The notes under the pieces: model-generated
What the model saw: only the letters and a program-made list of their open reading frames with translations
Told to the model about the DNA's origin: nothing
The model's database searches: none
Part shown: positions 1 through 63,110 of the stretch, one piece after another
Layout of the letters: every line of letters begins with the position of its first letter
Position numbering within the stretch: the stretch's first letter is position 1
From: a virus
Length of the DNA stretch: 63,110 bases
Virus genome (UHGV): UHGV-0363527
Reading direction: 5' to 3' (one strand)
Program-made: the position numbers and the translations under genes

Positions 1-4
1 CGAT

Positions 5-448
5 ATGGCTAACACTTCTGGTTTTTCTGTCTATCTTGACAACAAACTGCTTGACCTTCTTTTTAATGGCACTGCATACACTACCCCTTCTAAGTACGTT
101 GCATTGTTCTCTACGGATGCTGGTCTTGCTACCAATGCTCCTACTGGCGAGCTGTCTGGTGGTGGATACAACCGAGTAAAGATGGAGGATAGTGCGTTCA
201 ATGCTGCTGCTTCTGGTCTTGTTACGAATAAGACTGAAGTTACCTTCCCCATCGCTACTGAGTCTTGGGGCACAATTACTCACGTTGGTATCATGGATGC
301 TCTGACTGATGGTAACGTACTTGCTTGGGCTACCATTACTACTCCGGACGGAACTCAGCCGATGCCGAAGAATATCACGACTGCTGACCAGTTTGTTATT
401 CGTGCTAATGGTATCAAGTTCTCTATCCGTGACAGTGCGGATCTGTAA
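5..448 (+). CDS. hypothetical virion structural protein (head-tail/neck region of late operon)
   Basis: 147-aa ORF continuing the + strand structural operon from the window end (62345..63085); no recognisable catalytic motif. Confidence 0.45.
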   Translation: MANTSGFSVYLDNKLLDLLFNGTAYTTPSKYVALFSTDAGLATNAPTGELSGGGYNRVKMEDSAFNAAASGLVTNKTEVTFPIATESWGTITHVGIMDALTDGNVLAWATITTPDGTQPMPKNITTADQFVIRANGIKFSIRDSADL

Positions 449-453
449 TACCT

Positions 454-957
454 ATGGCTGCGTCTAATGGCTCTGGCGCAGTACGTTCTTCTGCACTTCG
501 CACCAAGGCTGTACGCGGTACCTACGGTGCTGCTGAAACGTACCGTATAGTTAACTGGGTACTTTCAAAGGTTAATGATAGTTTTATCTGGGTTCCTGAG
601 ATCAATCCCGTAGCGGTAGTCCATAACGTAGCTAGTCAGTGTGAGACTATTGTCAACGGTGCTGTCTTTGGTAAACCTAGTGCTTACGGTAGATGTGATG
701 GCTTCTATGTTATTATGCCTAGTTATGTCGGCCATGCTGAGGCATACGGCAGTGCTCCTTTGACTGGCATAAAGCAAGGACATCATGAAGAACATAGTAA
801 GGCTCAAGTACTTGGCAAAGTTGATGATGTCTTGTTGGCTATCATTGGCTATGGTCATGCGAAGGCTAAAGCCCAAGGCTACTGTAATGGTACTGCTATC
901 CTCTTTGAAGGTAAACCCGCCATGCGTGCAGATGAAAACTGCTGCGTCTTTAACTAA
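454..957 (+). CDS. hypothetical structural protein
   Basis: 167-aa ORF tightly packed (6-nt gap) after the previous late gene; same strand. Confidence 0.45.
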   Translation: MAASNGSGAVRSSALRTKAVRGTYGAAETYRIVNWVLSKVNDSFIWVPEINPVAVVHNVASQCETIVNGAVFGKPSAYGRCDGFYVIMPSYVGHAEAYGSAPLTGIKQGHHEEHSKAQVLGKVDDVLLAIIGYGHAKAKAQGYCNGTAILFEGKPAMRADENCCVFN

Positions 958-971
958 GAAGGACTTCTTCT

Positions 972-3900
972 ATGAAGAAATATAAATACTATAACAACAC
1001 TAACGGTGTCGTGCAGTCTGCCACGCGCAACAGCATTACAAACAAAGTAGAAGTTGTTGTGAAGGTGAGCTCGGGACAGCTGGGTGTATCTACTTCTGAA
1101 GTGTATCCCATCACCTTTATGGCTATGGACGATACTTTGTTTACTGGGTTCAGTGAGAGCTGCACGTACAACGCAAGTACCGACGAGTACACGCTGTTCT
1201 TCCCCGGTGCGTCTATCTCGGAAGAAACCATTGCTAAGTTCATGTACCCGTCTGCTGAGTGGGAACTCCGTGTGACGCAAACTGAACTCAACGAGTTGTT
1301 TAACGAGGTGTATCAGCTTACTGGTAACCTTGTTACTACTCCTGAGATTACTGGCCCTGATGCTCCTATCGTTTATCAGGGCACGTATGCTAACGAATAC
1401 TCCTTTACTGCTAGCCCTACGTTGGCAGGCAACACTATCTCTTCCTTCTTGGTAGATGTGTCTGGCATCGGTACGCAAGTGATTACTGCTGCTGATAATG
1501 CTGGTACGTATACGCTCAAGATTCCTACTACCATCTCTGCTGGTACCAAGCTTGACATGTACGTCACTGCTACTGACAGTCAGGGTTGGAAGTCTTCTCC
1601 TGCGTACAAGCAGCTCACTGTAGTTGCTCCTTACGTTAAGGTTCCTACGGTAGTTAAGCCTACTGAAGGTCAGGAAGTTATTGCTATCAACTTTGACATC
1701 CAGTCTTCTACGTTTGCTACTGAAGGTCTTGCTGACACGTGCTCTAAAACAGAGTTCCAGATTCAGAACAGTGCTGGTACTACGGTGTACACGAAGGAAC
1801 TTACCGGTACTACGTACACTGCTACGATTACGGACGCTAACCTGCAGCGTGGTGTACTGTATAGAATTAGGTGTCGTCAGTTTGGTACTACGTTGACCAC
1901 GCCTTCTGCTTGGTCTGACTTTGTCAGCTTCCGTACTGCTGACATCTATATCCAAGCTCCTACTGTTATCTCTCCTGTTACAGGTAACCAGATCTTCAAG
2001 TACAATGTAGTTATTTCTGGTGATCCTTTTGCTGTAGTTGGTGGTGAGACTGACACGCACACTGCTTCGCAGTACCGTGTGCAGAATGTACTCGGAACTA
2101 ACATCTACGACAGCGGTGAGAAGACAGACGCTCTTACTTCTATCACTATTCCTGAGCTTACTGAAGCTGTGGTTGGTGAGACGTACAAGATTAGTATGCG
2201 ATACAAAGGTGCTACGTATGGTTGGTCCGACTGGTCTACTGACGTTACTGTGACCATTAAGTCTGCTTACGTGAATGCTCCTGTGCTTACTGCTCCTACG
2301 CAGAATGCGCAGATCAAGGGTACTACGGTTGCTTTCGTACAGCAGGGCTTTGCTACGACAGGTACGTCTGATACGCAGACTGGTGTACAGTATCAACTTC
2401 TCACAGCTGATAACTCTGTATACTATGATTCTGGTGAACTGACTACAGACTATTCTGCACATACAGCTACCATCACTAAGCCTATTACTGATATTGCTCT
2501 TCGTGCGCGTGCACGTAACAAGGGTGCTAACCTTGGTTGGTCTGCTTGGTCTGAGTACGTAAACATTACTGTGTCTCCGGTTTTGCATCTGACGTTTAGT
2601 GACGACGGTAAGCTTTTGTACGTTGGTAAGCCCGACGGTACTCCTTTTGATAGACCTGACGGTACGTTCTACTGGCTTGGTATAAGCACAGAGGTAGAAA
2701 GACAGACTCCTACGTCACAGACTATTGCGTCTTCGTCTGGTTTTTCTTATGCGCAAGACGGAAGCGGCGTGTTTAACTATGACACGGTAGTTACAAACGC
2801 GTCTCTGCAGAATATTAAAAATGACCCGAGTCTTATTGACAGAACGCTTTGTACAGTAGGTTCTACACAAGACGGAGAGTACTCTACACTTGTATGTGCT
2901 GCTACAGGAATTCCTATTAGCGGAGACGCGTTAACTAGAAACAAATTCCTGCCTGCACGTACTCTTAGTCGAAATTCTACGTATTCTAAGTTTTGTCACA
3001 TGCCTTCTAAACGAGAGCTTCTGTACCTTGTTATACAGAGCGATGCAATAGATGCTGTTGCGGGTGATTCTTTTTTTGATGCCCATGTTGCAGGCATGAA
3101 TAAATATAATGTCACAAGCACGCTATATGGCGCTGGTATATTTAATGTAATACTTCCTCGTGAGAACCTTTATTGTGGTAATGTCGCTTGGAACACTAGC
3201 TTGACATACACGTACACAACTGCACTAGTTACTGTTGACTGTGATCAGTATGGTACTATCTTGCCTGACAAACATGGCATGGCTCACCCCACTAATGCGG
3301 GTTATCACTACTGGGGTTTTGGTGCAAACTCTCCGTTGATGGACTACACGGGAAGACGTTTCTGGGCTTGCACTAGTGACACCGTGCTTTCAGAGACCTT
3401 TAATTTGACCGGTGCTTATCTAGCACAGAGCGAACCCAAAACTGGTAAACTAAATACTGAGACTGACGTTACCGTCAGAAGCAATTACTTATTCAATGTT
3501 TACCCTTTCCAGATCTTCGGTACGGGAGCAAAGGATGCTCGGTGGTATATTAGCACATTGCCTTCTCAAGAAACGCTAGACGGTGCGTCTTGTTTTATTG
3601 CGTCTCCGTATGTTACTTTAGTTAAGGCTGCTTATGATGCTTCTGCAAATGATGTAAAATTTAGTTATGCAAGCTATTATTACAACGTGTATGCCAAGCA
3701 GTATCTAACTGGTATTTTCGGTGGACCTGGGCTTAAATATGCGTCTTCTACTTCAACAGATAACATGACTTTTCCTTCAGTTAAACAGTGTTTTGTCACC
3801 ACGCATGAATACCTTCCTGTAGACACTGGTCGTAAATTGTATCGGCATTCTTCTGGGATGGGTACTGTGATGGAATACATAGATGCTGACGCCTCAAAGA

Positions 3901-4493
3901 AAAAGGTCCTGATCTTGGACGCTTCTTATAGAAGTACAGGCAAGTCTGCAAGCACAAATGTCTGTCCGTCTACGCTTAAACAGCTAACCTCTTCCGCTTC
4001 TGAAGATATAAGCAATGCTTTAGGAAATAATTATGTCACTGGTTTTGCCGACGCTACAAGGCTGTCTATGTCTGATTCTTATTTGAACAAGGTTTGGCCT
4101 GCAGCTAAGGTTGATTCTCATTCCTCTGCTTATAATACGCAACAGTGGCTAGAGCTTGCTACAGACCCTGCTGCAGCACAATATGCGTCTGCAATAACTG
4201 TAGCTGGGACAGCTTGTCAAGTACCTAACTTGAATGTTGCTCTTCGTATCTTTATAGAAGCGAATAATCTTGATGCCTTAGATCCTACGCTGAGCGCTAA
4301 TGCAACAAAAGCTCTGGGTGATGCTAACCCTAATGGCTTCTTTGGTATTGACACTACTACTAAATCCTTGGCTACGTCATCAATTGGCTGGAGAAGTCCG
4401 GGCTATATAGTTAGAGTTAGCAACAATAGTGTTAACAAGATAACACCTACGATTACTCTTGGCATATGCCCTGTCCTTGAACTTGTTGCTTAA
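972..4493 (+). CDS. tail fibre / tail spike protein with three tandem fibronectin-III-like repeats and a large C-terminal domain
   Basis: 1173 aa. Three ~105-aa tandem repeats (approx aa 215-530), each starting AP(Y/T)V..P and ending in WSXWS-like motifs (AWSDFVSF, GWSDWSTD, GWSAWSEY). The ~600-aa C-terminal domain is typical of receptor-binding proteins. Confidence 0.6.
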   Translation: MKKYKYYNNTNGVVQSATRNSITNKVEVVVKVSSGQLGVSTSEVYPITFMAMDDTLFTGFSESCTYNASTDEYTLFFPGASISEETIAKFMYPSAEWELRVTQTELNELFNEVYQLTGNLVTTPEITGPDAPIVYQGTYANEYSFTASPTLAGNTISSFLVDVSGIGTQVITAADNAGTYTLKIPTTISAGTKLDMYVTATDSQGWKSSPAYKQLTVVAPYVKVPTVVKPTEGQEVIAINFDIQSSTFATEGLADTCSKTEFQIQNSAGTTVYTKELTGTTYTATITDANLQRGVLYRIRCRQFGTTLTTPSAWSDFVSFRTADIYIQAPTVISPVTGNQIFKYNVVISGDPFAVVGGETDTHTASQYRVQNVLGTNIYDSGEKTDALTSITIPELTEAVVGETYKISMRYKGATYGWSDWSTDVTVTIKSAYVNAPVLTAPTQNAQIKGTTVAFVQQGFATTGTSDTQTGVQYQLLTADNSVYYDSGELTTDYSAHTATITKPITDIALRARARNKGANLGWSAWSEYVNITVSPVLHLTFSDDGKLLYVGKPDGTPFDRPDGTFYWLGISTEVERQTPTSQTIASSSGFSYAQDGSGVFNYDTVVTNASLQNIKNDPSLIDRTLCTVGSTQDGEYSTLVCAATGIPISGDALTRNKFLPARTLSRNSTYSKFCHMPSKRELLYLVIQSDAIDAVAGDSFFDAHVAGMNKYNVTSTLYGAGIFNVILPRENLYCGNVAWNTSLTYTYTTALVTVDCDQYGTILPDKHGMAHPTNAGYHYWGFGANSPLMDYTGRRFWACTSDTVLSETFNLTGAYLAQSEPKTGKLNTETDVTVRSNYLFNVYPFQIFGTGAKDARWYISTLPSQETLDGASCFIASPYVTLVKAAYDASANDVKFSYASYYYNVYAKQYLTGIFGGPGLKYASSTSTDNMTFPSVKQCFVTTHEYLPVDTGRKLYRHSSGMGTVMEYIDADASKKKVLILDASYRSTGKSASTNVCPSTLKQLTSSASEDISNALGNNYVTGFADATRLSMSDSYLNKVWPAAKVDSHSSAYNTQQWLELATDPAAAQYASAITVAGTACQVPNLNVALRIFIEANNLDALDPTLSANATKALGDANPNGFFGIDTTTKSLATSSIGWRSPGYIVRVSNNSVNKITPTITLGICPVLELVA

Positions 4494-4512
4494 CTAAAAG
4501 GTTTATCTTTTT

Positions 4513-5229
4513 ATGAATAACGCTAATGATATTGTGATGTGGTACAACAAGAACACTGGTGTAACTGCTACTGATAAGATCTGCCAGAACATGGGTCTTC
4601 CTACGTCTTCTCGTGTGGTTATGCAGCAGTACGGTTTCTACCCGTTGCTTACGGATAAACCTGACATGCCGGCAGACGACAGGTACTTTACGCTTAAGGA
4701 GCAGGGTACAGTAGAGTGGGATCCTAAGTTCGTTGTGTACCGTAGGAAGCAAGTCTGGGTTATGCGTTCTGATGATGAGCTTAGAAGTTCTAAGAACGCT
4801 CAGATCGAGACAAACTACAACAACTATGTAGCCAAGGTCTTTGACGGCTACGATGAGTACGAGAAGTCTACATGGCCTACTCAGCGTGAGCTTGCTTATA
4901 ACTATGTTATGGGTAAGACTCTTCCTGCTAACAACTTGCTGCAGAAGCTGGCTGACAAGCAGGGCATCTCTCTTGATGAGTTTGCTATGAAGGTCAACGG
5001 CAAGGCTGCTGCATTTGATGAATGTGTAGCTACTGCTATCGCTAAGCGTAATATGTTGCAAGAAGCTGTTAAGGCTCGTACTGGACAGGATCTCATTGAC
5101 CTTGATGTGAGTTTCAATCCGGTTCTTAACACGAGTGAACCTACGGAAGAAGTCCTTCCAGTAGAAGAACCTACGCCTTCTATGGAAGGTGAGGCTATGC
5201 CGGAGGCTAATGCTCCTGAAGGAGAATAA
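4513..5229 (+). CDS. hypothetical protein with acidic Pro/Glu-rich C-terminus (structural module)
   Basis: 238-aa ORF; C-terminus EPTEEVLPVEEPTPSMEGEAMPEANAPEGE. Confidence 0.5.
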   Translation: MNNANDIVMWYNKNTGVTATDKICQNMGLPTSSRVVMQQYGFYPLLTDKPDMPADDRYFTLKEQGTVEWDPKFVVYRRKQVWVMRSDDELRSSKNAQIETNYNNYVAKVFDGYDEYEKSTWPTQRELAYNYVMGKTLPANNLLQKLADKQGISLDEFAMKVNGKAAAFDECVATAIAKRNMLQEAVKARTGQDLIDLDVSFNPVLNTSEPTEEVLPVEEPTPSMEGEAMPEANAPEGE

Positions 5230-5231
5230 CG

Positions 5232-6995
5232 TTGAAGATTTATGTAAACAATTTCAAGGGGATGGCACCTAAGATCCCATCCCGTTTGAAACATGATAAC
5301 TTTGCAGATTTCACCAGCAACACAGATACTTCTACAGGTGACATTCTTCCCTTTGCTCATTATGACGGGACGTTTTCCTTGCCTTCACAAGTACCTTCAG
5401 CAGCCAAGTGTTTCTTCAAATGGAGATTCAAAGACAAAGACTACTGGTGGGGAAGTACCCAGTACGACAGAGTGAATGCTGTGTTCATTTCTATTCCTGA
5501 CGTATCTGTTGATAGACAGCAGTGCTACTGGATGCCAGACGGTGACACCATGCATGTTTGTGAAGGTGCCGACTTGCTTACACAGGTTGGCACCATTCAA
5601 GGTGACTCTGTTATTGCTGGCATTCCTCAGCCTCAAGGCATGACTATGGAAGTTACTGGTGATCCTCAGGCTGGTACTATACCTACTTCACATAGCTACG
5701 TTATAACATTTGCACGTAATTGGGCCGACGGTGTTGTTGATGAAGGTCCTGCCTCTGCTAACGTGACTACTTCTACTGGTGCGTCTGTAGTAGACGTATA
5801 CCCGGGACAGTCTGTGGTTATTAAAAACATCTCTGGTATGAATGCTTTCGGTAACGATGGAACTCAGGAAATCCGTGTGTACCGGTCGGAGACTACTTCT
5901 ACCGGTACCGCACGGTACTATCTTGCAGCTACAGCTATCTACCCAGAAGCTACACCTCCGTCTACTAAGTACACTATTACTGACAATATGCTAACCACAG
6001 GGCCTGCTCTGACGGACATGAACAACTATGCTATTCCGGGTGGTGCGCATTCCTTTATTGCACTTGCTAACGGTTACTACGCTGCTGCTAAAGACAGCAC
6101 TATTTATGTGTCTAACTACAACAGACCTTACGCATTTCCTCGTAAGTATAGTGTAACAATTAGTGAGTCTGTGGTTGGTCTTGGTTCCTTCGGCAATACT
6201 ATCGTAGCCTGTACTAAATCAGAACCTGTGCTTATAACAGTGTCTGACCCAGCCAACCCTATCGTTAAAGCTATGCAAGATCCACTGCCTTGTCTTAGCA
6301 AACACAGTATTGTGTCTACTTCCCAAGGTGTAATGTACGCATGTCCTACTGGAGTAGCACTGATTAGTTCAGACACGCCTAAGATTATTACTTCTCAATT
6401 GTTCTCTAACCGCGACTGGGCTAAGTTGAACCCTTCTGATATGCAGTTTGCTTACATCGGTAAGACTCTGTACATTTTTAGTAGGTCTTCTACTCAGATA
6501 TTGTACACGCTAAACTTCAACGAGTACAGCTATAACTCTCTGTACAATCAGCTTACATCTCCCGGTCTTACTAACCATACTACTTCAAACCCTAATGTTG
6601 TGAATACTTGGTGGGATCCTAACGTAAGAAGACTGTACGTTAAGTACACTGACAGCAGCTCTGTGTCTGTGTATACGACAGACGTTACGTCTATTAAGCC
6701 GGGTACGTGGAGCTGGACATCTCGTACTTTTGTAAGTGCACAAGGTGCGTGGAGACCAGTTGCTGCTAAAGTTAATCAAGAAGGTAGTTGTACACTGACA
6801 GTTTATCTTGACGGTAAGACTATCTTCTCAAAGCTGATTACAGGATCTAAGGTAGTTAAGCTGCCTGCTGGATACACAGGAACAGAACTTCAGTTCAAGC
6901 TAGACATGGCAGCTTCTAGTGCTGACAACACAGTGCATTCAGTAACGATCGCATCGAGTATGGTTGAGTGCTTGGAAGGAGCAGAAAGTAAATGA
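5232..6995 (+). CDS. putative tail structural protein
   Basis: 587-aa ORF in the tail region of the late operon, rich in T/S/G beta-like sequence; start overlaps the previous stop. Confidence 0.5.
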   Translation: MKIYVNNFKGMAPKIPSRLKHDNFADFTSNTDTSTGDILPFAHYDGTFSLPSQVPSAAKCFFKWRFKDKDYWWGSTQYDRVNAVFISIPDVSVDRQQCYWMPDGDTMHVCEGADLLTQVGTIQGDSVIAGIPQPQGMTMEVTGDPQAGTIPTSHSYVITFARNWADGVVDEGPASANVTTSTGASVVDVYPGQSVVIKNISGMNAFGNDGTQEIRVYRSETTSTGTARYYLAATAIYPEATPPSTKYTITDNMLTTGPALTDMNNYAIPGGAHSFIALANGYYAAAKDSTIYVSNYNRPYAFPRKYSVTISESVVGLGSFGNTIVACTKSEPVLITVSDPANPIVKAMQDPLPCLSKHSIVSTSQGVMYACPTGVALISSDTPKIITSQLFSNRDWAKLNPSDMQFAYIGKTLYIFSRSSTQILYTLNFNEYSYNSLYNQLTSPGLTNHTTSNPNVVNTWWDPNVRRLYVKYTDSSSVSVYTTDVTSIKPGTWSWTSRTFVSAQGAWRPVAAKVNQEGSCTLTVYLDGKTIFSKLITGSKVVKLPAGYTGTELQFKLDMAASSADNTVHSVTIASSMVECLEGAESK

Positions 6996-7582
6996 GTGTA
7001 GACAGTTCTACTTATATTAGTTCTGATGGTTCTGTAAAGGAATCGTCACTTGTTGCTATTCGTACTCCTGATATTCCCAACACAGAAACAGGTGCTTTAG
7101 CAGGCTTTTACTCGGACATTACTGCGGCTATTCAAGCCACGTCTAGTAACATGGACACTTTGCAGGACATGGCAACAGCTTTGTTTAATCAGCTGGTTAA
7201 GACAAGTATCGTTAGTAGGTCACAAGGTCTAGGACAGCAGTACGTTCGGTTTGGTAATGGGCTGCAGATATGCTGGTTAGGTAACTGGATGTCTTCGAAC
7301 GTTGAGCAGCTTGATTTTCCTGTTCCCTTTAAAGATGATAACTACATTGCTGTTACCAACGTTGTTGCACCCAGCTCTTCTTACGAATGGTCTGCATACG
7401 TATACGAGAAGACAAGCACGTACTGTAAAATAAAGGTGTGTGGTATTCCCCAGTTCACTGACCAAGCAAGAAGTGTAGTCAATGGGAAGGGTGAAGTTAT
7501 AGGTACTGTGTCTGTACCTGTGCCTGTATGGCCTTCCGGTACGTATGGTTATCAAACTATAGTTATAGGTTGGTGGAAGTAA
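6992..7582 (+). CDS. hypothetical structural protein
   Basis: 196-aa ORF translationally coupled (ATGA overlap) to the previous gene. Confidence 0.5.
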   Translation: MSVDSSTYISSDGSVKESSLVAIRTPDIPNTETGALAGFYSDITAAIQATSSNMDTLQDMATALFNQLVKTSIVSRSQGLGQQYVRFGNGLQICWLGNWMSSNVEQLDFPVPFKDDNYIAVTNVVAPSSSYEWSAYVYEKTSTYCKIKVCGIPQFTDQARSVVNGKGEVIGTVSVPVPVWPSGTYGYQTIVIGWWK

Positions 7583-7583
7583 C

Positions 7584-9074
7584 ATGGCTACTTTTGGTTT
7601 TGGTGTGCCCTACATTGCTACTATGCCTGTATTCTCTTATGGCCTTAACCCTTTCTACAATACCCTTACTAGAACCTCTTCCTTTTTTGGTACTAAAACA
7701 CAGAAACCTTCTAAGTATAGTCAAACTGACGACACATACTTAGATAAGAAGACCACCAAAGATAAAGCTGCTAACGGTCTTTCAGACAGAGGTTCTGGTA
7801 AAGCTGGTTGGGGTGTCTCTTCTACCTCTGGCATAGGAAACGTTTCTTCAAAGAACAGCATGTCTTCAACGCATACAGACAAAGCTGTTAATGATTTAGC
7901 CGTGTCTGGTCTACAAGACATTGGCTTGGACATGGCACAAGCTGCTGCACTTACTGCTGGTATTGGTACTATGGTTGGGGCTACCCCTAGCCAAGTAGCT
8001 CAAGCATCAATGCACAGTGCTTTTAGTTCTATGCCTAATGCTCTTGCTGGTTATGCAGGTAGATTGGGTGCTACTGCTATTGGGGCAGCTCCTAGTACTC
8101 CAGTAGGTAAGATGAGTCCTGCTGTTGTAGGCGGGATTCTTGGTTCCATTGCTGGGCCTATTGGTGGATTGCTTGGTGGTCTTATAGGTCCTACTGTAGT
8201 AGGCTTAGCCGAAGATGCTTTAGGTGTTAGGTCTATGGAAGATGTTCGAGATGCTTTGGAAGATACCGTTGGTACTTTCTCTGGTCGTAGAATGGGACAA
8301 GCTTTCTCAGATGCCTACGATAAAACTAAGACTGTAACACCTTCCTTTAACTATGCTGTTGATAGTATGTCCATGAGTCCTACACAAAAGAACGTAGCTA
8401 AGACTTCTTTTAGTAATGCTCTTGGTAAGTCGTTCAGCAGTATGTCTAAGGACAAGCTTGGTGACGTAGCTAGAAATATCGGTATTACTCCTGCTGCTGC
8501 GTATGCTGGAGCTATGGCTAATCTTGGTTCTTTTGGTGTTGAAACAGACCCAACTGGTAGCTTGCAAGGTGCTATAGATTCTATTTCTGATACAATCGGT
8601 GAGGTTAACGAGGCATTTTCTAATGCTATGTCTTCTTTTGGTGGACCTACACAGTCCGCACCTTCTGCTGACAGAGCTGCTGAGGCTATGTCTAACGCTA
8701 TGAGTGAAGCTGCACAACAGGCTGCTGAGCCCGATTCCACTAACTCTCCTTCTGCTGATTCTTCATCTAGTCCTAGTGATTCACCTTCTGATGGGAGTGA
8801 TGGAGAGCAGGGCGGTCCTTCTTCTAACGATAATAGTGGAGGAGGCAGTGGCGACAACGGCGGTTTTGGTGGAGACAACGATAGCGGTGGTGGTGGTGAT
8901 GGTGATAATGGTGGTGGCCTCGGAGATAATAATGGCGGCCCTAACGGTGGTTCCGATAGCCAAGGCACTGGCGAAGGACAAGCCGGTGACGGTACTGGTT
9001 CTGGAGCCAACGGTCAGAACGATAGCGGTGATGATGGTGGCGATGATGGCGGGGACACAGGCGGTGGCTGGTAA
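7584..9074 (+). CDS. putative internal virion / ejection protein with glycine-zipper segment and acidic low-complexity tail
   Basis: 496 aa. GGILGSIAGPIGGLLGGLIGPTVVGL glycine-zipper-like hydrophobic segment, followed by a >120-aa G/S/D/N-rich low-complexity C-terminus. Confidence 0.5.
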   Translation: MATFGFGVPYIATMPVFSYGLNPFYNTLTRTSSFFGTKTQKPSKYSQTDDTYLDKKTTKDKAANGLSDRGSGKAGWGVSSTSGIGNVSSKNSMSSTHTDKAVNDLAVSGLQDIGLDMAQAAALTAGIGTMVGATPSQVAQASMHSAFSSMPNALAGYAGRLGATAIGAAPSTPVGKMSPAVVGGILGSIAGPIGGLLGGLIGPTVVGLAEDALGVRSMEDVRDALEDTVGTFSGRRMGQAFSDAYDKTKTVTPSFNYAVDSMSMSPTQKNVAKTSFSNALGKSFSSMSKDKLGDVARNIGITPAAAYAGAMANLGSFGVETDPTGSLQGAIDSISDTIGEVNEAFSNAMSSFGGPTQSAPSADRAAEAMSNAMSEAAQQAAEPDSTNSPSADSSSSPSDSPSDGSDGEQGGPSSNDNSGGGSGDNGGFGGDNDSGGGGDGDNGGGLGDNNGGPNGGSDSQGTGEGQAGDGTGSGANGQNDSGDDGGDDGGDTGGGW

Positions 9075-9110
9075 GTTCTTTAATCTTTAACCCAAGGATG
9101 GGTAAAAACT

Positions 9111-10109
9111 ATGTCTCTTTGGGACAGTATCTCTAGTGGACTTAGCTCTGCTACAGATTGGCTTGGAGGCTCTGGGGGTAAAGCACTATCCACCGTCGCC
9201 AATATTGCTGGAGCTGGGTACGACTTGTATCAAGGTATTCAGAATTCTAAACTTGCTGATAAGTATGCAAACATGTCTTTCTCTACAGCAGAGGCGCAGG
9301 ATCAGTATGCACAAGAGATGTTTGATAGGTACAAGAATACTTATTGGCCTATTGAAGATAAGCAGAATGCCTTGATTGAAAAGCAGCTGGACTTTGCACT
9401 GAGTCCAGAGATGTGGACTTCATACGCGAATGCTAATAGAACTGCAGGAGATCTGCAGGCTAGGCAGTCACAGTTTGCTCTAGATCAGTTCTCTACTCTT
9501 GAGCCTTATCTGCGAGCACAAGCAAAGGTATATGCTAACGAAGGTTGGCTTGATCTGCTTCGCAGACAACAGATGTATGACACTTACGATCAAACAGAAC
9601 GTTCTCTTATTCGTAAGCTCACTGAGGGTGAAGACGTACTCCGTGACAGAATGATGTCTCAGGCTAGTACGGACGTTAAGTCTTCTTATGCTGACGCTTC
9701 TTCCAACCTTGATCGTCAGCTTGGTCTTGCTGGTATTTCTACGTCTTCTCCGCAAGCGTGGGCTGCCCGTACTGAGATGGCACAAAGCCAAGCCCTTGCT
9801 GAAGCTGCTACCCGCACTAATGCAGCTAATACGGCAGAAGATACTACTATGAATAGATGGGCTCAGGCACTTAACTACAATAAGGGTTTGAACTTGTCTA
9901 CTGCTAACTATACACCTTCTACTGCTATTTCTACAGCATCTGGGTTGCGTGGTTCTGGTGGTAACTATGGAGCACAGGCAATGAGCGGGTACAGTGCTGC
10001 TTCTGGTTCGTATGGTAATATGGCTAATATGTACAACAATATGGCTCAGAATAATATGACTGGTTTTGGTGGACTGCTTAAACTACTGACTACTGGGTCT
10101 AAGGAATAA
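9111..10109 (+). CDS. putative internal virion protein
   Basis: 332-aa ORF between the Gly-rich protein and the giant protein; Q/A/S-rich. Confidence 0.45.
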   Translation: MSLWDSISSGLSSATDWLGGSGGKALSTVANIAGAGYDLYQGIQNSKLADKYANMSFSTAEAQDQYAQEMFDRYKNTYWPIEDKQNALIEKQLDFALSPEMWTSYANANRTAGDLQARQSQFALDQFSTLEPYLRAQAKVYANEGWLDLLRRQQMYDTYDQTERSLIRKLTEGEDVLRDRMMSQASTDVKSSYADASSNLDRQLGLAGISTSSPQAWAARTEMAQSQALAEAATRTNAANTAEDTTMNRWAQALNYNKGLNLSTANYTPSTAISTASGLRGSGGNYGAQAMSGYSAASGSYGNMANMYNNMAQNNMTGFGGLLKLLTTGSKE

Positions 10110-10119
10110 GGGGGCTTGT

Positions 10120-11271
10120 ATGGCATCTATTGGCCTTGGTATTATTCAAGGTGGTATGCTGGCTAATCAGCTGATGAGTCAAGACGAAGACCTGTATCGT
10201 CATAAGGCTGGCAGAAAACTCTTTGATGCGCAGCTTAAGGAACAAGAAGCTGCTGTTGAATACTTGAATCAGGCTAACGAACAGGCACGGGCTGCGAAGA
10301 AGTCTATTCTGGACAACCGTGAACGTATCCTTATCGGTGACCCTACTGGTACTGCTAATGTACTGAGAGACACCATATACCGTAACTTTGACGGTAAGGT
10401 TACTGTAGACCCTGATACGAAAGAAGTTGTCCTTATAGACAAGGATGGTAAGGAAGTAGGAAGACAGCAGCCCCTTATGGGTATGGATGGTGTTGCTAAG
10501 TTGATGCAGCTTGGTAACACAATTGATCAGACCTATGCAGCTAACGTCGCAGCTCAGCAGACTGCTCAACAGCGCGCTTATGAAATGACTAAGATGCGTG
10601 AAGAGAAGGGTTTCGACTACAAGAAGGCTGTTGACGTTGAGAACATTAAGTCTAATGCTACTCTTGGTTCTGCTGCTATAGGAGCTAGAGCTACTCTCGG
10701 TTCTGCTGGTATTAAAGCTGATGTTGAGAAATACAAGTCTAACTTGGATTTTCAGAAAGCCTTGCATGTAAGTACTCTGGAGAACTTGGACAAGATTGAA
10801 CGGGCTAAGTGGGTGCAGGCTAATGCTGCTGCAAGTGGTCTTGCACCTACGTTGGACTCAGCAACAAATAACCTCATGCTTGCGCCGCTGTCTCCTGAAC
10901 AAGCTGCGAAAGCGTTGAACTATTATTCTGGTATGACTAGCCTGTCTGGCAAGTATGGCCCCGGAATGATGCCTTCTCATGTCTATACTGATGAAGTGCT
11001 GCGAGGCAGGTCTGACTCAGCTCTGGCTACGCAGCGTATGTTTGACTATGAGACACAAATGCCTCTGGGCGTACCTTCTCTTACGTTCAATACTGGTCTC
11101 TCTGGTGTTCAGGGTAATCCTTACAATAACTTTGGTTTCAATTTTGGTGGCCAGCAGCTTGGTGCTGTTCAACTCTCTGTAGATCAGCAGGCACAGACAG
11201 CTGCCGCTGCTGAGGCTGCAAGGCAGGCTAGAGCTCTTGAACAAGCTCGTGCTTATGGTTTTATACGTTAA
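10120..11271 (+). CDS. putative internal virion protein
   Basis: 383-aa ORF with an Ala/Gln-rich coiled-coil-like C-terminus; synteny with T7 internal core proteins. Confidence 0.45.
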   Translation: MASIGLGIIQGGMLANQLMSQDEDLYRHKAGRKLFDAQLKEQEAAVEYLNQANEQARAAKKSILDNRERILIGDPTGTANVLRDTIYRNFDGKVTVDPDTKEVVLIDKDGKEVGRQQPLMGMDGVAKLMQLGNTIDQTYAANVAAQQTAQQRAYEMTKMREEKGFDYKKAVDVENIKSNATLGSAAIGARATLGSAGIKADVEKYKSNLDFQKALHVSTLENLDKIERAKWVQANAAASGLAPTLDSATNNLMLAPLSPEQAAKALNYYSGMTSLSGKYGPGMMPSHVYTDEVLRGRSDSALATQRMFDYETQMPLGVPSLTFNTGLSGVQGNPYNNFGFNFGGQQLGAVQLSVDQQAQTAAAAEAARQARALEQARAYGFIR

Positions 11272-11324
11272 CTAATTAAAGGCCCTCAGAATCGAAATAT
11301 GGGCCAAAGAAAGGTATTCTAGAT

Positions 11325-14300
11325 ATGGCACTGGATGGTGTTTTGAATACGGATATTTCTGCAGCACAAGCGTATGCTGCTGCACAGGCTGCACCTGTCT
11401 CTTCTGGTGTACAGCCCTATAGTGTTGTGATGGTCCCGGGCCTTACTGAGCAGGGACCTTTGCAAGATACTCTTGCTCATCAGGCTGCGTACCCACGTCA
11501 GCAGTTTACGACTAGTGTTCCTCTTAGAAGGCCCAGTAGTCAAGCTGACCTTGCCTCTTCCTATGTAAGCACAGTACCTGATGAAGTTCCTGTGTATATG
11601 TCTACTCCTGCTTTTAGTGGTTACTCTCAACCGTTTGAGTATCAAGAACCGAAGCCAGAACACGGTGAGTTCGTAAAGGGTTTCCTTCGTTCTATTCCTC
11701 AGACACAAGCTCTTGTTGCTGCTGGTGGTGCTGCTCTTGCTGACCTTATGGGTCATGAACAGACTGCTGGTGATTTGATGTACTATGCACAACAGAAGCA
11801 AGAAGAAGCACAAGCTCCTGAGCTGAAAGCTGCTGTTGAATCTTACAAAGACGTAGATAGCATTCAGAAGTTTGGTGATTACTTTGCTAGTCTTCTTGGT
11901 GAACAGACGTTGAATGTAGGTATGTCTCTGGCTAGTGGTGGCGTAGGTGCTGCTGCAGGTAAGAGAGTGCTTGCTGGTGCTTTGTCTGGTGCTATTGAAA
12001 AGAAGACTGCTCAGCTTGTAGCTTCTGGTGTTGCTGAAGCTGAGGCTCGTGCTGCTGCTACTAAAGCTGTGACCGCTACTGTTGGTGCACAGATTGGTGC
12101 AATGGCTCCTGAGTTTGTACTGAACACTGGTGAAAACTATTCCGGTAACTATGCTGAGGGAGGGCTACTTACTTCTAACCCCGGCATGGATATTGGTACT
12201 GGTATCTTGCAGTCTGCTGTTACACTGCTTGGTGGTGAAAGTCAGCTGCTTCGTAAAATGACTGGTGTTAAAGTACCTGACTCTGTTGAACGTTCCTTTA
12301 AGGAAAAGCTTAAGGCTTCTGCGTTGTCTCTGCCCAAGGCCATGCTTGGTGAAGGTGCAGAAGAATACACACAGGAATGGTTGGGTGCAGTAAACAGTAT
12401 GATTCAGGACGGACGTGCTCAGCTTACTGCTGATGACTTCGACCGTATGATGGAAGCTGGTATTGCTGGTGCTCTTGTTGGTTCTGCCTCTGGTGGAGCT
12501 GGTGTTATGGTTGACATGCTCAAGCATTCACCTAAGACAGACATTCCGTATGTTAACCCAGACCAGACGCCTCTTGAACTTCAGACTAAGTTTGAAGAAG
12601 AGCTAACTAAGATTGATCCCTTCACTCAGATCTCTAAGGGTGAAGGCATCATGCGTGATGCTATTCGTGTAGAGGCACAGAAAGCTGTAGCTGCTTCTGA
12701 AGAATCTTTTGCTCGTGCTCGTAATCCTATTGTCAATGCTTTGCGTAAGACAAAGGATGAGCTGACTACTGCTCGTGCAGGTACGTCTCCCAAGTATGCT
12801 CTGCTTGCCACACAAGAAGCAAAGGATGCGTACATTAAGAAGCTTGAACGTGCACAGCAGAAGTATACTGCTCAGCTTGCCCGGCTTGCTCAAGCAGAGC
12901 GTGAAGACATTAAGCAACGTAAGCAACAGTTTGAGAAGGATCTTTCTGAGTCTGATAAGAAGGCTCGCAAGGCTTTCCGCGAAACTGTAACAGAACGTTT
13001 TAAGAAGCTTGGCTATGATACCAACCTTACGGCTGAACAGATTGTTGATGACCGTAGGTATCAGGAAGCTTTGTTTAAGAAAGACCCGGTCAAGTACACT
13101 GAGATTATAAACAGCATTCAAGATACTCAGCAGTACGTACAGCGTAAGCTTAATCGTGCTGATGAGCATATGTCTAAGCTGCACGCACGTAGAGCTGAAT
13201 ACAACGTGTACCTTGAGCTCCTGCAGCAGAATGCTATTCCGTACAGTGAACGTCAGTATGAGTTTGTTACAAGTGAGCTTGCTCGTATTGACAAAGACCT
13301 TGCACAGATGAACAGAATGAAGGCAGACGTTAGAAAGTCTGCTGTTAACTTTGCTCGTTCTACTGCACGTGCTCAGGACTTGACTGAAGTTCAGACGAAC
13401 ATGGATGCCTTGTTTGCCAAGGCAGACAGACTTGACCCTGCTGTTCCTTTTGAACTTGACTTGCGTAAGCAACTGAAGGACCTTGCAGACAAGGAAACAC
13501 AAGACCGTATTGATGCTTTGCTTAAGGATGCTCGTGCTCTGCGCAGCACAGCTAAACTGACCAACGATCCCAACTATACGTGGGACGCAGACTTTGCTGA
13601 CTGGCAGGCTGCACAGATGGGCTCCTCTAATCAACAGGCTGCTCTGCCTAGTGCTGATGCTTTCTCACAGAAGTACGGTGCTCTTCAGCAGAACATTGCT
13701 CTTGAGCAAGCTGCTGCTTTGAACAATCAGATTAGTCGTGACAGGGTTGCTGCTGACCAGTACATGCGTAACATGATTGCTGAACAACAGCAACGTGCAT
13801 ATGAAGCTTCTCCTGCTTATCAGGCGCAGCTTAAGGTAGCTCAAGATAAGGCTAGCTATGACAATGCTTTGGATGGCAACGTCCCTGCACGTCAGGCTAT
13901 TCCTCAGGAGACTTCTCAAGCTCGTCGTGACCTTGAAGCTGAACAGCTCAAGCGCATGTACAAGCAAGAGCAACGGTCTAAGCAGATTCGTAACGACATT
14001 GAAGTACAGCGCCAGTCCTTTGAACGGTATACTCAGCAGGAAAAGGAAGTAGACTTCCAGCTTGCTTCTGAAGCTACTCAGCAAGTGTACGACTGGATGA
14101 AGAATACGTTGGCTCAGCTTCCCGGTTTGAAGGATGTTGTGTCTATTTGTTCTTCTGTCACTGACAGTAATGTGCCTACTGCTGTACATGATGCTTTGGT
14201 TAACCTTTCCTTTAATCCCAGCAAGACGCGTGGTATTCCTCAAGCTATGTACTGTGACGGGAAGATCTATGTGTTCGCTGACCGAGTAAAGTCTAAGGCA

Positions 14301-17300
14301 CAGGCAGTGCGGCTGCTTATGCACGAAGGCGTTGCTCACTATGGTCTGCGTGCTATCATGACTCCTCGTCAGTTTACTGGGTTCATGGCTGCTGTCTACC
14401 GTGATGCTTATGGTACTCCTCTGTGGAAAGAGTTTGAACGTCAGCGTCCTGCATACGAGAACGCTAATGACCTTGTTCGTACAGAAGAGTTCATTGCTTG
14501 GGTGGCTGAACGTGAGTCTCCTAAGTCTTTGCTTGAACGTCTCCCTGTCATTCGTGACCTGTACAAGTTTATTCGTAAGCTGTACCAGAAGTTGTTTGGT
14601 GTAGATGGTTATGTTACTGAAGCTGACATCAAGGATGTCCTTGCTGCTTCTGCACAGAACCTCGCTAGCAACAAACCTCAAGGTGTTTCTTCTAACTACA
14701 CTATCTGGGGACGTGCTACATACATGAGCTCGGCTATGAATGACGTGGCTCCTCAGTACGAACGTGTTGACCTTGTGGGCCCAGACGCTTTTGCTGCTCC
14801 ATATGGTTGGGGAACTTACTTCTCTCATCCTACGAAGCTTGCTGACTACTTCAGAAGATTCAACAACAAGCAGTCTGGCCTTCCCGGACAGGTCTACAAG
14901 AACTACGCTCCTTCCTTTGAGCAGTTCATGAACTGGGAACGTCCTCTGTCTGAACAAAGATATGTTGCAGAACATCTTAATCGTTTGTTTAAGCGGATGC
15001 CTCCTCAGCAGATTCCTGCACAAGATGGTATGCATATTCAGTTCTTAGGTAAGGACATCGGTGTCTTCCTTGACAAGAATGAACTTACTCAGTTTATGAA
15101 GAACAAGGGTTACCTTGAACGTGTGACTGGTCAGGATGTGTACGAATATCTTGCGTCTCGGTCTAACGACACTAAGCAGATCTCTAGTATGTTGAGAGAC
15201 TTGGGTGTGGCTGGTACTACCTTTAGCTACAACAACTCCCAGAGCTATTGTTTGTTTGAAGGCGACGACATCAGTCACACTGCTCCTGCATATAGTTCTC
15301 CTGAAGTTCGCTTCTTGGTAGACGAAGATACTACTTACAGTGACATGCCTCCTCTCTATCTTGAAGAGTGGAAGCGTGCACAGATGAACCAGCAGACATG
15401 GACTGACCGTATGGTTAAGATCAAGAACACTGGCAAGTCTGTGGGTATGGATGGTAAGATCATTCCGCATACTGGGTTTGAAAGATTTGTAGAAGGCATG
15501 TATGACAAGTACCGTCGTATTCAGATTGTGCAAAGGTACATTAAGGATACGATTGGTAAGAATGTTATCGCTCCTGCTACAAACATCTACCGTCATATGA
15601 CGGGTATGGTGAATAGAATTAACAGCATTCGCACTGATATTATGAATCAGCGGATTGCACCGCTTTGTGAACAGATTGGTAAGCTTGATATTCCTGCTGT
15701 AAAGGAAGCTCTTGATGACCTGCGTAAGGCTGGTCGTAAGGTTACTGAGCAGGACAGAGTGAATGCTACTTGGTCTGCCCTTGATGAGTTCCTTCTGGCT
15801 CGACATGCGCTGGAACGTAACGCTGAAGTCAACAGGCGGTACCGTGGTAAGAATAAGTTAGAGTCTCCCTCTGGTCTTTCTGACCAGCAGGCACAAGCTA
15901 TCATTGACAAGTACTCTGATGTGCCGGGTATGAATGAGATTGCTGCACAGTTTGACCAGCTTGGTAGATACCATCTGGACATGCTGGACAAGTATCGTAT
16001 TGTTCCCAAGACCCTTACTGATAAGCTCCGTGCTACCTATAAGCACTACGTCCCGTTAAAGAACTGGGAAGAGTTCGTTGACGATCTTGATCCTGACTAT
16101 GCACATAAGAGATCAAAGGCTGGTATTTCTGTTGGTGGTCGGGAGTTGTTGAAGAAGGCGAAGGGGCGGGAAGGTCTTGCAGAAAGTCCTTCTACACACT
16201 TGATGTTGCAGATCATGGATACTGTAAACATCGGTGAGAAAAACGATGTGTCTCGTCGTCTGCTTAACCTCGTTCGAGAAGTTCCTAACGAAGACCTGTG
16301 GGAAATCGCTACGGATAAGAATGAGAAGGGACAGCCATACTTCCGTATGTCTGAGAAGGGGGATGGTACTCTTTACTATGTGAGGAAGTCACATGGTCTT
16401 GAGGGTGAAGGGCACAAGTTCATCAACGTGATTGATGATAAGGGTAACCGTGTTCGTATTGCTATTAAGGACGTAGCTCTTGCTGCTGCTTTGCGTAACG
16501 AGAACACTGTTGAAACAGGTGCAGTCATTAACTTCATTCGTAAGATGACTCAGAAGTTCTCTGCTTTATTGACTACGTATAATCCTGTGTTCGCTATCAA
16601 GAACTATCCTCGTGATATTCAGACTGCTATCTTTAACGTAGGTAATGTAATCTCTGAGGCACAGGCAAACAACTTGCTTGGCAAAGAGAACAACATTCGT
16701 CAGCGTATCATTAAGGATGCTACCTCTTTCCGTATGGTTAAGTTCCTCTGGTCAGAGATGAACGGTAAGGAATATACTGGTAAGGATGCAGCGTACCTTA
16801 AGGAAATGTATAAGAACTTTGTAGACTTTGGTGGGCATACTCGTATGTTCCTTGCTAACGACTACAAGACTATGTACAAGGATGTACGTGAACTGTCAAA
16901 GCAGAAGGGTAACCTTCGTAAAACTCTTGACGGTGCTCTTAAGTATCTGGATACTATCTCTGACGTATCTGAAAATGCCACTCGGTTCTCTGTGTTCGTT
17001 GCTCTGACACAAGAGTTTGACAATCATATTGCTCAGGAAGCTAAGCGTAATGGTTGGTCTGCTCAACAGATGCAAGAGATGATGGATACTGCACATCAAC
17101 GCGCAGCTAACGAAGCTCTGGAGATCACAGTTAACTTTACTCGTAAGGGTTCGTGGGCTCCTCTCTTTAACAGTCTGTGGGCATTCTCTTCTGCTAACAT
17201 CGGTGGTAACGTGCGTATCTTGCGTAACCTCTGGAGGCGTGGCGATAGCTTTGCAAACAATGCAAAGAGAACCGCTGCTTTCATGGCTTATTCAGTAGCT

Positions 17301-18311
17301 TGTGGTATTCCACATGCACTACTGTGTAGGTGGCTTATGGGTGATGATGACGATGGTGTAAGTAAGTATGATAAGATTCCTGACTATATCAAGGACAGTA
17401 ACTTTATTATACCTGCACCTTTTGGTGATGGTGGATACGTAAAGATCCCCTTGCCTTATGGTTATAATATCTTTTGGGTAGCTGCAAATGCAATGGAAGG
17501 TGTAATCAGCGGACGCACCAAGCCTTCCTCTGCCGCTGCTAAAATCTTTGGTGCTTCATTTGATAACTTCAATCCTACTGGTGGAGCTTCCATGTTGAAC
17601 TTCTTGCCTACTATCTTCCGTCCTATCGGTGAAGTAGTAGCCAACCAGAACAGCTTTGGTTATGCTCTTATGCCTGAAAGCACACACAGCTTTAAGGGTG
17701 AAGTACCTGACAGTCAGAAGTACTGGGGTACTAATCCTATGTGGTGCCGTGCTGTAGCAGAGACACTGAACTCTTGGACATTTGGGTCTAAGGTTGAGAA
17801 GGGTTGGATTGATGTGTCTCCTGAAACCATCCAGCATCTTACTGAATCGTACATGGGTGGCCTTGGCAGAGTAGTCACACAAGCTCTTGGCATGTTGACC
17901 TCTCCTGTTACTGGTGCTCCCATTGAGTTGAAGAATGTACCTATTGCTAACTCTTTCTTTGGTAAGGTTGGTTATGGTGATACACTTAATGAGTACAGCA
18001 AGATTCGGAATAAGATGCAGACTGGCTTGAATGAACTTGAGCTTGCACAGAAGGATACAACTCTTTCTCCTGATGAACGTACTGAGATTAGAAACAAGAA
18101 CAGAACTATTCAGCAGCTCAAGAGTAGATATGATTCTATCAATGCTCGCTTGAATAGCGTTCGCAAGCTTGAGAAGTTGAATGAAAAGAACAACAAGTCT
18201 ACGGGTACTAAGTTCTACGAAGAAAAGGAAAAGCTGCAGAAGCGTAGAGAATTTTTGATGAAGGAACTTACTCGTGTGGCTAAGCAGTCAGGTCTTGACT
18301 ATAGGGATTAA
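11325..18311 (+). CDS. giant (2328 aa) internal virion / injected protein with a zincin-like HExxH motif
   Basis: Single uninterrupted ORF of 6987 nt. Ala/Gly-rich N-terminus, a long Q/R/E/K coiled-coil region, then MHEGVAHYGL (HExxH) followed by an EEF..E segment. Position equals the T7 gp16 / internal core slot. Confidence 0.7.
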   Translation: MALDGVLNTDISAAQAYAAAQAAPVSSGVQPYSVVMVPGLTEQGPLQDTLAHQAAYPRQQFTTSVPLRRPSSQADLASSYVSTVPDEVPVYMSTPAFSGYSQPFEYQEPKPEHGEFVKGFLRSIPQTQALVAAGGAALADLMGHEQTAGDLMYYAQQKQEEAQAPELKAAVESYKDVDSIQKFGDYFASLLGEQTLNVGMSLASGGVGAAAGKRVLAGALSGAIEKKTAQLVASGVAEAEARAAATKAVTATVGAQIGAMAPEFVLNTGENYSGNYAEGGLLTSNPGMDIGTGILQSAVTLLGGESQLLRKMTGVKVPDSVERSFKEKLKASALSLPKAMLGEGAEEYTQEWLGAVNSMIQDGRAQLTADDFDRMMEAGIAGALVGSASGGAGVMVDMLKHSPKTDIPYVNPDQTPLELQTKFEEELTKIDPFTQISKGEGIMRDAIRVEAQKAVAASEESFARARNPIVNALRKTKDELTTARAGTSPKYALLATQEAKDAYIKKLERAQQKYTAQLARLAQAEREDIKQRKQQFEKDLSESDKKARKAFRETVTERFKKLGYDTNLTAEQIVDDRRYQEALFKKDPVKYTEIINSIQDTQQYVQRKLNRADEHMSKLHARRAEYNVYLELLQQNAIPYSERQYEFVTSELARIDKDLAQMNRMKADVRKSAVNFARSTARAQDLTEVQTNMDALFAKADRLDPAVPFELDLRKQLKDLADKETQDRIDALLKDARALRSTAKLTNDPNYTWDADFADWQAAQMGSSNQQAALPSADAFSQKYGALQQNIALEQAAALNNQISRDRVAADQYMRNMIAEQQQRAYEASPAYQAQLKVAQDKASYDNALDGNVPARQAIPQETSQARRDLEAEQLKRMYKQEQRSKQIRNDIEVQRQSFERYTQQEKEVDFQLASEATQQVYDWMKNTLAQLPGLKDVVSICSSVTDSNVPTAVHDALVNLSFNPSKTRGIPQAMYCDGKIYVFADRVKSKAQAVRLLMHEGVAHYGLRAIMTPRQFTGFMAAVYRDAYGTPLWKEFERQRPAYENANDLVRTEEFIAWVAERESPKSLLERLPVIRDLYKFIRKLYQKLFGVDGYVTEADIKDVLAASAQNLASNKPQGVSSNYTIWGRATYMSSAMNDVAPQYERVDLVGPDAFAAPYGWGTYFSHPTKLADYFRRFNNKQSGLPGQVYKNYAPSFEQFMNWERPLSEQRYVAEHLNRLFKRMPPQQIPAQDGMHIQFLGKDIGVFLDKNELTQFMKNKGYLERVTGQDVYEYLASRSNDTKQISSMLRDLGVAGTTFSYNNSQSYCLFEGDDISHTAPAYSSPEVRFLVDEDTTYSDMPPLYLEEWKRAQMNQQTWTDRMVKIKNTGKSVGMDGKIIPHTGFERFVEGMYDKYRRIQIVQRYIKDTIGKNVIAPATNIYRHMTGMVNRINSIRTDIMNQRIAPLCEQIGKLDIPAVKEALDDLRKAGRKVTEQDRVNATWSALDEFLLARHALERNAEVNRRYRGKNKLESPSGLSDQQAQAIIDKYSDVPGMNEIAAQFDQLGRYHLDMLDKYRIVPKTLTDKLRATYKHYVPLKNWEEFVDDLDPDYAHKRSKAGISVGGRELLKKAKGREGLAESPSTHLMLQIMDTVNIGEKNDVSRRLLNLVREVPNEDLWEIATDKNEKGQPYFRMSEKGDGTLYYVRKSHGLEGEGHKFINVIDDKGNRVRIAIKDVALAAALRNENTVETGAVINFIRKMTQKFSALLTTYNPVFAIKNYPRDIQTAIFNVGNVISEAQANNLLGKENNIRQRIIKDATSFRMVKFLWSEMNGKEYTGKDAAYLKEMYKNFVDFGGHTRMFLANDYKTMYKDVRELSKQKGNLRKTLDGALKYLDTISDVSENATRFSVFVALTQEFDNHIAQEAKRNGWSAQQMQEMMDTAHQRAANEALEITVNFTRKGSWAPLFNSLWAFSSANIGGNVRILRNLWRRGDSFANNAKRTAAFMAYSVACGIPHALLCRWLMGDDDDGVSKYDKIPDYIKDSNFIIPAPFGDGGYVKIPLPYGYNIFWVAANAMEGVISGRTKPSSAAAKIFGASFDNFNPTGGASMLNFLPTIFRPIGEVVANQNSFGYALMPESTHSFKGEVPDSQKYWGTNPMWCRAVAETLNSWTFGSKVEKGWIDVSPETIQHLTESYMGGLGRVVTQALGMLTSPVTGAPIELKNVPIANSFFGKVGYGDTLNEYSKIRNKMQTGLNELELAQKDTTLSPDERTEIRNKNRTIQQLKSRYDSINARLNSVRKLEKLNEKNNKSTGTKFYEEKEKLQKRREFLMKELTRVAKQSGLDYRD

Positions 18312-18313
18312 CT

Positions 18314-18781
18314 ATGCTAGACATAATCGCTAAGCCTGTTGAAGCACTTGTTTCCGGTGTTGTGGGATGGTTCACGAGTAGGCAAAAACTCAAAGAGGTA
18401 GAGTTGCAGAGTAAGATCGAAGTAGCTAAGGCGAGAGCTGCTGCTAAGATTGATCTCTACAAGTCTGGGGTGGTGGGAGATATTGCGTGGGAGAAAGACT
18501 CCCTCGACAACTCTGGATGGAAGGATGAGTTCTGGACAGTAGTTATCTCTATGCCACTTATTCTTGCTTGGTGTCCGTGGACAGCAGACTGGGTGACGCA
18601 TGGGTTTGAAACTTTTGCTACTATGCCTGACTGGTATCAGATAGCATTTGGTATCTGTGTGTCGTCTGCCTTTGGTTTCAAGAAGTTTGCTGAGATCATG
18701 TCCCTCAAGAACGGTGTCAATGTTTCACGTGTGCAAGAAATAAAACAGCTACTTGCTGATATACCCGAAGATAAAAATTAG
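18314..18781 (+). CDS. small membrane protein, possible holin (last gene of late operon)
   Basis: 155 aa with about three hydrophobic helices (VEALVSGVVGWF, FWTVVISMPLILAWCPW, YQIAFGICVSSAFGF); followed by strong terminators. Confidence 0.45.
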   Translation: MLDIIAKPVEALVSGVVGWFTSRQKLKEVELQSKIEVAKARAAAKIDLYKSGVVGDIAWEKDSLDNSGWKDEFWTVVISMPLILAWCPWTADWVTHGFETFATMPDWYQIAFGICVSSAFGFKKFAEIMSLKNGVNVSRVQEIKQLLADIPEDKN

Positions 18782-18789
18782 GCAAAAGA

Positions 18790-18830
18790 AAACCCCCCTA
18801 AGAGCCAGAAGGCCCCTAGGGGGTTTCTTT
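18790..18830. terminator. bidirectional rho-independent terminator (A-tract, CCCCCTA / TAGGGGG stem, T-tract)
   Basis: aaaaCCCCCCTAagagccagaaggcccCTAGGGGGtttcttt read directly. Confidence 0.6.
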
Positions 18831-18850
18831 GTATCTACAGGATGGATAAT

Positions 18851-18896
18851 AGAAAACCCCCTGCCGTTCTTGATCTTTCCGGCAAGGGGTTTCTGC
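18851..18896. terminator. second bidirectional rho-independent terminator at the convergence of late (+) and early (-) transcription
   Basis: agaaaaCCCCCTGCCGttcttgatctttcCGGCAAGGGGtttctg; A-run upstream gives a U-tract on the minus strand. Confidence 0.6.
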
Positions 18897-18965
18897 GTGT
18901 GTATGCAACCAGTGGGGGACAATCCCAGAGTACAGCCAGTCCACGCAACTGTCGCTCTTGATTAT

Positions 18966-18993
18966 AAGATAATCACTAACAAAAAGTTGTCAA
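18966..18993 (-). promoter_or_regulatory. sigma70-like promoter on the minus strand (TTGACA-16-TATCTT) facing the terminators
   Basis: Reverse complement of 18966-18993 reads TTGACAactttttgttagtgatTATCTT. Confidence 0.4.
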
Positions 18994-19042
18994 GTGTTTT
19001 CTGAAAGAAAAACTTGAAGGAACATAGTTCCGTTGTCAAGTC
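18987..19042 (-). repeat. copy A of a duplicated ~57-nt regulatory element (two CTTGACAA boxes flanking palindrome GGAACTATGTTCC)
   Basis: About 80 percent identical to 30693-30750. Confidence 0.55.
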
Positions 19043-19096
19043 CTAACGTCCCTTTTTCTTCTTTTTCTTACCACCACAGGCCATACATACCTCCTT

Positions 19097-19327
19097 CTAG
19101 AGGAATGCGATGCGGGCAGGTTCCATACTCTCACGGTCGAGTACGAGGAGCTTGCCGTCCCGCACGTCTTTCAGCAGGGTAAGCTCCCCTACTCGAGACA
19201 GTTCTTTGTTCAAGCAACCTTGATAGCGATCGATATTACGAATGGCCTTATCAAGTTCGCGCTTGTACACGTCAGCATTACACTGAGCCTGTTTAATACG
19301 TTCTTCAATCGAAGGAACACCAAACAT
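19097..19327 (-). CDS. hypothetical protein (last gene of minus-strand block)
   Basis: 76-aa ORF. Confidence 0.4.
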   Translation of the reverse strand: MFGVPSIEERIKQAQCNADVYKRELDKAIRNIDRYQGCLNKELSRVGELTLLKDVRDGKLLVLDRESMEPARIAFL

Positions 19328-19389
19328 GTTTAGTCCTTATAAGAAGGGGGAACCGTAGCTCCCTCAAACTATCAGCTAAGCTTTAACTA

Positions 19390-20127
19390 CTAGGCAGCAG
19401 GCGTGGTCGTAGTCTTAGACAGTGCATCAATGATAGCACGAGTCTGAGCGTTCTGAGACAGCTGCATCGTAAGCGCAGCGTTCTCGCGTTCCAGCCCACT
19501 GATCTTTTCCTGAGTCATGTAACCAATGATCGCCGCCTGATTAGCCTGAATGGCAGCAAGCGTCTCACAATGGTTGGCTGCCATGCGGGTCTTGATGTCA
19601 CAGAATTCCTGCTGATTCTGGAACTGATTAGCCGTAGCCTGTTCCCGAATACCAGTGGCAAGATCCTGCATACGGAGCTGCGTCTGGCAGCAGCAATCGG
19701 AAAGCTGGTGAGACAGAGCATCCGTCGCACGCTGATTAGCGTTAGACGCACGTTCGATGTTCAGATTGGTTTCGCAGCAACACGCCGAAGCAGCGTCCCG
19801 AGCGTCACGTACAGCATTGGTAATAGCGTAGGTGCTATCACAGATGCCGTTACCGACACGAGAGAACTGACCGCACTGTTCAACAGACATACCGTTCAGC
19901 TTTTCAAGGATGAGTTGGTTCGCATTGTCCAGACCATTAGGAGCCATGTTACGTCCAAACATACCGTTCCCGAATCCTCCGAAAGCAAACAAGATAATCA
20001 GGATCCACCACATCCACTGCTGACCACCCATAGCACCGCCGTTCATAGCCATCATTTCAGCGAGCTTGTTACCATCACCAGACTTAGCAAGAGTAAGGAG
20101 ATCCGCAAGAGAGCCTTGTTCCATCAT
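19390..20127 (-). CDS. hypothetical membrane-anchored coiled-coil protein with CCC motifs
   Basis: 245 aa; TM segment WMWWILIILFAFGGFGNGMF; two Cys triplets (ACCCETNL, DCCCQTQL). Confidence 0.5.
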   Translation of the reverse strand: MMEQGSLADLLTLAKSGDGNKLAEMMAMNGGAMGGQQWMWWILIILFAFGGFGNGMFGRNMAPNGLDNANQLILEKLNGMSVEQCGQFSRVGNGICDSTYAITNAVRDARDAASACCCETNLNIERASNANQRATDALSHQLSDCCCQTQLRMQDLATGIREQATANQFQNQQEFCDIKTRMAANHCETLAAIQANQAAIIGYMTQEKISGLERENAALTMQLSQNAQTRAIIDALSKTTTTPAA

Positions 20128-20240
20128 GTTTAACCTTCTAGTTAGTTAAGCGTTAGCACAGAGACAGGCAACTTAAAGTCCACCTGTCTCTGACGTAGCT
20201 AACAACTACGTTTAAGGTAACACAATGTATCTTATAAAAT

Positions 20241-20268
20241 AAGATAAGGCTTATTAGTCTTTTGTCAA
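20241..20268 (-). promoter_or_regulatory. sigma70-like promoter (TTGACA-16-TATCTT) for 20127..19390
   Basis: Reverse complement reads TTGACAaaagactaataagcctTATCTT. Confidence 0.45.
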
Positions 20269-20514
20269 GGCCAACCGTTGTTCATCCTCAGGCATGATAT
20301 GGCCATACTTTTGAAAGTATGCTTCCTTTTCTGGGTCAGAGCCCGTAGGCTCCATACTCATAATGGCTTGCATACTACACTGTGCCAACTCAAGGAAACC
20401 ACCTAGCCTGTAAAAGAACAGCTCAACGTTTTCCTTTGTGATGTCAACAGGAAGTTCAATCTCTCTGGTGACAACCTCGTTATCACAAGGAACAGAAATA
20501 GTGAACACTGACAT
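20254..20514 (-). CDS. hypothetical protein
   Basis: 86-aa ORF. Confidence 0.4.
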   Translation of the reverse strand: MSVFTISVPCDNEVVTREIELPVDITKENVELFFYRLGGFLELAQCSMQAIMSMEPTGSDPEKEAYFQKYGHIMPEDEQRLALTKD

Positions 20515-20516
20515 GT

Positions 20517-20774
20517 TTACTTACTCATCTGCTGGCAAGCCATCTTCAGCAGCTTGGAGAACTGATCCCACTCTTCCTGCTTGATATCCTTCGGAACTTC
20601 AAAGTCAATGTTGTAGTCCTTGCCATTACAGGTAGCCTTGATTTCAAACTTAGTCATGTTTCTTTGCCTTTTCTTCAAGAAAGATTGAGGGTTGGTAATT
20701 GTCACACGTATCACAAGTACATTTGTCTGGGTACATCCAGTCAGTACATTGGTCTTTATACTGCTGGTCTTCAT
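20517..20774 (-). CDS. hypothetical small protein (overlaps alternative Cys-rich ORF 20650..20853)
   Basis: 85-aa ORF; real start may be the internal Met (MTKFEIK...). Confidence 0.3.
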   Translation of the reverse strand: MKTSSIKTNVLTGCTQTNVLVIRVTITNPQSFLKKRQRNMTKFEIKATCNGKDYNIDFEVPKDIKQEEWDQFSKLLKMACQQMSK

Positions 20775-20788
20775 ACCAATGACAAGTA

Positions 20789-21475
20789 CTAGGTCTCTTT
20801 TGAGGACTCTGCTGTGTGCGGAAGAACATACACAAGGTCTCTAGCAAGCTCATCTACTTCCTCCTTATAAAGTTGATAGATGTCTTCAAACACAGGCGGA
20901 AAGAGTTTATGCATATCACTCAGCAGCCGTAGCATAATGTATCGCATGTCCGGATGAGCATCCTTTGCACACCTAAGTTTGAGGATAGTTCTCCATTCTC
21001 GAAGGTTAGCTGTAACTACGATGTCTGTAGCCAAGGAGTTAGGCAACACAGAACGTGCCTGTTGAGGTGTACAACTGTTCTGCATCATATGCTGGTATGA
21101 CTCTTCAGCGTTAAGCATCGCATTAACCCAAAGTTCATATGGATAAGCATCCATACTAGCGGGCCTTACGAACTCAATGTCCTTATCCTTGTAGTTGCAA
21201 TATCTAGTACTTTCTTGAGCGAAACTCGCAAGGCGGTGACGCACCAGTTCATGAGAGATACCACGGTCAACCCGAAAGTGTGCAGTAGCGTACCCGTGTT
21301 CGAGCATAGCTTCGTGCCCTCGACGTACAAGTCGCTCGATGAAAGCCACGTGAGAAGTTTCATTGATTTTATCCTCCGATTTATAACAGGTACGTCCAGC
21401 GTCTTCAATCGTTTGCATGATGAAGTGTGGAGCAGATTGCAAAGAGACTATGACAGAAGGATCAATTACTTTCAT
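20789..21475 (-). CDS. thyX: FAD-dependent thymidylate synthase ThyX
   Basis: ThyX signature RHRLASFAQESTRY (RHRxxxxxxxS) read in the translation; 228 aa. Confidence 0.8.
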   Translation of the reverse strand: MKVIDPSVIVSLQSAPHFIMQTIEDAGRTCYKSEDKINETSHVAFIERLVRRGHEAMLEHGYATAHFRVDRGISHELVRHRLASFAQESTRYCNYKDKDIEFVRPASMDAYPYELWVNAMLNAEESYQHMMQNSCTPQQARSVLPNSLATDIVVTANLREWRTILKLRCAKDAHPDMRYIMLRLLSDMHKLFPPVFEDIYQLYKEEVDELARDLVYVLPHTAESSKET

Positions 21476-22418
21476 GAGCAGCCTTCAGATAGATGCTAGG
21501 GTCTTGGAAACCATACATCGTAAAGCCTGCTGCATTCTTATGACCACGAATACCAGCAACGGTAGTAAGGTCGTTATCACCTTCAGAGCGCATACTGAAG
21601 TGCCATTCCTTTCCGTCCCAGTAGTACCAGCCAAAGCCAAAGTAACTATCATCAAGCTTCTGCATAGGGAAGTCATAGCTATCAGAAAGCTTTGAGTTCA
21701 CCATGAGGAACTTCTTGCCTTCAATCACCATGTCATGCACATTACGTTCTCGTTCCTCTGCAAGGCCAAGACGATACATGTGTGCAACATTACCCATGTT
21801 GATAAGCTGCAAGACTACATCCCACTTCATACGCTTAGCACGTTCTTCGTCAGGTGCATCTGCAGGAAGAGTGTCAATAGTTTCGAAGCACGCTTTCCAG
21901 AACTCATAACCATCTTCCGTAGCAGGGTCGGTGATGATGAGCTTCATTCCTGTGATGAAAGGAACAATGCGTTCGTCTGCTTGATGATCCCACACATCAT
22001 ACCTACCAGTCATCCACACAGCAGGAGGCATCTTGGCTTCACCCATAAAGGTTCCCCAAGTAATCTCACAGCCAGACTGATAGATACTGTGGTACACACG
22101 GATGTAAGGCTTAGTGTCTGTACCTGTCGTATCGTAATCCTTAGCCCACACAGAAGACTTGTGGTGATCAACAACTACGATAGGAAAGCCTTTGTCATGA
22201 AGAGCCTTGAGGTCTTCTTCAGTAGGACAAAAATCAAGGAACACAAGCCGAGCACCAGCTTCAAGATCACTGAACATCTTGTTAGAGTCATACCCGTAGT
22301 TAATGGAGCGAAGGTCAAGCTCTTCGTTCTGACCGCTCTGCTCACAAGAATACTTGAAGACAGCAGCAGCGCAGTGACCATCAGCATCTTCGTGGTAAAA
22401 GACATACGTACTAGGCAT
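21462..22418 (-). CDS. DHH-family phosphoesterase (RecJ/NrnA-like exonuclease)
   Basis: N-terminal HEDADGHCAA (DxD motif) and VVVDHHKS (DHH motif). Confidence 0.65.
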   Translation of the reverse strand: MPSTYVFYHEDADGHCAAAVFKYSCEQSGQNEELDLRSINYGYDSNKMFSDLEAGARLVFLDFCPTEEDLKALHDKGFPIVVVDHHKSSVWAKDYDTTGTDTKPYIRVYHSIYQSGCEITWGTFMGEAKMPPAVWMTGRYDVWDHQADERIVPFITGMKLIITDPATEDGYEFWKACFETIDTLPADAPDEERAKRMKWDVVLQLINMGNVAHMYRLGLAEERERNVHDMVIEGKKFLMVNSKLSDSYDFPMQKLDDSYFGFGWYYWDGKEWHFSMRSEGDNDLTTVAGIRGHKNAAGFTMYGFQDPSIYLKAAHESN

Positions 22419-22815
22419 TGAGTTCTACTCCTTGTGCAAAAGGTGCAACAGCATCAGCTTCCACAGCAGCTTGAGCTGCCTGCTGGTCAAGCCTAAAGAT
22501 CTGCTTAACATCAATCATCTTAAGACCATCTTCATCACACCAACGGATAGGACACTTAAGCTCATGTGCAATAATGCGAGCACGTTCACAGTCAGGCTGA
22601 AAGTCAATATAGACTACAGCGTCATCCTTTGTGATGACAGTACCTTTCTCACTGAAGTCTGCACTGTCTTTCACATGCATGAATACAACGTCATATCCGT
22701 CAAACTTACCAGCTGCTGCTGCATAGTTCTCAAGCAGGCTAAGTATGAGCTTATCTTGGAAGACGAAGTATACCTTACCCATTCTGCACCTCTTCCTTAA
22801 CCTCAGGCTGTGCAT
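22411..22815 (-). CDS. hypothetical protein
   Basis: 134-aa ORF. Confidence 0.4.
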   Translation of the reverse strand: MHSLRLRKRCRMGKVYFVFQDKLILSLLENYAAAAGKFDGYDVVFMHVKDSADFSEKGTVITKDDAVVYIDFQPDCERARIIAHELKCPIRWCDEDGLKMIDVKQIFRLDQQAAQAAVEADAVAPFAQGVELNA

Positions 22816-23293
22816 CCTGTTCCTTCTTTACTTCCGCAAGAGCTTCTTCAAAGCCAAGACGCTTGCACCACACAAGAGAAGCATAGTGTGCAATCTTTAG
22901 CAGGTCACGCGTAGCTTCAAGCTCACCACGAGAGTTAGATTCCATGCGGTTCACGTACTTCTGAATCTGCTTGATACAGTCATCAGCAGACCAAGAAGCA
23001 ACATTGTCATCAGGGAAGTCACCATACTGGGGAACAGTGTACTCTTCAACGTGTCTGCCTACTTCATCAGCAAAGCAGTCCCAAAGAAGAAGACGATTAG
23101 AACGAGGACTGTATTCGTCACTGGCTTCATTCTCCTTAGCTACATCTTTCACCCAGTTCTCAACAGCCAACTGAGCACGCACTTCTTCCAACACAGCTTC
23201 CTTATTAACCGACATACATATCTTCCTTTCTTTTCTTTTGTTCATGAGGTTCAATCTTCCAACAGACAACATGTCCAACATCCTGTCCTTCAC
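22775..23293 (-). CDS. hypothetical protein
   Basis: 172-aa ORF. Confidence 0.4.
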   Translation of the reverse strand: MKDRMLDMLSVGRLNLMNKRKERKICMSVNKEAVLEEVRAQLAVENWVKDVAKENEASDEYSPRSNRLLLWDCFADEVGRHVEEYTVPQYGDFPDDNVASWSADDCIKQIQKYVNRMESNSRGELEATRDLLKIAHYASLVWCKRLGFEEALAEVKKEQDAQPEVKEEVQNG

Positions 23294-23438
23294 GCTCAGC
23301 CAAACGCTTGGCTACTTCTGGAATACGCTTGCTTGCTTCTTCCTGAGCTTCACCTTCGCTTGTCGCGTTGATGAACATCTGAGTTGTAACATACTTTCCG
23401 TTGGCTCCTCTACCACGATAACGAGCACGGAACTTCAT
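23205..23438 (-). CDS. hypothetical small protein
   Basis: 77-aa ORF. Confidence 0.35.
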   Translation of the reverse strand: MKFRARYRGRGANGKYVTTQMFINATSEGEAQEEASKRIPEVAKRLAEREGQDVGHVVCWKIEPHEQKKRKEDMYVG

Positions 23439-23446
23439 ATCAACTC

Positions 23447-23806
23447 CTAGTACAGCCAGATGGTTGGGCTCGGCTTCTTGGGATCGCTATCCACATGGAT
23501 GAAAGACTTAGCGACACCGATACGAGTGAAGCCTGCTGTAATAAGAGCCTGAACAATCTTGAACTTCTGTTCACCAGTAGCCGCACTGATATCAGCAGCG
23601 TACCCAGTTGTATGGGATGAGCCAGCTACACCACCAACAGCTTTGTTGTGTGCAGGACAACGGTATCCAGAAGTAATGACGAAAGGAATACCGGCGATTT
23701 CGCGTGCAAGGGTAAGCTTATCCACAAACTCTTGGTTCATTTCGTTTGTGTTACACCCACACTTACACTGAAATTCTTTTGCCTTGAAATACTTTGTGTC
23801 TTTCAT
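23447..23806 (-). CDS. peptidase M15 family cell-wall hydrolase (endolysin candidate)
   Basis: SGYRCPAHNKAVGGVAGSSHTTGYAADI matches the Peptidase_M15 (YcbK / T5 L-Ala-D-Glu peptidase type) zinc-binding H...D...H arrangement. Confidence 0.65.
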   Translation of the reverse strand: MKDTKYFKAKEFQCKCGCNTNEMNQEFVDKLTLAREIAGIPFVITSGYRCPAHNKAVGGVAGSSHTTGYAADISAATGEQKFKIVQALITAGFTRIGVAKSFIHVDSDPKKPSPTIWLY

Positions 23807-24075
23807 TTTTTCTTTACCTTAAAGTTAAGAGGCTCTACAACACGACGGCACACTGTCGACGCAATGTAGCAAGCTTTCTCAAACACCTTGCAGAACTGGC
23901 AGGGTTTAACTCCTGCTTTCTTCAAGGATGCTGGAGGTGTTGTTTCCTCTCTGTTTGTGCACTGACGACACATCCTTGGCAACGTACCCCAGTAAGGATC
24001 ATCCTTCCTACGAGAAGGAATTGGAACCTCATCAGAATGTTTAAGTGCCTTGTTAATCATATCGAAGAAGCTCAC
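23803..24075 (-). CDS. small Cys-rich protein
   Basis: 90 aa, CRQC...CQFC...C pattern. Confidence 0.4.
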   Translation of the reverse strand: MSFFDMINKALKHSDEVPIPSRRKDDPYWGTLPRMCRQCTNREETTPPASLKKAGVKPCQFCKVFEKACYIASTVCRRVVEPLNFKVKKK

Positions 24076-25202
24076 TCATAATCCCTTATGGCTGTGACTA
24101 CTGGGTTTCCGATGGGGGTTCCATCCTTAGAGAAGTCAGAGCAACGTACTGTTGCCTTCTTACCTATCCAAGTATTGAAGTCTAAACAACCCCTCCGATA
24201 TGCTTCTTGTCGTTGTGCTTTTGTCCAGCATGGAACAGAAGAGAAAGGTTTACCTTTGTTAAAGAACTCAAAGATAATACATTTATCTACGTCTGCTGAG
24301 AACCCTGTGACTTTGTATTCAGTGTCTCTAAAGTTCTTATACTTCAGAAGATCATAAGACCTAACACCTTGCCGATACTTAGCACTGTACTTACGCAGCA
24401 TCAGTCCTTCATATCCTTCTGCAAGATAGTCTTCTTGTTTCTTCTTTATATTAACTATTCCTTTGACATAGTCAATAGGGCAAGCCATAACTTTTTTAAG
24501 ATCTTTATCTGCAAGCAAAGCACGATAACGTGCAATACGTTCAAACTGAAGTTCTTCACTGATAGTGTCATACACCCAGTACTGCAACTTGTTTGTGGCA
24601 GGACTGTATGCTTTGACAGCAGACACTATGTCTTGCAGTGGCATACCATGACAGTAGATCTCACCGTCCCATACACATCCATCAGGCATAACTTCAAACA
24701 ACTCTTTGCAGAGTTTGTTATGATGATACAAGACATCGTATACTTTACCTGTTCTTGACAGGAAGGTTATTTTGTCACCGTGTCTTTGAACTGTACAACG
24801 TACACCGTTGAGCTTAGGTTGACAGATATAGATCGTGTCGTCATTGACTTTGTTTTGATGATCTATATAAGACTGAGCTAGCATAGGACGAATAGGGAGA
24901 GCAGACAACTCAGCCTTGCTCTCCCTGTATCCCTTATCAAGCTGCTTCTTGAACCTAGACTTAGTTTCATTTACAGCTTGTTGTAGCGCAGTCGTAGCAT
25001 TCTTCTTGCCAGCATTCTTACCACAGTTATAGGTACGAGTAGTCTCCTTAAGAGTACCGCCTTCGTAACCAGACTGGATAAGTATACTGGCTGTACCGTC
25101 TTCGTTTTCATATGCATGAGCTTGCCACGTCATTGTCTTGCCGTTAGCTGTCAGTGCATAAAGAAGAGCGGTACTATATGCTTTTACGCTGCCTTCTTGC
25201 AT
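24072..25202 (-). CDS. ATP-dependent DNA ligase
   Basis: Adenylation motif I around CQPKLNGVRC (KxNG variant of KxDG), downstream LMLRK and K..K-type motifs; 376 aa with an extra N-terminal domain. Confidence 0.7.
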   Translation of the reverse strand: MQEGSVKAYSTALLYALTANGKTMTWQAHAYENEDGTASILIQSGYEGGTLKETTRTYNCGKNAGKKNATTALQQAVNETKSRFKKQLDKGYRESKAELSALPIRPMLAQSYIDHQNKVNDDTIYICQPKLNGVRCTVQRHGDKITFLSRTGKVYDVLYHHNKLCKELFEVMPDGCVWDGEIYCHGMPLQDIVSAVKAYSPATNKLQYWVYDTISEELQFERIARYRALLADKDLKKVMACPIDYVKGIVNIKKKQEDYLAEGYEGLMLRKYSAKYRQGVRSYDLLKYKNFRDTEYKVTGFSADVDKCIIFEFFNKGKPFSSVPCWTKAQRQEAYRRGCLDFNTWIGKKATVRCSDFSKDGTPIGNPVVTAIRDYE

Positions 25203-25474
25203 TCGTCTTCCTTTGTGCTGGTAAGAGTAATAACTTCAGAAGGTGAAGTTTCATCCTTCACATATCTATCATTAACCACTCCTGTGGAATTGTCAACGAT
25301 ATCTTCTGCAACTTTCTTACTCAACTTACCAAACACTCTGACAGACTTCTTTGTCTTACCACAACGAGAACACTTGAACTGTTCGACTTCAATGCGGATG
25401 ATATCATACGCAGTGCCAGTCCACACTTCAGTACTTTCCCAGTTGTGGTCTTTAAAGAAACACATCAATCCCAT
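25184..25474 (-). CDS. hypothetical protein
   Basis: 96-aa ORF. Confidence 0.35.
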   Translation of the reverse strand: MGLMCFFKDHNWESTEVWTGTAYDIIRIEVEQFKCSRCGKTKKSVRVFGKLSKKVAEDIVDNSTGVVNDRYVKDETSPSEVITLTSTKEDECKKAA

Positions 25475-25487
25475 TTGTTACCTCAGC

Positions 25488-25796
25488 TTACGCTGCGTGA
25501 CGGTAATGCTCGTGCTCCTTGTATCCTTCCATCTTACGGACTTTCATGTCAGCAATCAGGCGGATAGCAGAAGCAGCAACCTGACAGGCTTCTTCACAAA
25601 TCGCAGTAGTGTCACGCCATCTCTCCGGTTTGTAAAGCTCATGTTTCAGCTCGGCCATCTCTTCTTTGAGAATCCAAGCAGAATGCTCGATAGACGGATG
25701 CGTATCAGGATGACGCTTGTGCGCGTCCTTGATGGCTTCCTTTACTTCTTCGAGTGCTTCCATGTTTGCCTGTTCTACAAGTCTTTCGTTCGACAT
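25488..25796 (-). CDS. hypothetical acidic helical protein (possible MazG-like pyrophosphohydrolase, weak)
   Basis: 102 aa, E-rich helices; overlaps the 3' end of the endonuclease I ORF, so the start is uncertain. Confidence 0.3.
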   Translation of the reverse strand: MSNERLVEQANMEALEEVKEAIKDAHKRHPDTHPSIEHSAWILKEEMAELKHELYKPERWRDTTAICEEACQVAASAIRLIADMKVRKMEGYKEHEHYRHAA

Positions 25797-26238
25797 TAGT
25801 ACTATTACTCTCAGCTAAGGTATCAAGTGAACAGACTTTATAGCCGTGCTTTTCTGCCCACTCTTTGTACGTAGTTCTTCTGGACGAAGACTTAGTAACA
25901 ACTTTGTTTTCATCCATAAAAAGAAACTGTATGTTCAAGTCTGGATACTGACTGCGTACCTGTGCCATCTTTGACCGAGCGGAGGGGTCAAAGAAACCTT
26001 TGCTTTCAAGTATTATCTCTGTACCATCAGCAAGGGTTAATCTAAAATCAGGTGTGTACTTACGCACAGCAGGTTGCCACGGTATACTGAATGGTTCGTA
26101 TTCCCATTCTATACCAAGTGAGTCAAACTTCTTAGCTAAGTCAGCTTCAAACTTAGACTTAAAGAGTACATTTTTATACTTTGTTCGCTTTACACCGCGC
26201 ACTGCGTTCCTCCCTGTGCAGGGCAAGATGGTCAGCAT
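25705..26238 (-). CDS. T7-type endonuclease I (Holliday junction resolvase, gp3-like)
   Basis: GIEWEYEPFSIPW..YTPDFRL..GTEIILESKG..YPDLNIQFLF..YKEWAEKHGYK aligns with T7 endo I (FEYEEWKVPYVIP..YTPDFLL..ETKG..HPELDIRIVF..YGEFCEKHGIK); PD-(D/E)xK residues present. Confidence 0.75.
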   Translation of the reverse strand: MLTILPCTGRNAVRGVKRTKYKNVLFKSKFEADLAKKFDSLGIEWEYEPFSIPWQPAVRKYTPDFRLTLADGTEIILESKGFFDPSARSKMAQVRSQYPDLNIQFLFMDENKVVTKSSSRRTTYKEWAEKHGYKVCSLDTLAESNSTNVERKTCRTGKHGSTRRSKGSHQGRAQASS

Positions 26239-26671
26239 TAGTCATAAGTTGAAGATTGTACCACCTGTTGTCTGCTTTATTTTTGTTTTTATGGTGAACT
26301 ACATAACCTTTAGGCAGGCTGTCTAAACCTTCGTGCTTACAGCATACTAACACATGAGCTTGAACTCTACAGTTATTTACTGTGCCTTTCCACCAAGAAG
26401 GTGGCGGCACCCATATATAACCTCTCTGGTCTACTGTTGGTCCTTGCACACGAGTAGCACTGTTATAAATACCTCGTCTTCGATAAGACTCGCTTGATCT
26501 AATTCGCCGTTCTTCTGGGGTTAAGTAGAGTCTAGCTATACGTTTGATGTTAGATTCTGAGTACTCAAACATAACTGCTATCTCTTCACAAGTTAGCGTG
26601 TTAAGTTTAAGAATACGCACTATCTCATCAACCGGATAAGCTAGACCTCGTACATACTTACGCTTCCTCAC
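26174..26671 (-). CDS. HNH homing endonuclease with N-terminal HTH
   Basis: HHKNKNKADNRWYNLQLMTNADHLALH HNH motif; paralogue of 26893..27411 and 31657..32250. Confidence 0.7.
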   Translation of the reverse strand: MRKRKYVRGLAYPVDEIVRILKLNTLTCEEIAVMFEYSESNIKRIARLYLTPEERRIRSSESYRRRGIYNSATRVQGPTVDQRGYIWVPPPSWWKGTVNNCRVQAHVLVCCKHEGLDSLPKGYVVHHKNKNKADNRWYNLQLMTNADHLALHREERSARCKANKV

Positions 26672-26689
26672 ATATGCACACTACCTCTG

Positions 26690-26875
26690 TTAAGGCAACC
26701 AGATAACCTTAGCCAGCTGAGCAGTATCCACAAGAGGAGATTCATAACCACAACCAAAACATTTAACAAAGAACATCCCGCTCATCGTTTTGTATATGTC
26801 AAGATGTTTACTGGAACATACTTGGCATGTACTCCCGTTTTCCAGCGGGCACAGTTTCATAACTGGCTCGTCCAA
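26690..26875 (-). CDS. small Cys4 zinc-ribbon protein
   Basis: 61 aa, CPLENGSTCQVC ... CFGCGYE. Confidence 0.4.
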   Translation of the reverse strand: MDEPVMKLCPLENGSTCQVCSSKHLDIYKTMSGMFFVKCFGCGYESPLVDTAQLAKVIWLP

Positions 26876-26892
26876 AGTTTACCTCCAATGCA

Positions 26893-27411
26893 TTATACAC
26901 TGTACTCACGTACATACAAAGACTCCTCATCTATTGCACGACACAACCTTCTATTTCTATGCAGCTTAGCATGATCTTTGTGTAGCATAAGTACTAAGTT
27001 TTTACCTCTATTATCTGTCTTGTTTCCGTTGATGTGATGTACTGCATAACCGGTAGGAAGTTTGTCTAAACCCATACGCTTACAGCAAACAAGATGGTGG
27101 GACAGAGTTCGTCCTTTCGATGTTGTGCCCTTCCACCACTTCGGTGTAGTTGACCATAGGTATGCATTATACAATCTTGGCCCAGCATATGTAGGTTTAT
27201 AAGCTCTCCTAAAGTTTTCCTGTCGTTTAACTTCTGAGCTACGCTTACGCCTAAAGTCTTTAGAACATAGTATATTCATCCAGTTATGTAATATCTTGCT
27301 GTCTACACCATACTTCTTAGAAAGCTTTCTAATAGAGGTAGTGGTTTCAAATAAATCTGTCATAAACGATAGAATATCAAAACCTTTAGTTAGACCTAAA
27401 GACAAACTCAT
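26893..27411 (-). CDS. HNH homing endonuclease
   Basis: HHINGNKTDNRGKNLVLMLHKDHAKLH. Confidence 0.7.
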   Translation of the reverse strand: MSLSLGLTKGFDILSFMTDLFETTTSIRKLSKKYGVDSKILHNWMNILCSKDFRRKRSSEVKRQENFRRAYKPTYAGPRLYNAYLWSTTPKWWKGTTSKGRTLSHHLVCCKRMGLDKLPTGYAVHHINGNKTDNRGKNLVLMLHKDHAKLHRNRRLCRAIDEESLYVREYSV

Positions 27412-27836
27412 TATTGCATAACATACTCCGGTTGAGTGTCAATCAGCGGTGAAGACATATACCCCTTGCTGAAGTCAAACTCACCATTAACCAAAGCCTG
27501 ATACAGCACAGATGCAAGCGTAGATATCTGCGTGTGGTTGAGCTTGAGGTCAGAGTGAACATCTGCAAATTCAATCAGTTCATGAATCATATTGCTGCCA
27601 AAAATGGCGGGCTTTTCAGGATTGTGGTATGCACTGATGGTAGTCGTCTGAGGATCATATTGTGCAAGCACAACATCAGTCTTCTGACCGTCCTCCACTA
27701 CCTCAATAGGGTCACTGAAAACTTTTACGCTTACGTCGTGACCGAACACGCTGAGCGAGCTAGGATAATCCATATTAGATACCTGCCTTTGCAATGTCTT
27801 GAATGTTTTGTTCAAGCATCTGGATGGTACGCTCAA
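27411..27836 (-). CDS. hypothetical protein
   Basis: 141-aa ORF, ATGA overlap with downstream HNH gene. Confidence 0.4.
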   Translation of the reverse strand: MSVPSRCLNKTFKTLQRQVSNMDYPSSLSVFGHDVSVKVFSDPIEVVEDGQKTDVVLAQYDPQTTTISAYHNPEKPAIFGSNMIHELIEFADVHSDLKLNHTQISTLASVLYQALVNGEFDFSKGYMSSPLIDTQPEYVMQ

Positions 27837-27969
27837 GTTCTGCTTCCGTCATGAGCTTGGCACGAATGCCAACATCCACGAGAAGAATGGGAAGATTGAA
27901 TACAACCAGCGTACCCCAGTACACATTGGCCACACACCGCCAGATAGTCCCAATGAATTTCTTAATCAT
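27775..27969 (-). CDS. small membrane protein (start trimmed to internal Met)
   Basis: TM segment IWRCVANVYWGTLVVFNLPILLVDV; trimmed from the 98-aa ORF to avoid overlap. Confidence 0.3.
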   Translation of the reverse strand: MIKKFIGTIWRCVANVYWGTLVVFNLPILLVDVGIRAKLMTEAELERTIQMLEQNIQDIAKAGI

Positions 27970-28144
27970 TCGTATACTCACAGGCTTGAAGTTCAAAGGT
28001 AATGCCAAGAGTTTCCTCAATGGCTTTCCTAATGTTGTCTTTAAAGTGTACTCTTTCTTTGAACACACCAACTACTTTTGTATCGTTGCATTCTGTATCG
28101 GGATTATACACATGGCTAAGAAGGACATATACTTGCATGCTCAT
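27962..28144 (-). CDS. hypothetical small protein
   Basis: 60-aa ORF. Confidence 0.3.
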   Translation of the reverse strand: MSMQVYVLLSHVYNPDTECNDTKVVGVFKERVHFKDNIRKAIEETLGITFELQACEYTND

Positions 28145-28197
28145 TCCTTGTAATAGGTGAGGTAACCTTAGCTACCTCACCTGTAAAAAGTTAAGCA

Positions 28198-28506
28198 CTA
28201 TGCAGTTGCCTTCGCTGCTAGGATATCTTTGAGAGGAGCTACGTATTCAAACCGTTCCTTCTGCTGCACGTCAGGGTACTTCTCCTTGTCTACATCAGAC
28301 AAGAACATGTCAATAGGTCTAACGAACAACTTGCGATCTCCATCAAGCGAACGATAAACAACAAACTCATCACCGAGTTCAGTATGTTTAGCAGTCCCAA
28401 GTACGAGATACTGGTTACCTTTGAAATGCTTGACAACAGTCATCGGTTCAAGCTTGTTCATCACTAGTCCTCTATGGTTGAGATATCCTTCATAACCTTG
28501 AAGCAA
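28198..28506 (-). CDS. DUF1653-like protein
   Basis: VVKHFKGNQYLVLGTAKHTELGDEFVVYR resembles the DUF1653 core (YRHYKGGEYEVLG..HSE..VVY). Confidence 0.5.
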   Translation of the reverse strand: MLQGYEGYLNHRGLVMNKLEPMTVVKHFKGNQYLVLGTAKHTELGDEFVVYRSLDGDRKLFVRPIDMFLSDVDKEKYPDVQQKERFEYVAPLKDILAAKATA

Positions 28507-28621
28507 CGAACGAAGTCGTCTTCCTTCAAAGTAACCTTGATACCAGACCGAAGTTGCACATCGACAATACCCTTGTCTCTATATGTAACAATGGCAGGTA
28601 TCCTCAACTCATATCTAATCA

Positions 28622-28909
28622 CTACACAATCACCTCCTTGAAGAACTTAGCATATTGTTTATAAGTCAGGAAGAGCAGGATGTCAAGGTCTTCACAGAAA
28701 GCCATGTATCCATCAGAAGCTACCGTACTTCCGCCATTGTAGTATTCCACTACAACTTTCATGTCAGACTCAAAGTCATGAACGAAAGAGATATCTTCTA
28801 CTTCTGAGTACCTGCTTACAAGGCTTTTCATCTGCTGCTTTTCTTCTTCAGAGAACTCTGACTTCTCAGGTATGCAAAGAATCTCCCAAGTTGAATCAAG
28901 CTTGTACAT
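28622..28909 (-). CDS. hypothetical protein (start trimmed to internal Met)
   Basis: ORF 28622..29011 overlaps the upstream gene; Met at 28909 resolves this. Confidence 0.35.
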   Translation of the reverse strand: MYKLDSTWEILCIPEKSEFSEEEKQQMKSLVSRYSEVEDISFVHDFESDMKVVVEYYNGGSTVASDGYMAFCEDLDILLFLTYKQYAKFFKEVIV

Positions 28910-29222
28910 TAGGTGCCTCCTCTTCCACGACAATGTATCTTTCCGTGAGCTCCTTGTTAGGAACAACGTACCATTCGTTGTCCGCAGGATCGACCTTAAA
29001 CCAATCGCCAACGCGGATAGTCATAGCGTACACGATGAGGCCGTCTTCGTCCCTCTGTATGATGTCAATCATAGGGTCGACTTCCTGCTTATGTACAAGA
29101 AGTTCAAGCCCTAGGTCAGCCCATACCTTAGACAGCTCAGAGAACTGCTCATCAGTGTAGCGAAATGCGTGCTCGATGGTCGAGTCTTCACACCACTTAG
29201 GGTTATATCTTACCTTGAGCAT
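28896..29222 (-). CDS. hypothetical acidic protein
   Basis: 108-aa ORF. Confidence 0.4.
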   Translation of the reverse strand: MLKVRYNPKWCEDSTIEHAFRYTDEQFSELSKVWADLGLELLVHKQEVDPMIDIIQRDEDGLIVYAMTIRVGDWFKVDPADNEWYVVPNKELTERYIVVEEEAPNVQA

Positions 29223-30111
29223 CTTTCCACTCCTTGTATTGGTTACACCACTGTTTTACAGGACAGTACTTCTCACAGCGAGTACGTTCACCCGGTCGAA
29301 ACTCAATCTTGTAACCGAGGCCAAGCTTATTATCTATAATGTACTGCTTGGCCTCTTGTTCAGAATCAAGTAGTCGTGTAGCTTTCGCTGCTCCTACCTT
29401 GTAAACGGCATACTTAGCAGGCTTCTCCCAGCATTCGTCCGGAGTGCATACTGGCAGCATGTCGTCGCTACAGGATTCGGCTTCCACGTGTAGACGAAGG
29501 CGTTCCTTGTAGTAGGACTCGCGCTCTTCAAGAGGCAGCACACGGAACCTGAATTCGTTGAAAGGTAAGTCGGGATACTTGTCATCTTTGTACCGTCCAG
29601 ATTGAGGTCTCCAATCCATATAGATGGCGTTGATGGCAACATCCTTTACAGGATACCCCTCCTTCTCAAGGAAGTACGCATTGATGTTGAGCTGGTCAAT
29701 CCATTCTTTCTTACCAGTGCTTCCGTGCATATACGCGGAGCAAGTTTTCCAGTCGGAAAGAGTTTGTGTCTCTTTATCATATAAGTCAAACTTTGCGACG
29801 ACCCGTCTGTATGTTGACTCATCGCCTCCATCAGGCTTGTCAAAGCGTGTGATCTTACGTTCAACCAGATACTTTGGATTCTTTGAAAGAGCTGATTCCA
29901 TCTCATGATGTACTGCGTTACCTCTCCAGACATACCATTGATCCATCAGGTCTTCAACAATCTCATGCTTGTGTCTCTTATAGAGCTGCACATAACGTGG
30001 ACTATCAATCAGTGACGTAGCACTGTAGTCTGATGCACCAACAGGGTCATAAGGTTGAGGTTGAAGGGCATCCTCAAATGCTTTGGGCAGATGATACTTG
30101 TTTGTGTACAT
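29203..30111 (-). CDS. PD-(D/E)XK exonuclease with C-terminal Fe-S cysteine cluster (Cas4/RecB-like)
   Basis: 302 aa; C-terminal CEKYCPVKQWC (C-x3-C-x5-C) plus upstream CTPDEC, as in Cas4/AddB-type nucleases; nuclease context. Confidence 0.55.
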   Translation of the reverse strand: MYTNKYHLPKAFEDALQPQPYDPVGASDYSATSLIDSPRYVQLYKRHKHEIVEDLMDQWYVWRGNAVHHEMESALSKNPKYLVERKITRFDKPDGGDESTYRRVVAKFDLYDKETQTLSDWKTCSAYMHGSTGKKEWIDQLNINAYFLEKEGYPVKDVAINAIYMDWRPQSGRYKDDKYPDLPFNEFRFRVLPLEERESYYKERLRLHVEAESCSDDMLPVCTPDECWEKPAKYAVYKVGAAKATRLLDSEQEAKQYIIDNKLGLGYKIEFRPGERTRCEKYCPVKQWCNQYKEWKDAQGKI

Positions 30112-30205
30112 AACACTCCTAAAAAGAAAAGGCCAGTATATGATGTATATGTTGTCAAGTTACATATTCACATCAATAGACTGGCCTCTTTTGAGTTAAG
30201 CTAAT

Positions 30206-30637
30206 TTATCTTACCCAAGCAGGAGTTCCACTGGTAGCAGCCAACGCGGCCTCACTACCTGCAACGCCTTGCGACTTGAGAGCTTTTGCTTGCTCTTCTG
30301 TCAACGGTTCATACGTGGGAAGGTTTCTGCTCTCACCGAGCTTTTCAACGGAAGCAATATCCCACATATTACCACCTCTGCGAACGAACTTTATGATGAC
30401 AACGTCACCCGGAGAACATGCCTTCTGGAAGAACTGTACAATAGAACAGTTAGGACGTTCGATACCCTTCTCGATTACTGTGGTAGCAGTGTTCTCAAAG
30501 AGAATCTTTTCATAAGGAGTATTGGGTTCCTTGTCATAACCCTTGCGTTCTCCTTTGAGTACGTAACCAGTAAAGGGACGACCAGCCCTTGACACTAGAT
30601 CATGTTTCAGTTCGATACTATCGAAAATAAACCACAT
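30206..30637 (-). CDS. hypothetical protein (possible ssDNA-binding OB-fold, weak)
   Basis: 143-aa ORF located beside the polymerase, like T7 gp2.5; no firm motif. Confidence 0.35.
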   Translation of the reverse strand: MWFIFDSIELKHDLVSRAGRPFTGYVLKGERKGYDKEPNTPYEKILFENTATTVIEKGIERPNCSIVQFFQKACSPGDVVIIKFVRRGGNMWDIASVEKLGESRNLPTYEPLTEEQAKALKSQGVAGSEAALAATSGTPAWVR

Positions 30638-30672
30638 GGACTTTTCCTATGTTTTCACGCGCGTATAAAAGA

Positions 30673-30700
30673 AAGATAAACACGAAAGAAGATTTGTCAA
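30673..30700 (-). promoter_or_regulatory. sigma70-like promoter (TTGACA-16-TATCTT) for 30637..30206, embedded in copy B of the duplicated element
   Basis: Reverse complement reads TTGACAaatcttctttcgtgttTATCTT. Confidence 0.45.
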
Positions 30701-30750
30701 GAACTTTCTAAATGAAAGTCTTGAAGGAGCACAGCTCCGGTTGTCAAGAG
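30693..30750 (-). repeat. copy B of the duplicated ~57-nt regulatory element (palindrome GGAGCTGTGCTCC between two CTTGACAA boxes)
   Basis: Aligned by eye with 18987-19042. Confidence 0.55.
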
Positions 30751-31640
30751 AGGAAGGCAGGAAGATCTGCGAAGATCTTATCCATCTCTTCTTCCTTGAT
30801 CTCCTTCGTATTACCATAGTCATACCCTACTTCACAGTCTCCTGTCAAGGGTACCACAATATCCCAACCAAAGTATTCTTTAGCAAGTTGAGGTAAACTA
30901 CGGAACAGCTTAATACCTTCACGGCACAGAATCTCTGCTTCTTCTACAGGACAATCCCATACCATCGAGTCATGAACTTGAAGAATCAAGTTAGCCTTGA
31001 GACCAAGCTCAGCTACGCGTTCTATGAACTTGACCATGCATAGAAACATAATGTCAGATGAGGCAGACTGAACAGGATAGTTCTTTACTTGCTTGACATC
31101 AACAGACTCAATACCGTTACGTACTTCTTCATCAAACGTGAGCACACGTCCAGAAGGATTACGTAAGTATCCACGTGCGGCTGCAATCTGTGCGTTCTCG
31201 TCTTGCCAACGCTTCAAGCCTTGATACTTTGCATAGAATGCGTTAACAATCTCTCTCCATCTCTTTAAGCTATAGTCAGGCATACGCTGGTCTCGATAGA
31301 AACCTTCAGCGGAACCACCATAGAGAAGACGAAAGGACATTGTCTTAGCAGCTGTACGAACTTTCTTAAACTCTTTCGAGCCACGTTCATACTGGCCAGC
31401 ATCAAAGAATCGGATAGCATTGTCAGCATGAATGTCCAGACCTGTGTCCAACTCGTGAAGCATGACAGGATCTCTGCTCAGCTCAGCAGCAATACGCCAT
31501 TCAATCTGAGCTAAGTCAAGATTTACAATAACCCCTTGTTTACTTTTAAAGAATGTTTTGATGGGGCTGGTACCACTACGGGGAAAGTTTTGGCCATTCT
31601 CAAATTTTGTATACTGATCAGCTAAGTATACTTCCCTCAT
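30744..31640 (-). CDS. polA: family-A DNA polymerase, C-terminal part (palm/fingers; exon 2)
   Basis: Pol I motif A DLAQIEWR, motif B RTAAKTMSFRLLYGGS, motif C VHDSMVWD; N-terminus ENGQNFP continues the ..SSNP|NLQNIP region of exon 1. Confidence 0.8.
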   Translation of the reverse strand: MREVYLADQYTKFENGQNFPRSGTSPIKTFFKSKQGVIVNLDLAQIEWRIAAELSRDPVMLHELDTGLDIHADNAIRFFDAGQYERGSKEFKKVRTAAKTMSFRLLYGGSAEGFYRDQRMPDYSLKRWREIVNAFYAKYQGLKRWQDENAQIAAARGYLRNPSGRVLTFDEEVRNGIESVDVKQVKNYPVQSASSDIMFLCMVKFIERVAELGLKANLILQVHDSMVWDCPVEEAEILCREGIKLFRSLPQLAKEYFGWDIVVPLTGDCEVGYDYGNTKEIKEEEMDKIFADLPAFLS

Positions 31641-32301
31641 TACTGTGGTAATTGGACTATATCATCATGAGTAGACAGTACTTAAAGAGTAAGTCTACCC
31701 AAGCTGGGCGCTGTCCTATGTCTTCATAGGCACTTAGTCTCTGCACCTTCTTCAGTATTGCATGAATATGTCTGTGCTGACCAGACTTTAACAAGGCTAA
31801 GTTCCAAACCTTGTTGCATAGTTTATCACCATTGATATGGTGAACGTGCATTCCTTTTGGAACCTTTGTCATACCGTCTCTTTTGCAAACAACAACATGA
31901 TGCACAAAAACTTTACTAGAGTTTCCGCGTGTTCCTGTAAACCAGCTAGGTTTATAGACTAGAGCATAGCCGTCATTGTCTATTGTAATACCACCTGTAT
32001 AAAAAGGACTGTTCTTTCCTTTTCTGTTGTACATGGTGTTTAACTTACCAAGCTGGGCTCGTCTATAGTTCTTGGCCTTGCGTGCTTTTCTTTCTTCTTC
32101 TGAAAGTCTGTTATTAGCCACACGCCAAACAACATGTGCACTAGACTTTAGTTCATCAGCAATCTGCTGATATGTAAGCGCTGTGTTGATTAAGAGATGG
32201 TATGCTTGTTCATGCACTGAAGCTTGGCTCATGATTGCCCTCAGCGACATCTGTTAGGGTTTCCATGAGTTCACCCAGTTTTACAACCCCAATGGGTACT
32301 T
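31599..32301 (-). mobile_element. probable group I intron (about 0.7 kb) carrying an HNH ORF and interrupting the family-A DNA polymerase gene
   Basis: Exon 1 homology ends at ..TGRLSSSNP and exon 2 resumes at ..(N)GQNFP. This is the conserved TGRLSS-PNLQNIP segment of Pol I. The two ORFs are otherwise colinear with one polymerase. Confidence 0.5.
31657..32250 (-). CDS. HNH homing endonuclease inside the DNA polymerase gene
   Basis: HHINGDKLCNKVWNLALLKSGQHRHIH; lies exactly between the two polymerase ORFs. Confidence 0.7.
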   Translation of the reverse strand: MSLRAIMSQASVHEQAYHLLINTALTYQQIADELKSSAHVVWRVANNRLSEEERKARKAKNYRRAQLGKLNTMYNRKGKNSPFYTGGITIDNDGYALVYKPSWFTGTRGNSSKVFVHHVVVCKRDGMTKVPKGMHVHHINGDKLCNKVWNLALLKSGQHRHIHAILKKVQRLSAYEDIGQRPAWVDLLFKYCLLMMI

Positions 32302-33408
32302 AGGGTTGGAAGAAGAGAGTCTACCTGTACGTGTAATGCACTGGTTAAAGGAAGGATGAAGCCTGTCGTCTTTACCGATGACAGCAATCAATCCTGCCTC
32401 TTTCTCTTCTTTAGAACCAGCAATTGAAGACACTACTTTCATCAGCTTCTTCTGATCTCGTAGTGTTTGAAGGAAGGACTCAGAGCGTTTGTCACGAGAC
32501 TTTAACAAATCAAGCGTGTTCTTATCAGTTGAAGGCAAGCCAGTCTTCTTAGACAAGCAGCCGTCTGGAACTTTAAAGCCAAGTCCCTTGATAGGAATCT
32601 CAATCTTAGTCTTACGTGTGGTGATCTTAAACTTACCGCTCTTTAGCTGACGAGCTACAAGTTCAGGAACTTCTTTCTTCCAAGAACCACCAAATAAAAC
32701 AGCACTGAGTTGTGAAGCAGAGGAGGGAGTAAAGTCAATACCAGCCAGATCGACCAGCGTCTTGTCCATTGCTTTAACCTGTTCACGCGTTTGGTTACAG
32801 TAAGCAATAGCTTCTTCTTTGTCGAAGGCTGCACCAGATACTTCCATGTCAGAAAGGATCTGGGTTAGACGGAAAGAAAGTTCCGTTATCTTGCCAAGGC
32901 TTGCACGCTCAATGAGCGTGAGTTGTTTCTTGAACACGTCATGTGTAAGATGTACGTCCTGCTTGAGATAGTCTTCATGAATCTCTAACGGAATCTCATC
33001 CGTCTCATATCCAGCTTGCCAATACATAGCCATAGCATCGAGCTTATGACCTAAGCCATAGCGTTTGGCAACAGCATTCAAACTATACTCAAGTTTACGC
33101 TGACCATTTATGAGATAGTCAGCTACCATCGTACACCAGACTGGCTTGTCCTTGACATTCAAACCAATCCACTTCAACCAGTTCAAGTCGAACTTGATGT
33201 TGTGCCCAATCAAGAAGTCAACACTGTCAATCTCTTGTTGGATTTCAGCAAGAAGTTCTTCGTGTGGTCTATCGTTCGGATTGAAGAACCACACGGTTGA
33301 GGTACCGTCCTGACGTTCAATTCCAACAGAGCACAAGAAGGAACCTACTGTCCAAGGCATGTGCTTTGGTGCTTTAGAACATTCTATGTCGAGTACCGCG
33401 TAAGGCAT
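32281..33408 (-). CDS. polA: family-A DNA polymerase, N-terminal part (3'-5' exonuclease + N-terminal polymerase domain; exon 1)
   Basis: Exo I VLDIECS, Exo II FLIGHNIKFDLNWL, Exo III YLKQDVHLTHDVF; ends with RLHPSFNQCITRTGRLSSSNP (pre-motif-A segment). Confidence 0.8.
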   Translation of the reverse strand: MPYAVLDIECSKAPKHMPWTVGSFLCSVGIERQDGTSTVWFFNPNDRPHEELLAEIQQEIDSVDFLIGHNIKFDLNWLKWIGLNVKDKPVWCTMVADYLINGQRKLEYSLNAVAKRYGLGHKLDAMAMYWQAGYETDEIPLEIHEDYLKQDVHLTHDVFKKQLTLIERASLGKITELSFRLTQILSDMEVSGAAFDKEEAIAYCNQTREQVKAMDKTLVDLAGIDFTPSSASQLSAVLFGGSWKKEVPELVARQLKSGKFKITTRKTKIEIPIKGLGFKVPDGCLSKKTGLPSTDKNTLDLLKSRDKRSESFLQTLRDQKKLMKVVSSIAGSKEEKEAGLIAVIGKDDRLHPSFNQCITRTGRLSSSNPKYPLGL

Positions 33409-33409
33409 A

Positions 33410-33637
33410 CTACTTGCTCGGCTTAGCTTCGGTCGTCACGGTAGGCTCATCAAGCGAGAGAGACATCGTGGCTACGTTATTTGCTGCCTCAGCTTTCGTA
33501 TAATCTTTAAGCGCAGTCAGCATGTCGACAAGGGAGAGATCGCGCAGAGCAAGACCAGTTTCCTGTTCCAACTTAGCAACAAACTCTTCAAAAGCGATAT
33601 CAGCCTGAGCAATAACTTTGTTAGTGAATACGGACAT
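33410..33637 (-). CDS. small acidic protein
   Basis: 75-aa ORF. Confidence 0.35.
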   Translation of the reverse strand: MSVFTNKVIAQADIAFEEFVAKLEQETGLALRDLSLVDMLTALKDYTKAEAANNVATMSLSLDEPTVTTEAKPSK

Positions 33638-33639
33638 GT

Positions 33640-35037
33640 TTACTTCTGTTCCAAGTTAGGGTTCCCATATATCTCAGACAAGAGTGATTTGAAGGTGGAC
33701 TTAACTTCAGGTGAGCCAGAACCTTGGTGAGACTGGTCGTCGGACTTCGACACTTCGGAGAAGCTACCTGATGCCTTGTCAGTGTATAGGGCACATGAAG
33801 CATTGAACACTACTTCATACTTGCCATGCCTACCTTCATTCATCTTGTTCTTACATATAGATATATATCTAATACCGCAAACAGGATTGTCAACATCATC
33901 TAATGATTTTCCTATCCCGATTGCATAGTCAAGCTCACCGGGTTTACCGGTCTTGCTGTTATCCATGTCAGATGTCTTCAGCCATTTAGCACCTTCTGCT
34001 GAAGCTGACGCCTGACCAACAGCAATGACATCACAGTCGTATGCTTTAGCAAGTTCGCGAAACTTACCATATACAGCTTTAAGTCTTTCAACAGTTGACA
34101 TATCTCTGTCACCAGAGAAACGAACCTTGTCACCTTGGTCTATAACTAAGAGGCGTACATTGTACGTCTTCATCAACTGTTCAATGTCTTCAACTGAGAT
34201 GACAGCTTGATCATAGATTTTTATCTTGTGTCCACCTAGTTTGATGAACTCTTCTTCTGCATCAGCAGGATAGTTTACAAGATCAGCCTTACTGCACTTA
34301 AGCACTGACTGATAGATACGAAAGAGAACTCGCTTGCCTTTCTCTTCGTTGTTACACCAGAGTATAACTTCATCATCCTTCAACTGCGATGCAAAGTTAG
34401 AAACTTCTGATACAATAAACGATGTCTTACCTGTATCGACTCTAGCAAATACGTGACCAAGGCTACCACCTCTTAGTTCTCCGATGCTTTCGTTCAGGCA
34501 TGACAAGCGCCATCGTAATCCAGCTTCATGTACTTCTTCTTGTAAGAGCTCAGTCAAGTTAGACTTTACAAATAGTTGGTCTTCATCTTTGTTAAGCTTC
34601 ACTTTGCGTTCATTGAACTCGGATAACATATCCTGTACTTCGTCAAGGACAGAGTATGAATCACCGTCAAGAACTTCAGTCAACTTAAATACCATCTCAC
34701 TTGCAAAATATTTCTCAAGAAAGTGGTTTAAGTTTTCTTCAAGTACTTTATTATCAATCTCAGTTGAACCTAAACGCTCAAGGTAAGCAGAATAAGATGT
34801 TCTCTTCTTCAGAATAGGGTGCTTCACTGAAAAGAAAACAAGTAATTCTTCAACACTAAGGACTTCCTTATCAGGATATTCAGAGAAATATTCCTTAATT
34901 GTTTTCAGAAAGTTCTTAGTTTCAAGTTCAAGGTTTAACTCAAAGATGAATTTAAAGTACTTATCAAAGTTTTCTTTGCTTAACAAGAACAAAACAAGGG
35001 ATATTTCTTCAATGTTCATAGTGCCTTGCTTGTTCAA
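33640..35037 (-). CDS. DnaB/T7 gp4-like replicative DNA helicase
   Basis: Walker A ARVDTGKTSF, Walker B LLVIDQGD, RecA-like core; 465 aa. Confidence 0.75.
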   Translation of the reverse strand: MNKQGTMNIEEISLVLFLLSKENFDKYFKFIFELNLELETKNFLKTIKEYFSEYPDKEVLSVEELLVFFSVKHPILKKRTSYSAYLERLGSTEIDNKVLEENLNHFLEKYFASEMVFKLTEVLDGDSYSVLDEVQDMLSEFNERKVKLNKDEDQLFVKSNLTELLQEEVHEAGLRWRLSCLNESIGELRGGSLGHVFARVDTGKTSFIVSEVSNFASQLKDDEVILWCNNEEKGKRVLFRIYQSVLKCSKADLVNYPADAEEEFIKLGGHKIKIYDQAVISVEDIEQLMKTYNVRLLVIDQGDKVRFSGDRDMSTVERLKAVYGKFRELAKAYDCDVIAVGQASASAEGAKWLKTSDMDNSKTGKPGELDYAIGIGKSLDDVDNPVCGIRYISICKNKMNEGRHGKYEVVFNASCALYTDKASGSFSEVSKSDDQSHQGSGSPEVKSTFKSLLSEIYGNPNLEQK

Positions 35038-35390
35038 GAGTTAAGGTCAACCTTCTAATTCAGAAGAAATATAGTCTTAATGTTCAAAGCATTAGTTACC
35101 TATAGTACTTATGAATTAAGAGTTAGGTTTAGTCTTAGGATATTATACCTAAATAAGGTACTTACGAAGTAAGTTATTTAAGATATTATACTTAAGTAAG
35201 GTTAAGTAACGGCTAAGATATACTTAGATATATTATAATACTTAATTAAGTAAAGTCAAGGATACTTATTAAGATACTTAATATATTAACCTAAAGGTTT
35301 TATCTTTAGGTTTACCTGTTAAGTAACCTATAGTACTATAGGTATAAGATCAAACACCTGCTTGTCAAGTACCTGTCTGCACATTTATTA
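35038..35390. repeat. AT-rich repeat region between helicase and primase genes (candidate replication origin / promoter region)
   Basis: About 350 bp of roughly 25-30 percent GC with reiterated TTAAGTAA / ATACTTAA / CCTATAGTACT words. Confidence 0.5.
35341..35368 (-). promoter_or_regulatory. sigma70-like promoter (TTGACA-16-TATACC) upstream of helicase gene
   Basis: Reverse complement reads TTGACAagcaggtgtttgatctTATACC. Confidence 0.4.
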
Positions 35391-35675
35391 GGCAGCCATC
35401 GCGTAGGTGAACGAGTTCATCCTGATGTTATCAAGATAGCCAAGACTCGTAGTGTTGTACGAATGACTCCTGCCGTTAGTGCTGCCACACTTAGGACACG
35501 GCATCGACTTGAGCTTGTCTGCAAAAAGCGTGCCACACGAGTCGCACATGACCAGCTCCATGTCGTAGAAGTTCGACAGCTGGTTACGCTTACGGGACAG
35601 ACTGCGCTGTATGTCGTAACCAGAGGAGGAGGAAGACTGTACAAAGGAGACAGCCTTATCGTTGAAGCTAAGCAT
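35388..35675 (-). CDS. small zinc-ribbon protein
   Basis: 95 aa, CDSCG...CPKCG. Confidence 0.4.
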   Translation of the reverse strand: MLSFNDKAVSFVQSSSSSGYDIQRSLSRKRNQLSNFYDMELVMCDSCGTLFADKLKSMPCPKCGSTNGRSHSYNTTSLGYLDNIRMNSFTYAMAA

Positions 35676-35801
35676 GACACACCTCCTTAACCGCCTTGCA
35701 CAAAGTACGCCAGATAGATCGGGCGTTGCTGATGATGTTGATCACGTTCCAGAACAGCTTACGAATGATCTCGAAGATGCTCATGGTCTTCTTGCCAATG
35801 G

Positions 35802-36704
35802 TCACACCGATGGACACGTCTTTCCACGTAGGCCCATCGTAGGTTTTCTTTCCGAATCCGAACATGTCGCACCTCCTACGAAGCGTTGGACTTCTTCGGG
35901 TTTATAACACTTAGGGTCTTGGTGTGCCAGCACAACTGGACTTGCGCTGTAACCAAGCGCACGCAATTGCTTTGCGTACTTGCAGGCCTCTTGTCTTTTG
36001 TCGGGATCAAGCCAGACCTTTATACACTCTATATCTGCGTCCGCCAGAACATCACGTAAAAGATCCATCTTCACGTAGCTTCCAAGTAGAGCAACAGCAC
36101 TCACACCGGCCCTAGCTACTGCGAGGCATGAAAGAATATCCTCGACGAGTACGACCTTCGATGTTTGGTTATTTACAAACAGAACGATATCTGACCTTTG
36201 TGATCTCACGTTCATGTACTTAGGTCTGGATGTGTCTGAAGAAAGGTTGCGGCCCTGCCAAAAGACCAGCTCTCCATCCCGGAACACAGGAAGGATTAAC
36301 CTATCTAGTCTGGGGCTGTACCCAAAATGGTACCGGCGTATCTCATCCTCATTGACGCCGTAGGTACATAACCACAGCAAACCTGACGCGGGAATGTCAG
36401 CGGTAAAGTCTGACGGGAGAGTGACTTTCTTCGTTACGACACTGGCATTGTCTTTATTGCCCACTGCTCTTCGATGCAATTCACTTAAGATCGCGCTAGA
36501 TGATGGGCTTTTAACCGGGTACCAGTATTTAGTGTGGCACCTATGACACCACATACTGAACCCATTCCTCTTACGTGTCACAACAAAGCCATGACTGGTT
36601 ACCTTATCTGGTTCACAGAAAGGACAGTAGGCTTGTCTTACTGGCACGTCCATAGGTGCATTGTAATCAAGGAACTTCTCAAGCTCCTCTCGCCTGACAG
36701 TCAT
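35802..36704 (-). CDS. DNA primase (Cys4 zinc-ribbon + TOPRIM, T7 gp4 primase-like)
   Basis: CPFCEPDK...CHRCH zinc motif followed by TOPRIM-like VVLVEDILSCLAV ... WLDPDKRQEA acidic motifs; 300 aa. Confidence 0.65.
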   Translation of the reverse strand: MTVRREELEKFLDYNAPMDVPVRQAYCPFCEPDKVTSHGFVVTRKRNGFSMWCHRCHTKYWYPVKSPSSSAILSELHRRAVGNKDNASVVTKKVTLPSDFTADIPASGLLWLCTYGVNEDEIRRYHFGYSPRLDRLILPVFRDGELVFWQGRNLSSDTSRPKYMNVRSQRSDIVLFVNNQTSKVVLVEDILSCLAVARAGVSAVALLGSYVKMDLLRDVLADADIECIKVWLDPDKRQEACKYAKQLRALGYSASPVVLAHQDPKCYKPEEVQRFVGGATCSDSERKPTMGLRGKTCPSV

Positions 36705-36892
36705 ACTCTTGTATCTCTGTTATGGTTACAAGCTGATACATCCATGCCTCTAAGCATGAGTTCATGTCTTGCCTTTACGTCAGAGACACACAGTATGTCT
36801 GGACTGTTGTTGGTGTTCTGTTTGCATTACATTTCTACGTCCCTCGGTTATGGTTCATATACCGTTTAAACGCACGAGGATTGATTCTAAGA

Positions 36893-36925
36893 CACGTTTA
36901 TTTAAAAGATGACTCATAGGTCATC
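36893..36925 (-). terminator. rho-independent terminator for minus-strand transcripts
   Basis: GATGACtcatagGTCATC stem; on the minus strand it is followed by TTTTAAATAAA. Confidence 0.45.
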
Positions 36926-36954
36926 CTCATAGTAAACGAGGCTTAAAACCTCTC

Positions 36955-37299
36955 CTAGAGAGCAAGCCGCTCAACGTCGCTTAAACGTCTTCTCTTCCCT
37001 CGCATCCAGTTCTTAGGGATGTCAATGTCAAGCAGCTTGTGTTCTTTGTCAGTCCTCTTAAGGAATCTGTTAAAGAAACTGTGACAACATCCAGACACAA
37101 GAGAGACAGCTTTGTGAACCCTTGACATCTTTTCAGGAATGATTACGTAATCATTCTTTTCCAGTTTGTCAAGTAGTTCATTGGCAGCTTCTATGTTGGT
37201 GACGAAGTCCATGATCTTCTTCCAACCGATCTGCCACAGGGCTTTGATACCTTTGAACAACCATCCAAAGAACTGCTTGATACGATTACGCATAAGCAC
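36955..37299 (-). CDS. hypothetical protein
   Basis: 114-aa ORF. Confidence 0.4.
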   Translation of the reverse strand: MLMRNRIKQFFGWLFKGIKALWQIGWKKIMDFVTNIEAANELLDKLEKNDYVIIPEKMSRVHKAVSLVSGCCHSFFNRFLKRTDKEHKLLDIDIPKNWMRGKRRRLSDVERLAL

Positions 37300-37333
37300 C
37301 TCGTGTTAAGGTTTACAAGTAGCGTTAGCTACG

Positions 37334-37618
37334 CTAACTTTTACGAACAACGGTCGGACGAAGAGCACCCAACCATCTATGCCACACCCCTTTCAGACGA
37401 AGGGTGTAGTCGTGCAGGGAACGGATGAAAGCTTCCGCTTCCGTGCTACGCTTGAAGCAGAGGTCAAGCGCAGAACGAAAATCGTCTGCGGTATATTCAC
37501 CGGGGAAGTCGATCATGTTTTCAATACGCTTCTGTTCTTCTTCCGTATACAGAGGAAGTTTGAGTTCACATCCGGGAACAGAAGGATTGCAAATCTCAGG
37601 ACGACGTGGTACGATCAT
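37334..37618 (-). CDS. hypothetical protein
   Basis: 94-aa ORF. Confidence 0.4.
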   Translation of the reverse strand: MIVPRRPEICNPSVPGCELKLPLYTEEEQKRIENMIDFPGEYTADDFRSALDLCFKRSTEAEAFIRSLHDYTLRLKGVWHRWLGALRPTVVRKS

Positions 37619-37630
37619 GTTGTAATCCTC

Positions 37631-39181
37631 CTAGTCCAAGTCCCACGGAGGGAGGTTGTCGTTGAGAAGTGTGTCCAAGGCTTCTTGTTTACAAGAGGGG
37701 CAAACATAAACGTTTACCTTTCTTGTCTTGCCTATGGTTTCACAAGAGCAGGAGATGTGAGGCTCATGGCAGACAGCGCACTGGTGAAGCTTACTGCTCT
37801 TCAACAGCTCTTCACTTGACAGAAGGTGTTCACCCTTAAGGTCTGTCACCAGTACCATTTGTTTGCCATTCACAGTCTTCACAAAGAACTTCTTGTCTCC
37901 TCGTACCCAGAACTTACCGTTGTATCCATCGGTAGATGGGTACTCAAAGCAAGACGTGCACACAAATCCTATGTCCTTCCTTGACCAGATGACATGGTGA
38001 TTGTCACCACATCCCGGACACACAGGAAGAGAACTCTTAGCCTTGAGCTTGGCCTTGTTCAAATTCCTGTTAGCCTCTCGGCTCTTGGCCCGAACTTCCT
38101 CAAGCATGTCGTAGTACGCCATAGCGTTGGGGACTGTCACTGTGTCAAAGTGTTTAATGATTTGTTTCTTGCACGTTTCACAGATGAAGAAACTATTCTT
38201 GGTATCATACTCCATCGGTCTGTCGTCTCGCGCACACACGAAGCATTTCGGTGCCGCAGAGTATGCGTACACCGCTTCAGGAGGCATGTGAACAGGGGAA
38301 TGGATATGAGTTCCTTGAACATATTCAGGGCCATCGTCAGATGCAAGCTCTTCACTGCCCACTATTTCAAGAGCAGCAGTTCCCTGACCGGCATTGTCAG
38401 CAGGCTTGGGGATAGGGTAAGCGATAGACGAGTACCCGTGTCCGCTTCGGTATGTGAAGCGTTCCTTTACACGGAAGGGTTCGTCAATCATTTGCATCAA
38501 ACGATCAGCGCGAAGGATGGAAGACACGTAGCTTTCAGCCAAGACAAATTCATCGGCTGTGTGTTGCCGACCATAACCGCATGACAGATTGACATGAGCG
38601 ATGTCATGCTTCATCCAAAGATCATAGCAGTCAGAGTAAGAACCATTGGCCTCATAGTAACCGAGCTTGGCAAGGAAGTACGTCAGCTTACTCGGTAACG
38701 TGGGGCTATAGTATACATACTCATTGTGTCCCCTTCGGTCAAGGGCAATGACACAATAAATATGGTCGACGAACTTGTCGAGGTAGCCAGTCTTGAGGAA
38801 AGCCTTCATGCCTTTGCCACCCGTTTCTTCATAGTTTGTGAAGAGAACGAATGGTTTACTGGTATGGCGTTCAATGATGTCCAGAATACCAGCAACACCA
38901 CAGCGGTCATCACCGCCGAGGATACCGTTGGCATTTGTAATGACTCCGTACTCGGTGCACAAGATGAGGGGTTCATCCACCGAGGCGTGTCGTCTTGTAT
39001 CCACATGCGCCTGCAAAAGCACAGGACATATGGTATCAGTTGTAGGAATACCGAAGACGAAGTTCTCGTCGTCAGTGTATACTTCGTACCCAGAGTCGGA
39101 ACTCGTCAGAGTACCAACGATGTTCTGTATTACCTCCGCATCCGTCATGCGAAGGATTGTCTTGAGTCTCTCAATGCTCAT
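37631..39181 (-). CDS. two-domain protein: N-terminal M20/M28/M42-like metallopeptidase fold plus C-terminal array of CxxC zinc ribbons
   Basis: LQAHVDT (HxD), GGDDRCGVAGILD, NYEETGGKG (EE-G..G) and a later H..DE resemble co-catalytic zinc peptidase ligands. The C-terminal 200 aa carry at least five CxxC pairs (CFVCA, CETCKK, CPGCG, CTSCF, CAVCHE, CPSCK). Confidence 0.5.
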   Translation of the reverse strand: MSIERLKTILRMTDAEVIQNIVGTLTSSDSGYEVYTDDENFVFGIPTTDTICPVLLQAHVDTRRHASVDEPLILCTEYGVITNANGILGGDDRCGVAGILDIIERHTSKPFVLFTNYEETGGKGMKAFLKTGYLDKFVDHIYCVIALDRRGHNEYVYYSPTLPSKLTYFLAKLGYYEANGSYSDCYDLWMKHDIAHVNLSCGYGRQHTADEFVLAESYVSSILRADRLMQMIDEPFRVKERFTYRSGHGYSSIAYPIPKPADNAGQGTAALEIVGSEELASDDGPEYVQGTHIHSPVHMPPEAVYAYSAAPKCFVCARDDRPMEYDTKNSFFICETCKKQIIKHFDTVTVPNAMAYYDMLEEVRAKSREANRNLNKAKLKAKSSLPVCPGCGDNHHVIWSRKDIGFVCTSCFEYPSTDGYNGKFWVRGDKKFFVKTVNGKQMVLVTDLKGEHLLSSEELLKSSKLHQCAVCHEPHISCSCETIGKTRKVNVYVCPSCKQEALDTLLNDNLPPWDLD

Positions 39182-40784
39182 TAGCGTCTCCTTCGCTGAC
39201 GTTCCAGCTAATCTTGAGATCAGGATTGCTGGTTATAAAGTTCTGCAAGATGCTGGCCTTGATGTGAACCTGTGCTTCACTGATTGTTGACGAAGGCAGA
39301 GAAGACAACTGCTGATAACAGTTGTTGCACAAAGCATGACCACGATAAGGATACATCAAGCCGTGAGAACCACAACATTCGCAGGTAGTCTTGTGCAAGA
39401 TACTGATGCAGTGTTCACATACAGGGATGTCTTCAATCCACTGTAGCTTCTTATCAGACTTGGTGCCGCAGATAGCGCACATGTTATTCCATGCACACTT
39501 GGGACATGCTTTGCCTTCCCGCATCATCGAACCACAGACAGGACAGAATGTGACCTTTTCCACACAGTTATTACACAGTGGGTACAGCTTGTTGCTGTCC
39601 GTTTTAAGCATCTGCTTGCCACACCTCTTGCAGTTGGTCAGCTTTGTTTCTTCGCAGTCACTGCAAATGATTGTTGATTTGGTATGATACTTACCGCACA
39701 ACAAACAAGGTGCTTCTACGCACCCTCGCACATCAATGTTCCTGATCTTGTCAGACGTTGAAGAGAAGAAGAACATACGAACAGGGTCAATGTACCATCC
39801 TTCTGGTCTGTAGTCGAGTGAAAGATAGACATCTTCACTGTTTCCATTTGTGTATGACCAGTCTGCTTTATCGTCAAGCAGGGCACACAACCAACCACAC
39901 ACCTTCTTGATGATGGCGTCGTCGATAAAGCCATAAGACTTCATGACGATAAACTTGTTGAAGTCTTTGTCAAAGACAACCCAAGCTCTGCCAGTGATGT
40001 TCTTTCCTTGGCGGTTGTAGATTACACCAGTCAAGGGGCAGAGAGCGATGTCAAGCGGCCCCTTACTGTTGAACCTTCCAACCGTAAAGCACGACGAGAA
40101 GCTGCTGCTACTACCAGCCGACAGCATTGTGAACATATCCATGCTGAAACCATACGTCGCTTTCTTGATCGACGCAATCTCAGAGTAGATGTTCTGAATG
40201 ATGGCGGAGTAGTATTCGTAGTCCTGCGTGATCACAACTGCCTCAGCACAGTCAGAGTTACTGACAAAGGATCTAGCCTCTGGTACCTTCGGCAGTTCTT
40301 TGCTCAGCTTCATGCGAAAAGTACTGGAATATAATCCGCTAAGAAGAATCTTCGCGGTCACATTGCTGTTGGTCTTGGCGTAGGACAAGATACGTTTGGA
40401 CAGCTTCATTTGGTTAGACGTTCTGTTCGTAATGAACTCATCAAACGTAGGCTGCTTATCTTTAGGCATGACCATGCAGACAAGCTGATAAGAGAACGCA
40501 AAGCGTTCATTCAAATCAACCGTTACTTCTTCCTCGACAGTCAGCGTGTCAGGAAGACCGAGCTTAGCAGCCAGATTAGCCTTGTTCTGCTTGCTCAGTT
40601 TGTAGATGTTCTCGATGTAAGTACCAGCTCCATCAGCAGGAAAGCCTACATAATAAGACAAAAGAGATGGCCATTGCTTACTCAGATCAATGGACATACA
40701 AACCTCCAAAGAGACCAGCCCATGTGCACTATGTTCTTTGGGCAATTGACACATATAGAGTCGGGGCTTTCTCGAAGAGTACAC
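39171..40784 (-). CDS. large protein with C-terminal multi-zinc-ribbon array (paralogous architecture to upstream gene)
   Basis: 537 aa; C-terminal 180 aa with about 10 CxxC pairs (CLLCGK, CSDCEE, CKRCGK, CNNCVE, CPVCGS, CPKCAW, CAICGT, CEHCIS, CECCGS, CNNCYQ). Confidence 0.5.
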   Translation of the reverse strand: MYSSRKPRLYMCQLPKEHSAHGLVSLEVCMSIDLSKQWPSLLSYYVGFPADGAGTYIENIYKLSKQNKANLAAKLGLPDTLTVEEEVTVDLNERFAFSYQLVCMVMPKDKQPTFDEFITNRTSNQMKLSKRILSYAKTNSNVTAKILLSGLYSSTFRMKLSKELPKVPEARSFVSNSDCAEAVVITQDYEYYSAIIQNIYSEIASIKKATYGFSMDMFTMLSAGSSSSFSSCFTVGRFNSKGPLDIALCPLTGVIYNRQGKNITGRAWVVFDKDFNKFIVMKSYGFIDDAIIKKVCGWLCALLDDKADWSYTNGNSEDVYLSLDYRPEGWYIDPVRMFFFSSTSDKIRNIDVRGCVEAPCLLCGKYHTKSTIICSDCEETKLTNCKRCGKQMLKTDSNKLYPLCNNCVEKVTFCPVCGSMMREGKACPKCAWNNMCAICGTKSDKKLQWIEDIPVCEHCISILHKTTCECCGSHGLMYPYRGHALCNNCYQQLSSLPSSTISEAQVHIKASILQNFITSNPDLKISWNVSEGDANEH

Positions 40785-40805
40785 ATGGGCCAGCAGGTTT
40801 AAAGA

Positions 40806-41417
40806 TTAGAACAGGCGGTGCATCAAGGCAGACTGTTCTTCACGAATCTTAGCAGCGTGAAGGTTCATGCCTACGCCCTTGAGCAGAGGTTCGATCTTGC
40901 TGATGTTGTCAGCAACAGGAACCATCTGGAAACCAAAGTGCTGCTCGATCACATCCATCGGTACTTCCTCATGTCCCCAAATCAGCTTGCGCTCAGGCCG
41001 AGACACACGAGCCTTACCTTCATTCGTCAGATTGATGAGGTTGAAGAGGTTCTTGGAGGAACCGATTCGACTACCAGCAGCATCCTTAGCATACACACCA
41101 GTCGCTTCACGCACCAGCATGTACAAGTCACCGACCTTCTCGCCGCTGACAGCACGGAGCAGAGCACCACGCTTGACAGAAGGACGAACAGGGGCGGGCA
41201 TGACGATGGAGGAAGACATGGAGCAGAAGCAGGAAGTGCAGTTACACATATGAGAAACCTCGTGAGTTGAAACGTGATGAGTACCAAACATCATGGTCAC
41301 AAGTCTACGCTTATAACTTGGTAAACATGACTGTACTGCGTCGGCAACGCTAGGTGAATAGCACATTGATCTAATCCCTAGATGCATAGCAGGACTCACA
41401 CAACCCACACAAGACAA
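40806..41417 (-). CDS. hypothetical protein (start uncertain; probably internal Met)
   Basis: 203-aa ORF; Cys-rich N-terminus may be a translated leader. Confidence 0.35.
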   Translation of the reverse strand: MSCVGCVSPAMHLGIRSMCYSPSVADAVQSCLPSYKRRLVTMMFGTHHVSTHEVSHMCNCTSCFCSMSSSIVMPAPVRPSVKRGALLRAVSGEKVGDLYMLVREATGVYAKDAAGSRIGSSKNLFNLINLTNEGKARVSRPERKLIWGHEEVPMDVIEQHFGFQMVPVADNISKIEPLLKGVGMNLHAAKIREEQSALMHRLF

Positions 41418-41616
41418 CCTTATGTGGAGGTGCTGTCTCTACACAAGACCCCGTTACGCTACACTAGTCGCACCTAGTATGCATGAGTCCTGCTATGTGC
41501 TAGAGGTTAGTTCTTTTTGTCGAGGGCCTTAACCGCATCGTTGGCATAACCAACGGTGGTGATGGCGCACAGGCCGGTCATCAAGGTATAGAACAGAAAC
41601 CCAGCGATACGGGTAA

Positions 41617-42180
41617 TCATTTCTTACCGCCCTTGTTGTTCTGCTGCTGAGGCTTGGGCTGCTTGGCTTCCACCTTGAGGGCAGCGTCACTGGGAACCAC
41701 ATCAGCAGCGGTGGGAGCAGGGGCCGGAGTGGGAGGAGTCATCTCCACCACACCAGCGTCAACAGTCACGGGAGTAGGGGCAGGCTGGCCGATCTGCATA
41801 CCGAGACGTTTGGCCACGGACTGGATGGCACGCTTCGCTTCATCAGGATTGTTTCCCGCAACAGTGTGCAGTTCCTGCATGATGTTGCCGGAGCCACCAG
41901 TGGTGGGGCCGGTGGGAGTCACGTTGAAGACGGGGCGAACATTGCGACCAGTCCACTTGCCAACAATCCAGTCGAATCCTTTCTGCACACCGGCGCAAGC
42001 CAACGCAGCGATGGCACCGCCAATGCCGGTGACGATGGCACCCTGAACCTGCTGGCCAAGGGTACCGGACTGCGAAGGATTGACCGAGGTGGCAATGGTG
42101 ATGCCTTCTTTCGGGCCGTTCTGATTGCCGCCCTTCTGTTTCTGCTGGTTCTGGTTGTTGTTGTTCTGATCACCGCTCAT
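41617..42180 (-). CDS. Q/N-rich membrane protein (GC-rich island)
   Basis: 187 aa; N-terminal NNNQNQQKQK low complexity, hydrophobic AIVTGIGGAIAALACAGV, Pro/Ala/Thr-rich C-terminus. Confidence 0.45.
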   Translation of the reverse strand: MSGDQNNNNQNQQKQKGGNQNGPKEGITIATSVNPSQSGTLGQQVQGAIVTGIGGAIAALACAGVQKGFDWIVGKWTGRNVRPVFNVTPTGPTTGGSGNIMQELHTVAGNNPDEAKRAIQSVAKRLGMQIGQPAPTPVTVDAGVVEMTPPTPAPAPTAADVVPSDAALKVEAKQPKPQQQNNKGGKK

Positions 42181-42581
42181 GAGGTGAACTCCTTTTCAGG
42201 TTTGCGCTGGAGATGATAGAAGCTAGGACATCCGGGTAAGTCTCCAGTTATCTGATACCCTAGGTGTTGATAGAATCTGACAGCATCTGTGTTCGACTTG
42301 AGTGTACTCAAACTGAACCAGTGTTCAGGGTACTGCTGGTGCAAGGTGCGAAGTATCTGTCCTCCAATACCTACACCACGGTAGCGCACCCCAATCCAGT
42401 AGACGTAGACATATCTGACATGATCGCCAGACTTGAACTCGTCAAAGATAGCAGCACCAACTGGGTAGCCGTCGTCATCATACAGAGTGTAGGAGAGGTT
42501 GTCACGGTTTGACATGACATCCTCGATCCTATCATCGAAGACTTCACATAGGATGTCTAACGCATCCTGATCAACACTCAT
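42177..42581 (-). CDS. GNAT-family N-acetyltransferase
   Basis: Motif A RYRGVGIGGQIL (R/Q-x-x-G-x-G/A) with preceding beta-strand YVYVYWIGV; 134 aa. Confidence 0.65.
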   Translation of the reverse strand: MSVDQDALDILCEVFDDRIEDVMSNRDNLSYTLYDDDGYPVGAAIFDEFKSGDHVRYVYVYWIGVRYRGVGIGGQILRTLHQQYPEHWFSLSTLKSNTDAVRFYQHLGYQITGDLPGCPSFYHLQRKPEKEFTS

Positions 42582-42616
42582 GACAACCTCTCCAAGTTAA
42601 GGTTTAAAGAAGGAGG

Positions 42617-42805
42617 CTAGTCCTTCTTGTCTTCCACCGGCTTGGTGTCGATGGTCTGGTCGGAGGCCGGAGCGGGGAACAGAGCCTGCTTCCCTTCCTT
42701 GTAGGCGAAGGAACCAGCGACCGTGGCAATGACCGCATACACAAGGGGTTTCAGGAAACGAAACATAAGTTTCTCCTTTGTTAAAGTGTGACAGGAAAGA
42801 GGCAA
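42617..42805 (-). CDS. small membrane protein
   Basis: 62 aa, TM FLKPLVYAVIATVAGSFAY. Confidence 0.35.
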   Translation of the reverse strand: MPLSCHTLTKEKLMFRFLKPLVYAVIATVAGSFAYKEGKQALFPAPASDQTIDTKPVEDKKD

Positions 42806-42845
42806 GGAACATCCCTGACTCTACACCTATCACACTTCAATCCTG

Positions 42846-43130
42846 CTACCCATTGAAGTCGTATGCTTTTCGTTGCAGGTTCTTGTCGAAGTTGGTATAG
42901 TCCACATGATAGCATGTCCCTTGCTGATAACACATCAGCAGTTTGCCACAGTTGCTCCTCAAGAGACTGGTGCCAGACTTAGGGCAGGTAATAAAGTTAC
43001 CTGCGTTCTTCAGCTTCCACTCTTCCACCTCTTCTTCAGTGAGTTGAGGTGACTTCTTCGGAAGGAAGCGAGGAGGAGCATAGGGATCTTTCTGCGACCA
43101 GTAATTCATCTTGTCTTGATATGTAGGCAT
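42846..43130 (-). CDS. hypothetical protein
   Basis: 94-aa ORF. Confidence 0.4.
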   Translation of the reverse strand: MPTYQDKMNYWSQKDPYAPPRFLPKKSPQLTEEEVEEWKLKNAGNFITCPKSGTSLLRSNCGKLLMCYQQGTCYHVDYTNFDKNLQRKAYDFNG

Positions 43131-43212
43131 AACCTTTCTCCTTATACGTAAACGGACTGAGGTTAGCAGAGAGCAGCCAACCCCAGCCCGAGTAGATGTT
43201 AAAGATATGAAG

Positions 43213-43620
43213 CTAGAACGCTGACGTAAACAGGGCCTTGAGCCTCTTAAGTCCAGTCAGAGGTTGTACCTTGTTTGCGTGCAAGGCATCCAGCAGCATT
43301 TCCTTTACGGGGGTTCTTCGCAGTGACCGAACAACGAGGTGTAAGACATACCATCTACTCCTAGTTGTAGCCATAGCTTCGATGAGATCAGCCATCACCA
43401 AGCTGGTTTCACATGTGAACGCAACGGTTCTCATGATGATACCCATCGAGTACAGCTTGTTAAGTTCCTCCGTCAACACGTGTCTGCAATACTTGTACTC
43501 TCTATACCGTGCCAGAGTAAAAGCACACAGTCCCACGCCAACCACCAGTGCACCACCATGCAGATAGACTTGTCGCACTGCAGGGCTGGACACCATGAGT
43601 TCTCCTAGTATATCAAACAT
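43213..43620 (-). CDS. hypothetical protein with hydrophobic N-terminal segment
   Basis: 135-aa ORF. Confidence 0.4.
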   Translation of the reverse strand: MFDILGELMVSSPAVRQVYLHGGALVVGVGLCAFTLARYREYKYCRHVLTEELNKLYSMGIIMRTVAFTCETSLVMADLIEAMATTRSRWYVLHLVVRSLRRTPVKEMLLDALHANKVQPLTGLKRLKALFTSAF

Positions 43621-44093
43621 GACTGGCTCCTTGTAGTCAGTAAGTTGATCTTATGAAGGACATGATGCACATTGCTAGATTATCTTACCTGCCATATTCA
43701 GTAACAACTTCGCGGCATGGCTAGCCGGTACTGCGTAACGGTAGTGAAGCTACCTGTACTCATGTTACTTGCGTCATCCACTAGCTCTGTGTTCGACCCA
43801 AAACACAAGTTGTGTATCCGTAGTTTGTTTTGATGTGCCGACATTGAGCACAGTATCAGCAGCCATCGAGGATTCTACACCTCACTCTGATACACAAGTT
43901 TGCAAAGCGTTTACCTAACCAACAATTCATTAGCCACCCTAAGTCTACACGTTCGGTGGAGCGTACCTTGTGCGGAGGCTGCAACCTACCAGTTGCATTT
44001 GCTCTCTTGTACACGACAGTGCCTGCCTTACTCCTTTCACTTGCAACCTAGTTCCAAACAAGGCCGAGTTACCCCGGCCCTGCTTGTTATGGG

Positions 44094-44594
44094 TTACATG
44101 GGATGGGTGTTGACGAGAGGTTTGATCTTGTCCATCACATCCTTGGTCAGAATCTTGGACATGATGAACTCTTCAATGCCGGAGGCTTCACGCAGAGCGT
44201 CGACAGACGCAAGCGTGGCCGCGTCGATGGCCGTCAGGAAGTACTTGGCTTTCGGATCGTCTTCACCTACGTTCGAGACAAACGCACCGCCCATGATGGA
44301 CAGAGCCTGAGCCAAGCTGAACTTGAACAGAGCTTCGTTCAGCGGGTTGGACTTGATGAACCCGCCCATGCCCCAAGGCAGGCCGGATGCAATCACATCG
44401 GTCACGTTGTTCAGAACCAGCCGACCAGCGGCGAGCTTGGTAATAACAACACCAGCTTCCTTGGTCTTGTCGATCTGCCGGTGCATGGTGGGGGAACTGG
44501 TCACGCTCTTGGCAATACCGATGACCTTGGCACCGAAACCAACCGGCTCATGTGCCGCTTCCATGTCGAGAATGATCTCATTGTCTTTGTTCAT
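44094..44594 (-). CDS. hypothetical protein (GC-rich island)
   Basis: 166-aa ORF. Confidence 0.45.
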   Translation of the reverse strand: MNKDNEIILDMEAAHEPVGFGAKVIGIAKSVTSSPTMHRQIDKTKEAGVVITKLAAGRLVLNNVTDVIASGLPWGMGGFIKSNPLNEALFKFSLAQALSIMGGAFVSNVGEDDPKAKYFLTAIDAATLASVDALREASGIEEFIMSKILTKDVMDKIKPLVNTHPM

Positions 44595-44624
44595 GTACTA
44601 CATACCTCCGTGAGTTTCAGTGTG

Positions 44625-45710
44625 TTACTTGCTGGCCTTGGCGATCTCTTCGGAGATTTGCTTGCACTTGTTCTGCAGGGCGATGCTGCGCTTGCGCAGG
44701 TTCTGGATGCTGTTGCGCTTTTCTTCCACGGCCTTCTCGGCGCCGGACTTGATGATGGGGTCGGTGATCTTGTTGATGGTCTTTTCGCTGGCAGCGAGGG
44801 CCTTTTCACCTTCACGCAGTTCAGCTTCCACGTTGGTCAGTTCATCGGTGGCTTCAGCCAGACGCTGTTCCCGCACCTTGTTCATGCGGTCATCGTTCTT
44901 CCGCTTCTGGATGGCCTTGGTCACCACGTCACGGTGGAACTTGCAGAGGTAGCTGCCTTCCAGCTTGCGCTCATCATCGGTGATGTACTTCTGCGTGTCC
45001 TTGTCGGTGGGCAGGTGGAAGGGCTTCTGTTCAGCCACCTTGCGAAGGACACTGCCGCAACCTTCAAAGGCGCAGCGCAGCACAGGCTTCTCGGTCTTGG
45101 CATCCTTGCCGTCCTTGGTGGGCAGGAGAACAGGCGTAGCCACTTCGGGGCCGACCTTCACGGACACGGGTTCAGCGGTGGTTTCTTCCTTGGCTTCGAT
45201 CTTGTTGGGATTCTCGATGGCGTTGGCAGTGACACCGGCGGGCTTGGCCTGCGTGGAGAACCGGGGCTTGGTTTCCTTGGTGCCGTCACCCTTGGGCAGA
45301 ACACCGAGCATCTGGAGGAAAGGCTTGGAGTCAAAGGTTTTGGAAACCACAGCCTGCATGTCAGCCGTCGCGCTGTCTTCGGCGGTGCCCTTCATCTGGA
45401 ACACGCCCGCCTCGTCGCACACACGCAGGAGTTCATCGGCGGAGTCCATCGTCATGCCGAGGCCAAGGTAGTGCAGAGCTTTGCCGTGCGCGGTGTCCGG
45501 GTCAGCGAGGGACGCAGCGGTCAGCACAGCGGAGGACGTGAGCACACCCTGCAACACGGTGGGGTTGGCAAAGAGAGCTTCCTTCGCAGCCTTGCCTGCG
45601 ATGCGAGCGGTCACGAGCTTGCCAGCTTCAGCGTTGGAATCAAGGACAATTTTGAAGATGTTGCGCATGGACATAGTAGATACTCCGTTTGTTTGATGGT
45701 TGCAGTTCAT
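44625..45710 (-). CDS. hypothetical protein with central Cys2-Cys-His zinc-finger-like segment and C-terminal coiled coil
   Basis: 361 aa; CAFEGCGS...CKFH; K/E-rich heptad C-terminus. Confidence 0.45.
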   Translation of the reverse strand: MNCNHQTNGVSTMSMRNIFKIVLDSNAEAGKLVTARIAGKAAKEALFANPTVLQGVLTSSAVLTAASLADPDTAHGKALHYLGLGMTMDSADELLRVCDEAGVFQMKGTAEDSATADMQAVVSKTFDSKPFLQMLGVLPKGDGTKETKPRFSTQAKPAGVTANAIENPNKIEAKEETTAEPVSVKVGPEVATPVLLPTKDGKDAKTEKPVLRCAFEGCGSVLRKVAEQKPFHLPTDKDTQKYITDDERKLEGSYLCKFHRDVVTKAIQKRKNDDRMNKVREQRLAEATDELTNVEAELREGEKALAASEKTINKITDPIIKSGAEKAVEEKRNSIQNLRKRSIALQNKCKQISEEIAKASK

Positions 45711-45735
45711 TGTGTATATGGTACAGTAGCAGGTG

Positions 45736-46254
45736 CTACTTGCCCAGCTTGGAGATGTAGGCTACGGCATCAGCCTCAGCCTTTCCGATGTCGAGGACAG
45801 AAAAGCCGACAGACTTTACCGGGATGTCGTCGTCAGGTTGCGACAGTTCCATCCCCATGCCGGGATACTTACGCTCAGCGTACTTGGATTTACCCCGGCG
45901 TTGACGTTCACGAGCGATAGCAGCGGCTTGCGATCTGGTCTTGCCACACGCAGGACATTTGCACGTGGGGCACAGGCGTTCGTACTTATCACCAACAGGT
46001 ACGAGTTCCAGCCTGCGCTTGACACGCTCAATGATGCGAGCCTGCGGACTACCATGTCCGTAGAACTCAATCAGTTCTTCAAAGAACTTGACAATCTCGT
46101 TGTCAAGAATAGCAGAACCAACAGGTGTTCCCATAAAATGTATCTCCTTGTTGTTCATTTGTTTCTTTGTAGATGTTAAGCCAGTCTTCCACAAGTTCCA
46201 TAGCCTGCGGTCGGTCGGACTCAGCACAGAGCCCAGACCTGAGCATGAAATCAA
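45736..46254 (-). CDS. hypothetical zinc-ribbon protein
   Basis: 172 aa, CPTCKCPACG. Confidence 0.4.
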   Translation of the reverse strand: MISCSGLGSVLSPTDRRLWNLWKTGLTSTKKQMNNKEIHFMGTPVGSAILDNEIVKFFEELIEFYGHGSPQARIIERVKRRLELVPVGDKYERLCPTCKCPACGKTRSQAAAIARERQRRGKSKYAERKYPGMGMELSQPDDDIPVKSVGFSVLDIGKAEADAVAYISKLGK

Positions 46255-46309
46255 AGATAGCTTTGTAGTCTACCTCCATGTTGAAGTCCTTATGTATATG
46301 ACGCCTGAG

Positions 46310-46594
46310 TTATTCAGGCTCTGTCGTGTCACGCATGTAGTACGCAGTCTGATACGCGGTGATTTGCGGATGCACAAACGTATACAGTATGGGGGCAGGG
46401 TATTTTGCAATGAGACACTTGAGCGCAGCCTCAACTGCGTGCGCCCTCATATGGCACTGTCTGGTGCGCTTATGATCAATGTTCGTCAAGATTTTCTTTC
46501 CGTCCTTTTCCTCGAAGCGGTAGCAGTATCTTGCTTCCATTGCGAAGAACGACCAGAGGTACAACAGTTCGTTAAACTCTCGAAGAGATAGCAT
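46310..46594 (-). CDS. hypothetical protein
   Basis: 94-aa ORF. Confidence 0.35.
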   Translation of the reverse strand: MLSLREFNELLYLWSFFAMEARYCYRFEEKDGKKILTNIDHKRTRQCHMRAHAVEAALKCLIAKYPAPILYTFVHPQITAYQTAYYMRDTTEPE

Positions 46595-46605
46595 CTTTTT
46601 CCTCC

Positions 46606-46914
46606 TTACTTTTCCTGATGTTTAATGAGTTCAGAACGAATCCACCAAAAGCGAAAATCCTCTGCCGCCTGAAAGCCGTACTCTTTCTTGATGAATTTGT
46701 ACAGGTCAGTGTTTATGAAGTAGCCTTCATCGAACAGCACCTTAGCTCTGGCTACCAGTGCCGGGGGAAAGTACCGATAGTCTTCAAAGAGCCGTCCTTC
46801 TGGGTCACGGAAGTCTTTTACAGTTTCCGTATAGCCCAGTGAAGGCAGGACAGCAAGCAAGACTGCGCTGCATAGAATGCCAGCACGAATATGTTTTTTA
46901 CAATACGCCACCAC
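46606..46914 (-). CDS. secreted/periplasmic protein with N-terminal signal peptide
   Basis: MVAYCKKHIRAGILCSAVLLAVLPSLGYTE signal-peptide-like N-terminus. Confidence 0.45.
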   Translation of the reverse strand: MVAYCKKHIRAGILCSAVLLAVLPSLGYTETVKDFRDPEGRLFEDYRYFPPALVARAKVLFDEGYFINTDLYKFIKKEYGFQAAEDFRFWWIRSELIKHQEK

Positions 46915-47105
46915 AAAAACCTCCTGCCTTTGATGTACGGATGCTGTGACATAACGGTACTAAGCTGAATGATGTGGTCATAACAGTAGTTGTAGTTCTG
47001 TGCATACCAATCCTTGTAAAAGAATCGTTGTGCACGCTGTGCCATACAATCCGTAGCCAGTTTGCTAACCATTCGGTCAAGGTATGGTTGTAACATTTGG
47101 TAATC

Positions 47106-47288
47106 CTACCGAATGAGAGGGCCGATTGACGACGCCCAGTTCATCAGGGCTTGGGTTGCCGAGTACTCAGCTTGTCCACGTACTGACCAGTTGGCACAAC
47201 CAGACAACAGGATGGCACACATGCCAAGGAAGAAGATGAACAGCCAGAACGTTGGGTTAGTGTACCACTTCATGTTTGCCTCCCCCAA
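47106..47288 (-). CDS. small lipoprotein (lipobox LSGC); possible o-spanin or superinfection-exclusion lipoprotein
   Basis: MKWYTNPTFWLFIFFLGMCAILLSGC: signal peptide ending in a lipobox; about 30-aa mature peptide. Confidence 0.45.
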   Translation of the reverse strand: MGEANMKWYTNPTFWLFIFFLGMCAILLSGCANWSVRGQAEYSATQALMNWASSIGPLIR

Positions 47289-47414
47289 TTACGCACAAGG
47301 AACAAGCCCTGTGCATAGTAAGAACGAAAGATGTTCCTCCTGTCCAGATATCTACGGAACATGAACATGGAACAACAGCCAAGACCGAATGACGACAGCA
47401 TGATGACAAGAATC

Positions 47415-47702
47415 TCAAACATATTGACCCCCCCAAATAAGGGTGCGTTTCTTTCGTTGGTTGATAGGTATCTTGACTTGAACTTTAGCCTTGAGTTCCC
47501 AGACATGATTCTTTTTGACAAAGAACTGTACACAGGTGGGCTTGGTGTTCGGCATGTTGATCTGTTCCCTAACCCAGTTGACCATAGCTGTCTTGAAGTA
47601 GAACTTCTTGACAATACACATATGCCCTTTAATACGTTTGGTCTTCTCAGACAGATACTTACCATGAACGATGGCTTTATAGTTAGAGTTAATCATAAGC
47701 AC
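47415..47702 (-). CDS. hypothetical small protein, paralogue of 50512..50781
   Basis: Shared pattern YKA.V.G..L...K..H..K..M.NW.R..IN.P..KP..V.F..K...WE..AK....IP....K.R.L. Confidence 0.45.
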   Translation of the reverse strand: MLMINSNYKAIVHGKYLSEKTKRIKGHMCIVKKFYFKTAMVNWVREQINMPNTKPTCVQFFVKKNHVWELKAKVQVKIPINQRKKRTLIWGGQYV

Positions 47703-48203
47703 ACCTCCTATGGAAGCCCCGAAAGACTCCGGGGCTTTTAAGAATGTATGCTAGAACGAGCAATAGTCTCGCTCAAAGCGCAGTTCGAGAAGTACATCCT
47801 CCTCTTCCGTAGTAGGAATGTCCTGTACGTCAAGAGGGTGTTCGGGCTTACCATCACACGTTCTGCCATACAAAGGACAAAGGATGCACGTCACCGCGTT
47901 GAGACAAACCTTTTCCATCTAGCAACACTGCCTTTCAAGGATGTAGCCTTGACAGTTATGGTTTAACTGGATGCAATAAGCATCCTTTGAAACAAGCTGA
48001 TGTCCAGCCTGTTTCTTAGATGCTCATCTAATAAGCGAACTTTCCCTGTAGATGATACAGGTAGTGATTTGCTCCATGAGTTCGAGCAGACGTTGCGTTT
48101 TCCAGTCCGTAGTAATGGACTGTGACAGTAGAAAGGACTCTGACAGATTGTCTACAAGGCGCAGGTAACGCCTTGAAAGAAACTGTTTGATGTCTGGCAT
48201 GGT

Positions 48204-48479
48204 TTACAATTCCGTTTGTACAGTAAATGTGCTGTCAGGTTCAGCGTACAGCCACCACGAAACACCGTCAGAATCTTTAAACAGAAAGGTTTCGTCTATC
48301 TGTTGAAGGTCTACACCTAGGCAGAGGCAGAGCAAACGTGCCTCATAGAAAGTAAGCAATTGACCGTCATACAATTGAGCGGCATCCCTGAATGAATCAA
48401 GCGTGGTGTTGTTATCATATACAGGACGCAAGACAGTTCCCATGTTGTCTACTCCTTTGTTAGATTCATGGCACAACAA
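48204..48479 (-). CDS. hypothetical protein
   Basis: 91-aa ORF preceded by a perfect 11-bp-stem hairpin. Confidence 0.4.
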   Translation of the reverse strand: MLCHESNKGVDNMGTVLRPVYDNNTTLDSFRDAAQLYDGQLLTFYEARLLCLCLGVDLQQIDETFLFKDSDGVSWWLYAEPDSTFTVQTEL

Positions 48480-48511
48480 AAGCCCCGATAAGAACTTGCC
48501 TATCGGGGCTT
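48480..48511 (-). terminator. intergenic hairpin (AAGCCCCGATA / TATCGGGGCTT, 11-bp perfect stem), attenuator/terminator or RNase III site
   Basis: Read directly; on the minus strand it is followed by TTGTTGTGCC then the start of 48479 gene. Confidence 0.4.
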
Positions 48512-48535
48512 CAATGTGACGTGAATGTAGGGGGC

Positions 48536-49432
48536 TTAGAGTTCGATACCCTTTTCAACGGCAGCGTTCAACAGGGTATTGTAGATGTATTCTTCTTCGG
48601 CAGACAGGTTTGTGGTATCACAGTTGGACACCATCTTGAGCAGGGACGTAAAGGGCAGGCGTTCACCCTTAAGCAGACGCACCTTGTTAAGTACGTCCTC
48701 ACTCATGTCGTTTTCATCCGCATTTTCCAGAATCTGGATGTAGTAGTCCAGACCATGCGGGGCTTCAATGCCGGGGAACTTGCGGGCATCATGAACACCG
48801 GACGCCTTTGCCTGTTCCAACAGCTTATTCAGCTTGTTGGTGATGCTGGTGTACTTCGCCATAACTTCTTCTTCCGTCAAAGGCTTGTCACCCCGTCCGG
48901 TAGACTTTTCACGCTTCCACGTATCGAAGCGCGGAGCAGAGCGCAGGGAACCGATAACGTAATCGCACAAGCGCATCATGCCCGCAGGGTCATTGACATT
49001 CCCGCCCTTATCACGAGCGAGCTTGTCAATCTCGGCAGCGTCGCACAATTCGTCGCAACGCTTGGCGACCAGCTTGATGGACGACTTGAGGTCAACGATC
49101 GTCCCATCGTCCAGCGTGATGGTACTGGCATCCTTTCCCCCAGACAAGGCGAATGGCGCGAAGTAGAACAGCCAAGAAGTCCACGCAGGGCGCAGCTTTT
49201 CCGAAAGGTTGCCAAGGATGTAGTTCAGCGGCTGGTTGTTGCTGTTCATCATGGCAGCACGAACAGCGTACAGCGTGCAACGAGTAACGCCATTAACGAA
49301 TTCCTTTTGGGAGTTCACAAAGACGTTGACTTGAGCGCGGAAGTCTGCCTCTGTCCAGTCCGTAATCTTGGCGGGAGCAGTAGCAATCTCAGCAGTAACC
49401 GGAGCAATAGGAGTAGCGATGGCAGCGTTCAT
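48536..49432 (-). CDS. hypothetical protein
   Basis: 298 aa; chosen over the antisense 310-aa ORF because of block polarity and lower low-complexity content. Confidence 0.45.
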   Translation of the reverse strand: MNAAIATPIAPVTAEIATAPAKITDWTEADFRAQVNVFVNSQKEFVNGVTRCTLYAVRAAMMNSNNQPLNYILGNLSEKLRPAWTSWLFYFAPFALSGGKDASTITLDDGTIVDLKSSIKLVAKRCDELCDAAEIDKLARDKGGNVNDPAGMMRLCDYVIGSLRSAPRFDTWKREKSTGRGDKPLTEEEVMAKYTSITNKLNKLLEQAKASGVHDARKFPGIEAPHGLDYYIQILENADENDMSEDVLNKVRLLKGERLPFTSLLKMVSNCDTTNLSAEEEYIYNTLLNAAVEKGIEL

Positions 49433-49463
49433 GATAAGACCTCTTTTTGTTGAATGTTATTGT

Positions 49464-49676
49464 TTAGTAGTTACCAAGATAAGCAATGATGCTAAGGGAG
49501 CGCCAGTTAATAGCACTGTTGCAAGCCTTTACGCACGCCTTACGTACATTGTAGGCTTCGCGGACGCGTTGTGTTTCCCATTGTTTTGCAAGCGAATGGG
49601 GAACATAAGCCTTGGCTACCGCATGTTGGATAAACCTCTGAGTTACGAAAGCCGAAAGAGGAAAAATTGCATGCAT
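49464..49676 (-). CDS. hypothetical small protein
   Basis: 70-aa ORF. Confidence 0.3.
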   Translation of the reverse strand: MHAIFPLSAFVTQRFIQHAVAKAYVPHSLAKQWETQRVREAYNVRKACVKACNSAINWRSLSIIAYLGNY

Positions 49677-49751
49677 GTTAACACTCCTTTTAGTTGTTAG
49701 TATCCATTGCCTTATTGCAAAAGCCTAATGGTCTAGGCTTTTGTATATAAA

Positions 49752-50351
49752 TCAACGGAAACGCCGGGACGACCGCGTTGAGGTCATGATGTAATCGTCT
49801 TCCGTATGCACGACGACCTTAGCATGACGACTAACACGACGCCGAACCTTTTGAGGCTTATCCAGAGTCACGAGGGCGCAAGAGTATCCGTCTTGCTTGT
49901 CCATAGCCTCGCCTGTGCCCACGTTTGTAGTACGATACTTAGCGCGTGGCCGTTCACTTGTACGTACCTTGCGGATGTTGATATGCTTGCCATGCTTGCC
50001 AGTTACGGACTTGTTTTGTCCGTATTCAGCATACAAGAAAGGTACATCCGCCAGACCGGGGAGAACACGATAGCCTGTTACTTCATCAACAGGCAAATCA
50101 TTGGGATTGATAAACGCTCCCGTGATAGAGTTCTTAAAGCCTATGCACTCCCCGACCTTGTTCCATACGGGAATAAGGCGTGGTTCTTCCTTTTCCGTTT
50201 GATAGAGATTAGACAAGCCCTGATTCCTACAGATATTCAGGGCATTAGCCTGCCTCTTATAACCTTGTGGCTTATCGTGCATGGTGTTTCTCCATAGCTT
50301 GCGTTTGCTGTTCTTCAACGGCAGTTTTAAGTTGCTGAGTTTTATAAGCAA
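49752..50351 (-). CDS. hypothetical basic protein (probable start at MHDKPQ, 50282)
   Basis: 199-aa ORF; an internal Met with GGAGA RBS is more plausible. Confidence 0.4.
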   Translation of the reverse strand: MLIKLSNLKLPLKNSKRKLWRNTMHDKPQGYKRQANALNICRNQGLSNLYQTEKEEPRLIPVWNKVGECIGFKNSITGAFINPNDLPVDEVTGYRVLPGLADVPFLYAEYGQNKSVTGKHGKHINIRKVRTSERPRAKYRTTNVGTGEAMDKQDGYSCALVTLDKPQKVRRRVSRHAKVVVHTEDDYIMTSTRSSRRFR

Positions 50352-50511
50352 CGTGACCAGCCCACGCGTAAAAGTCTATGGCATGATTGCCTTTCATGAG
50401 CATATTGACATAACGTTGGGAAAGATACTTTAACATGGTAGTTCTCCTATCTTGTTAAATAACTTAAATGATTACAGGGACTTACGTATGCCCCTGTAAC
50501 GATTAAGCTAC

Positions 50512-50781
50512 TTACTTCCAGCTAAGCATACGCCTTTTCAACTTGCCCATAGGAATAGTGGCAAGTGCCTTTGCCATGAATTCCCATTCGCCATCACGTT
50601 TGATATAGAAATAAACGCGGAAAGGCTTAATGTCAGGCTCGTTGATTCGGTTCCGCGCCCAGTTATACATGAAGTCTTTATTGGTAAACAGACCGTGAAC
50701 CAGCTTAACGCTTGTCGTGGGCATACCATCTTCCAAGCGCATTCCCCAGACTTCGGCCTTGTAGACATTCTTGGCTTTCAT
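50512..50781 (-). CDS. hypothetical small protein, paralogue of 47415..47702
   Basis: 89 aa; see paralogue pattern. Confidence 0.45.
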   Translation of the reverse strand: MKAKNVYKAEVWGMRLEDGMPTTSVKLVHGLFTNKDFMYNWARNRINEPDIKPFRVYFYIKRDGEWEFMAKALATIPMGKLKRRMLSWK

Positions 50782-52640
50782 AGTAGTGCTCCTCTTGTTT
50801 AATAGTTTAGTTGGCTACAAGGGATTAACGCACCTAAGGCACCTCATTCCCTTGTAGCTGTTAAACTATTAACAGACTGAACACCTTTGCCTACTATTTA
50901 TAGTCGTTGCACTGTTCCCAACGCAGGCTGTAGCGCAGCCTTTTAACGCCAATGCTCGACGACTGTAGCCTTTCTAAAGCTACTTCAATCCGCCCTTTGA
51001 GCCGTCTTATCACATTGCTAGAGTGTAAGTCTGCAATGCCGTTTACGGTTTATCGGCAGATTATAGGCTTGCTGTAAGTAGGACTTTCCCCCGACCTACC
51101 TTGCACCTGCGCACAAGGCCCCCAGTCGGCTTGTTCCGTCCCCTTGCTTATACGTCGCACCTGTAGTTACAGGAGTATATAAGCAAGCCTCGTTTTTCTG
51201 TACATCGGAGCACTTCTTAGCTTGAACTAACAGGCAAACCGCACTCAAGGCACAATTTGCAAGGTAGCATAGACAAGCTAAGTTTTACGCACATCCAACG
51301 CAAAACCTGCAATCCGATTTTCCAAAGAGCCTTATTAAGCTCTTGGCATGATTGTAACTTGTGTATGTGCTACAATCCTAGCAGGACGACACACTAAGCT
51401 AGTGCCGTTAAGTAAATCTAGCTAACTTGAGTTAGCTTGTTGAAAGCGTTCTCTCATAAGTTTTTGCGCTTGTCAAGTACTTTTTTGCCTTTTTTCGTTG
51501 TGTCCGTGTGGCTCATTATTCCGGCTGCCGACTACTCTTTAGAATGTCGTAACACTCGCAAGCAAAGAACAGCGTTTAGCTGTTTAACGTCCGCCTATTT
51601 CTGGTGACTGGACACAAACAAGGCAAGTACTCAACAAAGACGCTATGCACTTGTGAAAGAACACGTTCATCGTTGAAATGGACTCTACAGGAGCCTTACG
51701 GCTATGTCAAGCACTTTTTCAACGCTTTTTAAAAGAACGTATAGTAGCGCTAGCTACGCTAGCTGTATCGTATGGGCTTGTGACCCGTCCGATGCCTTTT
51801 ATATAGCAAGCCGTGTGCCAAACTGTAAGTAGTTGAAATTATTAGACCCCGCTACGCGGGTAAGTTCAAGAATTTGTACCTAGTAGGCGCGCCGGCTGGT
51901 GTTTGTGGAGCTTATAGTGCACGCACATAGTGCGGAACCATAAGAACTACAGGTACTTAGATCATGGTTCAAACATTTGTACTTTTGGAGTGCATGAGTA
52001 CAATAAGTTGAACCTATGCCTAACCATGCTAAACCATTTACACTTTTGTACCATGCTTACTATAGGTAGTTGATTTAATTAACCTTTAAAAACGATTAGC
52101 TAGGTTTAGCTGCTATTGGTAACTATTAGTAGCTGTTTGTTGATAATGATTACCATTGATGGCTGGTTCTTTGGTTCTAATCCTACCCACAAGCTAGGCT
52201 ATGAACCAGTGCTAATCATACCTAACCTATTGTAATCATTGTACTTTTTAGTTGTCTATAATCATCCAACAACTACTAGGAGTAACACTTCAAACCTTAG
52301 GAGTCACACTGTGCTTTCTTTCACTAGGGGGAGAGGGAGCATCCCCTACCCGTGGGACAGAGCGGAGGCACGGGGGTACAGTTGACACAGACTTCACCCA
52401 CAAATTTACCAGCTTCGCTCGCAGCTTTAGGGGGCTGAATGACGTCATCATAATCGTTTCTATATCTCATGGTTCTATAAGTTCAGAACAAGTCTAGGAG
52501 GTATATTCACCATGCTCCTTCTCATCTTACACCATATGTCACCAACAGTAGTCAGGAGTAGCTACTAGTAACCGGCCCGGCCTCACCTACTGGTTACTTA
52601 TGCCTACCTAAACTTTTTTAACTTTTTTCGTCCAAACCCC

Positions 52641-52669
52641 TTGACAATTGAAAAAAACTGATTATCTTA
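52641..52669 (+). promoter_or_regulatory. sigma70-like promoter (TTGACA-17-TATCTT) inside the 2.3-kb noncoding region
   Basis: ccccTTGACAattgaaaaaaactgattATCTTat read directly. Confidence 0.45.
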
Positions 52670-52675
52670 TTCCAT

Positions 52676-53080
52676 AAGAATAAGAAATCACGGAGTGATT
52701 CGCAGGGTTGCTGCTGTGATTGATTGGATGATTAAATTCATGCTTCAACTCAGTTCACATGTACAGCACTGGTACTTGAGCAATACATGCTTGTTCATGT
52801 GAACACGCTTTCTTTAGGCTGTGAGCGAGCCTCAAAGCGAGCGAACTACTTAGGTAGTTTGAGTTGATTAGGACATGGGAAAATAGTATCTAACATCCAA
52901 CAGCCTGAAAGCAAACTCTCCGACTTATTGGTTACTAAGCTACGCTTTGTAGTCAATAGGGCCGAGCGCCCCTATCAAATTCTGAACATTAAAACATTAG
53001 TCTGACCAAAAGAAAAGCCCCCGTTCTACATAGGATCCATGCCTTGCATAGTACCTATAGTAGCCGGGGGCTTGTTGCGT
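52676..53080 (+). ncRNA. candidate ~400-nt noncoding transcript (promoter 52641 to terminator 53011-53085), no ORF >25 aa
   Basis: Promoter, ORF-free interval with 9-bp-stem inverted repeat GTTCACATG..CATGTGAAC and GAGCGAGC direct repeats, ending in a strong terminator. Confidence 0.3.
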
Positions 53081-53085
53081 TTATG
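53011..53085. terminator. bidirectional terminator (AAGCCCCCG ... CGGGGGCTT long stem; T-tracts on both strands) ending first early gene and the noncoding transcript
   Basis: On the minus strand the stem is followed by CTTTTCTTTTGG immediately after the stop of 53081..53974; on the plus strand by GTTGCGTTTATG. Confidence 0.5.
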
Positions 53086-53974
53086 TATCTTTCTTGTCTA
53101 TAGCTAGTCTTCTTGGTTGACTTAGAAGATGCTTACTTGCTTCTTCTTTAGTTATCTTTCTAAACATAAGATCATATTTGACCTTATTACTTGTAAAGTA
53201 TTTACTTGACACATAGTTAAGTGGTACCTTGATCAGTTCGTCTGTGTAAGCTGCCTTGACGTAAGGTGGTGTCTCAAAGCCAAGGTGAACTGTATTCATA
53301 TGTTCACGTTCTGTACCAAAAGGTTCTATGATGTTCATTTGTGCCATCTCTATGTACTCGTCTGTGTAGCCTGTATACTCAAACGTCTTGTCAAAGACTT
53401 GTTGCATATACAAAGCACCTCTACGCCAGTGTCTTGCATAGTAGTACGGATGGTTTGTTGCAGACACTTTCCATGTAAACCATGTACGCTCATGTCCGGG
53501 GAAGAAGTCAGGTGTTCGAGGTACAACTACAGCTTTAAGCTGAGGATACTCTCTAAAGACAAAGTACCTCTTCTTAGGTGCACGAGACACACGCTTAGTC
53601 ACACCAAAGCAGTCACGTGTTACTTGTGTTAATGGTCTGCTGTACGTTTTCTCTTCAACAGTAATGACTGCAAAGTCTTTAAGGTCGATACCACCTCTGT
53701 TCTTTAAACCGGTAGACAAACACCAGATCATAACGTTAACCATTCTGCTTACTTCACTTTCAGGCAGATAGTTAAAGAAGATGTTCAGGTCGTTAACAAG
53801 GTCACCTTTTGTGTACAGACCTCTGTCCCACTGTCCTTCTATTTCACATTCTGATAAACCTACCTGACACCTACAGTTAGGGATCTTGTAAGGTTCAGGT
53901 GTGTCTTCATTCAGTATGGGATTCCTCCGCCACTTTAATTTCCTACGGTCTTTTTCTATCAGCGTCGACGACAT
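53081..53974 (-). CDS. first early gene product, function unknown (anti-host / anti-defence candidate by position)
   Basis: 297-aa ORF with its own promoter (54067-54096) and terminator; isolated between noncoding regions. Confidence 0.5.
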   Translation of the reverse strand: MSSTLIEKDRRKLKWRRNPILNEDTPEPYKIPNCRCQVGLSECEIEGQWDRGLYTKGDLVNDLNIFFNYLPESEVSRMVNVMIWCLSTGLKNRGGIDLKDFAVITVEEKTYSRPLTQVTRDCFGVTKRVSRAPKKRYFVFREYPQLKAVVVPRTPDFFPGHERTWFTWKVSATNHPYYYARHWRRGALYMQQVFDKTFEYTGYTDEYIEMAQMNIIEPFGTEREHMNTVHLGFETPPYVKAAYTDELIKVPLNYVSSKYFTSNKVKYDLMFRKITKEEASKHLLSQPRRLAIDKKDT

Positions 53975-54013
53975 TTTATTTCACTTTTTATACATTTTTT
54001 TACTATAACCCCT

Positions 54014-54040
54014 TGACAAAATATATATAGTTATTATACT
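54014..54040 (+). promoter_or_regulatory. sigma70-like promoter (TTGACA-15-TATACT) for the + strand operon starting at 54118
   Basis: ccccTTGACAaaatatatatagttatTATACT. Confidence 0.45.
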
Positions 54041-54066
54041 ATATTTTAGGTTATAGTATACATAAA

Positions 54067-54096
54067 TACTATAATCACTAATTGACTTCTTGTCAA
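54067..54096 (-). promoter_or_regulatory. divergent sigma70-like promoter (TTGACA-18-TATAGT) for 53974..53081
   Basis: Reverse complement reads TTGACAagaagtcaattagtgattaTAGTAT. Confidence 0.4.
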
Positions 54097-54117
54097 GAGG
54101 TATAAAAAGAAAAAGTT

Positions 54118-54840
54118 ATGGATAGTCAAATTTTACTAGGGATCGTTAACGGTCTGTCAAGCTTAGTAAAAGACGCTGACTATATATCACTTGCGATGCT
54201 GGGAGGAACTGCATTCATTATCTATGAATGTGCAACTTTATCGTCTTTTTTAAAACGTGTAGCTAAACACAAGACAAAGAAGTTTGCAAAGGATTTTCCA
54301 TCACTCATTGATATGAATAGGCGTGTTCTTACCAAGCTTAAACATGCTAAGTCTGAATTAAATGCAGACAGAGTTGCAGTTGTTCAGTTTCATAACGGGT
54401 GTCAAAACCTGTCTGGTATTGACTTTGCAAAGATGTCTTGCACACATGAAGCTGTTCGTCCCGGCCTTAAACCAGCACAGGCTGATTTCTTAAACCTGCC
54501 TGTGTCTGCTTTCTCATATCTTACTAACGCTGCTTTTGGTATAGAACCTAAAGTAATTCTGAACATCGAACGTTTGCGTAAGTTTGATATGTCTACATAT
54601 ACACTACTGAAGGCACACAAAGCTGTGTCCTTTGCTCTTACTCCTCTCATCTCTGATAACCAAGATGTCTTTGGTTTCATGGTTGTAGAGTTCTGCAAGC
54701 TTCGTGAAGACATTACTTCTGGTGACTTCCAGTTCCTTTTAAAGACATATGCAGAGAAGATAGCTACCTTGCTTGACCGCTCTGACTTAGGTGACCTTGA
54801 TGAAGAAAGACTCTATAAAGCCCCTTCTGAAGAAGCCTAG
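54118..54840 (+). CDS. hypothetical protein with N-terminal hydrophobic segment
   Basis: 240-aa ORF, first gene of right-hand + operon. Confidence 0.45.
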   Translation: MDSQILLGIVNGLSSLVKDADYISLAMLGGTAFIIYECATLSSFLKRVAKHKTKKFAKDFPSLIDMNRRVLTKLKHAKSELNADRVAVVQFHNGCQNLSGIDFAKMSCTHEAVRPGLKPAQADFLNLPVSAFSYLTNAAFGIEPKVILNIERLRKFDMSTYTLLKAHKAVSFALTPLISDNQDVFGFMVVEFCKLREDITSGDFQFLLKTYAEKIATLLDRSDLGDLDEERLYKAPSEEA

Positions 54841-55141
54841 TCCTTCTGTAGTTGTTCCTGACGGTAAGGGATGTACCAAGGGAGACGAACTTCTTCGTCG
54901 TCTTCGCTTTGAATTTGGGTACGATCCCATCAAGGAACTTGTGCATTTGGCTAGGTCTGCTAAGACCAACAGCACAGAGAAGATTAAGATCGCCTCTGAA
55001 CTGCTGAGCTACTACCAGCCGAAGATGAAAGCTATGGACTTCAATCCGAATGCTGGTGAAGTTATTAACGTTAACATCTCTTTCCCTGATGAAGAGACTG
55101 CTCCTGCGGGACTCAAGGATCTGGCGAAAGAAACTGCGTAA
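54791..55141 (+). CDS. putative terminase small subunit
   Basis: 116-aa ORF immediately upstream of terminase large subunit; assignment by position only. Confidence 0.4.
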   Translation: MTLMKKDSIKPLLKKPSPSVVVPDGKGCTKGDELLRRLRFEFGYDPIKELVHLARSAKTNSTEKIKIASELLSYYQPKMKAMDFNPNAGEVINVNISFPDEETAPAGLKDLAKETA

Positions 55142-55149
55142 GGACTGTT

Positions 55150-56565
55150 ATGGATATTGATTATCAAGTCCTGCCCACGTTTGCAAAGATTCATCGTGAC
55201 CCGAATCCTTTTCTGTTTGTGATGGGGCCAGTAGGATCTGGCAAGTCCTCTGGTTGTATCTTTCAAGCGTTCTTTAATGCTATGCGTCAGAAACCAGACG
55301 AGCATGGAGTCAGGCACAGCAGACACCTTGTTGTCCGCGCAACGTACCCGGCCCTAAAGTCAACCACCATTAAAACGTGGTTGTCATGGTTTAAAGATAA
55401 AATCACTATTACTTATTCTACCCCCATCATCGGCAGGATTAAGTATCCTTTAGCTGATGGTACGACCGTTGATATGGAAGTCGTATTCATCGCTGTCGAT
55501 GATGATAGATCTGCTGAAAAGCTTCGTTCGTTGGAAGTGACCTCTGCTCATTTGAACGAAGCATCTGAACTTACAGAAGGTACCTTTCAGCTTATCAAGA
55601 CACGCTTTAAGCGTTATCCTGCTAAGAAAGATGGCGGCCCAGTCAGACCATTTATTATACTTGACTACAACGCCGTAAGTACTGAGCACTGGTTATATCG
55701 CCTTGCAGAGGAAGACAAACCAGAAGGACATAGTTTCTATCGTCAACCTCCGGCTATGCTTAAGGTAGACGGGAAGTATGTTCTTAATCCTGAAGCAGAG
55801 AACCTTGCTAACCTTGATGAAGGTTACTATGAAACCATGTGTATGGGCGCAGACGAAGACTTTATCAACGTCAACGTGCTTAACAACTATGGTGAAGTAA
55901 AACGAGGTAAACCTGTTTATAAGGATTACAGTGATCTTGAGCACCATGTTGATGAAGAGATGGTTCCTCTTCGTGGTGTGCCTGTTGTCATAGGAATGGA
56001 CCAAGGATTGACCCCTTCTGCTGCTTTCACACAGCAAGCCCCTGATGGTACAGTTATTGTGTTTGATGAGATCTGCACAGACAACTGTTCTCTCAAAGAG
56101 TTCTGTGAAGAACATCTTTGGCCTAAGATCACATCTAAGTATCCTTGGATTGTAAATAACTTTAGAGTTGTGTGTGACCCTGCTACTTCACAGCGGTCAA
56201 TGAACGACGCTAAGTCTGGCATGGAGATATTGAAAGAATGTAATCTTCCTGTTAAGCTAGCTAAGACAAACAACTGGACTCCTCGCTTTGAAGCCGTTGC
56301 TCAGTTCCTTCGTTTGAAGGGTAAGTTCAAGCTTGGGCCTCAGTGCATAGCCTTAAGAAAAGGCTTTGTGTCTGAGTACAAGTACGCTGAGTCTAAGACT
56401 GTTAACGGTGTTCTCTATAAAGCATCTCCTGTCAAGAATGAGTTCTCTCACATTCATGATGCCTTGCAGTACGCAATGATGGAGTACGTACATAAGCGAG
56501 AGAAGAAGTTCTTGTTTAACACACAACGTAAATATCGTGCTGCTAGCCAGATTGGAGGCTACTAA
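55150..56565 (+). CDS. terL: terminase large subunit
   Basis: Walker A MGPVGSGKSS, ATPase then nuclease-like acidic motifs (VVIGMDQG, HDALQY); 471 aa; precedes portal. Confidence 0.75.
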   Translation: MDIDYQVLPTFAKIHRDPNPFLFVMGPVGSGKSSGCIFQAFFNAMRQKPDEHGVRHSRHLVVRATYPALKSTTIKTWLSWFKDKITITYSTPIIGRIKYPLADGTTVDMEVVFIAVDDDRSAEKLRSLEVTSAHLNEASELTEGTFQLIKTRFKRYPAKKDGGPVRPFIILDYNAVSTEHWLYRLAEEDKPEGHSFYRQPPAMLKVDGKYVLNPEAENLANLDEGYYETMCMGADEDFINVNVLNNYGEVKRGKPVYKDYSDLEHHVDEEMVPLRGVPVVIGMDQGLTPSAAFTQQAPDGTVIVFDEICTDNCSLKEFCEEHLWPKITSKYPWIVNNFRVVCDPATSQRSMNDAKSGMEILKECNLPVKLAKTNNWTPRFEAVAQFLRLKGKFKLGPQCIALRKGFVSEYKYAESKTVNGVLYKASPVKNEFSHIHDALQYAMMEYVHKREKKFLFNTQRKYRAASQIGGY

Positions 56566-56570
56566 AAATC

Positions 56571-58658
56571 ATGACTGAAAAAGATTTTTTCGGTTCTGGA
56601 ACTGTAATCGATTCTGTTGAAAACAAAGATGTACAGGACTTCCTGTCGGAAGTTTCTGACAGTATGCAGGTAGATGAAGATTCCGGTGCAGAAGATACCG
56701 AAGGTGCGCCTGAAACGCCTCAAGGTCTGGCTGCTTTTGTTCGTGAAGCGTTTGACCGATCGGACAGTGCACGTAAGACTATTGAAGAGAAGTGGTTGAA
56801 TGCCCTTCGTCAGTACAAAGGTATCTACTCTCCCGAAGTTCTTGAACGTATGGATCCTCTGCGTAGTAAAGCTTTTGTTCGTATGACAAGAACTAAGGTC
56901 AAGACTGTTGACAGTCGTCTGTCTGATCTGCTGTTCCCTGCGAACGGAGATAAGAACTGGGGTATTGAGCCTACGCCACTGCCACAGTTCAGTAAGACGA
57001 AAGAAGCTGCTATCCTTGAACTTGTTTCTCAGGATCAAGGTAAGCAGGTTAGCTCTGAAGAACTCTATGTTCTTATGCATGATGAAGCTAAGAAGCAAGC
57101 AGGCAAGATGTCCAAGGTTATTGAAGACCAGCTTGCTGAGTTGAAATACCGTGAGATTATGCGGGATGTTATGCATTCTGGTAATCTGTATGGTACTGGT
57201 ATCCTTAAAGGGCCTCTTGTTTCTATTTCTGAAAACCGTCAGTACTATAAGAAGGAAAAGAATGGAGACAAAGAGAAGTGGATACTCTGTGATTATGACT
57301 CCATCACGCCCTTCATCGAAAACGTCCGCATATGGGATATCTACCCGGACATGGAAGCTACTTGCCCCTCAGAATGTAGATATATCATTCAACGACGTAA
57401 GATGGATAAGCACGATGTCATCGGTCTCGGAAAGAGATCAGACTTCAATGGGGACGTAATCTCTACTTATGTTGCTGAGAATCCTGAAGGTGATTATCAG
57501 AAGAAGGACTTTGAGAACCAGCTTACCTCTATGGGTGATGTAATTGACAGCGGTGTTGCTGATGCTGCTCACTCTAAGAAGTACGAAGTGTTTGAGTTCT
57601 GGGGTTTTGTAGATGCTGATGATCTGAGTCAGGTGGGTGTTGAGATTCCTGAACGTATGCAAGGTCAGGTAGAACTGGCTGCAAACATTTGGGTACTTGG
57701 TGACCACGTTATTAAAGCGTCTCTCATGCCTATGGAAGGCGTTAAGTGGCCTTACTTCTTCTACTATTATGACAAAGACGAAACCTCTATCTTTGGTGAA
57801 GGTATTCCGTCTATCATGTCTGATGTTCAGGAGCTGATTAATAGTGCGTTCAGAGCTATGCTGGACAACGCTGCTATCTCTGCTGGCCCTCAGATTGAAG
57901 TAAACCTTGACCTTATGTCGGAAGACGAAGATCCTCGTGATGTCTATCCGTTTAAGGTATGGATGCGTACAGGTGAAGGAGCTGATGCTGCTAACCCTGC
58001 TATCCGTGTCTTCCAACTTCCTAGTTATACTACTGAATTTGAACGGATGATTGAACTCTTCCGCAGCTATGGGGATGAAGTTACTTCTATTCCTCGTCAG
58101 ATGTGGGGAGAACCTTCTGGTGCTGCCGGTCGTACTGCTTCCGGTCTGTCTATGTTGATGGGTTCTGCAAACATTACGATTAAGGATCAGGTCAAGAACT
58201 TTGATGATGGCATCACTAAGCCGTTTATTTCTGCTATGTATCACTGGAACATGAAGTTCAATAGTGATGCTGATATCAAAGGTGACTATGCTGTTCAAGC
58301 TCGTGGTACTTCATCTCTCATCGCTAAGGAAATCAGAGCACAGAGTCTGATTAACTTCGCGCAGATCACTAACAATCAGGTTGACCTTGGTACTGTTAAA
58401 CGTCCGAGCATTATTCGTTCGATCGCTGACGCCCTTGATCTTTCTGATGACAACTTGGTGTACTCTGACAAGGAGATTGAAGTTCAGAAGCAGCAAGCAC
58501 AGAAGCAAGCTCAGGAAGAACGTCAGTGGATGACCGATATGGTTGAGACTGCACGGTCTGAAGGTGTTAGTCCTGCGGCTTTGATTGACAGTCTGAAACA
58601 GCTTCGTGAAGATATGTCTCTGATTAGTCAGCCTGAACAAACGTATCCTCAGAGTTAA
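56571..58658 (+). CDS. portal protein
   Basis: 695-aa ORF between TerL and scaffold; acidic N-terminus; size and synteny. Confidence 0.65.
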   Translation: MTEKDFFGSGTVIDSVENKDVQDFLSEVSDSMQVDEDSGAEDTEGAPETPQGLAAFVREAFDRSDSARKTIEEKWLNALRQYKGIYSPEVLERMDPLRSKAFVRMTRTKVKTVDSRLSDLLFPANGDKNWGIEPTPLPQFSKTKEAAILELVSQDQGKQVSSEELYVLMHDEAKKQAGKMSKVIEDQLAELKYREIMRDVMHSGNLYGTGILKGPLVSISENRQYYKKEKNGDKEKWILCDYDSITPFIENVRIWDIYPDMEATCPSECRYIIQRRKMDKHDVIGLGKRSDFNGDVISTYVAENPEGDYQKKDFENQLTSMGDVIDSGVADAAHSKKYEVFEFWGFVDADDLSQVGVEIPERMQGQVELAANIWVLGDHVIKASLMPMEGVKWPYFFYYYDKDETSIFGEGIPSIMSDVQELINSAFRAMLDNAAISAGPQIEVNLDLMSEDEDPRDVYPFKVWMRTGEGADAANPAIRVFQLPSYTTEFERMIELFRSYGDEVTSIPRQMWGEPSGAAGRTASGLSMLMGSANITIKDQVKNFDDGITKPFISAMYHWNMKFNSDADIKGDYAVQARGTSSLIAKEIRAQSLINFAQITNNQVDLGTVKRPSIIRSIADALDLSDDNLVYSDKEIEVQKQQAQKQAQEERQWMTDMVETARSEGVSPAALIDSLKQLREDMSLISQPEQTYPQS

Positions 58659-58659
58659 T

Positions 58660-58923
58660 ATGACTGATACACCACTTAACGGTAGGCGTGTGAGTTTGGA
58701 GAAAGCCTTCAGACTCACGGCCAATGCCGATCTACAAAAAAATATAGTTGCTTACCTGAAGGTTCTTAGAAGCCAACGGTATAGTAAGTTACTAAGTCCT
58801 GATAATACAGATAACGTAGACCGACTTATCGGTGAACTACGTATGGTACAAAAGCTCTTGGATGTACTGGAACTTGGGAGCGAGCCCCTTTCGGATAACT
58901 TGCTCATGAGCCAAGCCAGTTAG
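58660..58923 (+). CDS. hypothetical small protein
   Basis: 87-aa ORF. Confidence 0.35.
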   Translation: MTDTPLNGRRVSLEKAFRLTANADLQKNIVAYLKVLRSQRYSKLLSPDNTDNVDRLIGELRMVQKLLDVLELGSEPLSDNLLMSQAS

Positions 58924-58963
58924 GACTTAGGGTATTAACCCTCCCTAACTTAGTTATAAAAAT

Positions 58964-59917
58964 ATGAACGATCAGAACAACAAAGATTTCAATGAAGCCT
59001 TCGACGAACTTGCGAAGTCTTACGAAGATCCCTCTAAGGTAGAGCCCTCGTTTGATGATTTCATGAGTGAGCCTGAAGATCCTTCCGAAGAAGAAAACGT
59101 CGTGAGCCAGAATGATGACGATGAAGTTCAGCCTGCAGAAGAACTGGAGCAAGAACAAGAAGCTCCTGTTCAGAATGAACAACAGACTACTGAGCTTCCT
59201 CTGAATTATAAAGAGCTTTATGAAAAGGCAAAGCGTGACGCTGAAGCACAGAATGCTCTGTGGGCTAGCAGACTCACAGATCTGTCTCATAAGTATCAGG
59301 AGCTCAAAGAAGCAAAGAATGCACCTGCACAGACGAAGGAAGAGCCAGATGAACTTCCTGACAATGTGAAGGAACTCTTTGAGATTCATCCTGAAATTGC
59401 TAATGCAGTGAAAGCGCTTGTTGACACTAAGGTGTCTGCTGTTAAGAAGAACGTTGAGACTGAGCTTAAGACTCGGGTTGAACCTATTCAGCAGCAGATC
59501 TTCCAGTCCGAAGCGGATAAGCATTTCAGTACTATCCGTGCTGCCCACCCCGACATCAGTGCGATTTTGGACAGTGGTGATCTCTTTACTTGGATTAACT
59601 CTCTGCCTCCTGTGATGCAGAATGGTGCTAAGTATGTGTATCAGTACGGTACGGCACAGGAAGTTATCTCTCTTCTGGACGACTACAAATCTGCTCGTGG
59701 CGTTAACAAGCCACAGATGACCAAGGCTTCTTCTCCTCAGGTGCAGACAAACCCTGCGTCTGAGACCGAAGACATTGTTAAACAAGTGCTCGCTGCTATG
59801 GCAGTTCGTACTGGCAAGGAACCTATTGATATAAACAATAAGCCTAAAGCCAAACCTCGTGAGAAGTCTTTTGATGATCTTGCTCGTGAGTATGAACGTA
59901 GCAGAAGGACGCGCTAA
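58964..59917 (+). CDS. scaffolding protein
   Basis: 317 aa, highly acidic E/D/Q-rich coiled-coil, located between portal and major capsid. Confidence 0.6.
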   Translation: MNDQNNKDFNEAFDELAKSYEDPSKVEPSFDDFMSEPEDPSEEENVVSQNDDDEVQPAEELEQEQEAPVQNEQQTTELPLNYKELYEKAKRDAEAQNALWASRLTDLSHKYQELKEAKNAPAQTKEEPDELPDNVKELFEIHPEIANAVKALVDTKVSAVKKNVETELKTRVEPIQQQIFQSEADKHFSTIRAAHPDISAILDSGDLFTWINSLPPVMQNGAKYVYQYGTAQEVISLLDDYKSARGVNKPQMTKASSPQVQTNPASETEDIVKQVLAAMAVRTGKEPIDINNKPKAKPREKSFDDLAREYERSRRTR

Positions 59918-59947
59918 ACTCGTTTTTGAAACTAGGAATTATATCTA

Positions 59948-60985
59948 ATGGCTACTCCGAATACTATTATGCATACTGGTGCTACCAGTTCTTCTACTGA
60001 TGGTACTCTCAGCACGATGGCTAATGTCTATGTCGTTGCTAAGATGCTCATCCGTGCTCTTCCTTACCTCGTGTTTGAAAAGTTTGGTCAGGCTTATCCT
60101 CTGCCGACCAAGAGCACGAAGACCGCTAAGTTCCGTCGCTTTGAATCTCTTGATGCCACGCCGAAGGAACTGACCGAAGGCGTTACGCCTACTGCTCAGA
60201 CCTTCTCGGTTACCGACATTGAAGCCACTGTGCATCAGTATGGTAACCTCGTGACCATGACCGACGTTCTGCTCGATACTAACGACTCCCCTGTTATGGA
60301 ACAGGTTACGCAGATCGTGGGTGAACAGGCTGCGGAAACTGTTGAAAACATGCGTATCGGTGTTCTGCTTGGCGGTTCCAACGTTGAGTATGCGAATGGT
60401 GAAGCCCGTGGTGACGTGAACACGCCTATCACTCTGCCTCTGCAGCGTCGTATTACGCGTAAGCTGAAGAACCAGAAGGCTCGCTTCCTGACCGATAGCA
60501 TTAAGTCCACGCCTCGTTTCTACACTGAATCCATCTCTCCCTGCTTCGTGGCTGTCTGCCATCCCGACTGTGAAGCTGACATCCGTTCGATGCCTCACTT
60601 CCAAGACGTGAAGGACTACGGCAACACGTCTCCGTGGGAAAATGAAATCGGCGCTGTTGAAGGCGTGCGTTACCTCTTCACCACTCTGATGAAGAGCTGG
60701 CCGGATGCTGGTGGTACTAAGACGAATGCTGCTGGTGACACGATGGTTTCTACCTCCGGTACCAAGGCTGACGTTTATCCCATCCTCTTCCTTGCGAAGG
60801 ATGCCTATGGTCTGGTGCCCCTGAAGGGTGCTGAGTCCCTGACTCCGGTGATCATCAATCCTTCTCATACTGAATCTGACCCGCTCGCTCAGCGTGCCCA
60901 CGTTGCTTGGAAGACCATGCAGACCTGCGTGATTCTCAATCAGGCTTGGATGGTTCGCGCTGAAGTCGCTTGCACCGACTACTAA
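59948..60985 (+). CDS. major capsid protein
   Basis: 345-aa ORF after the scaffold, strong RBS, followed by a strong terminator-like hairpin. Confidence 0.65.
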   Translation: MATPNTIMHTGATSSSTDGTLSTMANVYVVAKMLIRALPYLVFEKFGQAYPLPTKSTKTAKFRRFESLDATPKELTEGVTPTAQTFSVTDIEATVHQYGNLVTMTDVLLDTNDSPVMEQVTQIVGEQAAETVENMRIGVLLGGSNVEYANGEARGDVNTPITLPLQRRITRKLKNQKARFLTDSIKSTPRFYTESISPCFVAVCHPDCEADIRSMPHFQDVKDYGNTSPWENEIGAVEGVRYLFTTLMKSWPDAGGTKTNAAGDTMVSTSGTKADVYPILFLAKDAYGLVPLKGAESLTPVIINPSHTESDPLAQRAHVAWKTMQTCVILNQAWMVRAEVACTDY

Positions 60986-60998
60986 GCCTTGTCCATAT

Positions 60999-61037
60999 GG
61001 GGAGAACAACTACTCTTGGGGGTTCTCCCCTTTCTCG
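60999..61037 (+). terminator. rho-independent terminator after major capsid gene
   Basis: GGGGAGAACaactactcttggGGGTTCTCCCCtttctcg. Confidence 0.6.
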
Positions 61038-61091
61038 TATCTAGCTCTGCTACACCTAGCTCTACAAACTAAATTTTAAGGTATATTCTTT

Positions 61092-61670
61092 ATGGCTAAC
61101 ATTCCTGTTTTTACTGACACCGATCTCAACTCTGCTTCTGACATGCAGGTTCGGGATATGCTTTTTGAACGTGGTCTGCACATTCCGTTGACGGAAGACA
61201 ATAAGCTTATTCGTAAGCACGCTATTCGACTGTTGATGGACTGGAGACAGGATCACGCTAGTATGAACGAGAATGCACGTAAGTGTCGGGTTATCTTTCA
61301 TACGTCTTCTAATCCTTCTGCTGGCCCTTATGTGTATGCTTCTGTGAACAGTAAGAACTTCCAAGCTCCTTATGGCAAGGAAGTAATTGTTCCTGAGTAC
61401 ATGCTCCGTGAATGCATTGACCGTGCGTACACTACGTCTTATCAGACGCAGCAGGATGAATTCGGTCGGCAGTCTACTGTTGAAGTTCACATTCCTACGT
61501 ATCCCTATACGTTTCTCGGCTATGTTGAGGAACAGGTTGATGGAACGGAAGAAGTGGTTCCCACTCCTGAACAAGTTGGTAAGATGGAAGCTGACGCTCT
61601 TGACGTTCAGCTGGTGATGCCAGTAAAGCGTGGACCCGGTCGTCCGCGTAAGAATTCTGTCAATGTTTAA
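61092..61670 (+). CDS. hypothetical head-associated protein with C-terminal GRP (AT-hook-like) tail
   Basis: 192 aa; ends KRGPGRPRKNSVNV. Confidence 0.45.
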   Translation: MANIPVFTDTDLNSASDMQVRDMLFERGLHIPLTEDNKLIRKHAIRLLMDWRQDHASMNENARKCRVIFHTSSNPSAGPYVYASVNSKNFQAPYGKEVIVPEYMLRECIDRAYTTSYQTQQDEFGRQSTVEVHIPTYPYTFLGYVEEQVDGTEEVVPTPEQVGKMEADALDVQLVMPVKRGPGRPRKNSVNV

Positions 61671-61685
61671 CTAATAAGGATTAAC

Positions 61686-62348
61686 ATGTCTATAGACACT
61701 GTTAAGCTTCTTTATGGTGATGTAGATAATACTCGATTCACGAATGCTCAGTACACTGCTTTTAGAACTAATGCTCTTCACTATTTGTACGTTCTTCGCC
61801 CTGACTTGTTTTGTAAGTCTGTGAGTGTACCGCTTACTAAAGATGCTGCAGGATTGTCTACAGTCAGTGTGCCTACAGGAACTGACTTCATTAAGTTTAA
61901 AGGTCTTATTAAAGATACAGAAAATACCTTCCCTAGGCTAGTGGATTACATTGAAGCTGTTGCTAAGTATCCTACTTGGGGTAGGGAGACAGGTGCTACT
62001 ATTCATGACATTACTGAATACACTGTAGATATCCTTGATAGACTTACGTCTCTGTACTTTGATAAGTTTGTTCCTGACGTACAGGCTGTGCTTGAAGTAA
62101 GTGATCCGTCTTTGACGATTACGGTATCTCCTTGGCTTGATGAAGCCCTTGACAAGTACGTTCTGTACTTGGCTTATTCTTCTGACAGTACTTCTCAGCA
62201 AGACCAAATGCTTGCTCAGCAGTACCTGCAAGAGTTCACGACTATGGTGTCTATGCAACGTCCTATGACGATGCAGGATAAGTCTCCGTATCCTATGCAG
62301 ACACTTGCACGACAGGCTGGTACTCCTGCACAAGGAGGTTCTGAATGA
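61686..62348 (+). CDS. hypothetical structural protein (head completion/adaptor candidate)
   Basis: 220-aa ORF. Confidence 0.45.
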   Translation: MSIDTVKLLYGDVDNTRFTNAQYTAFRTNALHYLYVLRPDLFCKSVSVPLTKDAAGLSTVSVPTGTDFIKFKGLIKDTENTFPRLVDYIEAVAKYPTWGRETGATIHDITEYTVDILDRLTSLYFDKFVPDVQAVLEVSDPSLTITVSPWLDEALDKYVLYLAYSSDSTSQQDQMLAQQYLQEFTTMVSMQRPMTMQDKSPYPMQTLARQAGTPAQGGSE

Positions 62349-63085
62349 TTCCTATTTCTGACTTCTTCCTGCATGTCTATCCTGACGTTGTGGGTTGCCC
62401 CGAGGCGTACATTAAGGATGCCATTCGAGCTTCAGTTATTGAGTTTTGTGATAAGTCTATGGCATACGAACAGGTATACGTTTGCTCAGACCTTGAGAAA
62501 GGTCAGAGTAAGTACGCTCTGAATTACATCAGTTCTGATCTCACTATCGCCCAGCCTCTTACAGTGATCATCGCTAATTGTGGTGACGATTCTGCTGAAA
62601 AAGAACAGGTGTACAAGGTTCTTACTAAGACTAATGAACAAGATCTCGACACGTTGTCTCCTGACTGGAGATTGCAAGAAGCGGAAGTTCCTTCACATTA
62701 CTTTTTTGAGATGCCTAACGTCATTCGTCTTGTGGAACGTCCTACGCAATCTATTGCAAACGGTTTGCACATTCGTGTAGCTGCTCGTCCTTCTCGTACT
62801 GCTGACATGCTGCCAACCTTTCTGTACAACGAATGGTTGGACACTATTGTAGACGGTGCTCTGTATCGTTTGCATTCTATGTCTGGTAAGTCTTGGGCTA
62901 GACCTGAGATGGTAAACTATTATCTACGTCGGTTCCGTGCTGGTATCAGTAGAGCTAAGTCTAAGTTCTATAAGTCTCATGTTGTACAGAGTAAAGGTAT
63001 TCTGCCTGTTGTTACTCTTGGTGAGATGAGGCCGTTTAACCAGCGCCAAGCTGCGAGCAATAGTCTTCGTACTTGGTTTGTTTAA
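62345..63085 (+). CDS. hypothetical structural protein
   Basis: 246-aa ORF, ATGA-coupled to the previous gene. Confidence 0.45.
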   Translation: MIPISDFFLHVYPDVVGCPEAYIKDAIRASVIEFCDKSMAYEQVYVCSDLEKGQSKYALNYISSDLTIAQPLTVIIANCGDDSAEKEQVYKVLTKTNEQDLDTLSPDWRLQEAEVPSHYFFEMPNVIRLVERPTQSIANGLHIRVAARPSRTADMLPTFLYNEWLDTIVDGALYRLHSMSGKSWARPEMVNYYLRRFRAGISRAKSKFYKSHVVQSKGILPVVTLGEMRPFNQRQAASNSLRTWFV

Positions 63086-63110
63086 TCTTCTAACTATATT
63101 GGGTACAAAA

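Follow-up and report, generated by a model that had tools for sequence, protein, structure and literature searches.

An optional hairpin-bearing unit upstream of two putative sigma-70-type promoters in an uncultured podovirus-like gut phage

In T4-type myoviruses, indels go together with the promoter-early stem-loop (PeSL) cassettes, in which a stem-loop terminator and an AT-rich tract accompany a sigma-70 promoter (Arbiol et al. 2010, PMC2839356; Comeau et al. 2014, PMC4122927). Two promoter elements also bear on the locus described here, namely the UP element, with the consensus AAAWWTWTTTTNNNAAA and subsites near -42 and -52, and the extended -35 element, with the consensus tcTTGACAt, to which the octamer CTTGACAA corresponds (PMC2412878). 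A stem-loop, an A/T-rich tract and what appears to be a sigma-70-type promoter follow one another at two sites in the phage genome analysed below. Short direct repeats that flank palindromes are deletion hot spots, the deletions arising by replication slippage, and the hairpin promoters recognized by the N4 virion RNA polymerase have a 5–7-bp stem and a 3-nt loop.

The window, that is, the whole stretch of DNA analysed (UHGV-0363527; 63,110 nucleotides), is an apparently complete phage genome of ~63 kb. This gut phage is uncultured and podovirus-like, with a portal protein 31–34% identical to those of HMO-2011/CRP-type podoviruses; its close relatives are 62–63-kb contigs from human-gut metagenomes; no close relative was found among cultured phages (megablast of both copy regions against INPHARED, no match). 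The genes are arranged in two blocks:

54118 across the window ends to 18781, plus strand: structural block, with terminase, portal and the 2328-aa virion protein (LPD38 domain)
~54000 down to 19097, minus strand: early/replication block, with primase, DnaB-like helicase, ThyX, exonuclease, ligase, endonuclease I and a split family-A DNA polymerase

The family-A DNA polymerase (polA; 30744–33408, minus strand) consists of two ORFs, interrupted by an HNH endonuclease gene at 31657–32250. A second HNH gene is located at 26893–27411, and a paralogous segment joins 26243–26395 and 26986–27138. The region of divergent early and late promoters is spanned by a 154-nt imperfect inverted repeat (70% identity; 53978–54131), which contains mirrored CTTGACAA...TTATA(G/C)TAT promoters. 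Other long palindromes are found at 50799–50872, 50456–50514, 48461–48529, 35270–35330, 25358–25449 and 20127–20224.

Neither a phage RNA polymerase nor a sigma factor, nor any recognisable regulator, turned up among the proteins scanned, and the phage therefore presumably uses the host polymerase throughout. Likewise, a DNA-binding regulator (helix-turn-helix or other domain) was not detected in the ~35 window proteins scanned against Pfam, many small ORFs being unscanned or without a family. Searches of PHROG, Pfam and NCBIfam assigned no function to the neighbouring 143-aa, 76-aa, 245-aa and 102-aa proteins. The 2328-aa virion protein (11325–18311, plus strand) matches only the C-terminal parts of PHROG families of 2800–3900 aa, the function of which is unknown; it has no relative among solved structures, and LPD38 is its sole Pfam domain.

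A preliminary description of this DNA had reported a regulatory element in two copies, at 18987–19042 (copy A) and 30693–30750 (copy B). Both are in place, and their identity, estimated by eye at about 80%, amounts to 77.6% over 76 nt with one gap (18966–19040 against 30673–30748; E 4e-9 in a self-BLAST), the similarity reaching past the earlier limits, through the -10 hexamer. In the same self-BLAST the pair ranks as the third-best intragenomic match and, among the non-coding direct repeats of the window, as the best; a repeat listing of the window missed it because a 1-nt indel splits it. Each copy, read on the minus strand, is composed of CTTGACAA, a core of 38 or 39 nt, a second CTTGACAA, 14 nt and TTATCTT. 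The 13-bp palindrome said to lie between two boxes does so: a search of the window for GGARCTRTGYTCC without mismatch returned 19019–19031 and 30726–30738 only, and the boxes are found at 18987–18994 and 19033–19040, and at 30694–30701 and 30741–30748. The parts of the two sites, all on the minus strand, are as follows:

19033–19040, minus strand: site A box 1, the upstream CTTGACAA; its CTTGA is the 5' arm of the outer stem of hairpin 1
18995–19032, minus strand: site A 38-nt core, with inner hairpin, outer arm, hairpin 2 and a T-rich UP-like tract
19019–19031, minus strand: site A inner hairpin, GGAAC-TAT-GTTCC
19013–19017, minus strand: site A 3' outer arm, TCAAG
18997–19011, minus strand: site A hairpin 2, TTTTC..GAAAA
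18987–18994, minus strand: site A box 2, the extended -35 element of the resident promoter; kept in all relatives, including the outgroup L019–L021
18966–18971, minus strand: site A -10 hexamer TATCTT; predicted transcription start near 18959
30741–30748, minus strand: site B box 1; holds the TGA stop codon of the polA C-terminal fragment (30744–30746)
30702–30740, minus strand: site B 39-nt core, with inner hairpin, outer arm and hairpin 2
30726–30738, minus strand: site B inner hairpin, GGAGC-TGT-GCTCC
30720–30724, minus strand: site B 3' outer arm, TCAAG
30703–30719, minus strand: site B hairpin 2, ACTTTC..GAAAGT
30694–30701, minus strand: site B box 2, the extended -35 element of the resident promoter
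30673–30678, minus strand: site B -10 hexamer TATCTT; predicted start near 30666, the 143-aa gene starting at 30637

Copy B lies, as had been described, between the polA C-terminal fragment (30744–31640, minus strand) and the 143-aa gene. Copy A does follow the last genes of the early block, but it does not simply face terminators, as it precedes a conserved, terminated RNA of ~110 nt. Its two neighbours are:

19043–19084, minus strand: micro-ORF MACGGKKKKKKGR of 13 codons, whose stop codon is 2 nt away from box 1 and whose Shine-Dalgarno sequence, GAAGGAGG, is strong
18846–18959, minus strand: conserved ~110-nt putative transcript of the site A promoter, with a 5' stem-loop and an intrinsic terminator (stem 18853–18892)

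In the outgroup the micro-ORF retains MACGGKKKKKGK, with four synonymous third-position changes and only synonymous ones in the first seven codons, so that MACGGKKKKKKGR is probably translated. Length variants of 1 nt and 3 nt are seen among relatives in the A-run of the micro-ORF. In the ~110-nt RNA, for which Rfam gave no match, the 5' stem-loop is invariant, and a compensatory change between CCG/CGG and CAG/CTG is seen in the terminator; a 2-nt indel speaks against a coding role. Most relatives possess a 102-aa ORFan after the terminator (L005:4923-5231), which is missing in the window and in L026. The conserved RNA downstream indicates that the promoter of copy A would not be firing into nothing.

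Each site has the appearance of a promoter of the sigma-70 type for the host RNA polymerase, of the form tCTTGACAA, 14 nt, TTATCTT. The combination TTGACA-16-TATCTT noticed earlier was recovered at both sites by a consensus scan, with 10/12 matches, and again at 20268. Relatives at ~97% and ~80% identity share the -35 box, the -10 box and the first transcribed bases while their spacers diverge, both within the ingroup and towards the outgroup. A working promoter should show such a pattern, and the promoter reading is thus borne out as far as sequence allows. The segment GATTATCTTATAATCAAGAGCG is invariant in the relatives except for one C-to-T change, located inside the -10 hexamer of L024. 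The window contains 20 copies of the octamer CTTGACAA, where 3.9 would be expected, and the family CTTGACAA-N14-TTATCTTAT has further members at 20269 (minus strand) and 52640 (plus strand). Box 1 was rejected as a second promoter, since it has no acceptable -10 hexamer at 16–18 nt, and by eye neither a plus-strand promoter nor a plus-strand terminator was seen within the unit.

About ten copies of CTTGACAA reside in coding sequence, somewhat above chance, and a perfect inverted octamer pair, CTTGACAAtctcgTTGTCAAG, is found inside an ORF at 46087–46107. Another copy occupies the loop of a long hairpin terminator between the 143-aa and exonuclease genes (30112–30205, minus strand) and has no usable -10 hexamer. 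The CTTGACAA-N14-TTATCTTAT promoter at 52640 lies inside the early block but points the other way, and no long ORF is present in the next ~400 nt, which extend to a G+C-rich hairpin near 53015–53075; the segment 52640–53080 is a candidate non-coding RNA.

Relatives near-identical to the window, from IMG/VR and human-gut metagenomes, were compared, and the element was found to be conserved at both sites in part of the close relatives. The preliminary description had considered a mobile promoter cassette. Something does come and go, but the varying part is a unit of 46/47 bp located upstream (the core plus one CTTGACAA), while the promoter stays, empty sites retaining a single box. At site A, the box-core-box arrangement with the 38-nt core is present in the window and in eight other haplotypes, and a single box is present in L017, L022, L024, L026, L029–L032 and the outgroup L019–L021. 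At site B, box-core-box was found in the window, in L013 and in 14 metagenome loci, and the single box in L007–L012, where the sequence is ...CTCT-CTTGACAA-ATCTTC... and the box contains the TGA that ends polA.

The presence of the unit does not track the flanking sequence, carriers and non-carriers being mixed in both main clades. L028, which has the unit, and L030, which does not, differ at 6 of 1200 flanking positions; for L009 (without the unit) and L174 (with it) the difference is 1 of 400. Each of four promoter-spacer haplotypes was found in both states, and all four presence/absence combinations of sites A and B occur among the contigs. This distribution points to at least 2–4 independent gains or losses of the unit, or to very short-patch recombination. 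The outgroup lacks the unit at both sites, which implies at least one gain per site, an event for which slippage cannot account. The A cores are identical in all carriers, and so are the B cores save for one substitution in L186, whereas A and B cores are only ~71% identical to each other, so that their common origin would be either old or external; a donor of the core was not found. Since the leader adjoining the A core is equally invariant (carriers differ by 0–3 of 130 nt), the perfect identity of the A cores is not by itself evidence of selection. In L177, L182 and L185 the 3' segment of polA is ~24% divergent until ~140 nt before the stop codon and identical beyond it, indicating mosaic recombination inside the polymerase gene. 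A recombination junction at the unit itself was rejected, since the divergence of polA in L177 and L182 already ends ~140 nt upstream of it.

The unit was found nowhere beyond the two sites of one lineage in pattern scans of IMG/VR, of 241 million metagenome records and of 185,579 GTDB genomes. The loose pattern TCCTTCAAG-N12-28-CTTGACAA gave more than 100 matches in IMG/VR, all of them due to chance (mostly in coding sequence) besides the known carriers L001–L005, and the metagenome and genome scans otherwise returned chance coding matches only (L183, L184, L187, L190, L192, L193). A covariance model of the unit detected no diverged or further copies in 358 kb of related loci, and no tandem TTGACA pairs with hairpins were seen in the distant relatives L033–L059. 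Rfam at gathering thresholds gave nothing, with only sub-threshold chance matches around copy A.

The unit is predicted to form two hairpins. Hairpin 1 starts 0–2 nt past the upstream stop codon in both copies, which is that of polA at site B and that of the 13-codon micro-ORF at site A. It comprises an outer stem, CUUGA/UCAAG, for which the upstream octamer is used, a conserved internal loop, CAAC(C), an inner stem, GGARC/GYUCC, and a 3-nt loop; the folding energies of the two copies are -9.5 and -10.8 kcal/mol (z-scores -3.0 and -2.4). Hairpin 2, (U/C)UUUC, 5 nt, GAAA(A/G), follows directly. Copies A and B differ by one compensatory pair in each hairpin, A-U to G-C and U-A to C-G. Of the cells, 95.7% are paired, against at most 57% in shifted registers; a shuffle control gave 45/500, which is not decisive, and the covariation involves two sequence types only. 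The pair-preserving changes are suggestive of a nucleic-acid stem rather than a shared protein operator. Hairpin 1 is short, has an internal loop and was not flagged by a simple terminator scan. The extended stem is followed by UUUUUCUUUC in copy A and by ACUUUCAUUU in copy B; the latter is a poor U-run, which makes real termination doubtful there.

The right half of the core, predicted to fold as hairpin 2, is an A/T-rich tract at -38 to -59, with 73% A+T when the module is present versus 41–55% when it is absent. In the register -57 to -41, site A matches the UP consensus at 11/15 positions with the module (P ~3e-4 against the window background) and at 4/15 without it, a match of 11/15 being reached by 0.03% of window positions. 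For site B the match is modest, at 9/15 with the module (P ~0.01) and 6/15 without it. The strong promoters at 54012 and 54097 (divergent) and at 52640 have UP scores of 9–11 and T-runs upstream.

Taken together, we propose that each site is a sigma-70-type promoter equipped with an optional, PeSL-like module, an attenuator and a booster in one, which is recurrently lost by slippage, a reading that we hold with about as much doubt as confidence. It starts from what the alignments show, namely the anatomy of the sites, the indel polymorphism, promoter boxes that are conserved and changes that preserve pairing, and from these we infer promoter activity, attenuation, an UP effect and slippage. 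The stem-loop, positioned right after the upstream stop codon, would attenuate incoming transcripts or supply their 3' end, and the A/T tract, contacted by the alpha subunit of RNA polymerase much as an UP element is, would boost the restart promoter. Together, the two parts would give insulation and greater strength to what is otherwise a bare read-through promoter. The identical 8-bp direct repeats that bracket the hairpins form a substrate for slippage during replication, by which the module could be deleted precisely and repeatedly, while recombination between co-infecting relatives could restore it. If this is true, an insulator/booster module exists as plus and minus alleles in the natural populations of one gut phage, at two promoters, one located after the DNA polymerase gene and the other that of a conserved small RNA or ORFan, and these populations possess a simple recurrent genetic switch that tunes early gene expression. 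The plus/minus allele pairs are natural controls for reporter assays.

Among the alternatives, the one that fares best, although we consider it unlikely, is that the unit has no selected function, having been left behind at two promoters by an old rearrangement, palindromic or tandem, and is now decaying by slippage. Consistent with this, the unit is dispensable at both sites, as seen from the four presence/absence combinations, and its core is no more identical among carriers than the adjacent leader. However, the two loci have kept their architecture, register and pairing, two compensatory pairs included, despite 29% divergence, and the module is maintained in many genomes from different samples.

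The preliminary description had also suggested a shared regulator-binding module, and the 13-bp palindrome GGARC-N3-GYTCC could be bound, as an operator or as an activator site, by a dimeric protein of the phage or the host that co-regulates both promoters. Both copies are perfect palindromes at equal distance from the -35 box, hairpin 2 is also palindromic (TTTC-N5-GAAA), and class I activators use a range that includes about -66, the position near which the centre of the palindrome would lie. Nevertheless, the copies differ symmetrically, and with pairing preserved, in both palindromes, which fits the upkeep of stems better than the specificity of a shared protein; the site is dispensable in near-identical relatives, the Pfam scan of ~35 window proteins revealed no regulator domain, and the motif is found nowhere else in the genome. 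We therefore do not favour this explanation and regard it as rather improbable. The consensus of the Gram-positive LexA (Cheo) box is GAAC-N4-GTTC; a LexA box was rejected, as the half-sites are separated by N3 and are GAGC/GCTC in copy B. Compared by eye with the consensus sequences of IHF, Fis, CodY and LexA, the two copies did not both show a convincing fit to any of them.

It is similarly doubtful that the module acts in the RNA only, protecting or processing the 3' end of the upstream message (the polA or micro-ORF transcript) in a REP-like manner and leaving the promoter unaffected. The hairpins start just past upstream stop codons and their pairing is kept between the copies, as such a role would have it, but the stems are short (10–12 bp in total), too short for RNase III, and the exact register with the -35 box and the match to the UP consensus would be left unexplained.

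Finally, the 38/39-nt core might be a miniature non-autonomous mobile element that inserts at CTTGACAA and duplicates the 8-bp target, which we judge very improbable. At each of the two loci the insertion is exactly at CTTGACAA, with the octamer on both sides and one copy at empty sites, its presence does not follow the phylogeny of the flanks, the outgroup is empty at both sites, and the hairpins near both ends recall IS200/IS605-derived and REP elements. Against this, inspection by eye in all 8 boundary registers revealed no terminal inverted repeats of the unit, only two sites are occupied despite ~20 CTTGACAA targets per genome, the database scans and the covariance model yielded nothing further, the site-specific core variants (71% identity) speak against recent transposition between the sites, and no transposase was found in the proteins scanned. 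It is just as hard to believe that the core represents a new kind of ultra-small mobile DNA, perhaps inserting into CTTGACAA as hairpin-guided single-stranded DNA, which repeatedly rewires promoter strength and insulation in wild gut phages.

As for the known systems, the proposed promoter module can be compared with several of them. Like small hairpin-bearing intergenic units of the REP, IS200/IS605-derived and MITE types, the unit lies between copies of a repeated short sequence; unlike these, it lacks terminal inverted repeats, a multicopy family and, among the proteins scanned, a transposase, and it is confined to two sites. As in N4 hairpin promoters, a 5-bp stem is combined with a 3-nt loop in the inner hairpin, where the middle base of the loop is a purine on the minus strand; an N4-type promoter was rejected, as the hairpins are dispensable and located away from the start of the early region, and the 2328-aa virion protein, with LPD38 only, has no match to solved N4 virion RNA polymerase at E 0.01, a weak test if the enzyme is very divergent. 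With slippage hot spots the sites share 8-bp direct repeats, 38–39 nt apart with hairpins between them, and what would be precise and recurrent losses, but the unit must also have been gained at least once per site. The A/T-rich tract resembles an UP element in being in the correct register, with 11/15 matches at site A; in contrast, site B reaches 9/15, the tract is also a small inverted repeat, and binding of the alpha C-terminal domain is putative.

The closest likeness is to one subclass of PeSL, with an upstream stop codon, a stem-loop, an AT-rich tract, a near-consensus sigma-70 promoter and a downstream gene in this order, and, as with PeSL, the module is tied to indels between close relatives. 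PeSL cassettes, however, are present in dozens of copies, clustered in hyperplastic regions and flanking ORFans, whereas the module has two copies per genome; the phage studied here is podovirus-like and not T4-like; and the stem is AT-rich, unlike the polyG/polyC stem of PeSL. Furthermore, the indel of PeSL is an ORFan between two cassettes, while here it is the stem-loop/AT module itself, bracketed by the duplicated -35 octamer. Given this copy number, a location outside hyperplastic regions and a genome that is not T4-like, the module would work like PeSL without being a member of the family. Every one of its components has a known precedent, which makes it only moderately surprising. If the proposed reading is true, the PeSL idea, namely that a terminator, an AT tract and a promoter mark indel-prone sites, reaches beyond the T4-type myoviruses.

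Follow-up and report, generated by a model that had tools for sequence, protein, structure and literature searches.

A family-A DNA polymerase gene in an uncultured phage lineage is very probably interrupted by a group I intron carrying an HNH endonuclease gene

The window analyzed here, the entire 63,110-nt viral genome UHGV-0363527, contains at this locus three minus-strand ORFs, all present with the boundaries that an earlier sequence-only reading had given them. The ORF at 32281..33408 (375 aa) matches Pfam DNA_pol_A_exo1 and positions 29-126 of the DNA_pol_A profile, and the ORF at 30744..31640 (298 aa) matches positions 129-379 of the same profile and holds motifs A (NLDLAQIEW), B (RTAAKTMSFRLLYGG) and C (QVHDS). 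These Pfam matches bear out the earlier placement of the exonuclease and the start of the polymerase domain in the former ORF, and of the three motifs in the latter. Gene callers and public protein sets enter the two halves as separate proteins (P0021 and P0022).

The third ORF, listed from ATG 32250 (31657..32250; 197 aa), lies between the polymerase halves and encodes an HNH protein that matches Pfam HNH_3 (34.9 bits, cut-off 24.8; residues 116-159) and belongs to phrog_7545 (E=1.8e-27); a comparison with solved structures gave no match at E ≤ 1. The ORF and its domain were recognized correctly in the sequence-only reading, but the start is probably the conserved ATG 32232, with GAGGG ahead of it, rather than ATG 32250, so that the HNH homing endonuclease gene would span 31657..32232 on the minus strand and encode 191 aa. 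Two free-standing genes at 26.2-27.4 kb had been proposed as its paralogues, and both are: the product of 26174..26671 (minus strand) shares 37% identity with the intron HNH protein (E=1e-24) and that of 26893..27411 (minus strand) shares 33% (E=5e-17), with all three proteins in phrog_7545.

Joining 33408..32302 to 31598..30744 gives, in frame, a 653-aa family-A polymerase. Exon 1 (32302..33408, minus strand) comprises 369 codons, covers the 3'-5' exonuclease domain together with the first part of the polymerase domain, and ends TGRLSSSNP; exon 2 (30744..31598, minus strand) comprises 284 codons plus the stop, starts AAU GGC CAA AAC (NGQN) and carries motifs A, B and C. Each of the two ORFs overreaches its exon. 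The first continues for six codons past the true exon end at 32302, to a UAA stop in J1/3 (32281..32283, minus strand) that lies right after the guide sequence and before the ribozyme core, and the second begins at ATG 31640, inside intron helix P9, ahead of the true exon start at 31598. The junction SSSNP|NGQNFPR aligns without gaps to uninterrupted homologues (637-737 aa, 47-98% identity) and is identical in the closest of them, and tblastn segments stop at residue 369 and resume at residue 370 in every related locus. Alignment with uninterrupted polymerases, a check put forward with the sequence-only reading, thus fixed the exon junction at 32302/31598. The proposed break of homology within the TGRLSS segment proved exact, with NGQNFP as the beginning of exon 2. 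The predicted spliced nucleotide junction is UCCAACCCU|AAUGGCCAAAAC, and the junction-spanning peptide is LSSSNPNGQNFPR. Both exons retain all catalytic motifs and strong Pfam scores.

The 703 nt between the exons (31599..32301, minus strand) have the anatomy of a group I intron, starting AAGUAC after the final U of exon 1 (32302) and ending UUUGAG, with a terminal G (omega-G) at 31599 that is kept in all variants. An internal guide sequence, 5'-CCAUU-GGGGUUG-3' (32284..32295, minus strand), pairs with both exons. The 7-bp helix P1 forms between GGGGUUG (32290..32284) and the 7 nt that end exon 1, CAACCCU (32308..32302), and includes the terminal U·G at the splice site; the 5-bp helix P10 forms between CCAUU (32295..32291) and AAUGG, the 5 nt with which exon 2 begins. 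The core helices P3-P9 follow in canonical order with a P3/P7 pseudoknot, all helices of the window's intron are perfectly paired, and P2 is absent from the drawn secondary structure of the 703-nt intron. On the minus strand, the 5' half of the core (32216..32278) consists of the P3 5' strand CUGGGUG (32278..32272), P4 (32269..32264 with 32233..32228), P5/P5a (32259..32238) and the P6 5' strand CUUCAGU (32222..32216). The 3' half (31609..31756), on the same strand, consists of the P6 3' strand ACUGAAG (31756..31750), J6/7 with P7 5' GACUA (31749..31735), a single P7.1-like hairpin CCUAUG-AAGA-CAUAGG (31730..31715), the P3 3' strand CGCCCAG (31710..31704), P8 (31698..31671), J8/7 with P7 3' UAGUC (31670..31655), P9 (31651..31640) and P9.1 (31631..31609).

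The endonuclease gene is interwoven with this structure. Its body occupies the P6 loop (32215..31757) and its start codon lies in the P4 3' strand. P6 3', J6/7, P7, P7.1, P3', P8 and J8/7 supply its last ~33 codons, and the 3 nt that open the P7 3' strand serve as its TAG stop. The ribozyme had been expected solely in the flanks of the ORF, at 31599-31656 and 32251-32301; instead, the HNH ORF shares sequence with the core at both of its ends, from P4 3' through P6, P7, P7.1, P3' and P8 to J8/7.

The same intron was found in many independent contigs that are apparently complete genomes of ~62 kb, with similar divergence between variants in intron and exons (78% versus 79-81% nucleotide identity), which fits long vertical residence better than recent spread. 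One related clade (L008-L013) carries at the same site an ORF-less intron of 261 nt (Rfam 46.2 bits, E=2e-10), for which the Rfam alignment uses the same helices as in the window's intron. In one further copy, the HNH gene has a frameshifting 100-nt deletion and the core is intact. Eleven related contigs (L001, L142-L150 and L154) are without the insertion at exactly this position, and intron-plus and intron-minus alleles coexist, several of them in one metagenome. The exon flanks of intron-containing alleles are always complementary to the guide sequence, and most intron-less alleles vary at the guide-complementary synonymous positions (e.g., AAT CCG|AAC); in L146 or L149 the intron-less junction is CTCTCTTCTTCAAATCCT|AACGGGCAGAAC. 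Two near-isogenic plus/minus pairs were recovered, L153/L149 with 6 differences in ±300 nt, 5 of them at +6..+18, and L156/L146 with 8 differences, of which 3 fall no more than 7 nt from the junction. Pairs of this kind, differing mainly beside the junction, are suggestive signs of mobility.

Searched by megablast, the region matched none of 50,697 phage records, and the best polymerase match among the cultured phages in the collection, at about 33% identity, is no close relative. A metagenome scan with the 16-mer CTGGGTGAACTCATGG returned 120 loci, among which L125 and L130 were the only real homologues and the rest were chance matches. The polymerases of MEP402 and ICP2, considered as same-site cases, were rejected, as they are interrupted at other positions.

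Comparison of the variants supports the fold. P1 co-varies among relatives (CAACCCU/GGGGUUG, AGACCCU/GGGGUCU and ACAGCCU/GGGCUGU), with compensatory changes in three of its seven pairs and an invariant U·G, and P10 has one compensatory pair, in L008. Because MAFFT misaligned the ORF-less variant in the P6-P8 region when given untrimmed mini-introns, each sequence was segmented by hand (its rebuild being checked), and loops were trimmed to equal length for a gap-free realignment. In this alignment of five distinct sequences in three main variants, which is biased towards the structure because the loops were trimmed according to our own segmentation, the full structure has 66 pairs in 11 helices, with 99.4% of cells paired and 23 of the 66 pairs changed on both sides. 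None of 500 shuffles reached the observed pairing and covariation values, and a control in which partners were slid by 1-3 columns left 31-40% paired with 0-7 compensatory pairs. P6, P7.1, P8, P9 and P9.1 co-vary among the same-site variants; P3 and P4 are invariant among these and compensatory against both Pf-WMP3 and the related intron of L139, which has two hairpins between P7 and P3'. P5 and P7 are uninformative since they never vary. Substitutions that are compensatory rather than disruptive between variants diverged by ~20% point to selection for the fold.

At its gathering threshold (50 bits), Rfam gave no match in the whole window. In E-value mode over a 1.1-kb region, Intron_gpI (RF00028) matched the 3' core at 31849..31633 with 30 bits (E=1.7e-5) and, in part, the 5' core at 32268..32213, so that the check for this family foreseen in the sequence-only reading yielded two matches flanking the HNH ORF, but below the threshold. 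The guanosine-binding-site sequences J6/7-P7 and J8/7-P7', GCAGAGACUAAG and GAUGAUAUAGUCC, align with high posterior probability to the Rfam consensus AaAGACUAAA and gAAGAUAUAGUC. A tRNA scan found none. The threshold is undiagnostic for introns with a large P6 ORF and no P2, and a score below it is normal for such an architecture, because an intron proven to splice, that of Pf-WMP3, scores 31.9 bits and is likewise missed.

This intron, which interrupts the gene for the DNA polymerase of the Phormidium cyanophage Pf-WMP3, is a group I (IA2) intron that splices in vivo and in vitro and encodes the nicking HNH enzyme I-PfoP3I (Kong et al. 2012, PMC3428280). The two phages are unrelated at the DNA level, yet their introns interrupt the same codon (SSSKP|NIQQIP in Pf-WMP3, SSSNP|NGQNFP in the window), share the helix order and the lack of P2, have compensatory changes in P3 and P4, and both admit an ORF through P6 that overlaps the 3' core. 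The HNH protein of the window is 42% identical to I-PfoP3I over 125 residues (E=5e-31). Its ORF starts earlier than that of Pf-WMP3 (in P4 3' rather than P6a, via a core-encoded GAGGG-N6-AUG) and extends further, crossing P3' and P8 before it stops in P7 3'. IA2 introns have two extra hairpins between P7 and P3', P7.1 and P7.2, linked by G-U-A (PMC3428280). Both hairpins occur in Pf-WMP3, whereas the window and the L003 and L008 variants have one; the intron is therefore IA-type, derived from or close to IA2, and no strict member of that subgroup. Splicing and nicking have been demonstrated for Pf-WMP3 and are predicted for the intron and endonuclease of the window.

Polymerase introns of the Bacillus phages SPO1, SP82 and Bastille occupy the same gene position, are IA2-type and encode the HNH nicking endonucleases I-HmuI, I-HmuII and I-BasI (PMC3428280, from which the SPO1 insertion site is taken). 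The family-A polymerase gene of phiL7 also has an IA2 intron with an HNH gene, the HNH motif again being C-terminal, at an insertion site that differs from the window's (PMC3428280). The present arrangement is thus a textbook one of an already known type, a new relative of the Pf-WMP3 intron inserted at the same codon, rather than a novel sort of system. Its general plan is also that of the td, nrdB and nrdD introns of phage T4, which are IA-type, interrupt nucleotide-metabolism or replication genes, loop out an endonuclease ORF from a peripheral helix and have an early in-frame stop that spares the core from ribosomes. The T4 introns differ in their host genes, in the presence of P2 and, for td and nrdD, in encoding GIY-YIG endonucleases.

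On this evidence, the 703 nt that interrupt the polymerase gene are very probably a group I intron with an HNH gene, and we infer from sequence that the intron is self-splicing and yields one 653-aa polymerase. The group I intron with a homing endonuclease that the sequence-only reading had favored is upheld by the co-varying fold, by a guide that pairs with both exons, by a junction equal to that of uninterrupted homologues, by the ORF-less intron that a related clade carries at this site and by homology to a spliced intron at the same codon.

The locus could also be pictured as a two-subunit polymerase gene into which a free-standing HNH gene was inserted, the halves (one of 375 aa that ends SSSNPKYPLGL, the other of 298 aa starting at ATG 31640) being translated apart and assembling non-covalently. 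There is a precedent in Aeromonas phage Aeh1, where nrdA is reportedly split by the free-standing HNH gene mobE; there too, one essential gene takes the form of two ORFs separated by an HNH gene. Both polymerase halves are intact ORFs with their own ATG and are entered separately in databases, and in other phages, such as MEP402, the polymerase does seem to be divided with no obvious intron. The window and its closest relatives have an in-frame ATG (31640 in the window) ahead of exon 2, making a separate C-terminal fragment conceivable, and the missing Shine-Dalgarno sequence before it is not decisive, because many genes here are without a clear one. That ATG, however, is part of helix P9, falls out of frame in L003 and is missing from L008, and the first in-frame ATG of L003 lies 12 nt inside exon 2, giving a product without the conserved NGQN. 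The split nrdA gene of Aeh1 is not known to contain a ribozyme, and its two polypeptides assemble, whereas the window has a complete ribozyme with an exon-pairing guide, and insertion of a free-standing gene would leave unexplained a full co-varying fold that pairs both exon ends. The 261-nt insertion of L008 splits the same codon boundary without any endonuclease gene, the break falls inside the invariant finger motif TGRLSSxxPNxQN, and the homologous Pf-WMP3 insertion is spliced (PMC3428280). The split polymerase, which the sequence-only reading had named as its alternative, is thus unsupported and very improbable.

Less probable still is a decayed intron, or pseudogene, that no longer splices, the polymerase being inactive in a defective phage or replaced by another enzyme. 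Decay would be consistent with the sub-threshold Rfam score, the absence of one of the two IA2-type hairpins, the overlap of an ORF with much of the core and the degenerate HNH gene in one relative. It sits poorly with the perfect pairing of every helix in the window, the match of J6/7, P7 and J8/7 to the Rfam consensus, the compensatory substitutions between variants, the catalytic motifs and strong Pfam scores of both exons, and the occurrence of the same intron across many independent, apparently complete genomes. HNH-type endonucleases are also carried by inteins and group II introns, which likewise settle in conserved replication-gene motifs, but both readings are refuted by the reading frames (no in-frame fusion, a stop after six codons and the HNH gene as a separate ORF), by a domain search of the ORFs that found no intein, reverse-transcriptase or maturase domain, and by a Rfam scan with no group II family match even at E ≤ 10.

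For the group I intron, the following course of events may be proposed. The polymerase gene would be transcribed as one pre-mRNA containing the 703-nt subgroup-IA-type intron, whose guide, CCAUU-GGGGUUG, would pair with the last 7 nt of exon 1 in P1 and the first 5 nt of exon 2 in P10. The core, P3-P9.1, with its P3/P7 pseudoknot and no P2, would then perform two transesterifications, uniting SSSNP with NGQNFPR in an mRNA for a single 653-aa polymerase. Ribosomes on unspliced exon 1 would halt at the UAA six codons into the intron, before reaching the core. By homology to I-PfoP3I, we infer that the HNH protein is an active endonuclease, which during co-infection most likely nicks polymerase alleles that lack the intron, close to the insertion site; the intron would then be copied into the intron-less allele by repair, that is, homing.

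A more speculative proposal, which we consider rather doubtful as a whole, is that this lineage preserves side by side every stage in the assembly and decay of a mobile intron. The empty site, the ORF-less 261-nt intron, the HNH-invaded intron and the copy with a frameshifted HNH gene may represent these stages, and the invading gene may derive from the family to which the free-standing HNH genes of these genomes belong. The GAGGG-N6-AUG before the HNH gene is formed by P5 3'/J5/4/P4 3' and is identical in the ORF-less intron; the gene may have come without expression signals of its own and have co-opted those of the core, taking its start from GAGGG-N6-AUG and its stop from P7 3'. If so, each RNA molecule would either be translated into the endonuclease or fold into the ribozyme, the two being mutually exclusive, which would provide a built-in switch between splicing and endonuclease expression.

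For annotation, the locus is best entered as one joined CDS (33408..32302 plus 31598..30744; 653 aa) and not as two polymerase fragments. Since the Rfam gathering threshold misses phage introns of this type, the proven Pf-WMP3 member included, they are probably under-called in metagenomic phage genomes. An environmental, uncultured phage lineage of ~62 kb hereby joins the short list of phages with a family-A polymerase interrupted at the TGRLSSxxP|N codon, among them Pf-WMP3, SPO1, SP82 and Bastille (PMC3428280), which reinforces this site as a recurrent intron hotspot. With intron-plus, intron-minus, ORF-less and degenerate-endonuclease alleles in one lineage, these phages offer material for studying the life cycle of homing endonucleases and intron-mediated competition between co-infecting phages.

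The insertion in the polymerase gene is very probably a group I intron carrying an HNH endonuclease gene, as a sequence-only reading had proposed; a ribozyme fold, guide-sequence covariation and an ORF-less insertion at the same site all support this interpretation. All three minus-strand ORFs named in that reading were found, with their claimed domains: 32281..33408 (375 aa; 3'-5' exonuclease domain and DNA_pol_A profile positions 29-126), 31657..32250 (197 aa; an HNH_3 protein) and 30744..31640 (298 aa; positions 129-379 of the same profile, motifs A, B and C among them). The break in homology was likewise recovered, ending at ...TGRLSSSNP and restarting at NGQNFPR.... Joining 33408..32302 (exon 1) to 31598..30744 (exon 2) gives an in-frame 653-aa protein, and a database search with it returned numerous uninterrupted homologues (P0001-P0015, of 637-666 aa and 59-98% identity, and more distant full-length proteins). 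These align straight across the junction, most of them with SSSNP^NGQN itself (^, insertion site), which places the junction and defines the exon ends. Because tblastn segments break at residues 369/370 in 13/13 related loci and eleven related contigs (L001, L142-L150, L154) have no insertion at this position, the intron was delimited to 32301..31599, 703 nt. On the minus strand its 5' boundary reads ...UCC AAC CCU^AAGUACCCAUUGGGGUUGUAAAACUGGGUG... and its 3' boundary ...GUAUACAAAAUUUGAG^AAU GGC CAA AAC UUU CCC, with G as the terminal intron nucleotide.

Rfam gave no match in the window at the gathering threshold. In E-value mode, Intron_gpI matched the intron region at 31849..31633 (30 bits, E=1.7e-5), including the near-consensus segments GCAGAGACUAAG (J6/7-P7) and GAUGAUAUAGUCC (J8/7-P7'), and more weakly and partially at 32268..32213 (model positions 60-141). 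The Rfam signal anticipated by the sequence-only reading was thus present in this mode and absent at the gathering threshold; with one match on each side, the two halves of the core enclose the main part of the HNH ORF. Visual inspection showed intron nucleotides 7-18 to be a textbook internal guide sequence, in which GGGGUUG is complementary to the CAACCCU ending exon 1 (P1, 7 bp, U·G at the splice site) and the adjoining CCAUU to AAUGG, the first five nucleotides of exon 2 (P10). P2 is absent, with only UAAAA between P1 and P3. The intron is predicted to be self-splicing.

Relatives were gathered by looking up truncated polymerase proteins, by scanning DNA for patterns and by searching for loci at the protein level. 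The same 703-nt intron, near-identical or ~90% identical, occurs in L018, L130, L015, L017 and L125, and a variant ~78% identical to it in L002-L004 and L014. An ORF-less intron of 261 nt occupies the same codon boundary in L008-L013, a clade with only 58% polymerase identity, and a related ORF-less intron lies 6 nt further downstream in L139-L141 (clade 49% identical). The same-site ORF-less intron scored 46.2 bits in Rfam (E=2e-10), in an alignment whose P3, P4, P5, P6, P7, P8 and P9 agree with our manual derivation.

Six sequences were segmented into P1, P10, P3, P4, P5/P5a, P6, P7, a single P7.1-like hairpin, P8, P9 and P9.1; the segments were verified to rebuild each sequence exactly, and all helices pair in the six. 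Variants include AGACCCU/GGGGUCU and ACAGCCU/GGGCUGU for P1 (window CAACCCU/GGGGUUG), ACGCAAU/AUUGCGU for P6 (window CUUCAGU/ACUGAAG), AUAGAC/GUCUAU and AUGAGG/CCUCAU for P8 (window GUAGAC/GUCUAC), and GUAUGC/GCAUAC, ACAUGC/GCAUGU and GCACAU/GUGUGC for P9.1 (window GUAUAC/GUAUAC). P3, P4, P5 and P7 do not vary among same-site variants; P3 (CGCAGUG/CACUGCG; CCUUGUG/CGCAAGG) and P4 (CUCAGG/CCUGAG) are compensatory in the L139-type intron and in that of the Phormidium cyanophage Pf-WMP3. In a gap-free, loop-trimmed alignment (A2) of only five distinct rows, shaped by our own segmentation, 99.4% of cells were paired across 66 base pairs, and 23 pairs showed both-sided changes (shuffled mean 7.8; 0/500 shuffles reached 23). 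Slid-partner controls on A2 gave 31-40% pairing and 0-7 pairs with both-sided changes.

The alternative offered by the sequence-only reading, a functional two-subunit polymerase, here taken with the HNH gene as a free-standing insertion, is highly improbable. The ATG of the exon 2 ORF (31640) sits in P9, is out of frame in L003 and is missing in L008; the earliest in-frame ATG of L003 comes 12 nt into exon 2, past the conserved NGQN. Many genes of this phage have no clear Shine-Dalgarno motif, so the lack of one ahead of ATG 31640 carries little weight. A free-standing insertion would also leave the ribozyme fold, the guide-sequence covariation and the ORF-less insertion at the same site unexplained. 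The best cultured-phage polymerase match, in Methylophilales phage MEP402 (L193; OP830907.1, 6651..8762; 33% identity), is annotated as two genes, the division falling ~15 codons downstream from the window's site; a 77-aa ORF lies in between, and at the first boundary the stop and start codons overlap (ATGA). This polymerase may be genuinely split or may have been interrupted by a different insertion.

Exon flanks follow the presence of the intron. All intron-plus alleles have the flanks CCAACCCT^AATGG or CAGACCCT^AATGG, complementary to their own guide sequence; most intron-minus alleles differ at synonymous flank positions (TCA AAT CCT^AAC, AAT CCG^AAC), some with G where splicing requires U (AAT CCG^AAC). 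Two near-isogenic plus/minus pairs, L153/L149 (6 differences in ±300 nt, five at +6..+18) and L156/L146 (8 differences, three at -7, -4 and +3), are consistent with the intron having been gained or lost recently with short co-conversion tracts, or with selection acting on the pairing or on the target site. Between the window and the L003 type, the intron (78% nucleotide identity) and exons (79-81%) have diverged alike, and the intron has therefore also long been inherited vertically.

The L139-type intron (~4117..4345 in L139; also in L140 and L141) interrupts SSSNPNL^QNLPR, 2 codons downstream of the window's site, so the conserved motif is a multi-site intron hotspot in this lineage; between P7 and P3' this intron carries two hairpins, and its P3 and P4 are fully compensatory. 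A second group I intron near motif B in L008 (5629..5853; also in L009-L013) scored 96.7 Rfam bits, above the gathering threshold; the window's polymerase gene has no intron there. Truncated polymerases of 469-478 aa (P0016, P0110, P0112, P0113) hint at interruption of the motif-B site or a further one. The pattern GCAGAGACTA-N12-36-AGCGCCCAG (J6/7-P7 ... P3') recurs in 26 otherwise unrelated viral IMG/VR contigs (L162-L191), some >90 kb, with a matching CTGGG(C/T) 68-101 nt upstream in most and ATAGTC downstream in many; these probably represent a broad IA-type phage intron family.

The Pf-WMP3 polymerase intron, shown to splice both in vivo and in vitro, has every helix but P2, and its ORF starts in P6a and covers P6, P7, P7.1 and P7.2. 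The product, I-PfoP3I, is an HNH enzyme whose motif is C-terminal; its nick falls in the coding strand, 4 nt upstream of where the intron is inserted (Kong et al. 2012, PMC3428280). Polymerase introns of SPO1, SP82 and Bastille share the Pf-WMP3 position, and those of ΦI/W31 and phiL7 lie elsewhere (PMC3428280). The Pf-WMP3 and window introns interrupt the identical codon position (SSSKP^NIQQIP in Pf-WMP3), their helices correspond, with P3 and P4 compensatory, their HNH proteins share 42% identity (E=5e-31), and their sub-threshold Rfam scores are essentially equal (31.9 bits for Pf-WMP3). The differences are modest: in the window intron a single hairpin instead of two separates P7 from P3', its ORF starts in P4 3' and reaches P7 3', and its host phage is unrelated and uncultured.

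The window resembles an almost complete tailed-phage genome of ~62 kb, with terminase, portal, internal virion protein, a 2328-aa virion-type protein, DnaB-like helicase and ligase genes; related contigs measure 61-62.7 kb, and there was no DNA-level match among 50,697 deposited phage records. The 2328-aa ORF (11325..18311, plus strand) probably encodes a giant virion protein; over its C-terminal ~850 residues it matches PHROG families whose members are 2800-3900 aa long and have no known function (phrog_14770, E=4e-108).

The intron HNH, a putative endonuclease, is paralogous to two adjoining free-standing minus-strand genes, as had been claimed: 26174..26671 (37% identity, E=1e-24) and 26893..27411 (33%, E=5e-17). 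The three proteins fall in phrog_7545; no further HNH paralogue was found in the window. In L001, a close relative, a free-standing HNH gene (5477..5965; 35% identical to the intron HNH) lies immediately upstream of the intron-minus polymerase gene, and the corresponding position in the window (33409..33639) holds only a 75-aa ORF. HNH gene positions vary among L001, L003 and L004, and endonuclease gene content is therefore polymorphic across this phage group.

The intron HNH product is probably 191 aa, because ATG 32232, which follows GAGGG, is conserved and the first ATG, 32250, is not (AUA or AGA in L003 and L015). ATG 32232 lies within the P4 3' strand and GAGGG is the P5 3' strand; the ORF-less intron has identical sequence at both places, and there the reading frame ends after 12 codons. 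The ORF body fills the 459-nt P6 loop, similarity to the paralogues and phrog_7545 stops near residue 165, the last ~33 codons overlap P6 3', J6/7, P7, P7.1, P3', P8 and J8/7, and the stop TAG is the first three nucleotides of P7 3'. Read-through from exon 1 stops at a UAA in J1/3, ahead of the core. One 603-nt copy of the window-type intron (L016/L157, IMGVR_UViG_3300014782_000014) has a 100-nt deletion that leaves HNH frameshifted and the core intact; either its endonuclease gene is decaying or the deletion is an artefact of assembly. The endonuclease gene may borrow both its start and its stop signal from the ribozyme core, and this lineage may show a mobile intron's whole cycle of assembly and decay.

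Follow-up and report, generated by a model that had tools for sequence, protein, structure and literature searches.

The put RNAs of phage HK022 are cis-acting processive antiterminators of ~70 nt, built from two stem-loops, which make RNA polymerase resistant to terminators. At the left end of T7-type genomes, several strong host-polymerase promoters are followed by a non-coding leader with RNase III hairpins before the first gene. GOLLD and ROOL are roughly 600–800 nt in size. These large "ornate" RNAs are often carried by phages, form Rfam families and have been studied by cryo-EM (PMC12286853). Candidate structured RNAs from phages and human microbiomes have also been catalogued in bulk (PMC10690425, PMC8040213), and those of the phage catalogue average 67 nt.

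Here we describe a ~465-nt folded RNA from an uncultured human-gut podophage of ~63 kb, in whose early control region it is encoded. It is previously undescribed and is the predicted main product of this region. As with GOLLD and ROOL, it is large, phage-encoded and rich in helices, with strong covariation and conserved unpaired stretches. However, it is shorter (~465 nt), cmscan finds no sequence or structure match to them, and it is not near tRNAs (a search of the whole window found none). Moreover, it is fused to the early operon as a leader instead of forming a separate gene, and it occurs in one lineage only. The likeness to put RNAs is one of position: the RNA lies just downstream of the early promoters and in the early-gene transcript, whichever gene follows, with P1 and P2 (see below) 0.2–0.45 kb upstream on the same strand and no ORF between. 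In contrast to put, it is ~6 times larger with at least 12 helices, and no strong terminators needing suppression are seen downstream. T7-type left ends share the clustered host-type promoters, the extended non-coding sequence that precedes the first early ORF and a long irregular hairpin beside the first ribosome-binding site, whereas the present leader is far longer (0.65–1.2 kb) and has a conserved multi-domain fold. In addition, this phage differs in having operator-like dyads and a terminase ≤38% identical to that of any cultured phage, that is, only distantly related; DNA similarity searches against cultured phages found none. The catalogues likewise used IMG/VR and human gut metagenomes as sources and intergenic covariation as approach. 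Fragments of this RNA may be listed unnamed in PMC10690425 or PMC8040213, and strings from it are absent from the first 200 of the 408 supplementary files of PMC8040213.

An early control region without protein genes

The window, that is, the whole 63,110-nt stretch of DNA analysed, contains one interval (50782–53080) in which the longest ORF is ≤81 aa in any frame and ≤53 aa on the minus (coding) strand. Among gene-free stretches in the window, this 2.3-kb interval ranks far ahead of the next two (608 nt at 18782–19389, then 350 nt). The ORF-free gap reported by the initial annotation is therefore real and the largest in the genome. It is also kept among relatives: its length is 2.2 kb in L036, 2.3 kb in L075 and 2.5 kb in L071, even where the flanking protein has only 60% identity, and the order of its modules is unchanged in L075 and L071. 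The G+C content is 0.41, vs ~0.45 elsewhere. The following elements were delineated.

50471..50781, minus strand: 89-aa gene with a trailing hairpin, from alignments.
51265..50797, minus strand: conserved structured RNA of ~465 nt with many helices, from fold and covariation; its parts are a 5′ hairpin, a 5′ domain (~51190..51060), a central domain (51065..50900) and a long 3′ hairpin (50876..50797).
51266..51444, minus strand: variable 5′ part of the leader, made up of hairpins, from alignment.
51445..51485, minus strand: P2, AAAAAGTACTTGACA, with a −35-like hexamer at 51476..51471, from a pattern scan (repeat family D2).
51542..51584, minus strand: covarying hairpins T1 (51584..51568) and H2 (51557..51542), in the predicted P1 transcript.
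51682..51719, minus strand: P1, an A-tract, TTGACA (51710..51705), 17 nt and TAGAGT (51687..51682), scoring 10/12 in the promoter scan.
51864..52013: three 16-bp dyads GTWCAA-N4-TTGWAC, namely O1 (51864–51879), O2 (51967–51982) and O3 (51998–52013).
52262..52590, minus strand: conserved module C, running from a GC-rich boundary GAGGCCGGGCCGG through a 21-nt motif GATTATGATGACGTCATTCAG (52458..52437) to C-rich hairpins (52400..52325) with repeated ACTCCT words.
52590..53005, plus strand: hypervariable cassette with at least three unrelated alleles and a putative plus-strand RNA of ~370–400 nt; its promoter, TTGACA (52641–52646), 16 nt and TATCTT (52663–52668), points towards the terminator hairpin.
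53005..53075, minus strand: intrinsic terminator of the 297-aa gene (53081–53974, minus), from sequence; GCCCCCG (53017–53023) pairs with CGGGGGC (53065–53071) and encloses an inner hairpin.

It is very improbable that the interval hides protein-coding genes as small, frameshifted or recoded ORFs. Several open stretches of 30–80 codons are present in the window, and a plus-strand mini-ORF of 18 codons starting at 52513 has a Shine–Dalgarno sequence and an ATG. However, this mini-ORF differs in frame and product among relatives, and no stretch of at least 25 codons in the interval stays in frame and stop-free in all 7 relatives. Gene callers placed no gene over the matching 2.3–2.5 kb of the relatives' contigs, and the conserved blocks contain single-base indels in alignments with relatives. 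Stop-codon recoding was rejected as the cause of the missing ORFs, as reassignment of TGA, TAG or TAA opens ≤136 codons and no long frame. With no reading frame surviving comparison with relatives, no conserved protein-coding gene was found here. The interval is an early control region without a protein gene, and its description as conserved non-coding DNA with promoters and repeated words of the protein-binding type is supported.

Pfam and PHROG searches of the flanking early proteins, including the 297-aa neighbour, returned nothing, and the predicted structure of the 297-aa protein was unusable (pLDDT 42.6). A role of the giant 2328-aa protein as virion RNA polymerase, from which promoters other than sigma70 ones would follow, was considered and rejected, since Pfam gives an LPD38 domain only and a DxDGD-type motif is absent.

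A conserved multi-domain RNA before the first early ORF

The minus strand is the early-gene sense and bears the well-conserved sigma70-type P1 and the promoter-like P2. In 23 sequences the hexamers of P1 are invariant and its spacer is variable, and L071 has a better site at the equivalent place (TTGACA-17-TATAGT after an A-tract). Judged by these hexamers, transcription from P1 would start near 51675. P2 repeats the upstream half of P1, is invariant in the same number of sequences and is followed, likewise as P1, by TTTCAAC. It lacks a good −10 at 16–18 nt, and its promoter activity is a prediction from this resemblance. Between the two, T1 is followed by CTTTGCTTGC; it resembles a weak terminator and also appeared in the terminator scan, and T1 and H2 together hold most of the 10 compensatory pairs of their module. 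The part from 51266 to 51444 occurs in two allelic forms, and a further insert of 150–250 nt is present at ~51428 in some relatives.

The ~465 nt that precede the first early ORF (51265..50797) fold into an RNA of several domains whose structure is conserved. Its minimum free energy is −176 kcal/mol (z = −6.4), and covarying pairs number 25 of 129 in an alignment of 11 sequences and 44 of 119 in one of 30. The central domain carries the clearest signal: among 25 distinct sequences, 98.9% of cells are paired, 27 of its 46 pairs show compensatory double changes, and all 9 helices contain at least one covarying pair. This level was reached by 0 of 500 shuffles, and slid controls gave 29–48%. Moreover, five central-domain pairs are dominated by G-U, and hence only the minus strand fits. 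The divergent L071 copy is detected by the covariance model with 50 bits (E ~2e-9). The 5′ segment GGCUUGCUUAUA can form two mutually exclusive pairings, both 97% paired, with 3 covarying pairs in the distal helix and 1 in the proximal. Long and invariant unpaired stretches (CGAUAAACCGU, CGGCUCAAAGG and GUUAAAAGG) lie among the helices. The bulk of the covariation is supplied by the clades of L036, L067, L075 and L071; because the family is confined to one phage lineage, it derives from few independent events. Thus the long structured 5′ leader suspected upstream of the first minus-strand gene proved to be present, with heavy covariation, and became our main finding.

No Rfam 15 covariance model matched anywhere in the window at gathering thresholds. 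Within 50782–53080, none matched even at E ≤ 5, including GOLLD, ROOL, OLE, raiA, RNase P, tmRNA, 6S, group I/II introns and riboswitches. The same search on the relative L005 gave two weak matches at chance level, of which one, inside the gap, was to a eukaryotic microRNA and the other, at the terminator edge, to a snoRNA family. The initial annotation had pointed to Rfam and to comparative alignment: the former yielded no family, but the latter yielded covarying stems, chiefly in the minus-strand leader RNA. Pattern scans for distant copies gave 12 contigs and no new lineage in viral sequences, 23 additional loci, all from this lineage of human-gut phages, plus a chance match (L059) in metagenomes, and a chance match (L070) only in genomes. 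The three scans placed the RNA in no other lineage and no other context. ERR13731085 and SRR34068999 are among the metagenome and Logan runs from which L049–L068, L071 and L075 derive. Terminase relatives with 60–78% identity (L037–L042) gave no match to the RNA model, and several of these loci may stop short of the region.

The long 3′ hairpin stops immediately 5′ of the ribosome-binding site GGAG (50795..50792), and the ATG follows at 50781. An expression platform of the riboswitch type was not found: the stretch from the RNA to the ORF has no terminator, and the ribosome-binding site is outside the consensus structure and unsequestered. A riboswitch or gene-specific leader would be followed by a constant class of gene; here at least four different sequences follow the same 3′ end of the RNA. 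In other words, the RNA is INDEPENDENCE from the downstream gene, with at least four distinct junction sequences beyond one RNA end. The 89-aa gene that follows it in the window is an insertion limited to this genome and is absent in the 7 relatives aligned across the junction, and in at least four genomes (L001, L035, L036 and L071) the RNA is followed by the MHDKP-type gene (49752–50282 here). The position of the RNA is therefore constant while the first ORF behind it differs among relatives.

Dyads, module C and the plus-strand cassette

Upstream of P1 and P2, GTWCAA-N4-TTGWAC has exactly three matches in 63 kb, all at 51864–52013. The sites are nearly invariant among relatives; at the matching place, L071 has a perfect GTACAA-N4-TTGTAC and one GTACAA-N4-TTGAAC. 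O2 and O3 together form a larger palindrome. The sites have mixed orientation, one being inverted, with start-to-start spacings of 31 and 103 bp, and the dyad module matches itself on the opposite strand. TTGAAC in O1 and O2 has no good −10 at 16–18 nt, and thus the canonical promoter spacing is absent. Several conserved ~16-bp dyads restricted to the control region are what a repressor-type operator cluster looks like, and by sequence these dyads, just upstream of P1/P2, are operator-like.

These dyads also explain the word TTTGTAC(T/C), which had been reported in four copies and read as an iteron. The copies at 51873, 51976 and 52045 are exact, but 52238 reads ATTGTACT. Window-wide, the 8-mer occurs 8 times vs 5.6 expected; it is not enriched and is significant only as half of the 16-bp dyad. 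TAATCAT (12 vs 8.1 expected) is not enriched either. Iteron origins have tandem direct repeats of 17–22 bp in one orientation with helical phasing; here there are three dyad sites, and the words are not in tandem.

Module C is conserved as far as L036 and L071. The hairpins described as G-rich at 52325–52400 are present, and their stems are nearly invariant in 21 sequences. The TGACGTCA palindrome at 52440 is instead an accident specific to the window, as most relatives have GATGCAGTCA or GATGAAGTCA. Only 3 of 34 predicted pairs of module C covary, too little variation to judge whether it is a second covarying RNA; in one hairpin, the G-U variants fit the minus strand only. In L007, a 39-nt unit that includes the 21-nt motif is repeated 2.3 times.

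The repeats raise the question of whether the interval acts mainly as DNA, either as a replication origin, in which repeats are initiator sites and transcripts are primers, and/or as a packaging site with genome ends or terminal repeats. The three clustered 16-bp repeats in two orientations recall terminase-binding R sites or initiator boxes. The copy number of the 39-nt unit is variable, two IMG/VR contigs end inside module C, and the G+C content is slightly lower (0.41). In addition, the head of the early genes is a fitting position, as in phages whose early end enters first. However, a role as DNA leaves the compensatory changes and the G-U strand asymmetry over ~465 nt unexplained, and the repeats are dyads and not phased direct iterons. 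The window has no terminal overlap and no exact repeat of at least 30 nt. Contig ends were judged unreliable as evidence of genome termini, because loci from the pattern scans are cut at storage boundaries, and true contig ends cluster at further variable sites in the same sample as well, so that they are probably assembly breaks. We therefore consider a mainly DNA-level role rather unlikely for the interval as a whole; it could still hold for 52600–51860 alongside the RNA.

Beyond module C, the sigma70-like promoter at 52641–52668 was confirmed (10/12 in the scan). Allele B1 of the cassette is found in the window, L003 and L008 only. Allele B2 is found in 17 genomes with ~99% identity and has TTGACA-17-TATACT at the same place, and the cassette of L071 has TTGACA-16-TATACC. 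Retention of the promoter position in the three allele types examined favours transcription of a plus-strand RNA. The hairpin at its end is conserved in all relatives with a variable inner loop, and is strong, as the initial annotation stated, but only weakly bidirectional. On the minus strand, the G+C-rich hairpin 53071..53017 is followed by the T-run TTTTCTTTT, as expected of an intrinsic terminator, whereas the plus-strand tail CTTGTTGCGTTT is T-poor and weak. Since the T-run is on the minus strand, the hairpin mainly terminates the 297-aa gene.

Hence, the ~400-nt plus-strand non-coding RNA predicted from the 52641 promoter to the hairpin at 53017–53071 stands in part. It could be the key product of the region, which we hold to be possible although less than probable. 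Besides the promoter match and the constant place of TTGACA in three unrelated alleles, the stretch has no conserved ORF and folds well (z = −6.2). However, the complement of a structured region would also give a good fold z-score, the transcribed sequence is swapped wholesale between relatives, and the T-run of the hairpin is on the opposite strand. Covariation is uninformative here, with 3 sequences for B1 and ~99% identity in B2. Moreover, such an RNA could coexist with the minus-strand leader RNA as a second, minor product.

Possible action of the leader RNA

We favour an early control region whose minus-strand leader functions at the RNA level, most likely on the early transcript that carries it; this reading is somewhat better than even, and a free-standing RNA is nearly as likely. 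Upon infection, host RNA polymerase would start at P1/P2, and with such a start the ~465-nt RNA would be the first phage product. Its target in cis may then be the early transcript or the polymerase transcribing it, and it may act by read-through, stabilisation or defined processing, with the long 3′ hairpin beside the ribosome-binding site as a candidate processing site. The dyads are predicted binding sites for a phage regulator that would shut or tune early transcription. The 52641 promoter of the exchangeable cassette probably also yields a convergent RNA on the plus strand. Against a cis-acting leader, the early operon lacks strong intrinsic terminators that would call for antitermination. 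Furthermore, the size of the RNA and its many invariant unpaired stretches exceed the needs of known cis antitermination or processing elements, and fit a free-standing RNA or an RNA–protein particle equally well.

Tentatively, then, the ~465-nt RNA may be cut from the early transcript and act in trans, alone or with a protein. The RNA might serve as a decoy for a host factor or defence system, or inhibit one, or it might self-assemble as an "ornate" RNA resembling GOLLD and ROOL; the leader position would serve only early production. In keeping with this, the RNA is large with many helices and long invariant unpaired stretches, the first ORF differs among relatives, the ribosome-binding site is unsequestered without an expression platform, and the long terminal hairpin could mark a cleavage site. 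However, the RNA lacks both a promoter and a terminator of its own and is in every case joined, in the same orientation, to the early operon. It is also restricted to this lineage and context, and is unlike GOLLD, ROOL or any other Rfam family.

A bolder reading, which we regard as doubtful, is that the locus represents a new class of large phage non-coding RNA, the first product of infection and active as RNA, while the plus-strand cassette encodes a second, strain-specific RNA. In such a case, the large RNA might capture or disable a host protein (for example RNA polymerase, a ribonuclease or a sensor of a defence system), or it might have ribozyme activity or assemble by itself into a particle, and the cassette RNA would serve, for example, in competition between phage strains.

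It is rare to find a large folded RNA without a known role, and every such find, as with GOLLD, ROOL, OLE and raiA, has started a line of work. The leader RNA adds one with unusually clean comparative support and a defined strand. Its covariance model and alignments are directly usable for transcript searches in gut metatranscriptomes and for the design of probing or cryo-EM experiments. Its position is telling, as it should be the first RNA transcribed from a widespread human-gut phage. Moreover, the locus is a concrete case, open to testing, in which ~4% of a phage genome is devoted to non-coding control: beside promoters and operator-like sites, it comprises a conserved leader RNA and an RNA cassette that can be swapped.

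The gene-free gap and its phage

The gap at 50782-53080 is a conserved non-coding region, and no other gene-free stretch of the genome is as long. The initial annotation had described it as free of ORFs, and this description held: the longest frame on the coding strand has 53 aa, and the longest of all (81 aa) lies on the non-coding strand. With any one stop codon treated as sense, the longest frame is no more than 136 codons, and no stop-free stretch of at least 25 codons stays in frame and stop-free in all seven aligned relatives. Single-base indels occur inside conserved blocks of the gap. Gene callers leave the matching place empty in the distant relatives L036 (2.2 kb), L075 (2.3 kb) and L071 (2.5 kb), the last of which is the most divergent, with a homologue of the flanking 297-aa protein only 60% identical to that of the window. 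The second-largest gap has 608 nt (18782-19389) and separates the converging ends of the plus-strand and minus-strand gene blocks.

Because the 89-aa gene at the left edge of the gap (50512-50781) is missing from seven of the seven relatives aligned across the junction, it is an insertion in the window, and the junction sequences of the 30-sequence set agree with this. The gene-free stretch is therefore even longer in relatives. A hairpin trails the gene (both together span 50471-50781), its product has no Pfam or PHROG match, and the gene looks like a recent acquisition that separates the leader RNA from what is usually the first early gene.

The phage genome is complete at ~63 kb, with the following layout:

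54118-63110, continuing 1-18781, plus strand: packaging and structural gene block
55150-56565, within the plus-strand block: terminase
56571-58658, within the plus-strand block: portal
53974 down to 19390, minus strand: early and replication gene block

The minus-strand block encodes a DnaB-type helicase, a split family-A DNA polymerase, a ligase and a thymidylate synthase. No DNA similarity to cultured phages was found, and none of these has a terminase with more than 38% identity. Relatives are metagenome contigs of 61-63 kb, from human gut wherever the record names a source; precomputed Pfam hits on their genes include portal, adaptor and capsid folds of the SU10 type, and this by sequence places the phage in an uncultured podophage lineage.

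Elsewhere in the genome, the two parts of the minus-strand DNA polymerase, exonuclease with N-terminal polymerase (32281-33408) and C-terminal polymerase (30744-31640), flank an HNH endonuclease gene (31657-32250); a second, similar HNH gene occupies 26893-27411, and an Rfam search of the window detected no group I intron. Close to the C-terminus of a 2328-aa protein of the structural block (11325-18311) is an LPD38 ("large polyvalent protein") domain; Pfam matches nothing else in this protein, and it lacks a DxDGD polymerase motif. An island at 44000-46300 is rich in G+C (0.55-0.58 vs ~0.45 elsewhere) and has long overlapping ORFs on both strands, including a 361-aa minus-strand ORF with no PHROG or Pfam match.

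The minus-strand structured RNA and its leader

Folding and covariation together show a minus-strand RNA structure of ~465 nt (51265..50797), directly before the first early ORF:

~50797, minus strand: 3' end of the RNA
50795..50792, minus strand: ribosome-binding site
50781, minus strand: ATG

A structured 5' leader had been proposed upstream of the first minus gene, and the comparisons bear this out. As RNA, minus strand 51260-50790 folds to -176 kcal/mol (z = -6.4 against shuffles), and covariation on this strand is extensive. The best-conserved block of the gap, 51225-50812, has 90-97% identity, and compensatory changes are plainly visible in its alignment. RNAalifold predicted 129 pairs from 11 sequences, 25 of them with double changes; with 30 distinct sequences from three sub-lineages it predicted 119 pairs, of which 44 had double changes and very few were broken, these compensatory changes representing a handful of independent events in a family known from one lineage only.

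A covariance model built on 167 positions and 46 pairs of the central domain (51065..50900) recovered the L071 copy over its full length (50 bits, E ~2e-9). Among the 25 distinct sequences obtained with this model, standard pairs fill 98.9% of cells, both sides change in 27 of the 46 pairs, and none of the nine helices is without a covarying pair. On all five measures the real alignment exceeded each of 500 column shuffles. When 3' partners were slid by 1-3 columns, pairing fell to 29-48% and covarying pairs to at most 8, a control that protects only partly against the bias of MAFFT and model-fitted alignments toward structure. Since five pairs of this domain are G-U in nearly every sequence, and the opposite strand would have A-C mismatches in their place, the RNA is assigned to the minus strand, in the same sense as the early genes.

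In the 5' domain 16 of 33 pairs covary. Its closing helix is ambiguous, for GGCUUGCUUAUA has a nearby and a distant possible partner, both 97% paired, with one and three covarying pairs, respectively. At the 3' end, L071 has by eye a long hairpin of unrelated sequence directly before the ribosome-binding site. At least four different sequences follow the same RNA end among relatives, and the RNA is therefore not tied to one downstream gene. The Rfam search proposed in the initial annotation found no known family in the gap and no match to the RNA, even with hits up to E = 5 included.

Two elements precede the RNA:

51710..51705, minus strand: TTGACA of P1, with an A-tract before it and 17 nt and TAGAGT after it; best promoter of the region
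51476..51471, minus strand: P2, an invariant -35-like hexamer that repeats the upstream half of P1

P1 is a well-conserved predicted promoter of host type: across 23 sequences the two hexamers never change, the spacer between them does so freely, and L071 has TTGACA-17-TATAGT at the matching position. P2 lacks a proper -10, so that its activity as a promoter is only inferred. About 90 nt downstream of the putative P1 start are two small, strongly covarying hairpins; one of them, 51584..51568, has a U-rich tract after it and resembles a weak terminator. From P2 to the conserved RNA the leader is made up of hairpins, with two allelic versions among the sequences. In L003, L005, L006, L007 and L008 (~12440-12690 of L005), 150-250 nt are additionally inserted directly after P2 (~51428); the paired-looking arms of this insert differ between copies, and an Rfam search of L005 gave no match to it. 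GTTCTTT occurs three times around P1 (51738, 51657 and 51569, minus strand). The invariant GUUCUUUCACAAG just after the P1 start (51657..51645) is complementary to the invariant CUUAUGAGAGAAC at P2 (51459..51447), ~200 nt downstream, and as neither side varies there is no covariation signal either way.

Dyads, module C and the variable cassette

Four TTTGTAC(T/C) copies had been read as iterons in the gap; only three are exact, and TTTGTACY is not enriched (8 copies vs 5.6 expected). Seen from the minus strand, every copy makes up one half of a 16-bp dyad, GTWCAA-N4-TTGWAC, to which the window has exactly three matches:

51864-51879: dyad
51967-51982: dyad
51998-52013: dyad

They form a cluster that is unique in the genome. 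The dyads are nearly invariant among relatives, L071 has one perfect GTACAA-N4-TTGTAC and one GTACAA-N4-TTGAAC at the same place, and the whole module self-matches on the opposite strand. Being symmetric, oriented both ways and spaced 31 and 103 bp apart, the dyads fit binding sites of a dimeric regulator better than origin iterons.

Module C (52590-52262) is conserved out to L036 and L071. The G-rich nested stems noted at 52325-52400 are present as hairpins, C-rich on the minus strand; as RNA structure they are plausible, because stems are nearly invariant while loops vary. G-U variants in one hairpin are compatible with the minus strand only. The TGACGTCA palindrome (52440) is not conserved in most relatives, and TAATCAT words are not enriched window-wide. 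TGACGTCA lies within a deeply conserved 21-nt motif (52437-52458), part of a 39-nt unit, GATTATGATGCAGAGTCTACACCAAATCTCATTACATTC, found in 1-3 tandem copies among relatives (L007 11436-11526). Two IMG/VR contigs (of L002 and L004) end near this unit, at about window 52428 and 52374. A DNA-level role of 52600-51860, as origin, packaging site or genome ends, is possible, although it cannot account for covariation; neither a terminal overlap nor a long repeat was found in the window.

The segment 53005-52590 is hypervariable, with at least three unrelated versions. That of the window, B1, is common only to L003 and L008. An unrelated version, B2 (L001 10929-11350), occurs in 17 genomes with ~99% identity, against differences of 10-20% in their flanks, suggesting that it was exchanged recently. 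The cassette of the L036 clade matches neither, and that of L071 (1760-2290) is a further, repeat-rich version with dense CTAAGAC and CCTATAG repeats. In the three allele types compared (B1, B2 and that of L071), a TTGACA promoter with a reasonable -10 lies at the same end, toward the hairpin 53017-53071; this constant position makes plus-strand transcription of the cassette likely. Of the ~400-nt RNA proposed from a promoter at 52641, the promoter position and a good predicted fold (z = -6.2) stand. Three B1 sequences give only 4 double changes in 130 pairs, the common allele B2 is too uniform for such a comparison, and the T-run of the hairpin is on the other strand. The proposed strong bidirectional terminator at 53011-53085 thus exists as a hairpin that mainly terminates the minus-strand 297-aa gene (53081-53974). 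This gene has its own divergent promoter and terminator; homologues of its protein, six clusters among 5.8 billion proteins, all belong to this phage lineage, neither Pfam nor PHROG matches it, and its predicted structure has pLDDT 42.6, too low for a usable model.

A possible role and known systems

On infection, host polymerase may start at P1, perhaps also at P2 and other sites, and would make a leader of 0.65-1.2 kb ending in the structured RNA. The RNA would then most likely affect the transcript that carries it, or the polymerase, by way of read-through, stability or a defined processing step at the terminal hairpin, and a phage regulator would later bind the dyads. A free-standing, trans-acting RNA is almost as likely: its size and invariant unpaired stretches exceed the needs of known leader elements, and no strong terminators that would require antitermination were seen downstream.

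GOLLD and ROOL, large phage-borne RNAs (PMC12286853), are closest in kind, and put antiterminator RNAs and T7-type early leaders are closest in position; none is a known homologue, as the Rfam search gave no match to GOLLD or ROOL and the put RNAs resemble it in position only. Fragments of the RNA may be listed in large catalogues of candidate structured RNAs compiled from the same data sources. Candidates of the phage catalogue (PMC10690425) have a mean length of 67 nt, and the first 200 of the 408 supplementary files of PMC8040213 show no trace of the RNA. The structured RNA is judged to be a new family of large RNAs, and its fusion to a leader is unusual.
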